The notes beneath the pieces are model-generated. The model had not been told where the DNA came from and did no database searches. It saw only the letters and a program-made list of their open reading frames with translations. A program made the translations under genes and the position numbers. Below, in pieces: positions 1 through 64,000 of a DNA stretch of 64,000 nucleotides (its first letter is position 1; each line of letters begins with the position of its first letter). Origin of the DNA: Macrostomum lignano (taxonomy: Eukaryota). The stretch covers positions 186,001 to 250,000 of the forward strand of contig NIVC01001371.1 in NCBI GenBank assembly GCA_002269645.1, given 5' to 3'.

Positions 1-41
1 TTGACTACTTTTTGCAAATTATTAACTGACTACTCACGCCT

Positions 42-1801
42 CCCCTGAAGAGAGAATTCGGTCGATACAATATGCCCTGAAAACTACTGATTTCCCATGA
101 ATCCATGACCCAGCAGAAGTCCAAAAAAGCAATCCTAGAAATCCTATCGCATTGTCTGCACAGTGTACAAGTATGCAAAATATTACAGTGACTTTAGTTG
201 ATATCGGTATAGAATGAAACTAATCCATTCTGCCAGAGCCTCAGAAGTTGGCCTTTCATGGCTGAGTATCGCCTCAGGCCAATCGCACGGAATCGAACCA
301 ACTATACATGCATACATTTTTCGCAAGAGGCAGCTGCTCAGCCTCTCAATTGCTTCATCAGTTGTTTATTATTAAAGTGCAGCCGAGCTCTGGCAGCCCG
401 TCTCTGTTCTGTCCAGCTCTCGGCCTGCCCAGGACAGTGCGGGACTCACATATAGGCTGATTTTGGATTTTATACGGTTTATCTGTGCACTGCGGCTGCC
501 TGGCTTTTTTATTGTATTTTGCACTTGGTGACCGGCAATTTAGCATTTCACTGCTGAGATTTGTCAACTCGAAAGCTCAGCTTCTCTACTCTCCATAAGA
601 TCCCAGCTCAGCTTCTTTGTTCTCTATCAGATCCCAGCTCAGATCATGCAGACTCCGCTCAATAAACGCTTGTTTTCTCATGCTTCGAGAAAGCGCTAAA
701 CTATCAAAAAAATGCAGCTGGCTGGCAGCCCAGCCTCCGCCCGTCATCTCTGAGCACAGAAGCGAAGGTGCAGTGAGGGGGCAGGCAGGGTGCTAAAGCA
801 CAATGCAGAGTCTCCATTGTGCAAGGCTGGGGCTGCAACTCTTTCGGGAGCAGCTGCCACTGCAGCCTCAGACAGCTCAGCTTTGCGCTGGTCATCTCGG
901 CAGCCTCATCGCTAAATGAATCTCCAAGCTTCATCTGGAACGGCCCCACCCAGCTCAGCACTCGCAGTGCGACAGTCTGGCGTCATAAAAGCCCGCAAAG
1001 AGAAAACTACTCGAGTTCGCAATCACCCCATACTGGCCTCTCGAACCACCCAACCCCCGCAACTCCTGCCTGAGATAATAAATAAGTCTAGCTAGAATGC
1101 AGCTTCATTCAGCTCACTACTCAAAACAGACCGAGTACAGCACTGCTGGTTGCCCCCGGAGTCTGCCAAACTGCAGGGAGGCTGACAGAGCGGTGAGCTG
1201 GCCTGAGAATAGCGAGCGAGCAGAGATACAGAGAGGTTAAGCTGGCCTCTCTAACCACCCGCTGCCTACAGCTCGACTGCGTTTTGTCTTAAAAAGCCAT
1301 TGTGACCATGCTCGCATATCATAATTCGATGGCTCTCAGGCCATTCAGTGCGTGCTCAAGCCTGTCTGTTGCTGCTGGCTGCAGGTGGCAGGAATGCAAA
1401 ATGCAGCGAATTGCTGCGGCCGAGAGCTGGACAGAGTGGAGACGGGCTGCCGGAGCTCGGCTGCACTTTAATAGTAAACAACTGATGAAGCAATTGAGAG
1501 GCTGAGCAGCTGCCTCTTGCGAAAAATGTATGCATGTATAGTTGGTTCGATTCCGTGCGATTGGCCTGAGGCGATACTCAGCCATGAAAGGCCAACTTCT
1601 GAGGCTCTGGCAGAATGGATTAGTTTCATTCTATACCGATATCAACTAAAGTCACTGTAATATTTTGCATACCTGTACACTGTGCAGACAATGCGATAGG
1701 ATTTCTAGGATTGCTTTTTTAGACTTCTGCTGGGTCATAGATTCATGGGAAATCAGTAGTTTTCAGGGCATATTGTATCGACCGAATTCTCTCTTCTGGG
1801 G
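42..1801. mobile_element. Non-autonomous foldback DNA transposon copy 1 (~1.76 kb, ~380-bp TIRs), possibly Mutator-like
   Basis: 42-~425 is the reverse complement of ~1418-1801. Termini are CCCCTGAAGAGAGAATTC ... GAATTCTCTCTTCTGGGG. Flanks CTCACGCCT (33-41) and ATCACGCCT (1802-1810) match 8/9, like a TSD. There is no transposase ORF. Superfamily is inferred only from the long TIRs plus 9-bp flank. Confidence 0.8.
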
Positions 1802-1810
1802 ATCACGCCT

Positions 1811-3536
1811 CCCCTGAAGAGAGAATTCGGTCGATACAATATGCCCTGAAAACTACTGATTTCCCATGAATCTATGACCCAGCAGAAGTCTAAAAAAGCA
1901 ATCCTAGAAATCCTATCGCATTGTCTGCACAGTGTACAGGCATGCAATTAGTACAGTGACTTTAGTTTATATCGGTGTAGAATGAAACTAATCCATTCTG
2001 CCAGAGCCTCAGAAGTTGGCCTTCATGGCTGAGAATGGCCTCAGGCCAATCGCACGGAATCGAACCAACTATACATGCATAAATTTTCGCAAGAGGCAGC
2101 TGCTCAGCCTCTCAATTGCACTCTTGGGCTTCATCAGTTGTTTATTATTAAAGTGCAGCCGAGCTCTGGCAGCCCATCTCAATTCTGTCCAGCTCTCGGC
2201 CTGCCCAGGACAGTGTGGGACTCACATGTAGGCTGATTTTGGATTTCACACGGTTTATCTGTGCACTGCGGCTGCCTGGCTTTTTTATTGTATTTTGCAC
2301 TTGGTGACCGGCAATTTAGCATTTCACTGCTGAGATTTGTCAACTCGACAGCTCAGCTTCTCTACTCTCTATAAGATCCCAGCTCAGATCATGCAGAATC
2401 CGCTCAATAAACGCTTGTTTTCTCATGCTTCAAGAAAGCGCTAAACTATCAAAAAAGTGCAGCTGGCTGTCAGCTCAGCCTCCGCCCGTCATCTCTGAGC
2501 ACAGAAGCGAAGGTGCAGTGAGGGGGCAGGCAGGGTGCTCAAGCACAATGCAGAGTCTCCATTGTGCGAGGCTGGGGCTGCAACTCATTCGGGAGCAGCC
2601 GCCACTGCAGCCTCAGACAGCTCAGGTTTGCGCTGCTCATCTCGGCAGCCTCATCGCTAATTAAATCTATAACCTTCATCTGGAACGGCCCCACCCAGCT
2701 CAGCACTCGCAGTGCGACAGTCTGGCGTGATAAAAGGCGGCAAAGAGAAAACTACTCGAGTTCGCAATCACCCCATACTGGCCTCTCGAACCACCCAACC
2801 CCCCGGCAACTCCTGCCTGCCTGAGATAATAAACAAGTCTAGCTGGAATGCAGCTCCATCCAGCTCACTACTCAAAACAGAGACCGAGCTCTGCAGGGAG
2901 GCTGGCAGAGCGGTGCGCCGGCCTGAGAATAGCGAGCGAGCAGAGATAATTACTGCTTGAGGTTAAGCTGGCCTCTCTAAACACCCGCTCCCTACAGCTC
3001 AAGACTGCTTTTTGTCATAAATAAGGCATTGTTGCCATGCTTGAATCTCAGAATTTGATGGCTCTCAGGCCATTCAGTGCGGCTCAAGCCTGTCTGTTGC
3101 TGCTGGCTGCAGGTGGCAGGAATGCGAAATGCAGTGAGCTGCTGCGGCCGAGAGCTGGACAGAGTTGAGATGGGCTGCCGGAGCTCGGCTGCACTTTAAT
3201 AATAAACAACTGATGAAGCCCGAGACTGCGATTGAGGGGCTGAGCAGCTGCCTCTTGCGAAAATTTATGCATGTATGGTTGGTTCGATTCCGTGCGATTG
3301 GCCTGAGGCCATTCTCAGCCATGAAGGCCAACTTCTGAGGCTCTGGCGGAATGGATTGGTTTCATTCTACACCGATATGAACTAAAGTCACTGTACTAAT
3401 TGCATGCCTGTACACTGTGCAGACAATGCGATAGGATTTCTAGGATTGCTTTTTTAGACTTCTGCTGGGTCAAAGATTCATGGGAAATCAGTAGTTTTCA
3501 GGGCATATTGTATCGACCGAATTCTCTCTTCTGGGG
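1811..3536. mobile_element. Non-autonomous foldback DNA transposon copy 2, tandem to copy 1
   Basis: Same termini and interior as 42-1801 in direct orientation, with substitutions and indels. Arms ~1811-2200 and ~3145-3536 are inverted. The right flank ATCACTTAG matches the left flank only over ATCAC. Confidence 0.8.
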
Positions 3537-3947
3537 ATCACTTAGTAGTTTTTTAGTAGTGTAGGTAGCATGTGATCAAAAGAATTAGGACTAGCTAACT
3601 CAAATTGTATAGTAGTACTACTGCGATACAATTTCTAAGTTAAAATTATATTCTTGCTTTTCGTGTATTTTAAAGCAGCTCTGGTGTCACGTGACTATCC
3701 CGTGACTTACAATTATAAACTCGATTAAATATACCTGGAGGAGCCATCATCAATCGCTTCATTCTGAGAATTGCTTTAACCAGTTCCTAAGCGATAGCGG
3801 CGAATGCCAATCAAAAATAACAGGAAATGTGCCATTCTACAAAAATAGTTGTTAGCAAAGTTCGGGATTTCTGTAAAACAGGAAAAAATCAGATAGCAGT
3901 AATCTATGAACTGAAATTTTAGCAGATATGTGAGCGAATATTTGTAT

Positions 3948-4520
3948 GGTGGCGGGCTGGGAGATGGGGTGGCGGTCTGGGAGATGGGGTGGTGGTCTGG
4001 GAGATGGGGTGGCGGTCTGGGAGATGGGGTGGTGGTCTGGGAGATGGGGTGGCGGTCTGGGAGATGGGGTGGTGGTCTGGGAGATGGGGTGGCGGTCTGG
4101 GAGATGGGGTGGCGGGCTGGGAGATGGGGTGGCGGGCTGGGAGATGGGGTGGCTGGCGGGCTGGGAGATGGGGTGGCGGTCTGGGAGATAGGGTGGTGGT
4201 CTGGGAGATGGGGTGGCGGTCTGGGAGATGGGGTGGTGGTCTGGGAGATGGGGTGGCGGTCTGGGAGATGGGGTGGCGGGCTGGGAGATGGGGTGGCGGG
4301 CTGGGAGATGGGGTGGCTGGCGGGCTGGGAGATGGGGTGGCTGGCGGGCTGGGAGATGGGGTGGCGGTCTGGGAGATAGGGTGGCTGGCGGGCTGGGAGA
4401 TGGGGTGGCGGTCTTGGAGATGGGGTGGCGGGCTGGGAGATGGGGTGGCGGGCTGGGAGATGGGGTGGCGGTCTGGGAGATGGGATGGCGGTCTGGGAGA
4501 TGGGGTGGCGGGCTGGGAGA
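3948..4520. repeat. G-rich 20-bp minisatellite (GGCGG[G/T]CTGGGAGATGGGGT)n
   Basis: Directly visible tandem units (~28), with occasional 4-bp GGCT insertions. It lies downstream of the synaptotagmin-like stop codon. Confidence 0.95.
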
Positions 4521-4765
4521 GTCGGCGTGTACCCAGCCAGACACAAAGTATAAAGCTGCACTAAAAAAATTTGGAATTCAAATGTACTCATTAGCTACCA
4601 AACAATCAGAAAGATTAGAATTAATTTGGCCACATGTATGGGCCGACAATAAGCGAGAAAATGCTTCGAAATATTATACACTGAGAATTAAAAAAGCATT
4701 CTATAGCATTGACTATTCATACATCGTTTCTCTCAGAGCCTGTAAGAAACTACGAGTAAACAATG

Positions 4766-7700
4766 TCAGCTCAACCGGTGCCAGTAAGCCAGCGCCGCTC
4801 TCGGCCGGTGCACCATCTGGTCCCAGTGGGCCCGGCCGCTGCCATAGCAGTTAGAGGAGAAGACCACATAGCCCAGGCAGGCGTCCAAATCCGGCTGAAC
4901 TCGGCGCTGATTGAGCCGGCAGCTCATGACGGACACGATGAGGCTGACTCGGTCCAGCCGGCGTTCGGGCAGATCAATGCCGACCGACTCGTTGTACACC
5001 GGGCGCTGCGACGGCTCGAAGATGCGGCTGCGCTTTTTAAATGCGGCCGAGCCGCCTGCTAGCAGCGCAAGGCGAAGGTAGGTGGCTGCGGGTGGTGCAG
5101 GGAGTGATGTAGGGAGTGATGCATAGAGTGATGCAGGGAGTGATGTAGGGAGTGATGCAAGGAGTCATGTAGAGAGTGATGCAGGGAATGGTGTAGGGAG
5201 TGATGTAGAGAATGATGCAGGGAGTGATGTAGAGAATGATGCAGGGAGTGATGCAGGGAGTGATGTAGAGAATGATGCAGGGAGTGATGCAGGAAGTGAT
5301 GCAGGGAGTGATGCAGGAAGTGATGTAGAGAATGATGCAGGGAGTGATGCAGGAAGTGATGCAGGGAGTGATGCAGGGAGTGATGCAAGGATTCATGTAG
5401 AGAGTGATGCAGGGAATGGTGTAGGGAGTGATGTAGAGAATGATGCAGGGAGTGATGCATAGAGTGATGCAGGGAGTGATGCATAGAGTGATGCAGGGAG
5501 TGATGCAGGGGGTGATGCAGGGAGTGATGCAGGGGGTGATGCAGGGAGTGATGTAGGGATAGATACAGGGAGTGATGCAGGGATTGATGCAGGGAGTGAT
5601 GCAGGGAGTGGTGTAGGGAGTGATGTAGAGAGTACTGCAGGGAGTGATGCATAGAGTGATGCAGGGAGTGATGTAGGGAGTGATGCAAGGAGACATGTAG
5701 AGAGTGATGCAGGGAATGGTGTAGGGAGTGATGCAGGGAGTGATGCAGGCAGTGATGTAGAGAATGATGCAGGGAGTGATGCAGGAAGTGATGCAGGGAG
5801 TGATGCAAGGAGTCATGTAGAGAGTGATGCAGGGAATGGTGTAGGGAGTGATGTAGAGAATGATGCAGGGAGTGATGTAGAGAATGATGCAGGGAGTGAT
5901 GCAGGGAGTGATGTAGAGAATGATGCAGGGAGTGATGCAGGAAGTGATGCAGGGAGTGATGCAGGGAGTGATGTAGAGAATGATGCAGGGAGTGATGCAG
6001 GAAGTGATGCAGGGAGTGATGCAGGGAGTGATGCAAGGAGTCATGTAGAGAGTGATGCAGGGAATGGTGTAGGGAGTGATGTAGAGAATGATGCAGGGAG
6101 TGATGCATAGAGTGATGCAGGGAGTGATGCATAGAGTGATGCAGGGAGTGATGCAGGGGGTGATGCAGGGAGTGATGCAGGGGGTGATGCAGGGAGTGAT
6201 GTAGGGATAGATACAGGGAGTGATGCAGGGATTGATGCAGGGAGTGATGCAGGGAGTGGTGTAGGGAGTGATGTAGAGAGTACTGCAGGGAGTGATGCAT
6301 AGAGTGATGCAGGGAGTGATGTAGGGAGTGATGCAAGGAGACATGTAGAGAGTGATGCAGGGAATGGTGTAGGGAGTGATGCAGGGAGTGATGCAGGCAG
6401 TGATGTAGAGAATGATGCAGGGAGTGATGCAGGAAGTGATGCAGGGAGTGATGCAAGGAGTCATGTAGAGAGTGATGCAGGGAATGGTGTAGGGAGTGAT
6501 GTAGAGAATGATGCAGGGAGTGATGTAGAGAATGATGCAGGGAGTGATGCAGGGAGTGATGTAGAGAATGATGCAGGGAGTGATGCAGGGAGTGATGCAG
6601 GGAGTGATGCAGGGAGTGATGTAGAGAATGATGCAGGGAGTGATGCAGGAAGTGATGCAGGGAGTGATGCAGGGAGTGATGCAAGGAGTCATGTAGAGAG
6701 TGATGCAGGGAATGGTGTAGGGAGTGATGTAGAGAATGATGCAGGGAGTGATGCATAGAGTGATGCAGGGAGTGATGCATAGAGTGATGCAGGGAGTGAT
6801 GCAGGGGGTGATGCAGGGAGTGATGCAGGGGTGATGCAGGGAGTGATGTAGGGATAGATACAGGGAGTGATGCAGGGATTGATGCAGGGAGTGATGCAGG
6901 GAGTGGTGTAGGGAGTGATGTAGAGAGTACTGCAGGGAGTGATGCATAGAGTGATGCAGGGAGTGATGTAGGGAGTGATGCAAGGAGACATGTAGAGAGT
7001 GATGCAGGGAATGGTGTAGGGAGTGATGTAGAGAATGATGCAGGGAGTGATGTAGAGAATGATGCAGGGAGTGATGCAGGGAGTGATGTAGAGAATGATG
7101 CAGGGAGTGATGCAGGGAGGGATGTAGAGAATGATGCAGGGAGTGATGCAGGGAGTGATGTAGAGAATGATGCAGGGAGTGATGCAGGAAGTGATGCAGG
7201 GAGTGATGCAGGCAGTGATGTAGAGAATGATGCAGGGAGTGATGCAGGAAGTGATGCAGGGAGTGATGCAAGGAGTCATGTAGAGAGTGATGCAGGGAAT
7301 GGTGTAGGGAGTGATGTAGAGAATGATGCAGGGAGTGATGCATAGAGTGATGCAGGGAGTGATGCATAGAGTGATGCAGGGAGTGATGCAGGGGGTGATG
7401 CAGGGAGTGATGTAGGGATTGATACAGGGAGTGATGCAGGGATTGATGCAGGGAGTGATGCAGGGAGTGGTGTAGGGAGTGATGTAGAGAGTACTGCAGG
7501 GAGTGATGCATAGAGTGATGTAGGGAGTGATACAGGGAGTGATGTAGGGAGTGATGCAGGGAGTGATGCAAGGAGTCATGTAGAGAGTGCTGCAGGGGGT
7601 GATGTAGGGATTGATGCAGGGATTTATGCAGGGAGTGATGCAGGGAGTGATGCAGGGAGTGATGCAGGGAGTGATGTAGAGAGTGATGTAGAGAGTGATG

Positions 7701-10207
7701 TAGAGAGTGATGTAGAGAGTGATGCAGGGAGTGATGCAGGGAGTGATGCAGGGAGTGATGTAGGGAGTGATGTAGAGAGTGATGTAGAGAGTGATGTAGA
7801 GAGTGATGTAGAGAGTGATGCAGGGAGTGATGCAGGGAGTGATGCAGGGAGTGATGTAGGGAGTGATGTAGAGAGTGATGTAGAGAGTGATGCAGGGAGT
7901 GATGCAGGGAGTGATGCAGGGAGTGATGCAGGGATTGATGTGAAGAGAAAGTGGAGGTTAACTCACCGGGCACACTCCCGTCATCTGTTCGAATGTCGTT
8001 GGCTTTGAGCACCATGACGCTCAGTCTCTCCGCCGATGGCACATAGTGCAGGGCCACGAGGAGCTCGCAAGATCCCGTCTGAAATTTTTTCGCGTGCTCA
8101 GTTTACGCCAGAGTCTGCTCATTTCTTTCTCGAATTCGATTACCAAAATTTTTAGCTATTCCATCCCTACAACCTAAATCCTCGGCCTCGTTCCCCTCTC
8201 TCTTTTCCTCAATATTTACCTTACTCCCTTCCCCATTCCCCTCTCTATCATCGCAGGCCCACCTGCGGCAGCCGCAGTGGTAGCCTGTCGTACTGCACGG
8301 GCCGGCCAATGTCTGCCGGGAGCTGCAGCAGCGCCTCGCCGACGATTCTCTCCCTACTGAAACGGTCGAAGTCGAGGCAGCGCAGCAGCAGCATCAGCCG
8401 CTCGGGCTCCGCCAGCGGCAGCACCAGAGTTTCGTTGAACACTGGGCAGGCGGTCTGGCCGACCACACCAGTGCGCACTGTCTCTAAGATGACGTAATCA
8501 GATGCTGATGACGTCACCAGCTGGGCCTGGGCGAAGTTGCAGTGGCACAGGCCCAGCCTGGGCCCGGGCGTGCTCTCGGCGCTGTGCAGGTGCACGGCAA
8601 GACAGTCGGACAGGCGGGTTAGAGAGAAAGTCAGCGTCACCTCGGGTGCCGGAGCGGCCAGAAGCAGGCGCCGCTGCTCCTGCGGCTCCGGCGGCGCCGG
8701 TGCCAGCTGCGACTTCGCCTGCTGCTGATGCCGATAGGCCAAGCCTGCGGGCTCGGCTGCGCGCTGCGAAATCTGCTTCAATGGCCGCGAGGTTTTATGT
8801 GCCTTTTTTCACGGGTAACTACTGACTAGTAAATAGTAGAGTGCTACGAATGCAACTCGAATTTTTAGTTCAGTTTCCACAGCAGCAAACTTTGACGCAC
8901 CAAATCGAGCCGCCTGTCTAAGCCAGTCGATGGGTACACTTTTTCATCTTCTTTGGTGAAGCAGAAATAGCAGCAGCAACTGCAGCAACGAGGGCAGCCA
9001 GATGAGGCTGGGTGGCCTTCGTGAATCTGGGACTTCTCTGAAGTGCAGGAAATTTATCAACGTGTAGAGCTGTCAATTTACATCTACTCGCTTGACTGAC
9101 ATTATACACTTGTAAATCACTCCCCTTATTGCCCAACTGTTCTCTTACGAGTACTCTTCTTCCCGTTCAAAGTATACGCTTTAATCCCCAGTCCCATATT
9201 AGTCCCATACCCCAGTATCGTACCCAGTTCCCACACCCAGTCCCACGTCTAGTCCCACATCTAGCCCCACACTTAGTCTCAAACCCAGTCTTACATCCAG
9301 TCCCACACCCAGTCTCACACCTATGCAGTCCCACACCTAGTCACATACATATGCAGTCCCACACCTAGTCACATACCTATGCAGTCCCACACCTAGTCAC
9401 ATACCTATGCAGTCCCACACCCGTCTCACACCCATGCAGTCCCTCACCTAGTCACATACCCAGTCCCACACCCAGTCTCACACCTAGTCACATATCCAGT
9501 CCCACACCCAGTCTCACACCCATGCAGTCCCACACCCGTCTCACACCCATGCAGTACCACACCCAGTCTCACACACATGCAGTCCCACACCTAGTCACAT
9601 ACCCAGTCCCACACCTAGTCACATACCCAGTCCCACACCTAGTCACATACCCAGTCCCACACCTAGTCACATACCCAGTCCCACACCTAGTCACATATCC
9701 AGTCCCACACCTAGTCACATATCCAGTCCCACACCTAGTCACATATCCAGTCCCACACCTAGTCACATATCCAGTCCCACACCTAGTCCGACACCTTGTC
9801 CCCACACCTAGTCTCAAAACTAATCTCAAACCTAGTCCCACACCCAGTCCCACACCCGTTCCTACACCCAGCCCCACACCCAGCCCCACACCCAGTCCCA
9901 CACCCAGCCCCACACCTAGTCCCCACACTCAGCCCCACACCCAGTCCCACACCCAGTCCCCACACTCAGCCCCACACCCAGTCCCACACCCAGTACGAGC
10001 TACCACACCCAGTTACATACCCAGTCCCACACCCAAATGCCACTCACGAGAGCCGCTCCCCTGCCGCCGCCGTCTCACAGCGGTCCGCAGCGGGCAGCGC
10101 GGGCACAGCAGGCACAGCAGCAGCAGCAGGCCGATGCCAAACAGCAGGCAGGCGCCGGCCGCGGCAGCAACGACGATAGCAGTCTGAGCAGTGGTGCCCG
10201 TCACCAT
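4766..10207 (-). CDS. SYT: Synaptotagmin-like protein (N-terminal TM helix, Cys cluster, tandem C2A-C2B), ~412 aa, 5 exons
   Basis: Exons 10207-10048, 9037-8901, 8772-8263, 8078-7967 and 5085-4766 are all GT-AG and phase-compatible (1239 nt). TM: AIVVAAAAGACLLFGIGLLLLLCLLC. C2A: PVFNETL...LDFDRFSRERIVGE. C2B: ELLVALHYVPSAERLSVMVLKA...PVYNES...HWDQMVHRPRAALAYWHRL, a typical synaptotagmin C-terminus. Subfamily not resolved. Confidence 0.88.
5092..7941. repeat. 12-bp minisatellite (GCAGGGAGTGAT)n filling intron 4 of the synaptotagmin-like gene
   Basis: Visible tandem units with variants (GTAGAGAATGAT, GCATAGAGTGAT etc.). It produces the spurious HHSL/CITP ORFs. Confidence 0.97.
9188..10036. repeat. 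12/24-bp C/A-rich minisatellite (CCCACACC[C/T]AGT; CCCACACCTAGTCACATACCCAGT) in intron 1 of the synaptotagmin-like gene
   Basis: Visible degenerate tandem units running up to ~10 nt from the exon 1 donor. Confidence 0.92.
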
Positions 10208-10938
10208 TTTCCATCGATCATGGCCGATAGGTCAGGGCATGAGGAGAGACCGCCTCGTGTCTTGCGGACAGTCTATAGTGAGATGAGCACACGAGTGGAG
10301 CGCTTAGGAATGAAACTGAGCAGTCAGCGGTCCCCCGCCTAAACCAACAATAATAACCTCAGCTAAAGCCAATGAAGAAGTCAGGCTTTGTGTGTGCTTC
10401 ACCCCACCGAACCCCAGAAATGCCAGAGAGATGACAATTGACAAGGGAGAGACAGGCAGATAGAGGGTGGCACGTGCGGCCTGGGGGAGTCTCATTATGC
10501 TGCAGACTCGCCAAGGGTGAATCTGGAACACGTGCGTGCGCACTAAGTCGAGTGAATGCATGCATGCCCATATAGCTGGGGGGCGGGCAATGGCCACATT
10601 GTGAAGGAAGCGCTGGGGGGGTACGTGCTCGAGTGGTGGGGCTCAGTTACACTGCCTGTCTGCATTCTGGTTAATAAATCGCATATTTCACCTTATTCGC
10701 CGTGATGCAACCAAGTACAGTACCTGGATTGGAGCATCAGCTTTCTAAAGGCTGATCCTGACTCGGGTTCCTAAGAATAAGGCTAATTATAGACTATTAA
10801 TTTACTCGGTAAATGCGATTCGTCAAAACTGAATTTCTTTGATATCGGATTTCACCTAGCAAGTATTCTCTATGGCTACTATGCTGGCTTTGACGGGTGA
10901 CAACAAATCTTTGGTGAGATTTATGCCTGCCAAAAACC

Positions 10939-13900
10939 AGAGAAATCGGGTGCCAAGAGGCCATGAGAAATCGGGCGCCAACAGACAGTGAGAGATCGGG
11001 CGCCAACAGGCCATGAGAAATCGGGCGCCAACAGACAGTGAGAGATCGGGCGCCAACAGGCCATGAGAAATCGGGCGCCAACAGACAGTGAGAAATCGGG
11101 CGCCAACAGGCCATGAGAAATCGGGCGCCAACAGACAGTGAGAGATCGGGCGCCAACAGACAATGAGAAACCGGGCGCCAACAGACAATGAGAAATCGGG
11201 CGCCAACAGGCCATGAGAAATCGGGCGCCAACAGACAATGAGAAATCGGGCGCCAACAGACAATGAGAAATCGGGCGCCAACAGACAATGAGAAATCGGG
11301 CGCCAACAGACAATGAGAAATCGGGCGCCAACAGACAATGAGAAATCGGGCGCCAACTGAAAATGAGAAATCGGGCGCCAAATGAAAATGAGAAATCGGG
11401 CGCCAACAGACAGTGAGAGATCGGGCGCCAACAGGCCATGAGAAATCGGGCGCCAACAGACAGTAAGAGATCGGGCGCCAACAGGCCATGAGAAATCGGG
11501 CGCCAACAGACAGTGAGAGATCGGGCGCCAACAGGCCATGAGAAATCGGGCGCCAACAGACAGTAAGAGATCGGGCGCCAACAGGCCATGAGAAATCGGG
11601 CGCCAACAGACAGTGAGAGATCGGGCGCCAACAGGCCATGAGAAATCGGGCGCCAACAGACAGTGAGAGATCGGGCGCCAACAGGCCATGAGAAATCGGG
11701 CGCCAACAGACAGTGAGAGATCAGGCGCCAACAGGCCATGAGAAATCGGGCGCCAACAGACAGTGAGAAATCGGGCGCCAACAGGCCATGAGAAATCGGG
11801 CGCCAACAGACAATGAGAAATCGGGCGCCAACAGGCCATGAGAAATCGGGCGCCAACAGACAATGAGAAATCGGGCGCCAACAGACAATGAGAAATCGGG
11901 CGCCAACAGACAATGAGAAATCGGGCGCCAACAGACAATGAGAAATCGGGCGCCAACAGACAATGAGAAATCGGGCGCCAACTGAAAATGAGAAATCGGG
12001 CGCCAAATGAAAATGAGAAATCGGGCGCCAACAGACAGTGAGAGATCGGGCGCCAACAGGCCATGAGAAATCGGGCGCCAACAGACAGTAAGAGATCGGG
12101 CGCCAACAGGCCATGAGAAATCGGGCGCCAACAGACAGTGAGAGATCGGGCGCCAACAGGCCATGAGAAATCGGGCGCCAACAGACAGTAAGAGATCGGG
12201 CGCCAACAGGCCATGAGAAATCGGGCGCCAACAGACAGTGAGAGATCGGGCGCCAACAGACAATGAGAAACCGGGCGCCAACAGACAATGAGAAATCGGG
12301 CGCCAACAGGCCATGAGAAATCGGGCGCCAACAGACAATGAGAAATCGGGCGCCAACAGACAATGAGAAATCGGGCGCCAACAGACAATGAGAAATCGGG
12401 CGCCAACAGACAATGAGAAATCGGGCGCCAACAGACAATGAGAAATCGGGCGCCAACTGAAAATGAGAAATCGGGCGCCAAATGAAAATGAGAAATCGGG
12501 CGCCAACAGACAGTGAGAGATCGGGCGCCAACAGGCCATGAGAAATCGGGCGCCAACAGACAGTAAGAGATCGGGCGCCAACAGGCCATGAGAAATCGGG
12601 CGCCAACAGACAGTGAGAGATCGGGCGCCAACAGGCCATGAGAAATCGGGCGCCAACAGACAGTAAGAGATCGGGCGCCAACAGGCCATGAGAAATCGGG
12701 CGCCAACAGACAGTGAGAGATCGGGCGCCAACAGGCCATGAGAAATCGGGCGCCAACAGACAGTGAGAGATCGGGCGCCAACAGGCCATGAGAAATCGGG
12801 CGCCAACAGACAGTGAGAGATCAGGCGCCAACAGGCCATGAGAAATCGGGCGCCAACAGACAGTGAGAAATCGGGCGCCAACAGGCCATGAGAAATCGGG
12901 CGCCAACAGACAGTGAGAGATCGGGCGCCAACAGACAATGAGAAACTGGGCGCCAACAGACAATGAGAAATCGGGCGCCAACTGAAAATGAGAAATCGGG
13001 CGCCAACAGACAATGAGAAATCGGGCGCCAACAGACAATGAGAAATCGGGCGCCAACAGACAATGACAAAATCGGGCGCCAACAGACAATGAGAAATCGG
13101 GCGCCAACAGACAATGACCAAATCGGGCGCCAACAGACAATGAGAAATCGGGCGCCAACTGAAAATGAGAAATCGGGCGCCAACAGACAATGAGAAATCG
13201 GGCGCCAACTGAAAATGAGAAATCGGGCGCCAAATGAAAATGAGAAATCGGGTGCCAACCAACAGGCCATGAGAAACCGGGCACCAACAGACAATGACCA
13301 AATCGGGCGCCAACAGACAATGAGAAATCGGGCGCCAACCAACAGGCCATGAGAAACCGGGCGCCAACAGACAATGACCAAATCGGGCGCCAACAGACAA
13401 TGAGAAATCGGGCGCCAACTGAAAATGAGAAATCGGGCGCCAACAGACAATGAGAAATCGGGCGCCAACTGAAAATGAGAAATCGGGCGCCAAATGAAAA
13501 TGAGAAATCGGGTGCCAACCAACAGGCCATGAGAAACCGGGCACCAACAGACAATGAAAAATCTGGCGCCAACAGACAATGAGAAATCGGGCGCCAACTG
13601 AAAATGAGAAATCGGGCGCCAACAGACAATGAGAAATCGGGCGCCAAATGAAAATGAGAAATCGGGCGCCAACAGACAATGAGAAATCGGGCGCCAACAG
13701 ACAATGAGAAATCGGGCGCCAACAGACAATGAGAAATCGGGCGCCAACATCAATGAGAAATCGGGCGCCAACAGACAATGAGAAATCGGGCGCTAACAGA
13801 CAGTGAGAGATCGGGCGCCAACAGACAATGAGAAATCGGGCGCCAACAGACAGTGAGAAATCGGGCGCCAACTGAAAATGAGAAATCGGGCGCCAACAGA

Positions 13901-15655
13901 CAGTGAGAGATCGGGCGCCAACAGACAATGAGAAACCGGGCGCCAACAGACAATGAGAAATCGGGCGCCAACAGGCCATGAGAAATCGGGCGCCAACAGA
14001 CAATGAGAAATCGGGCGCCAACAGACAATGAGAAATCGGGCGCCAACAGACAATGAGAAATCGGGCGCCAACAGACAATGAGAAATCGGGCGCCAACAGA
14101 CAATGAGAAATCGGGCGCCAACTGAAAATGAGAAATCGGGCGCCAAATGAAAATGAGAAATCGGGCGCCAACAGACAGTGAGAGATCGGGCGCCAACAGG
14201 CCATGAGAAATCGGGCGCCAACAGACAGTAAGAGATCGGGCGCCAACAGGCCATGAGAAATCGGGCGCCAACAGACAGTGAGAGATCGGGCGCCAACAGG
14301 CCATGAGAAATCGGGCGCCAACAGACAGTAAGAGATCGGGCGCCAACAGGCCATGAGAAATCGGGCGCCAACAGACAGTGAGAGATCGGGCGCCAACAGG
14401 CCATGAGAAATCGGGCGCCAACAGACAGTGAGAGATCGGGCGCCAACAGGCCATGAGAAATCGGGCGCCAACAGACAGTGAGAGATCAGGCGCCAACAGG
14501 CCATGAGAAATCGGGCGCCAACAGACAGTGAGAAATCGGGCGCCAACAGGCCATGAGAAATCGGGCGCCAACAGACAGTGAGAGATCGGGCGCCAACAGA
14601 CAATGAGAAACTGGGCGCCAACAGACAATGAGAAATCGGGCGCCAACTGAAAATGAGAAATCGGGCGCCAACAGACAATGAGAAATCGGGCGCCAACAGA
14701 CAATGAGAAATCGGGCGCCAACAGACAATGAGAAATCGGGCGCCAACAGACAATGACAAAATCGGGCGCCAACAGACAATGAGAAATCGGGCGCCAACAG
14801 ACAATGACCAAATCGGGCGCCAACAGACAATGAGAAATCGGGCGCCAACTGAAAATGAGAAATCGGGCGCCAACAGACAATGAGAAATCGGGCGCCAACT
14901 GAAAATGAGAAATCGGGCGCCAAATGAAAATGAGAAATCGGGTGCCAACCAACAGGCCATGAGAAACCGGGCACCAACAGACAATGACCAAATCGGGCGC
15001 CAACAGACAATGAGAAATCGGGCGCCAACCAACAGGCCATGAGAAACCGGGCGCCAACAGACAATGACCAAATCGGGCGCCAACAGACAATGAGAAATCG
15101 GGCGCCAACTGAAAATGAGAAATCGGGCGCCAACAGACAATGAGAAATCGGGCGCCAACTGAAAATGAGAAATCGGGCGCCAAATGAAAATGAGAAATCG
15201 GGTGCCAACCAACAGGCCATGAGAAACCGGGCACCAACAGACAATGAAAAATCTGGCGCCAACAGACAATGAGAAATCGGGCGCCAACTGAAAATGAGAA
15301 ATCGGGCGCCAACAGACAATGAGAAATCGGGCGCCAAATGAAAATGAGAAATCGGGCGCCAACAGACAATGAGAAATCGGGCGCCAACAGACAATGAGAA
15401 ATCGGGCGCCAACAGACAATGAGAAATCGGGCGCCAACATCAATGAGAAATCGGGCGCCAACAGACAATGAGAAATCGGGCGCTAACAGACAGTGAGAGA
15501 TCGGGCGCCAACAGACAATGAGAAATCGGGCGCCAACAGACAATGAGAAATCGGGCGCCAACTGAAAATGAGAAACCGGGCGCCAACAGACAATGAGAAA
15601 TCGGGCGCCAACAGACAATGAGAAATCGGGCGCCAACCAACAGGCCATGAGAAAT
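10939..15655. repeat. 25-bp minisatellite array (~4.7 kb): constant core GAGAAATCGGGCGCCAA plus variable cassette
   Basis: Units GAGAAATCGGGCGCCAA+CAGACAAT/CAGGCCAT/CAGACAGT/CTGAAAAT etc., ~190 copies, with internal kb-scale duplications. Confidence 0.97.
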
Positions 15656-16644
15656 CAAGCGCTAATTTTTAAAGTATGCTGTAGAATCAAGCAAATCTGA
15701 TTAATCAAACAGAGCCTTTCTTGAAGCGATTCGCAAGAAAAGAAACGTTGCTTGATTTTTTTGTCCTTCCTAAATCGTCATTTCATTTAAACCTCAACGC
15801 AAGAAATACCCTTTGTATTCCTGCCAGTTACTGAAGGTAGTTTTGGAAAATTTTAAAAAGTTAATCCTTGTTAGAATCGAAGAGTCATAAATGAGTCACG
15901 CACAGTTTACCAAGCGCGACCACCAAACGCACAGAGACACAGGAAACTGAGGGGGGGGGGGGAGACTCCAACCAGAAATGAAAATCATCCACAATAAAAT
16001 GTAGCCAAACTCCGATGGCGAGCAGCACAGTCTACAGTTGCTGCCAGGCAGGGACCTGTGTCCCAGAAAGTTCCCACACCAGGCTTCCACCACCAGCGCA
16101 TTTGAAAGAAGAGCGAGAAAACTGGAGGTGAGGAGGGGGGCAACACAGAGACGGGGGCTCTCGTTTCACTTTAATCACAGGCTGGCAAAAGGGGCTACAA
16201 GATTGAGGGACAGGAGAGCGAGAGAGGAGAGAGTGGGAAAGAGAGTTGAAGCGCAGTTCCATTCCAGGAAACTCGGAACTATACAGCGCCTTCTCAGCAT
16301 CTCTCGGCATAGGCAGTTGTATCTGCGCGGCGAGGCGGGCCTCGCATTATAAATACAGCCATGCAGACCCACCAGGAGGAGGTCAAGCTTCGTCCAAGAC
16401 GCAATAAGCCCAGCTGGTGGCGACTCAAAATCTGTGTGGCTGTCTTTGGTTTTCTAGCTGTATGACCGAAACCGCTTCAAAACCGCGGGCTCATAAAGCT
16501 AGCCTACCAAAGTAGCCACAACAGACTGAGCAGCGTGTCTGAGCAGTTCAACCAGCCAACTTCCGTGTAATTTCCGGTGAGTAGCTATCAAGCCCGCCCT
16601 GTCAACAGCATCCGGGACTGTAGAAGATATTGTGTTAGTTAATT

Positions 16645-16815
16645 TTCAGGAGTGCCATTGCTCAAGGCACCCTCACACAGGGTGCACAGCGGCCCAGACT
16701 TTCTAGTCGTCGGGCATGTACACTCCCTGTGTCTGAGCCCTCCAAAAAGATTTGGCAGCACGCGAAATCGAACTCTGAGACTTAGGCGCGTGCGAGACGT
16801 ACAGAGATTAACATC
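16645..16815 (-). mobile_element. Possible degenerate CORE-type SINE fragment
   Basis: The reverse strand has a B-box-like GAGTTCGATTTC followed ~90 nt later by GTGCCTTGAGCAATGGCAC. This resembles the GTGTCCTTGAGCAAGACAC core of the SINEs at 49.9 and 63.6 kb. Confidence 0.35.
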
Positions 16816-16996
16816 TAAAGATTTTGATTTTCCATTTACCTATTGCACAGATATTTGCACACTTTAAGTCTATGCTCAATGGTAACCAGCGCCTTGCTGG
16901 ACCTTCGTGAACTACACTGTGTGCCATTCTATTGAGTGATGAAACCATATCTAACACATCTAACAGAAGATCAAACAGGCTGTAGTGTGTTAAACT

Positions 16997-17945
16997 AGAT
17001 GACAGCATATCTAACAGCACACCAGTCTAGATGACAGCATATCGAACAGCACGCCAGTCTAGATGACAGCATGTCTAACAGAACGCCAGTCTAGATGACA
17101 GCATATCTAACAGAACGCCAGTCTAGATGACAGCATATCTAACAGCACGCCAGTCTAGATGACAGCATGTCTAACAGAACGCCAGTCTAGATGACAGCAT
17201 ATCTAACAGAACGCCAGTCTAGATGACAGCATATCTAACAGAACGCCAGTCTAGATGACAGCATATCTAACAGTCTAGATGACAGCATATCTAACAGTCT
17301 AGATGACAGCATATCTAACAGTCTAGATGACAGCATATCTAACAGTCTTGATGACAGCATATCTAACAGTCTAGATGATAGCATATCTAACAGTCTAGAT
17401 GACAGCATATCTAACAGTCTAGATGACAGCATATCTAACAGTCTAGATGACAGCATATCTAACAGTCTAGATGATAGCATATCTAACAGTCTAGATGACA
17501 GCATATCTAACAGTCTAGATGACAGCATATCTAACAGTCTAGATGACAGCATATCTAACAGTCTAGATGACAGCATATCTAACAGTCTAGATGACAGCAT
17601 ATCTAACAGTCTAGATGATAGCATATCTAACAGTCTAGATGACAGCATATTTAACAGTCTAGATGATAGCATATCTAACAGTCTAGATGACAGCATATCT
17701 AACAGTCTAGATGATAGCATATCTAACAGTCTTGATGACAGCATATCTAACAGTCTAGATGATAGCATATCTAACAGTCTAGATGATAGCATATCTAACA
17801 GTCTAGATGACAGCATATCTAACAGTCTAGATGATAGCATATCTAACAGTCTAGATGACAGCATATCTAACAGTCTAGATGACAGCATATCTAACAGTCT
17901 AGATGACAGCATATCTAACAGTCTAGATGACAGCATATCTAACAG
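16997..17945. repeat. Minisatellite: 32-bp units grading into 24-bp units (CTAACAGTCTAGATGACAGCATAT)n
   Basis: Visible. Units from ~17000-17270 carry an extra 8 nt ([A/C]ACGCCAG). Confidence 0.96.
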
Positions 17946-18480
17946 CTGCACTGTGTGCCACTCAGGCGCAGGGCCACCCTAGCAGTTAGACACAGCACAG
18001 CATATTTGGCTAATGATATTTGCGCAGCTAAGCTCAGTTTGGGCAGACACCAACCAACAGTTAACACATTTGTCATTCTGTCTGGACTCCGTCAGTGCTG
18101 CGCATCAAAATGCGAAGCGTTAATGTTCACCGCTACAATCAGAGTTGCCAAATAAGCGCAAGATACTTTTCTGAATGGTAGACGATTAAACTATTAATAA
18201 ATATACTACTGAGAACCAATATACTACTGACATAGTGTAATTTTTTATGAAATTATGAGACAGTTTACACGGTTACTAAATTTGACTAATCGAGTAACAT
18301 GAAACTCAAGTCTTGCAATTAGTGTATTGAATACAAGCGTAGAAATATATAATCATAAATTTAACGCTAACAGCACATTCGGTCAGTCAGATTTAATTTT
18401 CATACATTTACATTTATAAACACAAAGTTAAAAATACAATTTTAAAAACACATTGAACAGGTGAACCGTTATACCGTAAC

Positions 18481-19090
18481 AGCAGGTAAACCTACACACA
18501 CCGGCAGATAAACCTACACACACCGGCAGATAAACCTACACACACCGGCAGGTAAACCTACACACAACGGCAGGTAAACCTACACACACCGGCAGATAAA
18601 CCTACACACACCGGCAGGTAAACCTACACACACCGGCAGGTAAACCTACACACACCGGCAGATAAACCTACACACACCGGCAGGTAAACCTACACACACC
18701 GGCAGATAAACCTACACACACCGGCAGGTAAATCTACACACACCGGCAGGTAAACCTACACACACCGGCAGGTAAACCTACACACACCGGCAGGTAAACC
18801 TACACACACCGGCAGGTAAACCTACACACACCGGCAGATAAACCTACACACACCGGCAGGTAAATCTACACACACCGGCAGGTAAACCTACACACACCGG
18901 CAGGTAAACCTACACACACCGGCAGGTAAACCTACACACACCGGCAGGTAAACCTACACACACCGGCAGGTAAACCTACACACACCGGCAGGTAAACCTA
19001 CACACACCGGCAGGTAAACCTACACACACCGGCAGGTAAACCTACACACACCGGCAGGTAAACCTACACACACCGGCAGGTAAACCTACA
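18481..19090. repeat. 22-bp minisatellite (GGCAGGTAAACCTACACACACC)n
   Basis: About 27 near-perfect units, ending 3 nt from the COQ3 stop codon. Confidence 0.97.
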
Positions 19091-19093
19091 GCA

Positions 19094-19927
19094 TCAATGA
19101 GTGCCAGCAGCTGGCAGTTTCTGCGCCACCAGCCCATAGCTCAGCGACAAGTCCCTACTCCAGGCCCAGCGGCCAGTCAGCGGGTTCAGCCGCATGCCGA
19201 CAGTCAGGCGGGTCTCCAGGCCGCAGTCGGCCAGGCGCCTTCGCAGCTGATCAGGCGGGATGAACAGCCGCCAGTCGTGAGTCCCGGGCGGCACCAGGCG
19301 GAGCAGCCGCTCAGCAGCCACCACGCCGAGCCAGTAGGAGGCGGCCGTCCGGTTGATGGTGGTGACAACCAGACAGCCGCCCGGCCGAAGCAGGTCGGCC
19401 GCCGACCGGAGAAATTCCGGCCAGTTGTCGACGTGCTCGAGGACTTCGCTAGCCACGGCCAAGTCGAATTCGGCCGGCCGGTCGGCAGCCAGCTCGGACA
19501 CCGTCTGGCACCGGAAGGTCAGCCGGCCATCAGCGATTCCAGACTCGGCAGCGGCCGACTGTTGTCGCCGACTGGACGCTGCCTCGACGGACTCGGCGAC
19601 CGGGTCGACGCCGAGCACCCGGACGCCGAGGCGGGCCAGCGGCTCCGCTAGAAGGCCGCCGCCGCAGCCGAGGTCAACCAGTTCGGCGTCGGCGAGGCCG
19701 GCCGGGCCGCGGGCGAAGCTGGCCGCGGTGCGCACCAGAGGAACCCGGAGCCGGTTCAGCGAGTGCAGCGCCTGCAGCGGGCCGGCCCGGTCCCACCAGC
19801 TGTCGGCTAGGCTGGCGAATTTCTGCGCCTCCGCCGCGGATGTCGCCGATGTCGATGCGCTAGACGACGCGGCTGCGGCAGCGGCGGCCTGCGAGCAGAG
19901 GCGGCGAACTGCGGACCGCATGAGCAT
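19094..19927 (-). CDS. COQ3: Ubiquinone biosynthesis O-methyltransferase (UbiG/COQ3), mitochondrial, single coding exon, 277 aa
   Basis: Recognisable motifs KFASLADSWWD.GPLQALHSLNRLR, the SAM motif VDLGCGGGLLAEPLARLG, SEVLEHV, TTINRT and PPGTHDW. The Arg-rich N-terminus MLMRSAVRRLCSQ resembles a mitochondrial presequence. Confidence 0.96.
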   Translation of the reverse strand: MLMRSAVRRLCSQAAAAAAASSSASTSATSAAEAQKFASLADSWWDRAGPLQALHSLNRLRVPLVRTAASFARGPAGLADAELVDLGCGGGLLAEPLARLGVRVLGVDPVAESVEAASSRRQQSAAAESGIADGRLTFRCQTVSELAADRPAEFDLAVASEVLEHVDNWPEFLRSAADLLRPGGCLVVTTINRTAASYWLGVVAAERLLRLVPPGTHDWRLFIPPDQLRRRLADCGLETRLTVGMRLNPLTGRWAWSRDLSLSYGLVAQKLPAAGTH

Positions 19928-20089
19928 GCAAACAATTGCGACAGGGTGGATTGCAAGATCAAATACATCCGAATTTGGGATGGAGAAAAATGCAGTTAGA
20001 GACTCCCGATTTTGGGATTTGTAACTTTGGACTGTTGAATTGGGAATAATGGGTGTCCGGGAATTGGACTAGAGTTAGCGTCCTGGTGA

Positions 20090-20285
20090 AATGGGACTAG
20101 AGGTTTGGGATCTGTGGATTTGGGACTAGAGATTTCGGATCTGTGGATTTGGACTAGAAGTTTTCTGATCTGTGGATTTGGGACTAGAGGTTTGGGATCT
20201 GTGGATTTGGGACTAGAGGTTTGGGATCTGTGGATTTGGGACTAGAGGTTTCGGATCCGTGGAAATGGGACTGGAGGTTTAGGAT
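20090..20285. repeat. Short 29-bp tandem array (GGGACTAGAGGTTTGGGATCTGTGGATTT)n
   Basis: About 6 units sharing GGGACT...GGGATC motifs with the neighbouring 46-bp satellite. Confidence 0.85.
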
Positions 20286-20819
20286 TTAAGATCAGTGTAA
20301 AGATAACTTTTGGGATCCGAGATAAAGCGACTAGATAGAGAATGGGATCTTGGCTAGATGAGACTGATGAAGAACACGGAAAATGATTTTATGCAATTTT
20401 GACGAGAGACGGGACTAAAGCAAAAGCCAAAAACTTTGAGAATGTGTACATTTTAAAAACAACAAAAATGAGACCAGAAGACAGCATACATTCCATACTA
20501 GAATGCCGAGCAATGCTGAACATTATGTGGCTGCTTGTAGCACTAGTATTTAGGTATGTTTCAATGCGTATAGAAATATTAATAACAAGCTATTGCAATA
20601 TGTTGAGCAGGAGAAAAATGATCTGGCACACACAATGAAGTTAAACATTGTAATCTGGAAGAAACTTAAATAAACACGGGACTGTGAATTAGATAGTCTA
20701 GCAAACATGAAATCAACTATACAGAAGTTATGGTACTCGGAATGGATTCGAATAAAGCCAGATCCAAATGGGATTTTGGACAAAAGGGATCAGAGAAAAC
20801 TGGATTTAGATTCGACTTA

Positions 20820-23800
20820 ATATGGGAGACTTGGGATCCAAGAGAAAGGATTAAGAATGGGACTAATTGGGGAGAAATGGGATCCAAGAAAAGGATTAAG
20901 AATGGGACTAATTTGGGAGACTTGGGATCCAAGAGAAAGGATTAGAATGGGACTAATTTGGGAGAAATGGGATCCAAGAGAAAGGATTAGAATGGGACTA
21001 ATTTGGGAGAAATGGGATCCAAGAGAAAGGATTAAGAATGGGACTAATTTGGGAGAAATGGGATCCAAGAGAAAGGATTAAGAATGGGACTAATTCGGGA
21101 GAAATGGGATCCAAGAGAAAGGATTAAGAATGGGACTAATTTGGGAGAAATGGGATCCAAGAAAAAGGATTAAGAATGGGACTAATTTGGGAGACTTGGG
21201 ATCCAAGAGAAAGGATTAGAATGGGACTAATTTGGGAGAAATGGGATCCAAGAGAAAGGATTAAGAATGGGACTAATTGGGGAGAAATGGGATCCAAGAG
21301 AAAGGATTAAGAATGGGACTAATTTGGGAGAAATGGGATCCAAGAGAAAGGATTAAGAATGGGACTAATTTGGAAGAAATGGGATCCAAGAGAAAGGATT
21401 AAGAATGGGACTAATTTGGGAGAAATGGGATCCAAGAAAAAGGATTAAGAATGGGACTAATTGGGGAGAAATGGGATCCAAGAGAAAGGATTAAGAATGG
21501 GACTAATTTGGAAGAAATGGGATCCAAGAGAAAGGATTAAGAATGGGACTAATTTGGGAGAAACGGGATCCAAGAAAAAGGATTAAGAATGGGACTAATT
21601 TGGGAGAAATGGGATCCAAGAGAAAGGATTAAGAATGGGACTAATTTGGGAGAAATGGGATCCAAGAGAAAGGATTAAGAATGGGACTAATTTGGAAGAA
21701 ATGGGATCCAAGAGAAAGGATTAAGAATGGGACTAATTGGGGAGAAATGGGATCCAAGAAAAAGGATTAAGAATGGGACTAATTTGGGAGAAATGGGATC
21801 CAAGAGAAAGGATTAAGAATGGGACTAATTTGGGAGAAATGGGATCCAAGAGAAAGGATTAAGAATGGGACTAATTCGGGAGAAATGGGATCCAAGAGAA
21901 AGGATTAAGAATGGGACTAATTTGGAAGAAATGGGATCCAAGAGAAAGGATTAAGAATGGGACTAATTTGGGAGAAATGGGATCCAAGAAAAAGGATTAA
22001 GAATGGGACTAATTGGGGAGAAATGGGATCCAAGAGAAAGGATTAAGAATGGGACTAATTTGGAAGAAATGGGATCCAAGAGAAAGGATTAAGAATGGGA
22101 CTAATTTGGGAGAAACGGGATCCAAGAAAAAGGATTAAGAATGGGACTAATTTGGGAGAAATGGGATCCAAGAGAAAGGATTAAGAATGGGACTAATTTG
22201 GGAGAAATGGGATCCAAGAGAAAGGATTAAGAATGGGACTAATTTGGGAGAAATGGGATCCAAGAAAAAGGATTAAGAATGGGACTAATTGGGGAGAAAT
22301 GGGATCCAAGAGAAAGGATTAAGAATGGGATTAATTTGGAAGAAATGGGATCCAAGAGAAAGGATTAAGAATGGGACTAATTTGGGAGAAACGGGATCCA
22401 AGAAAAAGGATTAACAATGGGACTAATTTGGGAGAAATGGGATCCAAGAGAAAGGATTAAGAATGGGACTAATTGGGGAGAAATGGGATCCAAGAGAAAG
22501 GATTAAGAATGGGACTAATTTGGGAGAAATGGGATCCAAGAGAAAGGATTAAGAATGGGACTAATTTGGAAGAAATGGGATCCAAGAGAAAGGATTAAGA
22601 ATGGGACTAATTTGGGAGAAATGAATCCAAGAGAAAGGATTAAGAATGGGACTAATTTGGGAGAAATGGGATCCAAGAGAAAGGATTAAGAATGGGACTA
22701 ATTTGGGAGAAACGGGATCCAAGAAAAAGGATTAAGAATGGGACTAATTTGGGAGAAATGGGATCCAAGAGAAAGGATTAAGAATGGGACTAATTTGGGA
22801 GAAATGGGATCCAAGAGAAAGGATTAAGAATGGGACTAATTTGGGAGAAATGGGATCCAAGAGAAAGGATTAAGAATGGGACTAATTCGGGAGAAATGGG
22901 ATCCAAGAGAAAGGATTAAGAATGGGACTAATTTGGAAGAAATGGGATCCAAGAGAAAGGATTAAGAATGGGACTAATTTGGGAGAAATGGGATCCAAGA
23001 AAAAGGATTAAGAATGGGACTAATTGGGGAGAAATGGGATCCAAGAGAAAGGATTAAGAATGGGACTAATTTGGAAGAAATGGGATCCAAGAGAAAGGAT
23101 TAAGAATGGGACTAATTTGGGAGAAACGGGATCCAAGAAAAAGGATTAAGAATGGGACTAATTTGGGAGAAATGGGATCCAAGAGAAAGGATTAAGAATG
23201 GGACTAATTTGGGAGAAATGGGATCCAAGAGAAAGGATTAAGAATGGGACTAATTTGGGAGAAATGGGATCCAAGAAAAAGGATTAAGAATGGGACTAAT
23301 TGGGGAGAAATGGGATCCAAGAGAAAGGATTAAGAATGGGATAATTTGGAGAAATGGGATCCAAGAGAAAGGATTAAGAATGGGACTAATTTGGGAGAAA
23401 CGGGATCCAAGAAAAAGGATTAAGAATGGGACTAATTTGGGAGAAATGGGATCCAAGAGAAAGGATTAAGAATGGGACTAATTTGGGAGAAATGGGATCC
23501 AAGAGAAAGGATTAAGAATGGGACTAATTTGGGAGAAATGGGATCCAAGAGAAAGGATTAAGAATGGGACTAATTTGGGAGAAATGGGATCCAAGAGAAA
23601 GGATTAAGAATGGGACTAATTTGGGAGAAATGGGATCCAAGAAAAAGGATTAAGAATGGGACTAATTGGGAGAAATGGGATCCAAGAGAAAGGATTAAGA
23701 ATGGGATAATTTGGAGAAATGGGATCCAAGAGAAAGGATTAAGAATGGGACTAATTTGGGAGAAACGGGATCCAAGAAAAAGGATTAACAATAGGACTAA

Positions 23801-26800
23801 TTTGGGAGAAATGGGATCCAAGAGAAAGGATTAAGAATGGGACTAATTGGGGAGAAATGGGATCCAAGAGAAAGGATTAAGAATGGGACTAATTTGGGAG
23901 AAATGGGATCCAAGAGAAAGGATTAAGAATGGGACTAATTTGGAAGAAATGGGATCCAAGAGAAAGGATTAAGAATGGGACTAATTTGGGAGAAATGGGA
24001 TCCAAGAAAAGGATTAAGAATGGGACTAATTGGGAGAAATGGGATCCAAGAGAAAGGATTAAGAATGGGACTAATTTGGAAGAAATGGGATCCAAGAGAA
24101 AGGATTAAGAATGGGACTAATAGGGAGAAATGGGATCCAAGAAAAAGGATTAAGAATGGGACTAATTGGGAGAAATGGGATCCAAGAAAAGGATTAAGAA
24201 TGGGACTAATTGGGAGAAATGGGATCCAAGAGAAAGGATTAAGAATGGGACTAATTTGGAAGAAATGGGATCCAAGAGAAAGGATTAAGAATGGGACTAA
24301 TTTGGGAGAAACGGGATCCAAGAAAAGGATTAAGAATGGGACTAATTTGGGAGAAATGGGATCCAAGAGAAAGGATTAAGAATGGGACTAATTTGGGAGA
24401 AATGGGATCCAAGAGAAAGGATTAAGAATGGGACTAATTTGGGAGAAATGGGATCCAAGAGAAAGGATTAAGAATGGGACTAATTTGGGAGAAATGGGAT
24501 CCAAGAGAAAGGATTAAGAATGGGACTAATTGGGAGAAATGGGATCCAAGAGAAAGGATTAAGAATGGGACTAATTGGGGAGAAATGAATCCAAGAGAAA
24601 GGATTAAGAATGGGACTAATTTGGAAGAAATGGGATCCAAGAGAAAGGATTACGAATGGGACTAATTGGGGAGAAATGGGATCCAAGAGAAAGGATTAAG
24701 AATGGGACTAATTTGGGAGAAACGGGATCCAAGAAAAGGATTAAGAATGGGACTAATTTGGGAGAAATGGGATCCAAGAGAAAGGATTAAGAATGGGACT
24801 AATTTGGGAGAAATGGGATCCAAGAGAAAGGATTAAGAATGGGACTAATTTGGGAGAAATGGGATCCAAGAGAAAGGATTAAGAATGGGACTAATTCGGG
24901 AGAAATGGGATCCAAGAGAAAGGATTAAGAATGGGACTAATTTGGGAGAAATGGGATCCAAGAAAAAGGATTAAGAATGGGACTAATTGGGAGAAATGGG
25001 ATCCAAGAGAAAGGATTAAGAATGGGACTAATTTGGAGAAATGGGATCCAAGAGAAAGGATTAAGAATGGGACTAATTTGGGAGAAACGGGATCCAAGAA
25101 AAGGATTAAGAATGGGACTAATTTGGGAGAAATGGGATCCAAGAGAAAGGATTAAGAATGGGACTAATTTGGGAGAAATGGGATCCAAGAGAAAGGATTA
25201 AGAATGGGACTAATTTGGGAGAAATGGGATCCAAGAAAAAGGATTAAGAATGGGACTAATTGGGGAGAAATGGGATCCAAGAGAAAGGATTAAGAATGGG
25301 ACTAATTTGGAAGAATTGGATCCAAGAGAAAGGATTAAGAATGGGACTAATTTGGGAGAAACGGGATCCAAGAAAAAGGATTAAGAATGGGACTAATTTG
25401 GGAGAAATGGGATCCAAGAGAAAGGATTAAGAATGGGACTAATTTGGGAGAAATGGGATCCAAGAGAAAGGATTAAGAATGGGACTAATTTGGAAGAAAT
25501 GGGATCCAAGAGAAAGGATTAAGAATGGGACTAATTTGGGAGAAATGGGATCCAAGAGAAAGGATTAAGAATGGGACTAATTTGGGAGAAATGGGATCCA
25601 AGAGAAAGGATTAAGAATGGGACTAATTTGGGAGAAATGGGATCCAAGAGAAAGGATTAAGAATGGGACTAATTGGGGAGAAATGAATCCAAGAGAAAGG
25701 ATTAAGAATGGGACTAATTCGGGAGAAATGGGATCCAAGAGAAAGGATTAAGAATGGGACTAATTTGGGAGAAACGGGATCCAAGAAAAAGGATTAAGAA
25801 TGGGACTAATTTGGGAGAAATGGGATCCAAGAGAAAGGATTAAGAATGGGACTAATTTGGGAGAAATGGGATCCAAGAGAAAGGATTAAGAATGGGACTA
25901 ATTTGGGAGAAACGGGATCCAAGAAAAAGGATTAAGAATGGGACTAATTTGGAAGAAATGGGATCCAAGAGAAAGGATTAAGAATGGGACTAATTTGGGA
26001 GAAACGGGATCCAAGAAAAAGGATTAAGAATAGGACTAATTTGGGAGAAATGGGATCCAAGAGAAAGGATTAAGAATGGGACTAATTTGGGAGAAATGGG
26101 ATCCAAGAGAAAGGATTAAGAATGGGACTAATTGGGGAGAAATAGGATCCAAGAGAAAGGATTAAGAATGGGACTAATTTGGGAGAAATGGGATCCAAGA
26201 GAAAGGATTAAGAATGGGACTAATTTGGGAGAAATGGGATCCAAGAGAAAGGATTAAGAATGGGACTAATTTGGGAGAAATGGGATCCAAGAGAAAGGAT
26301 TAAGAATGGGACTAATTTGGGAGAAATGGGATCCGAGAAAAGGATTAAGAATGGGACTAATTGGGAGAAATGGGATCCAAGAGAAAGGATTAAGAATGGG
26401 ACTAATTGGGAGAAATGGGATCCAAGAAAAGGATTAAGAATGGGACTAATTTGGGAGAAATGGGATCCAAGAAAAAGGATTAAGAATGGGACTAATTTAG
26501 AAGAAATGGGATCCAAGAGAAAGGATTAAGAATGGGACTAATTGGGGAGAAATGGGATCCAAGAGAAAGGATTAAGAATGGGACTAATTCGGGAAAAATG
26601 GGATCCAAGAGAAAGGATTAAGAATGGGACTAATTTGGGAGAAATGGGATCCAAGAGAAAGGATTAAGAATGGGACTAATTTGGGAGAAATGGGATCCAA
26701 GAGAAAGGATTAAGAATGGGACTAATTTGGGAGAAATGGGATCCAAGAGAAAGGATTAAGAATGGGACTAATTTGGGAGAAATGGGATCCAAGAGAAAGG

Positions 26801-26858
26801 ATTAAGAATGGGACTAATTTGGGAAAAATGGGATCCAAGAAAACGGGATTAAGAATAG
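20820..26858. repeat. 46-bp satellite (GGGACTAATTTGGGAGAAATGGGATCCAAGAGAAAGGATTAAGAAT)n, ~6 kb
   Basis: About 130 highly homogeneous units, each with a BamHI site. It occupies nearly the whole DXO-COQ3 intergenic interval. Confidence 0.98.
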
Positions 26859-26990
26859 GCTTCTGGGGGCATTTTAACAAGGAAGCAGAATTCAGAATCC
26901 AGAAGGGATCTTAAGAGACGAAGATTTTACAACCAGCATTAACTAACTGACAAAAATATCCCAAAGCATGCACCCCAAGCTAAAACGCGC

Positions 26991-29518
26991 TCATTGTTTT
27001 TTCCCTTGACGCTTCCTCTCTTCTTCCGCCAGCTGATGCTGGCTGAGGTCTCTGAGCAGCCAGTGCGGCAGGAAGTAGAAGGGGGACGCGGGCCCATGCC
27101 GGGACACCAGCACCCGGTCCTGGCCGGGTTTCCAGTACAGCACAAACACGGCGCCGGCCTCGTCGGCCGTGGCGCAGACGCGGACAGCGTGGCTGAGGAA
27201 CCGGTGCGCCCAGTCGAGGCCGGCCCCGGCGCTCCACTCGTCTGGCCGGAGGTGGCCGCGCGACATGGCCAACAGGCGGTCCACTGGCAGGCGGGCAACG
27301 TCGCGGAGTCGGCCGGCGGCGTCGCGGAAACCGGCGAAGATGCTGGGCACGCCGAGTAGGAAGCTCTGGGCCCACCAGCGTGGCAGGCGGCGGCGCCAGG
27401 CACCGTGCTGGCTGGTCAGCTTCAGCTCTAGCTGAGGGCATGAGGGGCGGGGGCAAACGGCGATTGTTATGACTGCTCATAGGGCGATTGTTATGACTGC
27501 TCATAGGGCGATTGTTATGACTGCTCATAGGGCGATTCTTATGACTGTTCATATGGCGATTGTTATGACTGCTCATAGGGCGATTCTTATTTTTATGACT
27601 GCTCATAGGGCCATTTTTTGAGTGCTTATAAGGCGATTCCTATGACTGCTCATAGGGCGATTGATATGACTGTTCATATGGCGATTCTCATGACTGCTCA
27701 TAAGGCGATTGTTATGACTGCTCATAGGGGCGATTCTTGACTGCTCATATGACTTTTCATAGGGCGATTGTTATGACTGCTCATTTGGCGATTTTTATGA
27801 CTGCTCATATGGCGATTGATAACTGCTCATAGGGCGATTCTCATGACAGCTCATAGGGCGATTGATATGACTGTTCATATGGCGATTGATAACTGCTCAT
27901 AGGGCGATTCTCATGACAGCTCATAGGGCGATTGATATGACTGTTCATATGGCGATTCTCATGACTGCTCATAAGGCGATTGTTATGACTGCTCATAGGG
28001 GCGATTCTCATGACAGCTCATAGGGTGATTGATATGACTGTTCATATGGCGATTGATAACTGCTCATAAGCCGATTCTTATGACTGCTCATAGGGCGATT
28101 CTTATGACTGCTCATAGGGCGATTCTTGACTGCTCATATGACTTTTCATAGGGCGATTGATATGACTGCTCATATGGCAATTCTTGACTGCTCATATGAC
28201 TGCTTATAGGGCGATTCGTATGACTGCTTATATGGCGATTTTATGGCTAATTTAATTGCATAACGTACTCATAGAAAAAAATAATCCACAATAGGCTACT
28301 GAAAACAAGCAGACTGTAAAGAAAATGAACCACGCTGGCACTAACCAACTCATCGCCGTCGCAGCAGTCCACCTCGCCGAGGCACATCAGTCGAAGATTC
28401 CCCAGCCTGGCTTCAACTATTTCGCAGTAGCGACCGCCGTCTCCGTCGCGTCCGCCTCCGCTTTCGCCAGTGGCCAGCGCCTCGAACGCGGGACCCCAGG
28501 CTGCCATGAGGCGGTCACGCCGATTCCTTTGAGCCTCCAATCGTTGTGCCTCGGCGCCGGTGAACTGGCACAGCAGCAGGCCGTCGCCGTGGACTCGGAT
28601 AGCCGCCACGCACAGGTCCTGCTGGCGCTCCAACTGCTGGCAGGTCAGGCGGGTGAGCAGGCCGCGGCAGCAGACGATGCGGCCGGCCAGATTCGGCCGG
28701 GCCAGCCGCAGCCAGGCTAACAGATCGTCGATATCGCGCTGCCATGGCGGCTGCAAGGCGGACTCCCAGTCGGCCGGGCCGCCGGGCAGCCAATCGGAGA
28801 GGTTCAGCCCGGACCAATCGCGCGGCAGCCGGAGCCGCTTCAGCTGGCTGGCATCGAGTCTGGCGTGCGCCAGTCCCGCGCCAGGAACGGACAGGCGGCC
28901 AACCCGGCGCGGCCGAGTGAACTCCGGGAACGGGACGTCCGGATCCCAGCTGTCCGGCAGCCGGAGAGACAATTCCGGGATAGACAGGCGCGCCGCCGTT
29001 TCTAGCGACATCGGCTCGTGCTGGCGCGGCTGCTGCTGGCAATCGGCCGCGGAAGATAGGGCGGAAACTGGGGCGGAAGATGGGGCAGAGACAGGGGCGG
29101 AAGATGGGGCGGAGACAGGGACAGAAGATGGGGCGGAGACAGTGGCGGAAGATGAGGCAGAGACGGGAGCAGATGAGGCGGAGACAGGGGCGGAAGATGA
29201 GGCGGAGACAGGGGCGGAAGATGAGGCGGAGACAGGGGCGGAAGATGAGGCAGAGACAGGGGCGGAAGATGAGGCGGAGACAGGGGCGGAAGATGAGGCG
29301 GAGACAGGGGCGGAAGATGAGGCAGAGACAGGGGCGGAAGATGAGGCGGAGACAGGGACGGAAGATGGGGCAGAGACAGGGGCAGAAGATGCGTCGGGGG
29401 CGGGCGCGGAAGATAGATCCAAAAAGGAAACAGATGCACTTGCTTTTGGGACAATTTTTGGAGTGGAATCAGACACTTGACCAGCAGAAGCCACGTTTGA
29501 TAACCGGTGAGCACTCAT
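26991..29518 (-). CDS. DXO: Decapping and exoribonuclease DXO/Dom3Z/Rai1 family protein, 2 coding exons
   Basis: Exon 1 is 29518 (or internal ATG 29011) to 28346 and exon 2 is 27431-26991 (phase 0, GT-AG). Motifs: PFPEFTRPRRVG, IVCCRGLLTRL, AFE, GEVDC, LELKL, RWWAQSFLLGVP.IFAGFRD and YFLPHW. The catalytic E, E-x-D and E-x-K residues are intact. Confidence 0.93.
27459..28243. repeat. 24-bp minisatellite (GGGCGATTGTTATGACTGCTCATA)n filling the DXO intron
   Basis: Visible degenerate tandem units within intron 28345-27432. Confidence 0.95.
29055..29390. repeat. 24-bp repeat (GAAGATGAGGCGGAGACAGGGGCG)n encoding (SAPVSASS)n at the DXO 5' end
   Basis: About 14 units, in frame with the DXO ORF between ATG 29518 and ATG 29011. 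Confidence 0.93.
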
Positions 29519-29904
29519 ATTGGCCTATCAAGCGAGTTACAAGTGATCAACAGGTTTGAGTATTTATTTTGCTAACAATGAATGAGCTGAACCAGAAGAC
29601 CAGATCAATCCAGCCATGGACTGATGGGCGGTGGGTACTCATAAAAAACGACCGATTTAATATTTACAAAAAACGATAATATAAAAAACGACCGAAAAAA
29701 CGAGCAGTGATCTTCTCAGAAACCTAAACTAAAAAGTACAAGTAATACTATTTTTTCTTATTGGCCACAGTAGTCTTTTATAATGAATTAATATTTTCAG
29801 TTATTAAACAATTTTTTCGAAGCGATTGCTACTAAACTACATGTGCTCGTAATAATCTATCTGCATATAATGGTGACAGTTTAACCCGATGATTTGGGAT
29901 GCTG

Positions 29905-30310
29905 GTGACCCTGGGAGGCTGGCCCAGCAACTGAGGATCTGGGAGGCTGGCCCAGCAACTGAAGATCTGGGAGGCTGGCCCAGCAACTGAGGATCTGGAA
30001 GGCTGGTGCCCAGCAACTGAGGATCTGGGAGGCTGGCCCAGCAACTGAAGATCTGGGAGGCTGGCCCAGCAACTGAAGATCTGGGAGGCTGGCTCAGCAA
30101 CTGAGGATCTGGGAGGCTGGCCCAGCAACTGAGGATCTGGGAGGCTGGCCCAGCAACTGAGGATCTGGGAGGCTGGCCCAGCAACTGAGGATCTGGGAGG
30201 CTGGCCCAGCAGCTGAGGATCTGGGAGGCTGGCCCAGCAACTGAGGATCTGGGAGGCTGGCCCAGCAACTGAGGATCTGGGAGGCTGGCCCAGCAACTGA
30301 GGATCTGGGA
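29905..30310. repeat. 28-bp minisatellite (GAGGATCTGGGAGGCTGGCCCAGCAACT)n
   Basis: About 14 units, each with the internal inverted repeat CTGGG...CCCAG. There are no spacers. Confidence 0.95.
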
Positions 30311-31150
30311 TGCTGACGGGTGGGCCTGAGATGGAGTTGTGAGATAGGATTCCAGGCCCTAATAGTATACAACTGGACATCAGGATGAAACCAAATGAAA
30401 GCAAATCAGGAAAGCCAGTACAGCAAGTTTAGACTCTGCGACGACAGTACACAGCACATTATACTTATATGAACAACAATGCTCTATAAATCTAGATAAA
30501 TTATCTCCATATAAAATGACTGCATGAAATATTATTTGCAACAGAATAGAGCAAGCAAGCAATTGATAATACTGCCAAATTACAAACAGAGCGCAAAGTT
30601 TAGCCGCAGATTTGAATAAAAGCAAACTACAGTTTCTATACCTTAATCAATACGAAATGCACTACTGTTCAGTAGTAGGGATGCTAAACTACATTAGCAA
30701 CATCTATTTATATACAAAGTCTGCACAAAGAGTAGCTATGTACAACTTCAGTGAATGCAATATCCCTTACAGAGACAGGCAATAAAAATATATCTGCTTG
30801 TGACAATGCCGCACCTGTGCAAAATAACACAATGCCTATTAAACTCACTTGTTAGCCTTCCCATTGTACCATATTGACTATTCGCTAATTAATAAGGCAA
30901 TACAAAACAATAGAATGAACGTTAACCTGAGTCTAAGTTACATTTCGTTATCTCATTTTTAGCAATTCTAAAACGCAAACGCAAATTAATAAGCCACTAA
31001 TAGTAGCATAGCATGGAAAGTACTAAAATACGAAAATAGGTTTTCTTGAAGGCCGATTTTAGAAAATGACACGTGACACTTAACCCGCATCATATTGCGT
31101 GTGTGTGTGTGTGCGAGTTGGATGGAGAAAGAGACTGTGTCAGCTAAGCC

Positions 31151-32390
31151 TCAGCCGGCAGTGATATACAGTTTAATTCGTTCGGGCAGAGGCAGCCTGC
31201 AGATCTCATCATTGCTATACATTCGCAGTATGGCCAGCAGGCACAGATCCGTGAGCGGCGGCAGGCGCTGGCAGGTTGGTATGATTCGCACCTGTTTAGT
31301 CTTGCCATAGACGTCAACAACGGCGAAATGATCGCGATCTTTATAGGGGAACGGCTGCTCGTCCGGGCCCATGTCGACGCCGTTGACTACCAGGTGGAGC
31401 CTGGCGAGGTCGGGCTCGGCGTCGCGGCCCTGGCCCTGTTCGGGCATAAAGTACACGCCTATCCTGGCGCCTTTATCAGTGTCTGTGCCGCGCTTCAATG
31501 TGTGCCGGGGCACCAGATTGGGATAGTGCACAAGGCCGCAGGGCGATTGGACTAGGTTGCCGCGACGGCGAAGTAGCGGCGACGGCGAGGATGATGAGGC
31601 GGCAGCGGCACCGGGGGAGGCAGCAGACGAAGAAGACGCCGATGATGCAACGCCGCCCACTGTGCGCACGTAGGAGCGGCCGAATCTGCTGCTGAGGTCG
31701 GGCACGGCGAACTTGGGCAGCCGGGGCATCGCGTCTGGCCGGACCTGGGGAAGGCGATAGTTATTTAGGACAATAAGTTCTTTTTTCCAACCAGAAAGAG
31801 AATGGCGCCAGCGGTCTTGAGTACAGGAACAATGTAGAATCATTACAATTCATACAATAATAGGTTATTTTCACTAGTGCAGTCTCTGGTATTAATACCA
31901 TATTTTTGGTCACTTTAGGACTGAACCACTGCCTGCTTCTCTGGTTAGTTAGTTAGGGGGGTGGTCTGCCCTTATGCTCGAGAACTGCGGGAGCCAAGGC
32001 AAATTAATTTTGCAAGCACGAGCACAGAATCTAAGTCGGGTACTTTGATGCGGAGAGAGCAGATGCACCACTAAGCACTGATCTGTTTCTGCCCCCACCC
32101 TTCTCCCAGTTTCCTGGTCCCTAAGATCGATGCCTTAGAAAACAAGGAAAATTTTTAATATAAATTTTTCTTCAAATGCAATTAAATCTCACCTGCGTGA
32201 TGCCCACCCGGAGGTCGCCACTCCAGCCGGACTCAGTCTGTGTCACCTCAATTAGAAACAGCTCGCCTGCGCGCAACGGCTCAGCGCTGAACGTGAGGCC
32301 GTGAGCAAAACTGCGCGTCCGGGTGGCTGTCTGGCCGCCATTGCTAAGCCGGATGAAGCGGCCATGCCGCTGGTGGAAAGCCTGCGACAT
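31151..32390 (-). CDS. NEURL2: Neuralized-like protein 2 / Ozz type (NHR domain + SOCS box), ~263 aa, 2 exons
   Basis: Exons 32390-32193 and 31744-31151 (phase 0). NHR: FHQRHGRFIRLS...ATRTRSFAHGLTFSAEPL...SGDLRVGIT, PKFAVPDL, LHLVVNGVDMGP and AVVDVYGKTKQVRI. SOCS box: LPPLTDLCLLAI...LPLPERIK. Confidence 0.9.
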
Positions 32391-32827
32391 GGACCTGGAA
32401 TGAGCGAGTAGGAGTCTGCACCTATAGACTGACTGAGCCAGAGCCAGAGTTAACAAGTGACTGGGTCAGTCTTAAGCAACTGAGCCAGAGATAACAAGTG
32501 ATTAAGTCAGTCTAAATATTAAATAACAAAGCAACTGATTAGTCCTCGGTTTTTGTGTCATACTGTATGTCATGACACATCAACTTTAATTCTGGAATCT
32601 TATACAAGTTGAAAATTCTATTTTCAAAATCAAAATTGGCAAAATTTATAAGTTTCATTATTCTATCTCTAGCTATGAAATCAAAGGTTTTAATGCCATG
32701 GTTTTTTAAGCCATTCAAGACACCTATTATGTGACTGACTAAATATTTTAAGGTATAAGAAATATCCTGTAAAGTACAGGTCATTTTGGTGATAAGCTGC
32801 TTTTGTAATAAATTTTATTACAATAAA

Positions 32828-33420
32828 TCTCTTCTACATATAAAAATCAAAACTCTGTGTGTGTGTCTGTGGACAATTTTGTTTGCTATGGACTCCCAAA
32901 CCGCCCAACCAAATGCCACCAAATTTTGCACCCGCCCTAAATTCACTACGAAGAATGTCTTAGGCTACCTTTGAATTTCCTAAATCCAAGTCTTCCTACC
33001 TTAAAGTGCAAAAAACTGCTCAAAATTCGCGATTTTTTTACTAAATCCTCCATAGCGCCGCTCCACTTCTACCGATCCTCTTCAAATTTGACACAATCAA
33101 TCTTCAACTATTTTGACACAATCGTGTAAAATTTCGAGTCTCAAAGTTAATCCTGAACGGCGCTGTGCACTTTTAAAGTTAGGCTGTTTTTTTCAGCAAG
33201 GCAGCCACCCCAACCTCCGCCCGCCTGCCTCTCTTTCCCGATCTAGGCAAAGGGTAAATAGGTTTTAAAATGACTATTTTCGGCTGCCATAAGTTTGCTC
33301 CAAGTGAAGCAATTGACTTCAAATTTGACACAATTCTTTATTGACTCATCTAAATATACTAAATCTCTAATCTCTGTCTAAATGTAAAGTCTCAACTCTG
33401 TATCTCAATCAGGACGGAAA
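32828..33420 (+). mobile_element. Probable non-autonomous Helitron-like element (5' part)
   Basis: It starts A|TCTCTTCTACATATAAAAATCAAAACTC followed by a (TG)n microsatellite, then repeated ...CAAATTT(T)G(A/C)AC... submotifs. This architecture is typical of animal non-autonomous Helitrons. I did not find the 3' hairpin/CTRR end. Confidence 0.4.
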
Positions 33421-34042
33421 CTGTAAGCATGTGAAGTTTGTCTGCTTTTTCTGTTGTTTGTGCCGCTCACTCACTCATTCCCCCAGAGCCAGACCAAGGG
33501 TCAGGCGATAGAGCTGAATGTACATAGCGAATGTACAGTGTTTTGGAATAACTTTTTAATAGCCTTCCTTCCCTGCACCCCCGCGCGTGTAGACGAGAGG
33601 CTACCTGGCTACGTTTAGCCATGACAGTTTAGCCGCTTAGCGAGAGATTCAAACCACTGTCCTCTGTATAGACAAGTCTGCAGCAGTTTAACAGTGGATG
33701 GCAAATCAAGGCGATGCGGGGGTGTGGGATAAAAATAGCGAAAAATAAATGAATAACTGGTTATTGATTACAATACAATCCTACTAAATTAGTTACACCA
33801 TCAAAATTTTAACTAAGTTTCGCATAAGGTTCAAAACTTTAAAATTTAATGGCTCCTAAGAAATGCGTATTTCCTTGGTTGTGTTGGACTGCTGCAGAGT
33901 GCAGACTGTGGTGGTGGTGATGGAGCTGGAGATACACAAATTCCCCTCAGGACTGCTAATTGGCCAGAAAGGTGACGTGATTAAAGCATGAGAAATGATA
34001 ACAACCATGAGAGTACTACGTCCCAAAAACTGGCTTTCGAAC

Positions 34043-35495
34043 CAGGGATCGGTAGATTTTTGCCTCAAAGGCCAGATAAAGAATCCAGCTCATGGCTGCA
34101 GGCCAGATGAGAGTGGAAAAGAGAAGGAATAGACTGTTAGAAGAGAGGAGAGGCGAGAGGAGGATAAGAGAAAATATAGAAGATAACAGGAGAGACGAGG
34201 GGGCCAGGGGTGAGGAGAGAGCAGAGAATATGGGAGGAAGAAGCGAAAGGAGGGGAGAGAGGAGGGAGAGGAAAGAGTAGAGGCGAGAAGAGGGAGAGAG
34301 AAGAGGGGAGAGATGAGACAGATGATAGATGAGAGAGGAGAGTAGAGAAGAGTGAGAAGAGAGTAGAGATGAGAGAGCAGAGAGGCAGATGAGAGAGGAT
34401 CGAGAGGAGAGACTAGAAAGGATAGAGAAGAGAGGAGATAAGAGGGGGAGAGAGGGAGAGAGAGGAGAGAGTTGAGAAAGAAGAGATGATAGAGTAAAGG
34501 GAAGAGGGAAAGAGTGGAAAGAGATGAAATTGTAGAGATAAGAGATGAAGCAGGAGAGAGCAGAGTGCAAAGAGACGAGAGAAGAGAATAGAGGGGAGTG
34601 AGTATAGAAGAGGGAAGAGAAGAGAGGAGTAAGGAAAGAGAGGAGTCAGAAGAGAGGAAGAGAAGAGTACACAGGACAGAGGAGAGTAGAGATGACAGAA
34701 GATAGAGAGGGATGAGAGATCAAAGATGAAAGTGAACAGACGATATGAGGAGAGAGGAGAGTGGAGAGAGAAGAGAGAAGACAAGAGAGGGAGAGAGTAT
34801 AGAAGAGGGAAGAGAAAAGACGAGAAGAAAGGAGAAAGGAAAGAGGAATCAAAAAAGGGGAAGAGAAAAGTACAGAGGAGAAATGTGAGAGAACATCTGA
34901 GAGTAAAGATGACATATGAGAGAAGGGAGATGAGAGAGTAGAAACGAGAGTGAACAGACGAGAGATGGGAGAGTAGAGCGAAGAGGAGAGATAAGAAATA
35001 AGAGATGGGAGATGAGAGGTGAGACAAAGGGAGAGAGAAGTGAGTGAGGAGAGAGGAGGGGGGAATCGAGAGGACGGGGGAGATAGGGGAAAAGGAGGAG
35101 AGAGGAAAGGAAAGAGGGGAGAGACGAAAGGAGAGAGAAAGAGAGGAGAGAGAGTAGAGAGAGAGAGAGCAGAGAGAGACTGAGAGAGAGCAGAGAGAAA
35201 TGAGAAGAGATAGAGAAAAGACAAAAGAAGAGAAAGGAGAGATAAGAGAGCAAAGAGAAGAGAGAAGGGAGGAGAAAGTTGAGAGAAGAGAGAAGAGAGA
35301 AGAGAGGAAAAAGAGAGAGGAGAGATAAGGGAAGTGTTGAGGGTGTGGAGAGGGAAGAAACGAGAGAAGAGGGGAGAGAGGAGAGAAGAAAGAAGAGATA
35401 GGAAACAAAAGAGAAGATAGAAGCTTCAAAGGATCCAAAGGACATAGGGAAAGGCAGAGGTAGAGGGCAGAGGCCAGAGTTTGCCTGACATTCTG
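34043..35495. mobile_element. Degenerate hAT (Charlie-like) non-autonomous element with purine-rich interior
   Basis: Left end CAGGGATCGGTAGATTTTT...AAAGGCCAGATAAAGAAT and right end GGCCAGAGTTTGCCTGACATTCTG resemble Charlie-type CAGGGGT..GCAAAC termini. The left end is homologous to 56892-56960. No TSD is retained. Confidence 0.5.
34105..35470. repeat. Low-complexity polypurine (GA-rich) tract, ~1.35 kb
   Basis: Predominantly A/G on the + strand. It yields spurious L/S/F-rich ORFs on the - strand. Confidence 0.95.
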
Positions 35496-36701
35496 CGTAG
35501 CATCCCAGCCAACAATATCAATGCTTGCTTCAAATCCTAATTTTACACGAGTGTACTCTATTTTGTTTAACTCTATCCTAACTATTAACAAGTTTTTGTT
35601 TGAGTTTGACCTCAGATTTTAGAATACATGCAAAAATGGTTCTGGGGATTGGAGTTTCCTAGGTTCAAAATCTGCGGGTTTCAATAGCTTGTACAATAAA
35701 TATAAATACATTTTATCTGAGGTAAAAAATATAAGATTACAACTATTCATTTTGTGATAGGAGAAAGCATGTAACAATTTAAGATTATAAGCATACTTAT
35801 TTTGTTGGTATTTAAATTTTGCATATTTCAAAAAATTTGTTAGAAGATCAATATATTTGTGTCTTTTGAATATTTAGAAAAAATTAAAATTGGCATAGGC
35901 CCTACATTTAATTTTTGTCCTAGCAAATAAGCAAAATTAGGCCTAAATGTTATTGTTTAATTGTTTTAGTAAACCTCTAAATAAACTTGTCACTTAGGAT
36001 TATTAGAACAATTTTTTGCTTGCAACCAAAACAGTTGTCACTAAAGAGTCTATGAGTTTATCACCAAAATTTTTTTCTTTTTATGTCACTAAAATGACTA
36101 TATTATATAATCCATTCTTAAAGCTATATCTCTAAACTATAGCCACAATAAATAGGGTTTAGATAGATAGATAAAGCTATAAGATCAATCCAAAAAATGT
36201 CACCAAAAAGCATACATGTGCAACTGCTAACCAACCTGGCCAATCCAGCCACTGTAAATTGTGGTAGACCAGGGATAAGTCGTATAAATGCCTAGCCTAA
36301 AAGTACAGATGTAGTACTAAATACTAATTAGATGCTGAGGCATTATGTCTCCATAAGACAGTCATAGTTACTCCTGCCATTTACCCAAAATAGCATAAAT
36401 TTTTGCTTTAGGGTTTTTTTTACAGATAAGTTGCATTTTTGGTCAAAAAGTAAGTCATATGGGCATGGCCAGTATAAATCAGGGGGATTGCAATGTATGC
36501 CAAAAAGACTGACACTGTATGATTATGCTTATATTAGAGATAAGGTCTAGGGCCTGACATAGGTAGTATGCACTATCCTAAAAAAATCAAAAGCCTAGAA
36601 AAAAGTAGAATTAAATTCACCTCAAACAAAAATGCTGCATACACACAGGTTAATAGAGCAGGGGATGAATACAAACATTCAAGGACTCAAAAGTAAAAGA
36701 T

Positions 36702-36877
36702 CAGTAGCGCAACCAGAAATTTTTTGAGGGGGCGGATTCTAGGGGGTAAAGTCCCGGGAGGGGGAGGGGGCGGAAGGGTGGCTCTGTTTTTTGCGAAAAT
36801 TCGCTTGGTCCCCCTTTGATTTTTTTGGTCTCCGCCTAAGGGGGCGACCGCCCCCCCGCCCCCTGGTTGCGCCACTG
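36702..36877. mobile_element. 176-bp hAT-type MITE
   Basis: TIRs CAGTAGCGCAACCAG / CTGGTTGCGCCACTG match 14/15. The 8-bp flanks TAAAAGAT / AAAAAGAT match 7/8. It is GC-rich within AT-rich DNA. Confidence 0.8.
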
Positions 36878-38493
36878 AAAAAGATAGGAATTTTTAGGTG
36901 GCAGCAGGCAGATACGGTCCTATTTGATAAATTTATTTATTCTCAAGTTTCATTTATTTCCTATTTGGGTTCGGCTATACATACTACACACTACAGATAA
37001 CAGAATTGATTTGGGCTAGAGTTGTTAAGTGGGACGTCTTTACTAGACGTGCGTGCTAATTAAGGCTACTGCTACTAGGCTTCGTGTTTGTGTATTATAA
37101 AGCACATAGCTTTTGTGTCCGTAAAATCCATCTGAAACTGAAAATCGCTTGAATATTCCTTTGGTTTCATCATAAAGTGACTCACTGAAGTCACTCTGGC
37201 CAGCCTTTTCTACAAAAACAGTTATTTAAATTTTTCGCGTTACTGATTATAGCAAATTTTGAAAAGCTTAAAAAGTAAAATTGTAATTTTATGCAAAAAC
37301 AAGAAACTTTCATCTACAAAATATTTCTTTTCATAAGAATTTTAAGTTCACTGCTTTAAAGACCGTTTCTATGTAAGCAATCAAAAGTTTAATTGGCAAA
37401 TTTTACATTATTCATGGAGCTGCGCTTTCCAGTGAGCTAAAACTAATAGTGAGATCTCCACCTAATCCCACGGGAGTAAGCCTGTTATTTATAAATATTC
37501 AGGATATTTAGGAATAATTTTTGAAAATAATTCTGTCATTATTTGAGAATGTGGCATAGAAAACAAGCCCAAAGTTATTTAGATTTGTACGCATTTATTC
37601 AATACTACAGAACAGAATATTCTAAAGTGGCAGTGCGCCAATTATTATTTAGTTTTTATTTACCTGCTATGCAATAAATTTTGGCTTAATTTTTATACTT
37701 CTTAATAGAATAAGTTTTTGGAGTTATATAAACGCAGAATTGTTGAAAAGTTTTACTGTCTTTTTTAATTTATTTCTTTAATAACACAATTTTGCAGTTG
37801 GCAGCACATTTCTAATACATTAGAAAAACATGTCAATTTCGTGATACAGTTATACTGTTTATCATAACTTGAATGGTCTATTCCTTTTGGTGCAATTTTC
37901 AGGTTCTGAATTTCTAACTTGGGATTTTTTGCTTTTGTTTAATTTCTTATTAGTTAAAAAATTGTGTTCAAAAAAGCTACTGAAAATAGGACTCAAACTA
38001 AGACTCAATAAAAAGCTGCGTAAGACTTATTCCGTCAATTTTTATTGAAAGAATGTTGCTTTGGTCCTTTCGATCCATACATTCAAAAAGGGAAGGCAAT
38101 CTTGTTTCCATGCTTAGTTCCAATTAAAATGACACTTATCATTGGCCATTTTTAATGCCTAGTTTATGCAAGAGAATATACTTTTTCTGTAACAGGAATT
38201 CAATTGTCACTTCCCCTCATGTGAGCTGACTAGATTATTGTAATATTTTAGTGAATTTAGCAATTAGAAAATTTATTATAACGGCTATCTATAAAAGCAA
38301 TATTTATTCGTAAGGAGCTGCTGATACTGATCCATATTTTCCATGGCTTTATCTTACAATCAAGTCGATTCCAAGATGTGGCTGCTACCTCTTGGTTCAT
38401 TGCTTGGTTAATAACCAGCTATTTAATTTCATTTTATAGAAAATACTAACTGGGCAATTATGTTAATCTTATTTACTATTGATTATTCTTCAG

Positions 38494-40875
38494 ATGTCGG
38501 ACACTCAGAGCCGCAAGTCATCTCAGCCACAGACTCCAGTGCCAGATGGAGCCCAGGAGCCGACCACAAAGGAGCAGAACTTCCTCACCGATAAGACGTA
38601 CCTGCTCTCAACCACCAACTCAACTGGCATCAACCTCTACGAGCACCTGGTCACCTGCCTGCGTAAGATTCTCGAAGAACGTCCACGGGACGTTGTCGAC
38701 ATCTTCGAGGACATCAGCAAGGAGTGCAAGCGATCGCGTCTCGCCGGCGATGGCGACTCCCTACGCGGAAAGCTCGACCGCAGCACTGAGATCGCTCTGG
38801 CCGAAATTCAGAAGCGACTGTTTAACGTAAGCGCTTGGCTTGGCTGTACATTGTTACTTGTCAGTCAGGACTTGTTGGACTGTTTTAACTGACTAGAATA
38901 GTTCTAATTTATTCTAGAGGCCCGACGGCGACGATGACGAAGCGATGGGCGAGGACGACGCTGATCCGAGGCTGCCCAATCTTCTGCAGCTCGCCTTCTT
39001 CTTTGAGCAGGGCGGCGTAGGTGAGTAGAGATGCCTTTAATTACGTTATGTCAGGTCTTTACCAATAAATGAACACCGCAAATGGGAAGTCTTGTTGTTT
39101 TGTTGTGGGCAATAGATGACCTCCGCAACTCCTTGCGACAGCCAACCTGCACTCACTGAGGCAGCAATTAGGTACCGAACTCCCACAGTTGTTTGCACCT
39201 GCCCTGTAGTTCCTTCTTAACATCAGGCCTTATGAGCGTTAATCGCACAAGTAAGATTATACGAGTAGCAACCCAGGAATTTTACGAGACGTCAGCCACT
39301 TTTCGCCGATCTTAGACAGAGAGCAGGTGGTATAAAATCACTCCGAGATATTCCCTGATTCTATAATTCACGTCTATTTTCCATAAAATTCTCCTCCATT
39401 GCAGGCATCGACAAGGACGAGATCTACCGCATCTGGCTGTCGCTCAAGAAGCTGGTAGACGAGAAGCCGATCGAGAAGCTGCGCTTCTGGGGCAAAGTGC
39501 TGGGCACTGAGCAGAACTACTACGTTGCCGAGGTTGAATTCCGCGAAGGCGAAGGCGAAGAAGAGGCCGAAGAGGAGGCCGAGCCGGAGCGCGACGACAA
39601 GGACGACGAGGAGGGCGAAGAAGAGGAGACGGAGGATGACACTCCCAAGCCGAACTTTAAGCCGGCTCCGCCGGTACCAAAAGAGGAGCCCGGAACTGGC
39701 GCTAACAAGTACGCTTACTTCGTGTGCAACGAGCCCGGAAAGGCCTGGATCCGCCTGCCGAACGCCACACCAGCCCAGATTCACGTGGCCCGGCGAATCA
39801 AGAAGTTCTTCACTGGCCGGCTGGACGCGCCGATCGTGACTTACCCGCCGTTCCCCGGCACCGAGGCAAACTACCTGCGCGCCCAGATTGCGCGCATCTC
39901 GGCCGGGACGCACGTCTCGCCGAAGGATTTCTACACGTTCGGCGAAGAGGAAGAAGAGGAGGAGGACGGCGTCGGGCATGAGTCGTGCGCGGAGAATCCC
40001 GAGTACGAGCCGCCGCCTGTGCGCGCCCTGGCGGACCCTGAGGCCTGGGCCCATCACGTGCTGCACATCCTGCCGCAGGGCCGCACCCGGTGGTGGAACC
40101 CCGTCCAAATTGACGAGGACGAGGAGCTCGAGGACGAAGAAGAGGAAAAAGAGGAGCAGCCCCAGCCCCAGCCTGAGGTTGGGCCGCCGCTGCTGACGTC
40201 ACTGTCCGAGGACGCGCCAATTGACGGCATGCAGCCGTGGACTGTGCGCCTGTCCAGTGGCCTGGTGCAGCGCTTCGCTGTGGCCGTCGTGTCGTCCAAC
40301 CTGTGGCCAGGAGCGCACGCTGTGGCGAGTGGCAAGTAAGCAACGGCGGGCGTCGAGTTATTTATTGCACAAGGCAGAACATTCGTTTTGCATACACATA
40401 GATGCAAATGCCTTGACAGTCGCAGATTCAGAGCTGGTTCAAATTCAAAGAAAGTAAATTACTCACTCAGAGTTACTGGATGACATCATGTTTGCGACAA
40501 ACTGGTACATGTAGTGAGTCCTACTAGGACTCACATCAGACCGCTTCATTCTGTTCTTAGATAGACATGTACTTGCCACACACAGTACTTTTAGTAGTAG
40601 AAACAGATGCTTACACTAGCTACTGAACGCCTCCTCTGTACCGCAGAGTGTGCGAGAACATCTATATCGGCTGGGGCCACAAGTTCACCTCCGAGAACTA
40701 CAGCCCGGCCCCGCCGCCGCCAGTCATGGCGGAGTTCGTCAGCGACCCGGAGCTCAAAGAGACCGATGACCCGACGCCCGAGGAGGAGGCCGCCCTCAAA
40801 GCGCTGCTGGCCCAGGCCGAGGAGGGCGAGGAGGAGGGCTACGGCGACGAGGAGGGCGGCGAGGACGACGATTGA
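38494..40875 (+). CDS. RSPH4/6: Radial spoke head protein 4/6 homologue, ~531 aa, 4 coding exons
   Basis: Exons 38494-38826, 38918-39020, 39405-40335 and 40647-40875 are phase-compatible. Motifs: NLYEHL...[80 protein letters not shown] and [10 protein letters not shown]. Confidence 0.96.
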
Positions 40876-41544
40876 GAAGAAAATAAATTTAGATTTTGAT
40901 AGCCGTGTAATTTATGAGTGACAATTCTGGCCTGCTTCGCAGAAGTTGTTTCTGACAAGCAGCGAAATTAACCTACATTTTATAGCTGCTATTGACTACT
41001 CTGTGACTTCAACATTCCAGCAGCAAGAGAACAATTATGATTTCTAAAGCCTTATCGAGTTACTAACGTATTGCAAACCTCTTGCTCTCGTGTGTTTCAA
41101 ATTTTTTCTTTTGGAACAGAAAAATAAACTAAATCGCGCAAAAGTTTCTATGTTGCTAAAGTTTTCCTGACGGTTATTATAACTAATACGCTGCTTTGAT
41201 AACATAGTTCATTTATGCTCTAAAGTGGTTTTATAAACACACTAAGTCAGTCAACAGATACTGCATGTGATGGAGGCACAGAATAACGAACAGGAATTCG
41301 ATGCCTGCATAATGGAAAGTGCGGAGATCGAAAACATTAAAAATTTTATTTCAGTTATAAAAAAATCATCGTTTACTTTTTCTGGAATTTCATCAATAAA
41401 AAGTCTGCTTCTAGGTTATAGCTAGCTAGTATGATAATAATGATAATAAATATGGCTACAGCGAGTCAAAGGAGTTGGTCACAGTAGTCAAAAAACACAA
41501 TTTCCGAATAGCTCGCGTTCTATCGATCTGAAACAGTCCGACAG

Positions 41545-44089
41545 TTACATAGCAGCATTGCCGTTGATCAACGTCATTTGAATAATGATGACCGAAGCCA
41601 AAGCTACCACAACTGGCAAATAAGCCGCGACAGTTGATCCAGCTGACGTCACTTTTGTTGGTGGCACAACTCTACCACCGCCACCGCCACTGCCACCGCC
41701 AGTGCCACCGCCACCGCCACTGCCACCGCCAGTGCCACCGCCACCGCCACTGCCACCGCCACTGCCACCGCCACTGCCACCGCCACTGCCACCGCCACTG
41801 CCACCGCCACTGCCACCGCCACCGCCACTGCCACCGCCAGCGACCAGCTTAGCGATGACCAGGGCCTGAAAGCCGGTCCCTTCAGATTGGAAGAACGCGA
41901 GATTTGATGCCATAATCGACTGCGCAGTGGACACTGCGCTGCCGCTATTGAGGCGTACAAGCACCTTCACGGCGAAGAACGACACCTGGTAGGTGTTCAT
42001 CACGCTACCAATGTCGTCCCAGCGGTTGTTCCGCAGCGCATCAACGAGGCTGAGCGAGAGGACGCCTCTGGTGTAGGTGGCGTATGCGCTGTCGAGGTCC
42101 GCCTGCTCCTTTCGATAGACGAACACGTTGCGGCACAGCACGATGACCGTCTCGCCGGACGCCCGGTGACTCCTGTGACAAACGAAGCTGTCCGCGCTCA
42201 CGATTCGCATTTCCTGGCCAAACGCATCTGTGATGTCGATGGACTTGCTGTCCTTCGGCACGATGATCACCGCAGTACGAACGTAGATGTACTTTTGATT
42301 AAGGACGGAGTTCAACAGGCCAGCAGCATCCGAAGGCCGCTGGTTAACCGAGGTTCCAATCGATTTTTCAATGTCAGCTCTGTAGAAGTTGTACCAGCTC
42401 TTCATTACCAGGTCGTTGCCGACATCCGCCATTCGGTTAACCACCTGGATTGGTTAGAGTAGGGTATGCAAGTTAATCATGTGTCTCCTTTGGAGAAGAC
42501 GCCAACTACACTGGGTACTAGGGCAGACTAGACCAACAGTTTGATACATGTACTGGCGCGAAAGTACCCTGACCTGGTGAATTCCGTGTGCAGGCGCATT
42601 AATTAATAACTAATCATCATTAGTTAGTTGGTAAGTTTGTACAGTCAGAAAGAAAACCAAATTGTCATCTCACCAGCATCGACTTTTCCCTCCATGCCTG
42701 CCTGTCCGTTGTCAAATTCTCCTTAGTCAGACCGAAGAGGCGAATTTTGGCGGCCGTGTCCAAAATGATCGCCTGCTGGAAAGTGTGGTGCAGCTCCACC
42801 ATCATCTTCAGGTACAAGATCAGGTCGCCGCGAGCGCAGTAGGTGAGCAACCTTGCAAACACGGTTTTGTCAGTGAGCATCTGCTGCAGCTCTAGTAGAA
42901 CTCGCGAGCTCTGGAGCTGAGCTGAAAAAGATGTCGATTGACATCAGCTGCATTTCTTGTGACACTATTTTTGTCAGTAAAAGATTGCGACACAAATGCG
43001 ATTAAACTCACGCAGCTCAGTGTCAAAAATCTTCAATGCTTCCCCTCGATCAGTCTTAGCTCGCTCCAGCATCTCCTTGTACCTGCTAAAGAAACCTCTG
43101 ACAAGAGTCTGACGCGACATCAACTCTCTAGAGACCTGGCCGCACTGCACAACACTCTCTAAGTCTTTGATGGCGTGGAAATTCGCTTCAATCATAGCGT
43201 TCAACTGAAATTGATAATTGAAACAGGGTGTCGCTCTGAATAAAGTTCGTTGTAAAAAATATCAACGCAAACTCAGCTTTGAATAGTTTTACTCTACTTA
43301 TAGTAGACAGACAAGCAATCTGTGCGCCCCGTCAGGCTTAAGGAAAATAATGCTTCAAACAGAAAACCACCCACCCTGAAAGCCAGCTAGCTATCTAGCC
43401 ACAGATATAAGCACTCCCTATAAGCTTTGGCTCAAAGCAGCTGAGCAACCCCCGTAAGCTTTGAAATCTCAGTAATCCCCCCGTGAGCTTTGGCGGACAT
43501 CTCAGCAATACCCCCGTGATCCAAATTGTCTTAGTTGTATTGAAATTGCATTAAGTGCATCACGTATAAAGCGCATAAGCCCATTTAAAGTTACGCTCGT
43601 ACAAAACAGTGTAAGAGCCTTGTTGGCTGATGCACGCTCGGTACGTATTAAGTGAAATGAAACTTAAAAACCAAAGAACTAATAAACTAATGTATAGTGG
43701 TGACTTACCTCAATAAATCGCTTCTCCAGGTAAGAGTACAGTTCAGCGAATTGGTCAGCCTCGTTGAAAAGAACCTTTCCTAAAACGTCAGTCACTACGG
43801 AACTGATGGTAAACACATATGACAGAAGCTTCAGCTTGCCAGGCATTCGAGCGAACGCATCTGCCAGTATCGAGCTCACAGATGACGTCACCTCAAGTAG
43901 AAGCTTTGGAATTTCTCTTTCCATTGCGCTGCTGACATTGGCTTGAAAAGTCTGACGATCGTTGTTCCGCCAGGAGGTTGAAATCCCTGTCTCCAGATCC
44001 GACAGCCGATCCAGACTGTCCTGGGAGCTGCTCGGCAACTGGGCCAACACCAGCAAGATCAGAACGGGCACCGCTTTGAAAAGAAGCAT
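41545..44089 (-). CDS. Uncharacterised secreted/GPI-like protein, paralogue A (~573 aa), rapunzel/cephalotoxin-like helical domain, Gly-Ser linker
   Basis: Exons 44089-43709, 43204-43012, 42921-42674 and 42444-41545. Signal peptide MLLFKAVPVLILLVLAQLP, hydrophobic C-tail. Exon 2/3 sizes (193/248 nt) are identical in all three paralogues. The family call is inference from recalled motifs. Confidence 0.85.
41683..41840. repeat. Coding 6/12-bp repeat (CCACTGCCACCG)n encoding the (GGGS/GGGT)n linker of paralogue A
   Basis: Visible and in frame in exon 4. Absent from paralogues B and C. Confidence 0.92.
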
Positions 44090-44762
44090 TTTCGTATCCT
44101 TAATATAAAAGGCTTAACTTAAAACTGAATGGCAGTCTGTAATGCAGTCGAACTGAGAACCACAGAATCTAGAACTATTGGCGCTGTTGTCATGCCGCGT
44201 AAACAGATCACTGCCAGCTCTATTTATATTAGCTTGTCGTATGCGCTCATGCATCTTAGAGTACATCTCAGTTGGTCAATGACAATAGAAGTGGAACTTC
44301 ACTCTATATTTTAGCACCTGGCTACCTGTCGCATTGCACATCAAGTACAGCAAATCGCTAGTCTTTCTCCACGAACACAAGCTGTTTACTCGTAACCAAA
44401 GCGGTTGTATTAAAAAAGAGAACTTCGCTTTTGCTGTTTACATTACAGTTTGTTTAAATGAAGGAAAAAATAAAATACGAGGGAACGAGCTGTTTTAGAA
44501 AGCATCGTCCAACTCTTACGAGCTAGCTTAATTATATAGCTACCAGTATATTTCTGAATTGTTAATTACGGCGTTTATTAGAAAGCTTTTTAACCTTTTT
44601 ATTATAATGAGATTATTTGAATTCAAAAAGAAAAGAAGCAGCGAAAAAACAAAGGGCGAATATTTCTTTATTTCTCAAGGGTTAGCTACCTACGAGCGTA
44701 GATTAGATCAAAAAGAATATTGTAGGCTACTTTGGAGTCGCGAACTATGCAAGTTAATGAAT

Positions 44763-46633
44763 TCAGTAGAATTTCATAATCAGGATGCTAGCCAGGGTTA
44801 AAGCTGGAGCCACAGGCCACAGACCGGCGATGGCTGCACCATTGGCCTTCACTTTGGCTGGCGGCACAACTTTGTTGACAGCCGACGGTGAGCCGCGCAC
44901 CAGCTTGGCGGTGACCAGGGCCTGAAAGGCGGTCCCCTCGGACTGGAAGAACGCCAGATCCGACGCTGCACTCGACTGCGCAGTTGCCACTTCGCCGCTG
45001 TTCAGGTACACAACAACTCTCACGGCGAAGAACGACACCTGGTAGGTTTTCATCACGCTACCAATGTCGTCCCAGCGGTCGTTCCGCAGCGCATCAACGA
45101 GGCTGAGCGAGAGGACGCCTCTGGTGTAGGTGGCGTATGCGCTGTCGAGGTCCGCCTGCTCGTCCGGGTAGACGAACACGTTGCGGCACAGCACAATGAC
45201 CGTCTCGCCGAACGCTCGGTGTCTCCTGTAGCAAACGAAGCTGTCCGCGCTCACGGTTTGCATGTCCTGGCCGAACGCATCCGTGACGTCGATGGACTGG
45301 CTGTCGTGCGGCACTACGATCACAGCAGTACGAACGTAAAAGTACTTGGTGACCAAGGCGGAGTTCAGGTCGTTGGCTGCCTGCTGTCCGGAAAAGGAAA
45401 CCGTCTTGCTCAGCGACTTGTCCACGTCTTTCACGTAGAAACTGTGCCAGGTGTTCCTGACCAGCTCGTTTCCGACTTCCATCATCAGATTTACCACCTG
45501 AAGCAGAATGTTTCATCTAGCTAAATGATAATTAAGGTGATTATTTTTGGATTAGCAATGAGAACATCAACTTTTCATAACATGTCCAGAATATCTTACT
45601 AGAGACGACTGATTCCTCCAGTATTCCCGGTCAGACGACAGGACCTCTTTGGTCAGATTGAACAGACGAAGCTTGGCTGCCGTGTCCAGAAAGATTGCCT
45701 GATTGAATGTGTGGTGCAACTCAAACATCATCTTCAGGTACTTAGAGTAGTCTCCCTGAGCGCAGTAGGTGAGCAGTTTGGAATACAGAGTCTTCTCAGT
45801 GAGCATCTGCCGCAGCTCCAACAGGATTCTCGAGCTCTGGTACTGGGCTATAGAATGAAAAATACAACAATGCCTCAACAGGTGTAAGAAAGGTAGATGT
45901 CGCAATATTTGATACTCACGCAGCTCAGTGTCAAAGATAGCTAGTGCCTGGCCTCGGTCAGTCTTGGCTCGCCTAAGCATCTCAGTGTATCGGGCAAAGA
46001 AGGCGCGGACTACGTTTTGGCGAGACTTCAGCTCGCTGGACTCCTGGCCGCAGAGTACGATGCTCTGCAGTTCCTTTATGGCGTGGAAGTTCGACTCAAT
46101 CATGGCGTTTACCTGTGAGTTGAAGATTGAGAAAGTTTCTATATGCTTGGTTTAATCTCGGTTAACCTTGGCAACCCCCTTAGCTGCATGTAAACTGTGC
46201 ATTGCAAGGAGCCACCATCATAATACTGAAAGCAATGCAATACCTTGCTAAATTCCTCTTGGAGGTAGTCGTAGAGCTCAGCGAACTGATCCTCTTCAGG
46301 AAACAAAATCTGGCCAAGGATGTCGGCTGCAACAGAAAGAATGGTGAACACGGCGGACAGGATCAATAAAGGCGGAAACAAGGACAGTACGGAGGCGGTG
46401 GCCGCAAAAACACTGGCGGTGATGCCAAGCACCAACTGCGGTATTTATTTAGTCATGGCGGCGTCAACGTCAGTCTGGAAGGTGACCCGATCGTTGTCTC
46501 GCCAGGAGACGGAGATGCTGGTCTCCAGGGCTGTCAGGCGGGCCAGAGGGCTCGGGGTTGGTGTAACCAGCTGACTCGAGGTGGCGGGCAGCCGAGAGAC
46601 AAGTAGGAACAGGATGAAAGCCGCTATAGACAT
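44763..46633 (-). pseudogene. Paralogue B of the same family with an in-frame TAA in exon 1 (pseudogene, null allele or base error)
   Basis: Exons 46633-46244, 46112-45920, 45847-45600 and 45497-44763 have intact splice sites. MTK-TAA(46447-46445)-IPQL aligns with REIPKL (A) and AEIPDA (C), i.e. GAA>TAA. Confidence 0.75.
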
Positions 46634-47508
46634 GGTGGGACATGCGATTCTACTATAGAAATTTATCAGTGGTTCTGCGTTGACTGTAAACACCTTCACT
46701 TCGCATATTTATAATCTTCTGCAAAGATGAGCGCCCTAAGCTAGTCAAGCTCATATTGAACAATAAGCTCGGTCGAATCTGTGACGCTCTGATGTGCACA
46801 AAAAAGTGGAACTTCCACTCCTAAGGGTCTGGACCTGCGTACCGTAGACTTTAGAGGACAGTGCGAGTAAAAAAAAATTTTTGTAGGTACTCAGACGAAA
46901 CAAATGGAAGAATCGGGTGGAGGGCCGTTGGTAACACAAAAAGACACGATTCTTTGCTGAAACTCAATCCTCCACGCGGTGGAAAGAAGCGAGCGCCAAC
47001 AGCGCTGTAATGTACAATAAAAGGGCATGCTAATGAGGCAATAGGTTCTATTACTGCATCGAAATTTATGAAGTAGCTTCTTCTAATGGTCACTCATCAA
47101 CTTTATGGGCATGTTTTTTTCGCACAACACGTCGCTTTCTAAGAGTTACCAAGGGGTGACCAAATCCTTATGCTTCGAGATCTTTGTAAACCTTGCAAAG
47201 ACAAAAACAAAAAAAAACTGCGTAAACGTTTTTAAACGAGTACATTCAGTATTTAGGCCGTAGTCATTACTAAAAAGACCAAAATGGCCACCCCGTAAAT
47301 TTAAAGCCTCTAAAAATACGAGCCTATGTAGCGTAAAAATAACAACATAAAATAAAATTTAAGAAAGTCTGTTCAGAAAGTTTCCGCTGAAAAAAATACA
47401 TGCACACGAATAAAGCCCCAACCCTAAAATGAATCAGTAGGAGAAATACAACTGTAATCTTCACGCATACTGCTCAATAACTACTCGAATTTGTTCATAC
47501 TCTGAACA

Positions 47509-49590
47509 TCAGCACACATTCTTCATCGCGATGCTGGTCAAGATCGCAGCCGCAATCGCAGACCACTGACACGAGAGGGCAGCACCTCCTGAAGAGGGGG
47601 ACACCTTGGCTGGCGGCACAACTTTGTTGACAGAAGAAGGCGAGCCTCCGACCAGCTTGGCGGTGACCAGGGCCTGAAAGGCGGTCCCCTCGGACTGGAA
47701 GAACGCCAGATCCGACGCTGCACTCGACTGCGCAGTTGCCACTTCGCCGCTGTTCAGGTACACAACAACTCTCACGGCGAAGAACGACACCTGGTAGGTG
47801 TTCATCACGCTACCAATGTCGTCCCAGCGGTCGTTCCGCAGCGCATCAACGAGGCTGAGCGAGAGGACGCCTCTGGTGTAGGTGGCATATGCGCTGTCGA
47901 GGTCCGCCTGCTCGTCCGGGTAGACGAACACGTTGCGGCACAGCACAATGACCGTCTCGCCGAACGCTCGGTGTCTCCTGTAGCAAACGAAGCTGTCCGC
48001 GCTCACGGTTTGCATGTCCTGGCCGAACGCATCCGTGACGTCGATGGACTGGCTGTCGTACGGCACTACGATCACAGCAGTACGAACGTAAAAGTACTTG
48101 GTGACCAAGGCGGAGTTCAGGTCGTTGGCTGCCTGCTGTCCGGAAAAGGAAACCGTCTTGCTCAGCGACTTGTCCACGTCTTTCACGTAGAAACTGTGCC
48201 AGCTACTAATGGCCAAGTCTAATCCAACTTCCGTCATTAGGTCGACAACCTGGAATACATGTAGATACTCGTTCAGTGATACATCAAGTATTGCGCGAAC
48301 ATGCATTGGTACACTTCGCTCCTAAGTCACGGAATCAATAGAAATATAGAAATAGAAATAGAACTTAAGCAATCTTACCAATGCCGACTGATTTCTCCAG
48401 AAGCCCCTGTCGGACTCCAGAACATCCTTGGTCAAATTGAACAGGCGAATTTTGGCTGCTGCGTCCAACATGATCGCCTGTTTGAATGTGTGATGTAGCT
48501 CCACCATCATAGTCAGGTACTGCATCAGGTCGCCGCGAGCGCAGTAGGTGAGCAGCTGGGCGTACACAGACTTGTCAATGAGCAACTGTCGCAGCTCCAG
48601 CAGGACAAGCGAGCTCTGGTACTGAGCTGAAAAACCGAGTGACTAAAGATACTCGTACGATATAATGGCGCAGTTGATTTCACACTTAAGAAAAACTCAC
48701 GCAGTTCAGTGTCAAAGATGGCCATAGCCTCGCCTCGGTCAGTCTTGGCTCGTTCCAGCATCTGCTTATACCTGTTGTAAAAGGAATTGACGAGAGTCTG
48801 TCGCGACCTTAAATTCTTTGATACCTGGCCGCACAGCACAATACTCTCCAACTCTTTGATTGCGTGGAAGTTTGCTTCAATCTTGGCGTTTACCTGAAAG
48901 TCAGGGACAAATTATATAAAAATTCAAAGGCAGAATGAAATCTACGAGCTAATAAAACTTTATCTATGTGGGCCAAACAGTAAGGGAGTGTAGACCAATC
49001 GATGACTGTTGCTACCGACAGATGCTAATGATGAAAGGGAAATTCCTTATTTTGCCTCCCCAGCGGGGGGCTTTGATGTCTAGTCGAATATACTACTAAA
49101 TTATGTTCTAAAAATCGGGTCTATATCATACAAATTGTACCTTAATAAACTGATCCTGCAAGTAGGTGTATATATCTTCGAATTGGTCATTCTCGGCGAA
49201 TACAGTCATGCTAAGAACGTCGGCCACCACAGAGAGAATGGCGAAGGCTGGGGTGAGAATTTTCATAGCCGATATTCGCTTCAGCCTCGATATTTTCCTC
49301 GGATCGGTAGGTACGTTAGGGTCGGTGGCTTTCTTCGGATCTTTTTCAAAGATCTCTACCAAGGCCTCCGTGGCGCTGGAGGTGATGCTAACGATGGCGT
49401 CGGGTATCTCCGCCAACAGAGCAGTGTTAACGCCCGACTCAAACATGACTCGATCATTGTCCCGCCAGGCAATCGAAATATTCGTCTCCAGGCCATGGAG
49501 TTCGGCTAATGAATTTGGAGTCAGCTTGCACCGCACTGCTGCGGGCAGCTGGACTAGCAGCAGAGTAAAAACAGCCAGAATAGCCACCAT
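47509..49590 (-). CDS. Paralogue C of the same secreted/GPI-like family (~543 aa)
   Basis: Exons 49590-49141, 48893-48701, 48626-48379 and 48249-47509. Signal peptide MVAILAVFTLLLVQLPAAVRC, C-tail SSGGAALSCQWSAIAAAILTSIAM. Confidence 0.87.
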
Positions 49591-49911
49591 GCTGTTGGAA
49601 ACACAGATTTACTACAGAAGTCTCAGCTGCAACGGCCTGAGCAGCCTCATATTGTTGTGCTAAAAACAGTTTATTATGCTTTCCGCTCTAAGTTGCTCTC
49701 AAACTGTAGAGGTAAAAAACCGAACATTGCTAGCTCACGCTGTACGCGAACAGGCCAGCGATACAATTAAGCCTGTTTTACCTGTACAAAATAAACTTTA
49801 CCTGTCCCGTACAGTTTTAACAAGGTGGAACTTCCACAATCTTGGCAAGACATTCGTTTTAGTCATACTACGTGTACTCATACTACACGCAGGTCGCAGA
49901 GGGCTTGTAGC

Positions 49912-50210
49912 GGGAAGGCTGTAGCCTAGTGGTTAGAGCGTCGGACTCACGACTGATAGGTCGGGGGTTCGATTCCCGACCCACTCGGAACAATTTGTGT
50001 CCTTGAGCAAGACACTTAACTCTGCATTGCTTCAGTTCACCCAGCTGTAAAATGGGTGCCAGCATTAGCTGGGGTAATTGAGGGTGTGTGGCGACCCCCC
50101 AGTCCTTGGACTGAACAGCCGTACGCAGCCTTCAGATGCGCCGCGCATTAGCTGCGGCTGAGCTGTCGGTTGCACATCTGCCTATCAGAGCAAGGCCCAA
50201 GTGTGATTAT
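49912..50210 (+). mobile_element. tRNA-derived CORE-SINE
   Basis: A-box TAGCCTAGTGG and B-box GGTTCGATTCC, followed by GTGTCCTTGAGCAAGACACTTAAC...CTGTAAAATGGG, which matches the MIR/CORE domain pattern. There is a near-identical copy at 63.6 kb. Confidence 0.88.
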
Positions 50211-50919
50211 GGCCTTCAAATCACAGTAATGTTTTAAAAAGTGATGAAAAACATGTACAAGTCGTTTTTTGATTCGCAGAAGATTTATAATACCGAGGCT
50301 CCCCCCCCCACGGGGCAATTGAGTACTAACTCAAGAGCTGACAAAGCTAGCGGAATTTTACTTCTCAAAAATGAATAATTCCCAAAACATACACCGAGTT
50401 TATGCTTTAATCGTGTTAGAAGTAGACTTACGAAGCTAAATATTGCACTATATTGATAATTGTCAGTTCTATTAACAACTTTATCTAGATAAGTAATGAA
50501 TTTATGTACAATAAATCGCTTGGGAAAAAAGCTAGGCAATTCATGAGATTTAAGACTGGCATGCAATAAGAAAGAGTTTAACGTGATTACCAAACCCACC
50601 GCTATCTAATATTTATGGAAGATATTTTTTCTGGAAAAAAACTTGCTCTATCAGCAAAAAATCAAAATAGGCGTAGAGAAAACCAAGTTGTAACTATACA
50701 ATCAAAGAATTAGGGAAGCTTCTATCCAGGTGAGAGAAATGCAAAAACCGATACTTTAGTAGTAGTAGCTATGCTAAAAGTGGAGGATTTCACTTTTTTG
50801 TGAGTCAAATAATGAATAGTGTACTTTAAACAGTTGTTTTTTATCTTGAAGGTTGTCAGGCCAACGATTTTGAGTACCTGTGTTACATTGCTTGCTTTAC
50901 TTAGCGTTGAAATCTAAGA

Positions 50920-51555
50920 AATCCTGGTTGTATGCGACTGGGATTTACTGTAGATAAAGGGAATCCCTGTTGCTATGCGACTGGTGGTATTTACTGTAGC
51001 TAAGGGGAATCCCGGTTGCTGTTTGACTGAGATTTACTGTAGCTAAAGGGAATCCCAGTTTCTATGTGACTGGGATTTACTGTAGCTAAAGGGGAATCCC
51101 TGTTGCTATGTGACTGGAGTTTACTGTAGCTAAAGGGGAATCCCGGTTGCTATGTGACTAGGATTTACTGTAGCTAAAGGGGAATCCCTGTTGCTATGTG
51201 ACTGGGGTTTACTGTAGCTAAAGGGGAATCCCGGTTGCTATGTGACTAGTGGTGTTTACTGTAGCTAAAGGGAATCCCTGTTGCTATTCTATGTGACTGG
51301 GGTTTACTGTAGCTAAAGGGGATCCCTGTTGCTATGTGACTGGGATTTACTGTAGCTAAGGGGAATCCCTGTTGCTATGTGACTGGGGTTTACTGTAGCT
51401 AAGGGGAATCCCTGTTGCTATGTGACTGGGTTTACTGTAGCTAAGGGGAATCCCTGTTGCTATGTGACTGGGGTTTACTGTAGCTAAGGGGAATCCCTGT
51501 TGCTATGTGACTGGGATTTACTGTAGCTAACGGGAATCCCGGTTGCTATGTGACA
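50920..51555. repeat. ~43-bp minisatellite (TGTAGCTAAGGGGAATCCCTGTTGCTATGTGACTGGGGTTTAC)n
   Basis: About 14 units, starting ~40 nt downstream of the SEC24 stop. Confidence 0.95.
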
Positions 51556-51593
51556 AGCGATCGCGTCTCTAAAAAAATCCCATTAGTCTCGCA

Positions 51594-54500
51594 TTACCCA
51601 AGAACATGTTTCTGCAAGTACTGAAGAAATTCCAAATAGGACATGCTCGAATCTGTCCGATCCTCAATCAGATACGGCGTCAGGGCAGCCATCGAAGCAG
51701 CTGACGAGGTCAGTTTCAACTTAACCACCGGAACGAGGCCGGGTCGATCGGCACGCAGTCGGTCGGCAAAAGCGAGCGCCCTCGTCGCTAGCAGTTGAGT
51801 AGCTTCAGCCGAGCCGGTGGACGGCGGCAAGACTAAGAAAATCTTTAGCCCAGCATCCAGTAGGTAGGTTCCGCCCGGCTCCATCTGGCTGGCGCTCGGA
51901 TGCAGACGAGGCGGCGATGACGGAGGCTGGGAGGCTGGCTGCTTGGAATCTGTTTCCGCTGGCTGTGGCCACAGGTGCAAGGCGTATAGTGAGGGCAGCA
52001 GCTGCTGCAGCAGGGAGCACAACGGGCTGGTTCGCAACTGAAGCCGAGAATAATGCATTAGAGACGTGAGTGCAATTCGTTCTTCATGTGTTGCTTGCTA
52101 AGAGACGGTTGCTAACGGGTTGTTTCCTAAGGAGATGGCTGCTAATGGTTGGTTTCTAAAGGTTTGGTTGCTATGAGACCGTTGCTACAGGTTTGGTTGC
52201 TAAGAGATGGTTGCTAGTAGGTTTGTTGCTAAGAGACCATTACTACTAACTTGGTGCTAAGAAACTGTTGCTACTGGTTTCATTGCTAAGAGACGGTTGC
52301 TAGTATGTTGGTTGCTAAGAGATGGTTGCTAAGAGATGGTTGCTAAGAGACGGTTGCTAGTATGTTGGTTGCTAAGAGATGGTTGCTAAGAGACCATTAC
52401 TACTAGTTTGGTTGCTAAGAGACGGGTGCACGACAAAATGACTGCGGACAAAATGACTGCAGACAAAATGACTGCGGACAAAATGACTGCGGACAAAATG
52501 ACTGCGGACAAAATGACTGCGGACAAAATGACTGCGGACAAAATGACTGCGGACAAAATGACTGCGTACAAAATGACTGCGGACAAAATGACTGCGTACA
52601 AAATGACTGCGGACAAAATGACTGCGGACAAAATTACTGCCGACAAAATTACTGCCGACAAAATTACTGCCGACAATTTGACTGCCACAATTTGACTGCC
52701 AGCAAAATTACTGCCAAAAATGACTGCCTAAAAACACTCCAGGCTCTGACCGTATTTTTGCAAGGCTAGCGATGCTTTTTACATGAGCAAAAATGCAAGC
52801 TACATTTGGCTTTCAACAATTCGTGCATGTATATCTACCAGTAAAATTAGAAGCGTCATGTCAAAAAAGAGAAGCGTACTCATACTCGTCCTATCAGATA
52901 CGCTAGCGCGCGGCTATAGCTATATAAACAGCAATCATGGAACACAGCTACATGTGGAGGGTTCGAACATTGCCGCAGTCATTTTGCTGGCAGTCAAATT
53001 GCCGCAGTCATTTTGCTGGCAGTCAAATTGCCGCAGTCATTTTGCTGGCAGTCAAATTGTCGGCAGTCATTTTGTCGGCAGTCAAATTGCTCGGCAGTCA
53101 TTTTGCTGGCAGTCAAATTGCGGCAGTCAAATTGTGGCAGTCAATTGTCGTAGACCCCTAAGAGACAGTTGCTACTAAGTTGGTTGCTAAGAGACCGTTG
53201 CTACTGGGTCGGTTGCTAAGGAGAGCGTTACTAGTGGGTTTTGGGTAAGTTGCTAATTCAAGTACAGCAAAAGTTTCATTCGTAGGATTGCAACAAAAAA
53301 TCAGATTACGGGCGCAGCCCCCCACAAAAAAATTCACCTCGGCCAAAGCAGCCGCTCTTTCGTCCAGCTGTCCGACACTGGGCCGGAATGCGGGCCACTT
53401 GAGCAGCGCCAGGATCAGCAGCGGCAGCAGTCGAATGCCGGGAGGCGACCAGAGGCCACCGGCGCCGCGCTGCCCGGTGGCCCGAGCGTAGGCGGCCAGC
53501 GGATCGGCTGCGGCGTTCACCAGCGCGTCGCGAGAGTCCGACAGGCGGCTGGCGCCGGTTATGATGCGCTCTGCGCCGATTTGCGCCAGAAGGCCGATAA
53601 TCTTTAATGACAAGATTCGATTTTGATAATTCGGTTAGGTGAATCGGCTGTTAGGATTTGGTGAATGGCTGTTTACAAATTTGGTGAATGGACTGTGTTA
53701 CGATTTGGTGAATGGCTGTTTACAAATTTGGTGAATGGACTGTGTTACGATTTGGTGAATGGCTGTTTATGATTTGGTGAATGGCTGTTTATGATTTGGT
53801 GAATGGCTGTTTATGATTTGTTGAATGGCTGTTTACCATTTGGTGAATGGCTGTTTATGATTTAGTAAATGGCTGTTTACGATTTGGTGAATGGCTGTTT
53901 ACGATTTGGTGAATGGCTGTTTATGATTTGGTGAATGGCTATTTATGATTGAGTGAGTGGCTGTTTATGATTTGGTGAATGGCTGTTTACATTTGGTGAA
54001 TGGCTGTTTACATTTGGTGAATGGCTGTTTACATTTGGTAAATGGCTGTTTATGATTTGGTGAATGGCTGTTTATGATTTGGTAAATGGCTGTTTATGAT
54101 TTGGTGAATGGCTGTTTATGATTTGGTAAATGGCTGTTTACATTTGGTAAATGGCTGCTTAGGATTTGGTGAATGGCTGTTTATGATTTGGTGAATGGGC
54201 TGTTTACATTTGGTGAATGGCTGTTTATGATTTGGTGAATGGGCTGTTTACATTTGGTGAATGGCTGTTTATGATTTGGTGAATGGGCTGTTTACATTTG
54301 GTAAATGGCTGTTAATGATTTGGTGAATGGCTATTTATGATTGAGTGAATGGCTGTTTATGATTGAGTGAATGGCTATTTATGATTGAGTGAATGGCTAT
54401 TTATGATTGAGTGAATGGCTGTTTATGATCCAAGTTGCCTGAAAACGGCAGTCACGCTATCACAGCAGCTTTGAACTTAAAAATGTCTCACCGCCCGCTG

Positions 54501-57500
54501 GTCGGACCCGGCGAACACATCCTCAATCCGGGTAGCAACCGGTAGTCCCAGCGTGTGCACTCTGATCCTCCGCTCGCCCTTCCGCCCAGTGTACAGCAGA
54601 GCGGCCTGGAACACCACCGGCTCGCTGGCGCCCGCGGTCCCGGCGCCATCGCCGACAGCCAGCTGGATGGCGAATCCGGCGTCCGGACTGGCGCAGGGCA
54701 GCGCCGCCAAGTCGGTGGCGCGAACGAAACAGGAGCCGTAGAAGGCGGCCACGCTGTAGCCGTTTGAGCAGCGGACCCGGAGCACAGCCTGGAGAAATGG
54801 GGCGATTCTGGGGTGGTTCAGGGCGATTCCTGGGCTGGTTCAGGACGATTCCTGGGCTGGTTCAGGGCGATTCCTAGGCTGGTTCAGGACGATTCCTGGG
54901 GTGGTTCAGGGCGATTCCTGGGCTGGTTCAGGACGATTCCTAGGGTGGTTCAGGGCGATTCCTAGGGTGGTTCAGGGCGATTCCTAGGGTGGTTCAGGGC
55001 GATTCCTAGGGTGGTTCAGGGCGATTCCTAGGGTGGTTCAGGGCGATTCCTAGGGTGGTTCAGGACGATTCCTAGGGTGGTTCAGGGGCGATTCATAGGA
55101 TGGTTCAAGGGCGATTTTAGGGTGATTCAGGGCGATTCTTGGCCTCCAAAGCAATTCCTCAAAGCTATAGCAGAGACCTCTAATCCCAGCTTGCGAGTGA
55201 GATGCCGGCCAAGATCCGAGGCCAGCCGGTCCGCATCGTCGGGCAGGTGCGGATAGCGGTGCACCCGGCCGGAGGAGTACACGGCTATGGGCATGACCGA
55301 GGCCAGGTCAGTGTGACCGGGCCCGACGCAGAACAGATCAACAGACAGCTGGGCGCTGCAACAGTCTAACGCCAGGCGCTTGTAATAGTCAGTGGCTGGC
55401 TGGCCAGCCAAGTCGTCCGAGTCTGATCCGGCCGGACCGGACAAGGCGCCGGGTCCGACTGACGGACGGGAGGCCAGAAACAACAGTAGACGGCCGCCGC
55501 TGGACTGGGCGAGTCTGAATACGAGTAAATTGACCGATGTGTACTACTGGCAGTAGGCGGCGACGAAAAGTAAAAAACTGACAGAGATTGACCTATCAAC
55601 AAGAGACACAAGCCAGTCTACAGGAGACACAATGACCAAGCAGCCAGAGACACAGGCCAATCTACAAGAGACACAAGCCAGTCTACAAGAGACGCAATGA
55701 CCAAGCAGCCAGAGACACAGAGAGACACACAAGAGAGACACAATGACCAAGCAGCCAGAGACACACAGGCCAATCTACAAGAGACACAAGCCAGTCTACA
55801 GGAGACACAATGACCAAGCAGCCAGAGACACAGGCCAAGCTACAAGAGACACAAGCCAGTCTACAAGAGACGCAATGACCAAGCAGCCAGACACACAGGC
55901 CAATCTACAAGAGACACAAGCCAATCTACAAGAGACGCAATGACCAAGCAGCCAGAGACACAGGCCAAGCTACAAGAGACACAAGCCAGTCTACAAGAGA
56001 CGCAATGACCAAGCAGCCAGACACACAGGCCAATCTACAAGAGACGCAATGACCAAGCAGCCAGAGACACAGAGAGACACACAAGAGAGACACAATGACC
56101 AAGCAGCCAGAGACACAGGCCAAGCTACAAGAGACACAATGATCAGCAACCAGACCAGAGACACAAGCCAATCTACAAGAGAAACAATGACCAAGCAGCC
56201 AGAGACACAAGCCAAGCTACAAGAGACACAATGATCAAGCAACCAAAGACACAAGCCAATCTACAAGAGACACAATGACCAAGCAGCTAGAGACACACAG
56301 GCCAATCTTTAAGACAGACCTGTGAGCTATGGCCAACGCCGATCCCAGACAGCAGCCGGGCACCGCAGGGAACTCCAATTCGGGCAGCGATTCCAACAAT
56401 TCAACGATGGCGTCGCGACATTCGGCCACGGTTACTAGAAGACCTTCGGGCATTGGTAGGTCCGAATCGCCGTCCAGATCAGGCATGGCCAGCAGGCTGG
56501 GACGGGGTCCGTCCAGTTTGTACAGGTGCAGAACGCCGTTGAAGGTGATGACGGCCAGCTGGGTGCGGGTGTCGCCTGGCAGACGGTCCAGACAGCGAAG
56601 CAGAGTCTGACTAACCGCAGTCAGGTAGGCAGTAGCCGACTTGGCAACGGCCGGGTCTGGCGACAGAACCTGGGACACGTCCAGCGCCAGGATGTAGGTT
56701 GCGGGCGGCGGCGGCCGAACAGAATACTCCTGGGTGGCGATGAATTCCACTGTGCCGTTGCGAATCTCTGGCCGACGGCTCGGGTCGCCGTAGGTCTGCG
56801 AGGGCAATAGGTTTCCAGCGGAGCAGTTGTCTTAAAACTACTCGGGACCAAAATATGAGTTCGTACTGGTCTAGGTGATTCTCTAGAGTGGCTGGGGGTC
56901 TGCAAACTTTTTTACCTCAAGGGCCAGATAAAGAATTCAGCTCATGGCTGCGGGCTGAGAAGAGGCACAAACATTGAGCGTGCCGGATTGCTATTGTGAA
57001 GTTTCAAAGGACCCGAGGGACAGATAAAGGGATAAAGGCTAGTTTTCTATCCATTCTAAATGTATAATGTGGCATCCCGCCGATCTCTGATTGGTGTAGA
57101 ACGAGTGACAGAACTTGATATAGGTACAATAGAACATTTATATATAAATACCGTATATGCATAAAAGCGTTGATCTTAAAGCATTTAAGCGCGTATTATT
57201 TTTTACAAAGGTTTCTGCGAAAGTAAAAGTCTGCCTTACCTGGGATATGGGATCATAAAGAAACTCTTCTGGCAAATCGTTGTCAAGAAAGCAGAGACTG
57301 CAGCGCCACCTCTGTTGGCTGGAGAAGCGCACGAAAGGATTAATATAGGCCCGGCAATCTCGGCAGCGAACGATGACGTTGGCCTGAATGATTGCCAGGC
57401 TGCGCAGATCCTTAAACGGGTGCATTGCCAGGCCTAACGGTAGGCGAGATCGGCGCAACAACTCGGCAGTGGCCGGCACGGCGTTCATTGTGCAGGACAT

Positions 57501-59072
57501 GACATCCGGATTGCAGTTGGCCTCAGCCGGGAACGAATGGCCCAACGGCGGCGGAGCGACCGTCTCTATGGGCTCGGAGCCGTGCGTCCGCAGCAGCTGC
57601 CGGTCGCGCAGAAGATTCACTGAGTTTTCGCGATGCTGAGCGCTTGCAGTCGACCACTGCGGCTGCTGAAGCGTCGGCGGCGAAGTCATTTGTCGAGGCA
57701 TCGGTCCAACGGGCAGCGGCGGCGTCGGCGCTACGAATGGCATTGGTGCTGGCGGCGCGGGGACAAATGAAGGGGGCGAAGGTGCGGCTGCAGATATTGG
57801 ATGCATCGGCGGTTCTGGAGGTCCAATAGGCCGATGGCCAGGTGCCGTTGAGCTCGATGGCATCATAGGAGGTGGCGGAGGTCCAACAGGTTGATGGCCA
57901 GGTTGCGGAGGTCCAACAGGTTGATGGCCAGGTGGCGGAGGTCCAACAGGTTGATGGCCAGGTGGCGGAGGTCCAACAGGTTGATGGCCAGGTGCCGTTG
58001 AGCTCGATGGCATCATAGAAGGTGGCAGAGGTCTAACAGGTTGATGGCTAGGTGCCGTTGAGCTCGATGGCATCATAGGAGGTGGCGGACATCCAACAGG
58101 TTGATAGCCAGGTGCCGCTGAGCTCGATGGCATCATAGAAGGTGGCAGAGGTCTAACAGGTTGATGGCTAGGTGCCGTTGAGCTCGATGGCATCATAGGA
58201 GGTGGCGGACATCCAACAGGTTGATAGCCAGGTGCCGCTGAGCTCGATGGCATCATAGGAGGTGGCGGACATCCAACAGGTTGATAGTCTGGTGCCGTTG
58301 AGTTCGATGGCATCATAGAAGGTGGCGGACATCCAACAGGTTGATAGCCAGGTGCCGCTGAGCTCGATGGCATCATAGGAGGTGGCGGACATCCAACAGG
58401 TTGATAGCCAGGTGCCGCTGAGCTCGATGGCATCATAGGAGGTGGCGGACATCCAACAGGTTGATAGCCAGGTGCCGTTGAGCTCGATGGCATCATAGGA
58501 GGTGGCAGAGGTCCAATAGGTTGATAGCCAGGTGCTGCTGAGCTTGATGGCATCATTGAGGACTGTGGACCTACATATCGATGGTCAGGTGTTGCTGAGC
58601 TACCAATTCTCATCTGGTGTACCTGAGACGTCAAGTTTGCAGCTGCTGTCTGAGTTGAAGGCACTTCAAATGGTGAAACTTGAGGTGGTTGTCTCAACTG
58701 AGAAGGGTGTGGAGCTGACACTGAGGAAGATGTTGATGGACAAGGCATTGAACTTTTTGGCAAATGACTTTGCAAAGGCAATGGAGGTGCAGCCATACCT
58801 GCTTGTGCAGATGAGGAATTCAGACCATGCAAGTTCATCTGATTGGGCTGATTAGACAACATAGACCTCACAGGTGTTGGATGCAATAAAGAGCCATGAG
58901 GAAGTTGTAATGGAGGTGTAGAGGCAAAAATAGGCCTTGTAGGGTTAGCTGATGTTTGACTTGGCTGAATTTTAGGCATAGTTTCAATAGGCATAAATGA
59001 TCTAGCTGGCTGAGCTTGAGCAGATGACAATTGAAGGCTCCCATTGGGTTTTGTTGGTTGCTTTGGCTGCAT
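51594..59072 (-). CDS. SEC24A/B: COPII cargo adaptor Sec24, A/B subfamily, ~1216 aa, 6 coding exons
   Basis: Exons 59072-57240, 56795-56320, 55514-55178, 54788-54492, 53601-53338 and 52037-51594 are phase-compatible. Motifs: NCNPD...LPLGLAMHPFKDL, zinc finger RCRDCRAYINPF...WRCSLC, trunk YILALDVS, GERRIRVHTL and C-terminal LIEDRTDSSMSYLEFL. The HPFKDL/EEFLYDP motifs favour the A/B clade. Confidence 0.95.
52088..53250. repeat. Degenerate (GGTTGCTAAGAGAC..)n repeat in SEC24 intron 5, interrupted by a transposon
   Basis: Units are visible at 52088-52423 and 53158-53250. Confidence 0.85.
52424..53157. mobile_element. 734-bp non-autonomous Mutator-like (MULE) element with subterminal tandem repeats
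   Basis: TIRs GGGTGCACGACAA / TTGTCGTAGACCC. Perfect 9-bp direct flank CTAAGAGAC (52415-52423 and 53158-53166). A (GACAAAATGACTGCG)n left arm is mirrored by a (GCAGTCA[A/T]TTTG..)n right arm. Confidence 0.85.
53632..54430. repeat. 22-bp minisatellite (ATGATTTGGTGAATGGCTGTTT)n in SEC24 intron 4
   Basis: Visible tandem units. Confidence 0.96.
54800..55142. repeat. 22-bp minisatellite (GGGCGATTCCTAGGGTGGTTCA)n in SEC24 intron 3
   Basis: About 15 units, starting ~10 nt from the acceptor. Confidence 0.96.
55590..56310. repeat. Composite minisatellite (CAAGAGACACAATGACCAAGCAGCCAGAGACACAGGCCAATCTA..)n in SEC24 intron 2
   Basis: Repeats of ~44-65 bp built from ~21-23-nt subunits. Confidence 0.92.
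56892..56965 (+). mobile_element. hAT (Charlie-like) left-end fragment in SEC24 intron 1
   Basis: CTGGGGGTCTGCAAACTTTTTTACCTCAAGGGCCAGATAAAGAATTCAGCTCATGGCTGCGGGC is homologous to 34043-34110. Confidence 0.6.
57830..58545 (-). repeat. Coding 57-bp/30-bp repeats in the SEC24 N-terminal region: (PPPMMPSSS[A/T]APGYQPVGC)n and (PPPGHQPVGP)n
   Basis: Visible and in frame in the 644-aa ORF. Confidence 0.93.
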
Positions 59073-60979
59073 TCCTCTTATATCTATAGTCTAGATTATA
59101 TGAATAGCTTTCTGAAAAGTGAATTTATGTTTTTTAATCTAGAGTATAAGTTGTTTCTTTAATCTATGAGATGAACAATTATTATTTCATAATTTAAAAC
59201 CATTTCTACTTGTGCTGTATAATTTGATATATTTGCACTAGCCTAGGCCTAGGTTTCCCTGTTAGAATTTTTGCTCAAAATGCATAGACGAAAATTAGGA
59301 TTTTAATATTTATAGTCCCTAATTAAAAGGGGATGGCAATAAACCTATTGGTTATTATAATTTTGAGCTACTTTACTATGTAAGGGCCTATCACACAATG
59401 CCATAATTGGTGTAATGTAGACTAAAGTACTATAAAACCTTGGTGAAATGCAATATAATAGAAAGGCAATAGACATATAAATGTCAGTTTTTTATCAAAC
59501 TAAATTGTTTGTATAATGCAACATGCCATGCTACAGCCTAGCACCCTAGTGCAATAATCTTTAGCATGATATGACAAGTGACTAATTAAGTATATGAATA
59601 ATTTATATAATACTAATCAATTAATCTATCTATGAAAAAGAGGATATAAAAATTATTTTCAACAAGAGTGATATTCACATTCACTTCAGTTTGTATTACA
59701 ATTTTTTCTATAAAATATACCATGTTTATCATAAAGTAAATTTTTTTGCTTCAAATCTTAGATTAACTTAACCGATCAAATCAAAGGAGTTGTAAGAACC
59801 TTTCAGTTGAATAGTTTCGAGGTCCAAAAGGGTCTGTCAACTTAGGCTCATAAAGTGGAGCCCGACACCCAAGAAACATTATGTACATTGTACACAAATG
59901 ATACGCCATTCTGCTCACAGTGACACCAGAAAGCTGGACTTAAGAAAAAAATTACAAAAATTGAACCTGGGATAAAAGAGAACAATCAAGGGGACAATTA
60001 GGGACTCCACCTGATAAGCTTAAGACAGTTTACATGATGATGATAGTAATCATTATTCTTAGAAATTATACTTTTTAAACTAGAAAATATCTTTAGCAGC
60101 AACAGGTAAATTAGACTGAAATTATTATTGACAAAACATTTTTTAAATACCTTAAGATTTTTTCAGATATTATATTTATTGATGGACAAACAAATAAAAT
60201 TTTTGTTTTAGCCAACAATTTCAATTATAAAACCGTTGGAAATTTACTACGATTTTTTTGTGAAGGCCTAGTGAAGTGGGCTGATTGGCAAATCCAGGGG
60301 CCATAGTCCTCTCAGCTAGGATCGAAATAAATCGCCGCATTTTTTCTTCTTCTGACGAATTTTGACCTAATTTATACTACTTTTAGTCGCTTTTCGAATG
60401 TCGTACTAAGGCCAAGGGCCTATACTATATTTGTTGCTTATTCTACTATACTAGGTCTAGGTGGGCCTAATTCTAATTGTTTTGCATCATAATCGTTTTG
60501 GAATTTTTTTTTAATTTGATTTTTTATGCATATTGGCAAGTTATAAAACCTTTATTTAAATATATAGCATTTAGTAAATTAAATTGACAATTTTTTAAAC
60601 TAGCCTAAGGGTAAGGGTAAAGATTTAAGTTATTATTAATTAGGACTAATTTAACTAATAAAATTTAGTTAATATTAGTTATTTAGTCAGGTAAATTTAA
60701 TTGAAAGATTTTAATATTATAATTGAGACAAAATTGGCTAGGCCTAGGCCTATAAAAAATTTCTTAATCTCATCAAATAAGATTGCTAAAAATAATATAA
60801 TATTTTGTCTTTAGTTTTATAATTTAAGGCTAACTTAATTTAGTTTAGTAACTGCAATTAATTATAATTTAGTTTGGTTTAAGATAGGGTTTAAAAAACT
60901 TTTTTATCTATAAGGCAAAATAGAGAACCAAATATTTGATTGATAATTGTAAGCTAGTGTAAGAAAGAGAAAGAGAAAA

Positions 60980-61690
60980 GGCAATCTTCAAGTTTCGTTC
61001 GTTAAATTATTTTTTCAATGATTTCTGAACTATCTTGCTCTGAGATGATTATTTTCGAGCTCTCCAGTGTACCCAGCCCTTTTCTAGCTGAGAAAGTAGC
61101 AGTTTTGTTAATATTATATATCTAATGTACTGTAAAGCCGTTAGTAGGCAAAGGAATGTCTATGGCCCATATTACGATAACGTAATGATGACGTGGCTTT
61201 CACTGACATGGCATTTTAGCAAAGAACGTCTATGGGGAATAAAGATGCTACTGTACGTGTACGCAGCTTTAGGAGTGGCATGGAGTAATATCATAAGCAG
61301 TTAATAGACAAGCAGCTAATACACTATAAGACTGACGGCTACACTTGGGCTTGCACCAACTGCCATGCGCAGGTGTCCATCCAAAAGGGGTCCTTTTTTG
61401 AACGGAATCACCTCAAGCTATGTCAGCTACTGGACCTCATCTGCCCCTGTTGTACCCCACTGTGTTATTATTTTTGTCTGTTTGTACTCAGTGTTACATG
61501 TTAGCTTTGCTTGTTTGCATCTTATATTTCTGGCTTTATGGTACCTTAGAGGTTAATATTAACAAAGCTGCTACTTTCTCAGCTCGGAAAGAGCTGGGTA
61601 CACTGGAGAGCTCGAAAATAATCATCTCAGAGCAAGATAGTTCAGAAATCATTGAAAAAATAATTTAATGAATGAAACTTGAAGATTGCC
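60980..61690 (+). mobile_element. Merlin-type DNA transposon deletion derivative (711 bp)
   Basis: ~137-bp TIRs (60980-61116 / 61554-61690) begin GGCAATC. The 8-bp flanks AGAGAAAA / AGAGAAGA match 7/8. The interior from 61334 reads DGYTWACTNCHAQVSIQKGSFFERNHLKLCQLLDLI, like the N-terminal zinc-ribbon of Merlin/IS1595-family transposases. Confidence 0.8.
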
Positions 61691-62572
61691 AGAGAAGAGA
61701 CATAAGAAATAGGTAAGAAAGGAAAAACATAACAATGTAAAAAGTGAGAAGACTAGGGGATAAGAGAAAAAAAGCAAAAAAGGAAAGAAAAGAGAAAAAA
61801 GAAAAAAAAGAAAGTGTAGATTAGAAAACAAAGAGCTAAGAAGAAAGGCAAATCTTGAATAAGCCTGATTCCCATTGTAACATTTCAAAGGACTTAAAGG
61901 CTAGATAGAATGGCTTTGTAAGCTGCATATGGCCTATAGGCTAGTCTGCTGACCCTTAGACTTGGTCTATGTTGGCATGGCCTAATGATGATTTCCTATT
62001 TAATATTCCTTTAACCTTTAATGTCTTTTTTGCTTTTTATAATAAGGCTTTCAGTTTTTACATGATAAATTGGTTTCTTTGTCTAATCCTAAAAGAATAA
62101 AAAAGAGGATGAAATTACTACAAGAGAATACAATACAATATTTAGGTAGTTAAATAGATATTTAAGGTATTAAATATTTAGATATAAAATATTTAGTAAA
62201 ATATTTAGGTTTATCAATATAGGTAGGCCTAATGATATATAGTATATATATTTGGCAAAAATTCAATCAAAATTGGTCAAGAATTGCAATCTCTAGAGCA
62301 TTATAGACAAGTAAACATACAAACAATATTAGAGATTTAGTATAACTTTAGTATAACTTTGTTAGTTATTTTAGAAGTCCCATCATAATACTTCTATTGG
62401 TTTATTAGGCACTTGATAAGACAACCTTAGTCTAAAAGTTATTTCTATTCATGGTTGACAAAGTAACCAGTGTTATATCTTAAATCTTAGGTGAATGTTT
62501 TTTATATCACAATTGTGTGTCTCTAGAGTTGACAATTTATTTCAAAAAAATAAAGAGACAAACCTATGGCTT

Positions 62573-63232
62573 ATGGAATCTATATATGTAATGTTTGTTT
62601 TCCATGGATATAATTCTGAGATGTCCTTGTAACTGTAGTTGGCATAATATCCCACTGCAGCTTGTTGCCATATGCTATACAAACACAAATTTCAGGACTC
62701 AGACGAGCACTCTGGCTCCGGGTTTGGGGCAACGCCAGGCGCGACAGCCAACCCTGGAGGAGGCGGTCTGGACGATGGCCGACCAATTGGCCGGTGCTCG
62801 CCAATCCGGGACCAGGACCGCTTCCTGCCCATTGCCAACATATCGAAGATTATGAAGCGAACAATACCGGAGACTGGCAAAATCACTAAAGAGGCGAAAG
62901 AGTGCGTGCAAGAGTGTGTGTCCGAGTTTATCTCCTTTGTCACGTCCGAAGCGTCCGACAGATGCCAGGAGGAGAAGCGGAAGACAATGAACGGCGAGGA
63001 CATCCTGACGGCGATGCAGGCTGTCGGCCTAGACAGTTACATTGAGCCGCTGAAAGTCTACCTGATGAAGTATCGGGAGGCCAATAAATTGGAGGCGGCC
63101 AACGAACGGGCCGCCAATCCGCAGGGCGGCGGCGGCACCGGAGCAGCGGGCGGAGCCAGCGGCGGTGGCGGTGACGACGGCGCTGTGGGTGGAGGCGGAG
63201 CCGGCGGCACCGTGTTTGTCTCTTTCAACTGA
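62573..63232 (+). CDS. NFYB: Nuclear transcription factor Y subunit beta (histone fold)
   Basis: The main exon 62696-63232 contains [17 protein letters not shown]...[41 protein letters not shown] probable 15-nt first coding exon 62573-62587 (MESIY|GTAATG) is phase-compatible, but the start is tentative. Confidence 0.95.
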
Positions 63233-63588
63233 CAGATGCAGGCAGCCTTCCTGTTCCCTCCCTTGCTCCTCCTTAATGTTTCTGCCAATTGTCAAAAGCA
63301 CCTTTATTACAATAAAAATATTACAAAAATCGGGTGGGCCGCTCAGCAGATTTGCTTACATGCTACTACTGTCAGTTCAGTAGAAAGCTAAATAGAACCT
63401 TATTTAATTTACGAAATACTTCAGCACCGGAACCTATTTGACCCTATTACCCGCCAGCTGAACCCTGCGACCGCCTTTTGCCACACAAATTTTCTGCCCC
63501 GCCGCTAATGTACATGAGATTCAGCCAATGTACATTTTACTTAATTGCTACTCAGGCAATAGTAATAGAGAATCTGTTTTTTCCCAAA

Positions 63589-63890
63589 GGAGGGGTTGTA
63601 GCTTAGTGGTTAGAGCGTCGGACTCACGACTGATAGATAGGTCGGGGGTTCGATTCTTGACCCACTCGGAACAATTTGTGTCCTTGAGCAAGACACTTAA
63701 CTCTGCATTGCTTCAGTTCACCCAGCTGTAAAATGGGTGCCAGCATTAGCTGGGGTAATTGAGGCTGTGTGGCGACCCCCCAGTCCTTGGACTGAACAGC
63801 CGTACGCAGCCTTCAGATGCGCCGCGCAATAGCTGCGGCTGAGCTGTTTATTGCACATCTGCCCATTGGGGCAGGTGTAATCAAATATTA
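63589..63890 (+). mobile_element. tRNA-derived CORE-SINE (second copy)
   Basis: Nearly identical to 49912-50210 over ~260 nt, with a 4-bp GATA duplication in the head. The tails diverge. Confidence 0.88.
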
Positions 63891-64000
63891 TTAATTTTAT
63901 TACAATTAATATTTTACCAAGCAAATACGCCTAAGTGGCCCATCTAGTTATGTGGTGGCTATTTATAGGAAGGATGAAATGATAAATAATATTTCTGGTT

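Follow-up and report, generated by a model that had tools for sequence, protein, structure and literature searches.

Rapunzel (RPZ) and SE-cephalotoxin-like proteins have been described as one loosely defined superfamily with BLAST cross-hits (PMC6315956). SE-cephalotoxin (SE-CTX) is a paralytic toxin of the venom gland, and the AlphaFold models of DECA-CTX presented in a preprint contain helices and a small beta element. In the SE-CTX of cuttlefish and squid, a hydrophobic helix rich in Ser and Gly lies about 100 residues into the protein and leads to D.F..VN.K(L/I)(D/E); a helical stretch of about 200 residues separates this motif from L(S)..KYP(W/Y), where a small beta region opens, and there is a C-x14-C pair with (K/R)A...V(L/I).(I/L)C(K/R). 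The Acropora millepora cephalotoxin-like skeletal matrix protein B7W114 corresponds to the N-terminal module of SE-CTX only (BLASTP E 8e-43; PMC3748352). Seven RPZ homologues with signal peptides and/or transmembrane (TM) domains were reported from Schmidtea mediterranea (PMC13563047). Goblet cells are the site of planarian RPZ expression, with TBK1 as a regulator, and the planarian members of the superfamily are secretory goblet-cell proteins linked to innate immunity (PMC13563047; PMC7117911).

Here, three tandem genes from a 64-kb window of the Macrostomum lignano genome (the whole stretch of DNA analysed, 64,000 nucleotides) were compared with these systems. We put at about even the chance that they represent a highly diverged branch, confined to this genus, of the SE-cephalotoxin/cephalotoxin-like/Rapunzel (CTXL) superfamily, made up of GPI-anchored surface proteins.

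Gene models and transcripts

The genes were modelled afresh on the sequence. Three paralogues of four exons each lie in the interval 41545-49590 (minus strand), whose ends coincide exactly with the g1 stop codon and the g3 ATG:

41545..44089, minus strand: g1, 573 aa, open reading frame intact; exons 43709-44089, 43012-43204, 42674-42921 and 41545-42444
44763..46633, minus strand: g2, 521 codons; exons 46244-46633, 45920-46112, 45600-45847 and 44763-45497
47509..49590, minus strand: g3, 543 aa, open reading frame intact; exons 49141-49590, 48701-48893, 48379-48626 and 47509-48249

All introns of the splice models were GT-AG (9/9), splice positions and intron phases were identical across the three genes, and exons 2 and 3 measured 193 nt and 248 nt in each, which confirms the claim of the first-pass annotation that the paralogues share one exon architecture. 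The alignment of g1 with the transcript-derived homologue P0001 had no gaps at the exon junctions. A homologue of these genes is transcribed, being present in two runs as intronless contigs of 1.9-2.4 kb (L001, L002) spliced as in the window gene models. No further family copies were found in the window by tblastn, and the genes adjoining the array were housekeeping genes unrelated to the family.

Divergence within the array

Identity to g3 in the alignment was 72% for g2, 62% for g1 and 57% for P0001. dN/dS among family sequences was 0.16-0.34, so the coding sequences are under purifying selection. The tandem trio annotated earlier is real, but the following features within it had been overlooked:

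46445-46447 (plus coordinates), minus strand: premature TAA at codon 63 in g2 exon 1 (direct sequence reading and alignment)
41843..42314, minus strand: g1 exon-4 core gene-conversion tract, 87% identical to the matching part of g2 and g3 (blastn)
44850-45500 and 47602-48252, minus strand: g2/g3 exon-4 tract, 95.5% identical (blastn)
41675..41839, minus strand: 12-nt tandem repeat in g1 exon 4 (TRF: period 12, 13.8 copies, 92% matches)

The TAA lies in 'AMTK*IPQ' (alignment column 'AMTKXIPQ'), where g1 and g3 have the Glu of a conserved E-I-P motif, and g2 is a probable recent pseudogene or nonsense allele. With one of three copies broken and housekeeping genes as neighbours, the earlier ranking of this array as the best candidate for a new system was overstated. 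In the exon-4 core, dS was 0.018 for the g2/g3 pair and 0.31 for g1 against either of them, whereas exons 1-3 were near saturation (dS = 0.7 to >3), a contrast that points to gene conversion. The repeat in g1 encodes a flexible linker of about 50 residues, (GGGS/GGGGGS/GGGGGT)n, between the globular part and the stalk and tail.

The following elements were located upstream of the genes:

49825..49837, no strand assigned: palindrome GTGGAACTTCCAC, 235 nt upstream of the g3 ATG
46806-46818, no strand assigned: the same 13-mer palindrome GTGGAACTTCCAC, 173 nt upstream of g2
44291-44302, no strand assigned: variant GTGGAACTTCAC of the palindrome, 202 nt upstream of g1 (sequence reading)
44222..44229, minus strand: TATAAATA box, 133-140 nt upstream of the g1 ATG (sequence reading)
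46706-46713, minus strand: identical TATAAATA box, 73-80 nt upstream of the g2 ATG

The two exact matches of the palindrome, against 0.05 expected per window, make it a candidate shared cis-regulatory element, and the TATAAATA box may have a promoter function. The remaining upstream regions of g1, g2 and g3 did not align with each other.

Protein features and structure models

The signal peptides, motifs, four Cys and GPI-type tail listed in the first-pass annotation were recovered in all three genes by hydropathy and alignment, and all of those motifs and the four invariant Cys were also present in P0001. The features were placed as follows:

49528..49590, minus strand: predicted signal peptide of g3, MVAILAVFTLLLVQLPAAVRC (N-terminal hydropathy peak, then small residues at -3/-1; heuristic)
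44024-44089 (g1) and 46574-46633 (g2), minus strand: predicted signal peptide equivalents (hydropathy heuristic)
49198..49278, minus strand: internal hydrophobic helix, g3 aa 105-131, ...MKILTPAFAILSVVADVLSMTVF... (hydropathy, conservation, helical in both AF2 models)
48061..48099, minus strand: KYFYVRTAVIVVP motif, g3 aa 348-360, best local match to the SE-CTX motif KYPWYSWSIVTV
47938..47985, minus strand: Cys386...Cys401 of g3 (SFVC-x14-C-RN), invariant in 4/4 aligned sequences
47512..47595, minus strand: C-terminal GPI-like signal, g3 aa 516-543, SSGGAALSCQWSAIAAAILTSIAMKNVC (small-residue triplet, short spacer, hydrophobic run)
41548-41652 (g1) and 44766-44850 (g2), minus strand: GPI-like signal equivalents (hydropathy)

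The signal peptide is predicted to be cleaved. Hydropathy gave one internal hydrophobic segment per protein; in g3 it is followed by DQF..(I/L)Y.YL...F..(V/L)NA.IE.NFHAIK, which spans the exon 1/2 junction. The KYFYVRTAVIVVP motif of g3 forms the first beta-hairpin of the C-terminal domain (AF2 strands E309-316 and E320-327 in P0001), and Cys386 and Cys401 are a probable disulfide. A conserved stalk motif, (K/R)VV(P/A)P(A/T)(K/R)V, stands before the GPI-like signal. Both AF2 models, which are of low confidence (pLDDT 37.8 and 46.1), were all-alpha in the N-terminal half and combined beta and alpha structure in the C-terminal half.

Database and profile comparisons

A phmmer search with P0001 against 1.84 billion representatives returned only the query itself and an M. 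lignano protein, and a profile search of 5.8 billion proteins returned Macrostomum matches only. The family is thus known so far in Macrostomum only and is lineage-restricted. Together with the hydrophobic signals at both termini, this bears out the earlier description of a lineage-specific, secreted and probably surface-tethered family. A precomputed weak match to Pfam PF27742 'CTXL_M' was present on the transcript homologues P0001 and P0003, the local Pfam copy searched with the window proteins having no such model; according to the tool, about 7 in 10 precomputed weak matches of this kind pass Pfam's own threshold. From the name alone we take 'CTXL' to stand for 'cephalotoxin-like', and these Pfam domains were presumably named after B7W114.

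In a relaxed alignment, the window proteins were collinear with SE-CTX over 325 columns, with the hydrophobic helix, D.F..VN.K, KYP(Y/W) and C-x14-C aligned. The best local hhalign match to SE-CTX fell exactly on the predicted KY motif and was not significant (local score 23.4, P 0.04, probability 1.3%); 5/60 column shuffles reached 23.4 and the reversed control scored 25.0. HMMER scores against SE-CTX were 0-5 bits only, not significant, with reversed sequences scoring about equal; in empirical shuffles (g3 1/250, CTX1_XNOT2 0/100) the real scores lay above most shuffles. The resemblance to SE-cephalotoxin noted earlier stands as collinear motifs and a weak PF27742 match on homologues, but not as significant homology by hhalign or HMMER.

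Two UniProt entries, A0A1I8HNU5 and A0A1I8H0J9, are partial models of g3 or of near-identical copies and bear the source name 'NIT domain-containing protein'. NIT is a bacterial sensor domain. That the proteins are nitrate/nitrite-sensing, as these names would have it, is extremely improbable: the region concerned is all-helical in the model, but a local Pfam search at E <= 10 gave no match to NIT or any other family for g1, g3, P0001 and P0002, and the name probably arose when a profile automatically matched a sequence rich in helices.

Discussion

Like the SE-cephalotoxin (B2DCR8)/DECA-CTX module (about aa 58-445), the window proteins appear to be secreted with a signal peptide, and they share its Ser/Gly-rich hydrophobic helix and following motif, its helical stretch before the KYP region and its C-x14-C pair with similar internal residues. 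Unlike SE-CTX, which is about 1050 aa long and runs on into EGF and other Cys-rich modules, the flatworm proteins lack these modules, finish in a stalk and GPI-like tail, and have the two helical-domain Cys at other positions. B7W114, compared by description only, is likewise a short, secreted, stand-alone module, but it is clearly similar to SE-CTX, which the flatworm proteins are not, and no GPI-like tail was reported for it. Rapunzel proteins (zebrafish rpz1-5 and the seven of S. mediterranea), also compared by description only, similarly form a multigene family; phmmer with P0001 (E <= 0.001, library including UniRef) gave no Rapunzel match, so any similarity lies well below ordinary detection, and the roles put forward for RPZ (fin growth, IRF7/TBK1 regulation) have nothing to do with pore formation. 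CTXL membership of the window proteins is suggested by the layout shared with SE-CTX. The family could instead be a true orphan, Macrostomum-born GPI-anchored surface glycoproteins with a motif likeness due to chance among helix-rich secreted proteins, and then with a lineage-specific surface role such as adhesion, surface coat or recognition. We regard this as doubtful, though it agrees with the Macrostomum-only returns, with hhalign and HMMER scores against SE-CTX inside the shuffled and reversed control range, and with local Pfam, PDB and Foldseek searches that all lacked a significant match. Against it stand eight motifs collinear with SE-CTX, including identical C-x14-C spacing, the same order of signal peptide, hydrophobic helix, helical region and beta region, the PF27742 matches on two homologue sequences with their usual pass rate, and the Rapunzel homologues known in flatworms (PMC13563047).

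Considerably less probable is an identity as alpha-pore-forming toxins (ClyA/Hbl/Cry-domain-I/CfTX type) tethered to the membrane, with the hydrophobic helix inserting and microbial or prey membranes being lysed. Secretion, long helices and a concealed hydrophobic element are common to the flatworm proteins and to AhlB, MakA, YaxA, Cry domain I and CfTX, and the N-terminal domain has one hydrophobic helix of buried type. The Foldseek list included ClyA-family AhlB 6h2f, MakA 7p3r, AhlC 6r1j and YaxA 6ek7 (E 0.8-2.6, TM about 0.1, not significant), and a profile match to delta-latroinsectotoxin had E 0.84, not significant. Dynein stalks, SMC coiled coils and designed bundles made up most of the same list, which appears to be generic long-helix noise from the pLDDT 46 model, for which nothing was significant (best E 0.12, TM <= 0.16). 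The AlphaFold and Foldseek check proposed earlier for a pore-forming-toxin fold thus gave poor models and no significant match, and with PDB sequence and profile searches also lacking a significant match, the suggested link to Cry domain I, CfTX and alpha-pore-forming toxins is not upheld. No sequence, profile or structure search matched any pore-forming toxin significantly, the flatworm proteins add a predicted disulfide-containing beta/alpha domain and membrane anchor, the mechanism of SE-CTX itself is not established, and a GPI anchor would keep the protein on the producer's own membrane; the toxin and pore-forming reading is unsupported. As to the anchor, the C-tail has a hydrophobic run of 12-19 residues ending 3-6 residues before the C-terminus, with the small-residue triplets SAG, NGA, SGG and STG upstream, and a GPI anchor most likely takes the place of this signal. 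It seems unlikely that the protein is instead of type I, with a plain TM anchor, a cytoplasmic tail of 3-6 residues and no GPI signal: the 19-residue run in the g1 tail (YLPVVVALASVIIIQMTLI) could cross a bilayer and the tail is helical in the AF2 model, but with ~14 residues in g3, ~16 (two of them Pro) in g2 and ~12 in P0001 the other runs fall short of a TM helix, each of the four sequences has the triplet 8-12 residues upstream, and beyond a single Lys there is no basic stop-transfer cluster. The tail is also the fastest-evolving part (dN/dS = 0.5-0.9), as expected of a cleaved-off signal. The earlier remark that a membrane-anchored version of this fold would be unusual is weakened by planarians, whose seven Rapunzel homologues are reported to have signal peptides and/or TM domains (PMC13563047).

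In our preferred model of a GPI-anchored offshoot of the CTXL superfamily, each gene would encode an extracellular glycoprotein of about 500 residues with a cleavable signal peptide. Its N-terminal half (~300 residues) would be all-alpha, with long helices and one strongly hydrophobic helix, and its C-terminal half (~170 residues) mixed beta/alpha with the C-x14-C pair, followed by the short conserved stalk and the hydrophobic signal replaced by the anchor. The hydrophobic helix may stay hidden within the helical bundle until contact with a partner or membrane, and the proteins might conceivably form pores. Secretory or epithelial cells would display the proteins at their apical surface or shed them from it, and the role of the proteins outside the cell may lie in epithelial defence or immune regulation.

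Gene models and evolution of the array

Gene models were built on the minus strand of 41000-50200 from ORFs and three-frame translations, with exon boundaries set by conserved GT-AG sites. This gave three head-to-tail paralogues (g1, g2 and g3) with four exons apiece:

43709-44089, 43012-43204, 42674-42921, 41545-42444; minus; g1, exons 1-4, 573 aa
46244-46633, 45920-46112, 45600-45847, 44763-45497; minus; g2, exons 1-4, 521 codons
49141-49590, 48701-48893, 48379-48626, 47509-48249; minus; g3, exons 1-4, 543 aa

The three genes agree in the length of exon 2 (193 nt) and of exon 3 (248 nt) and in intron phase, so that the common exon layout reported in the first-pass annotation holds; the interval it gave, 41545-49590, is bounded by the stop codon of g1 and the start codon of g3. 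In a full-length protein alignment g2 and g1 were 72% and 62% identical to g3, respectively, and the four cysteines and all motifs previously quoted were invariant in, or common to, the three proteins. Values of dN/dS among the copies and a transcript homologue were 0.16-0.34, and the family is therefore taken to consist of real coding genes under purifying selection. Further copies were searched for in the 64-kb window using tblastn and none was found. The initial observation is thus confirmed and extended; the g2 stop codon, the gene conversion in exon 4 and the g1 repeat had all been overlooked.

Codon 63 of g2 is an in-frame TAA (46445-46447 in plus-strand coordinates of this minus-strand gene), read as 'AMTK*IPQ', at a position where g1 and g3 carry a conserved Glu-Ile-Pro. 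Since the change is a single substitution (GAA->TAA) and the next methionine lies past the signal peptide, in exon 2, the most likely options for g2 are a pseudogene of recent origin, a nonsense allele, or an error of assembly in a genome known for its many near-identical copies. Rescue by stop-codon reassignment was rejected under the standard genetic code, which we take to be the one used by M. lignano, and rescue by a downstream start was rejected owing to the position of that methionine.

Synonymous sites in exons 1-3 are close to saturation (dS 0.7 to >3), whereas dS in the core of exon 4 was 0.018 for the g2/g3 pair and 0.31 when g1 was compared with g2 or g3. DNA identity in the exon-4 core (blastn) was 95.5% for the g2/g3 tract and 87% for the g1 tract, against 70-75% elsewhere. 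The low dS of this core, which codes for the C-terminal domain, relative to the nearly saturated upstream exons shows mosaic gene conversion. The tracts, delimited by DNA identity and dS, and the repeat found in g1 are as follows:

44850-45500; minus; g2 conversion tract, paired with g3 47602-48252
41843-42314; minus; g1 conversion tract
41675-41839; minus; 12-nt tandem repeat (microsatellite) within the g1 coding sequence

The repeat, which g2, g3 and the transcript homologue lack, encodes a Gly/Ser(Thr) linker of the (GGGS)n type that connects the globular part with the tail and is about 50 residues long.

Predicted protein features

By hydropathy, g1, g2, g3 and the transcript-derived homologue P0003 begin with a hydrophobic stretch of 15-20 residues, small residues occupy -3/-1, and the signal peptides proposed earlier are upheld by this heuristic. 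A single strongly hydrophobic internal segment was detected (g3 aa 105-131). At the other end, a hydrophobic run of 12-19 residues stops 3-6 residues from the C-terminus; it is preceded by a triplet, SAG, NGA, SGG or STG, with a conserved stalk motif, (K/R)VV(P/A)P(A/T)(K/R)V, also upstream. As a rule of thumb, a GPI signal was taken to comprise small residues at omega and omega+2, then a polar spacer (~6-10 residues) and a hydrophobic tail that extends to the C-terminus, and the small-residue site and hydrophobic C-tail noted at first conform to this pattern. A plain transmembrane anchor would also use a hydrophobic C-terminus, but the runs of g3 and the homologue are shorter than a transmembrane helix requires, and the tail is the fastest-evolving part of the protein (dN/dS 0.5-0.9), as expected of a cleaved signal. 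By these rules of thumb a GPI anchor is probably the better reading. The proteins carry 1-3 N-glycosylation sequons, with the NLT site of exon 3 conserved.

Homologues and public annotation

Among 5.8 billion proteins searched, g3 retrieved a single relative, P0001 (55% identity), whose source is an intronless 2.4-kb Logan contig and therefore a transcript. A full-length form with signal peptide, P0003, was recovered from a second run, and its contiguous sequence spans all three modelled splice junctions without gaps. In the contig of P0001 (L001, 85-1675) the gene caller had begun at an internal Met; as the contig also holds an upstream ATG and the signal peptide of P0003, both runs express one full-length 529-aa protein. 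With P0001 as query, an exhaustive phmmer search of 1.84 billion representatives returned nothing but P0001 itself and P0002 (UniRef A0A1I8HNU5, M. lignano), in sequence nearly identical to g3 over its N-terminal half. When the four mature proteins were combined into a profile and the 5.8 billion proteins searched with it, only Macrostomum entries came back. No relatives were found in a metagenome scan with family patterns, and the contig collection gave no exact match to one window ORF or to the UniProt proteins of M. lignano.

The UniProt entries A0A1I8HNU5 and A0A1I8H0J9 (P0002 and P0004), which are g3 or near-identical copies, are truncated N-terminal halves of 264-266 aa, one of them with a mis-spliced junction ('ASLTLNCYQSS'). 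Both are named 'NIT domain-containing protein', after the nitrate/nitrite sensing domain. Pfam scans of g1, g3, P0001 and P0002 at E <= 10 matched no family, NIT included; the NIT identity was rejected on this result, and the public name, probably an error, ought not to be carried forward.

Comparison with cephalotoxin and Rapunzel proteins

In precomputed annotation, P0001 and P0003 have a weak match to Pfam PF27742 'CTXL_M' (best E ~1e-5 to 1e-3). The Pfam library used for the g1 and g3 scans was without PF27742, and genuine fragments of SE-cephalotoxin (SE-CTX) likewise match nothing there. From its name, CTXL_M may be read as 'cephalotoxin-like, middle domain'. An Acropora protein named cephalotoxin-like matches the N-terminus of SE-cephalotoxin (PMC3748352).

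For direct comparison, 12 diverse N-terminal SE-CTX modules were taken from the squid/cuttlefish homologue alignment in the supplement of a 2026 preprint. The family and SE-CTX are collinear on visual inspection and in a relaxed hhalign alignment, a qualitative comparison with no statistical test attached, in the order signal peptide, hydrophobic helix with F..VN motif, helical region, KYP(W/Y) strand and Cys pair. The hydrophobic helix reads FLSLLSVV in SE-CTX and FAILSVVA in the flatworm proteins; both groups then have D(M/Q)F..VN.K(L/I)(D/E) followed by ~200 helical residues, (I/L)NS.L..KY(P)(W/Y) at the start of the beta region, and a C-x14-C pair with matching (K/R)A, V, (L/I) and C(K/R). 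The best local hhalign match is precisely the KY motif (LNS.L..KY.YVRTAVI.VP) named in the first-pass annotation.

The profile-profile and HMM comparisons with the 12 modules did not reach significance. The hhalign score was 23.4 (P 0.042, probability 1.3%) against a column-shuffle null of 16.6 +/- 3.2; the real score was reached in 5 of 60 shuffles, the reversed control scored 25.0, and global mode gave no alignment. HMMER in both directions gave 0-5 bits, with empirical p from 1/250 to 42/250 and similar scores for reversed sequences. A protein search with a query stitched from cuttlefish CTX1 peptides and X spacers found nothing. As shuffled and reversed controls match the hhalign and HMMER scores, homology is not demonstrated. 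The resemblance is one of pattern, and as such it is real: of the SE-cephalotoxin layout proposed from sequence, the collinear motifs and the KY motif as top match stand, while statistical significance was not obtained.

SE-CTX is the sole sequenced paralytic toxin of cephalopods, and its mechanism is unknown. SE-cephalotoxin-like and Rapunzel (RPZ) proteins cross-match in BLAST (PMC6315956). The planarian Schmidtea mediterranea possesses seven Rapunzel homologues, which bear signal peptides and/or TM domains, are expressed in intestinal goblet cells, are down-regulated through TBK1 after injection, occur outside the producing cells after challenge and are co-pulled down with transfected DNA (PMC13563047; PMC7117911). 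Given these planarian proteins, a secreted or membrane-attached flatworm member would not be unusual, contrary to what had been supposed of a membrane-anchored version.

Structure prediction

AlphaFold2 models of P0001 reached pLDDT 37.8 for the single sequence and pLDDT 46.1 (pTM 0.35) with a 13-row alignment, and only their secondary-structure picture is usable. In this low-confidence model residues 1-305 form long helices and the tail is helical, while residues 309-450 form hairpins (the first being the KY motif), three helices and more strands. In the 2026 preprint, AlphaFold models of DECA-CTX are described as having a small beta element to which several helices connect; the P0001 picture is compatible with these, a compatibility that does not amount to a test.

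Foldseek of the model with pLDDT 46.1 against the PDB yielded no significant match (best E 0.12, TM <= 0.16), a fold test of little power given the low-confidence query; AhlB, MakA, AhlC and YaxA appeared only among the non-significant matches, interspersed with dynein stalks, SMC coiled coils and designed bundles. Searches of all PDB sequences with phmmer and profile hmmsearch found nothing below E 0.08, the sole toxin match being latroinsectotoxin at a non-significant E of 0.84. Long N-terminal helices, in line with the helical domain suggested at first, were seen in a low-confidence model with no significant fold match, and the link to Cry domain I, CfTX and the alpha-pore-forming toxins found no significant match in the PDB sequence and profile searches. 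On these Foldseek and PDB results the pore-forming-toxin reading is unsupported beyond the generic description of a secreted helical protein with a hydrophobic helix.

Upstream elements and genomic neighbourhood

A 13-nt palindrome with GGAA/TTCC half-sites, GTGGAACTTCCAC, lies upstream of g2 and g3, and a variant lies upstream of g1:

46806-46818; GTGGAACTTCCAC, 173 nt upstream of the g2 ATG
49825-49837; GTGGAACTTCCAC, 235 nt upstream of the g3 ATG
44291-44302; GTGGAACTTCCAC variant with one C deleted, 202 nt upstream of g1
44222-44229 (g1) and 46706-46713 (g2); TATAAATA boxes, 60-95 nt downstream of the palindrome

The two exact copies compare with 0.05 expected per window, and the rest of the g1-g3 upstream flanks is unalignable. 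Their placement suggests that the palindrome and the TATAAATA boxes form a candidate shared control element. Just upstream of g3, a tRNA-like stretch (gtagcctagtggttagagcg...ggttcgattcccgacc) was observed at 49905-49995; ARAGORN called no tRNA there, and the stretch is thus probably a tRNA-derived SINE fragment.

The neighbouring genes are as follows:

8248-8781; minus; C2-domain exon
19094-19927; minus; class I methyltransferase (COQ3-like in our reading)
28247-29518; minus; RAI1/DXO-like nuclease
38479-40339; plus; radial spoke head protein
56235-59072; minus; Sec24-like (zinc finger and trunk)
62672-63232; plus; NF-YB histone-fold factor

The neighbours are ordinary, all but the C2-domain exon being counted as housekeeping genes, none is functionally linked to g1-g3, and the 'new system' once suggested for the window reduces to the paralogue array alone. 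Large, strongly strand-skewed satellite or minisatellite blocks were also seen (3776-8057, 9522-15648, 17235-17951, 20000-26000 and 34016-35591), with extreme GC or AT skew and long artefactual ORFs of HSL-, CITP-, LLAPDFS- and LLDMLSSR-type repeats.

Interpretation

We give roughly even chances to the combined reading that these are genus-restricted, secreted and probably GPI-anchored glycoproteins, extremely divergent relatives of the CTXL/Rapunzel proteins, with an extracellular role. The proteins would then act outside the cell, in epithelial or secretory-cell defence or in immune regulation. The main rival, a true orphan family, is consistent with scores that controls equal, and has the weak CTXL_M match of the homologues and the collinear motifs against it; we regard it as the less probable of the two, though a serious contender. 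Pore formation as the mechanism, to which the hydrophobic helix lends itself, is possible but unsupported by the PDB searches, and we think it improbable.

A more specific scenario would extend the divergent-relative reading: Macrostomum would have made the cephalotoxin/Rapunzel module GPI-anchored, and a shielded hydrophobic helix would enter foreign membranes on contact or after shedding, giving a tethered, contact-dependent effector of membrane attack or sensing in epithelial immunity, its copies co-regulated via GTGGAACTTCCAC and partly homogenised by gene conversion. Taken as a whole, this scenario is a long shot.

Members of the SE-cephalotoxin/Rapunzel superfamily are widespread in animals: cuttlefish have one as a venom component, fish use them to regulate fin growth and interferon, and in planarians they mark goblet cells and serve as immune markers. 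Transgenesis is available in M. lignano, which is also amenable to RNAi. If the Macrostomum proteins are members, they would be short, stand-alone, surface-anchored versions in a genetically tractable flatworm, and a simple handle on the role of the module; if not, they would be an instance of a surface-protein family that evolves fast and is confined to one genus. In both cases the locus is a young tandem array in which gene conversion has been mosaic and a nonsense mutation has recently arisen.
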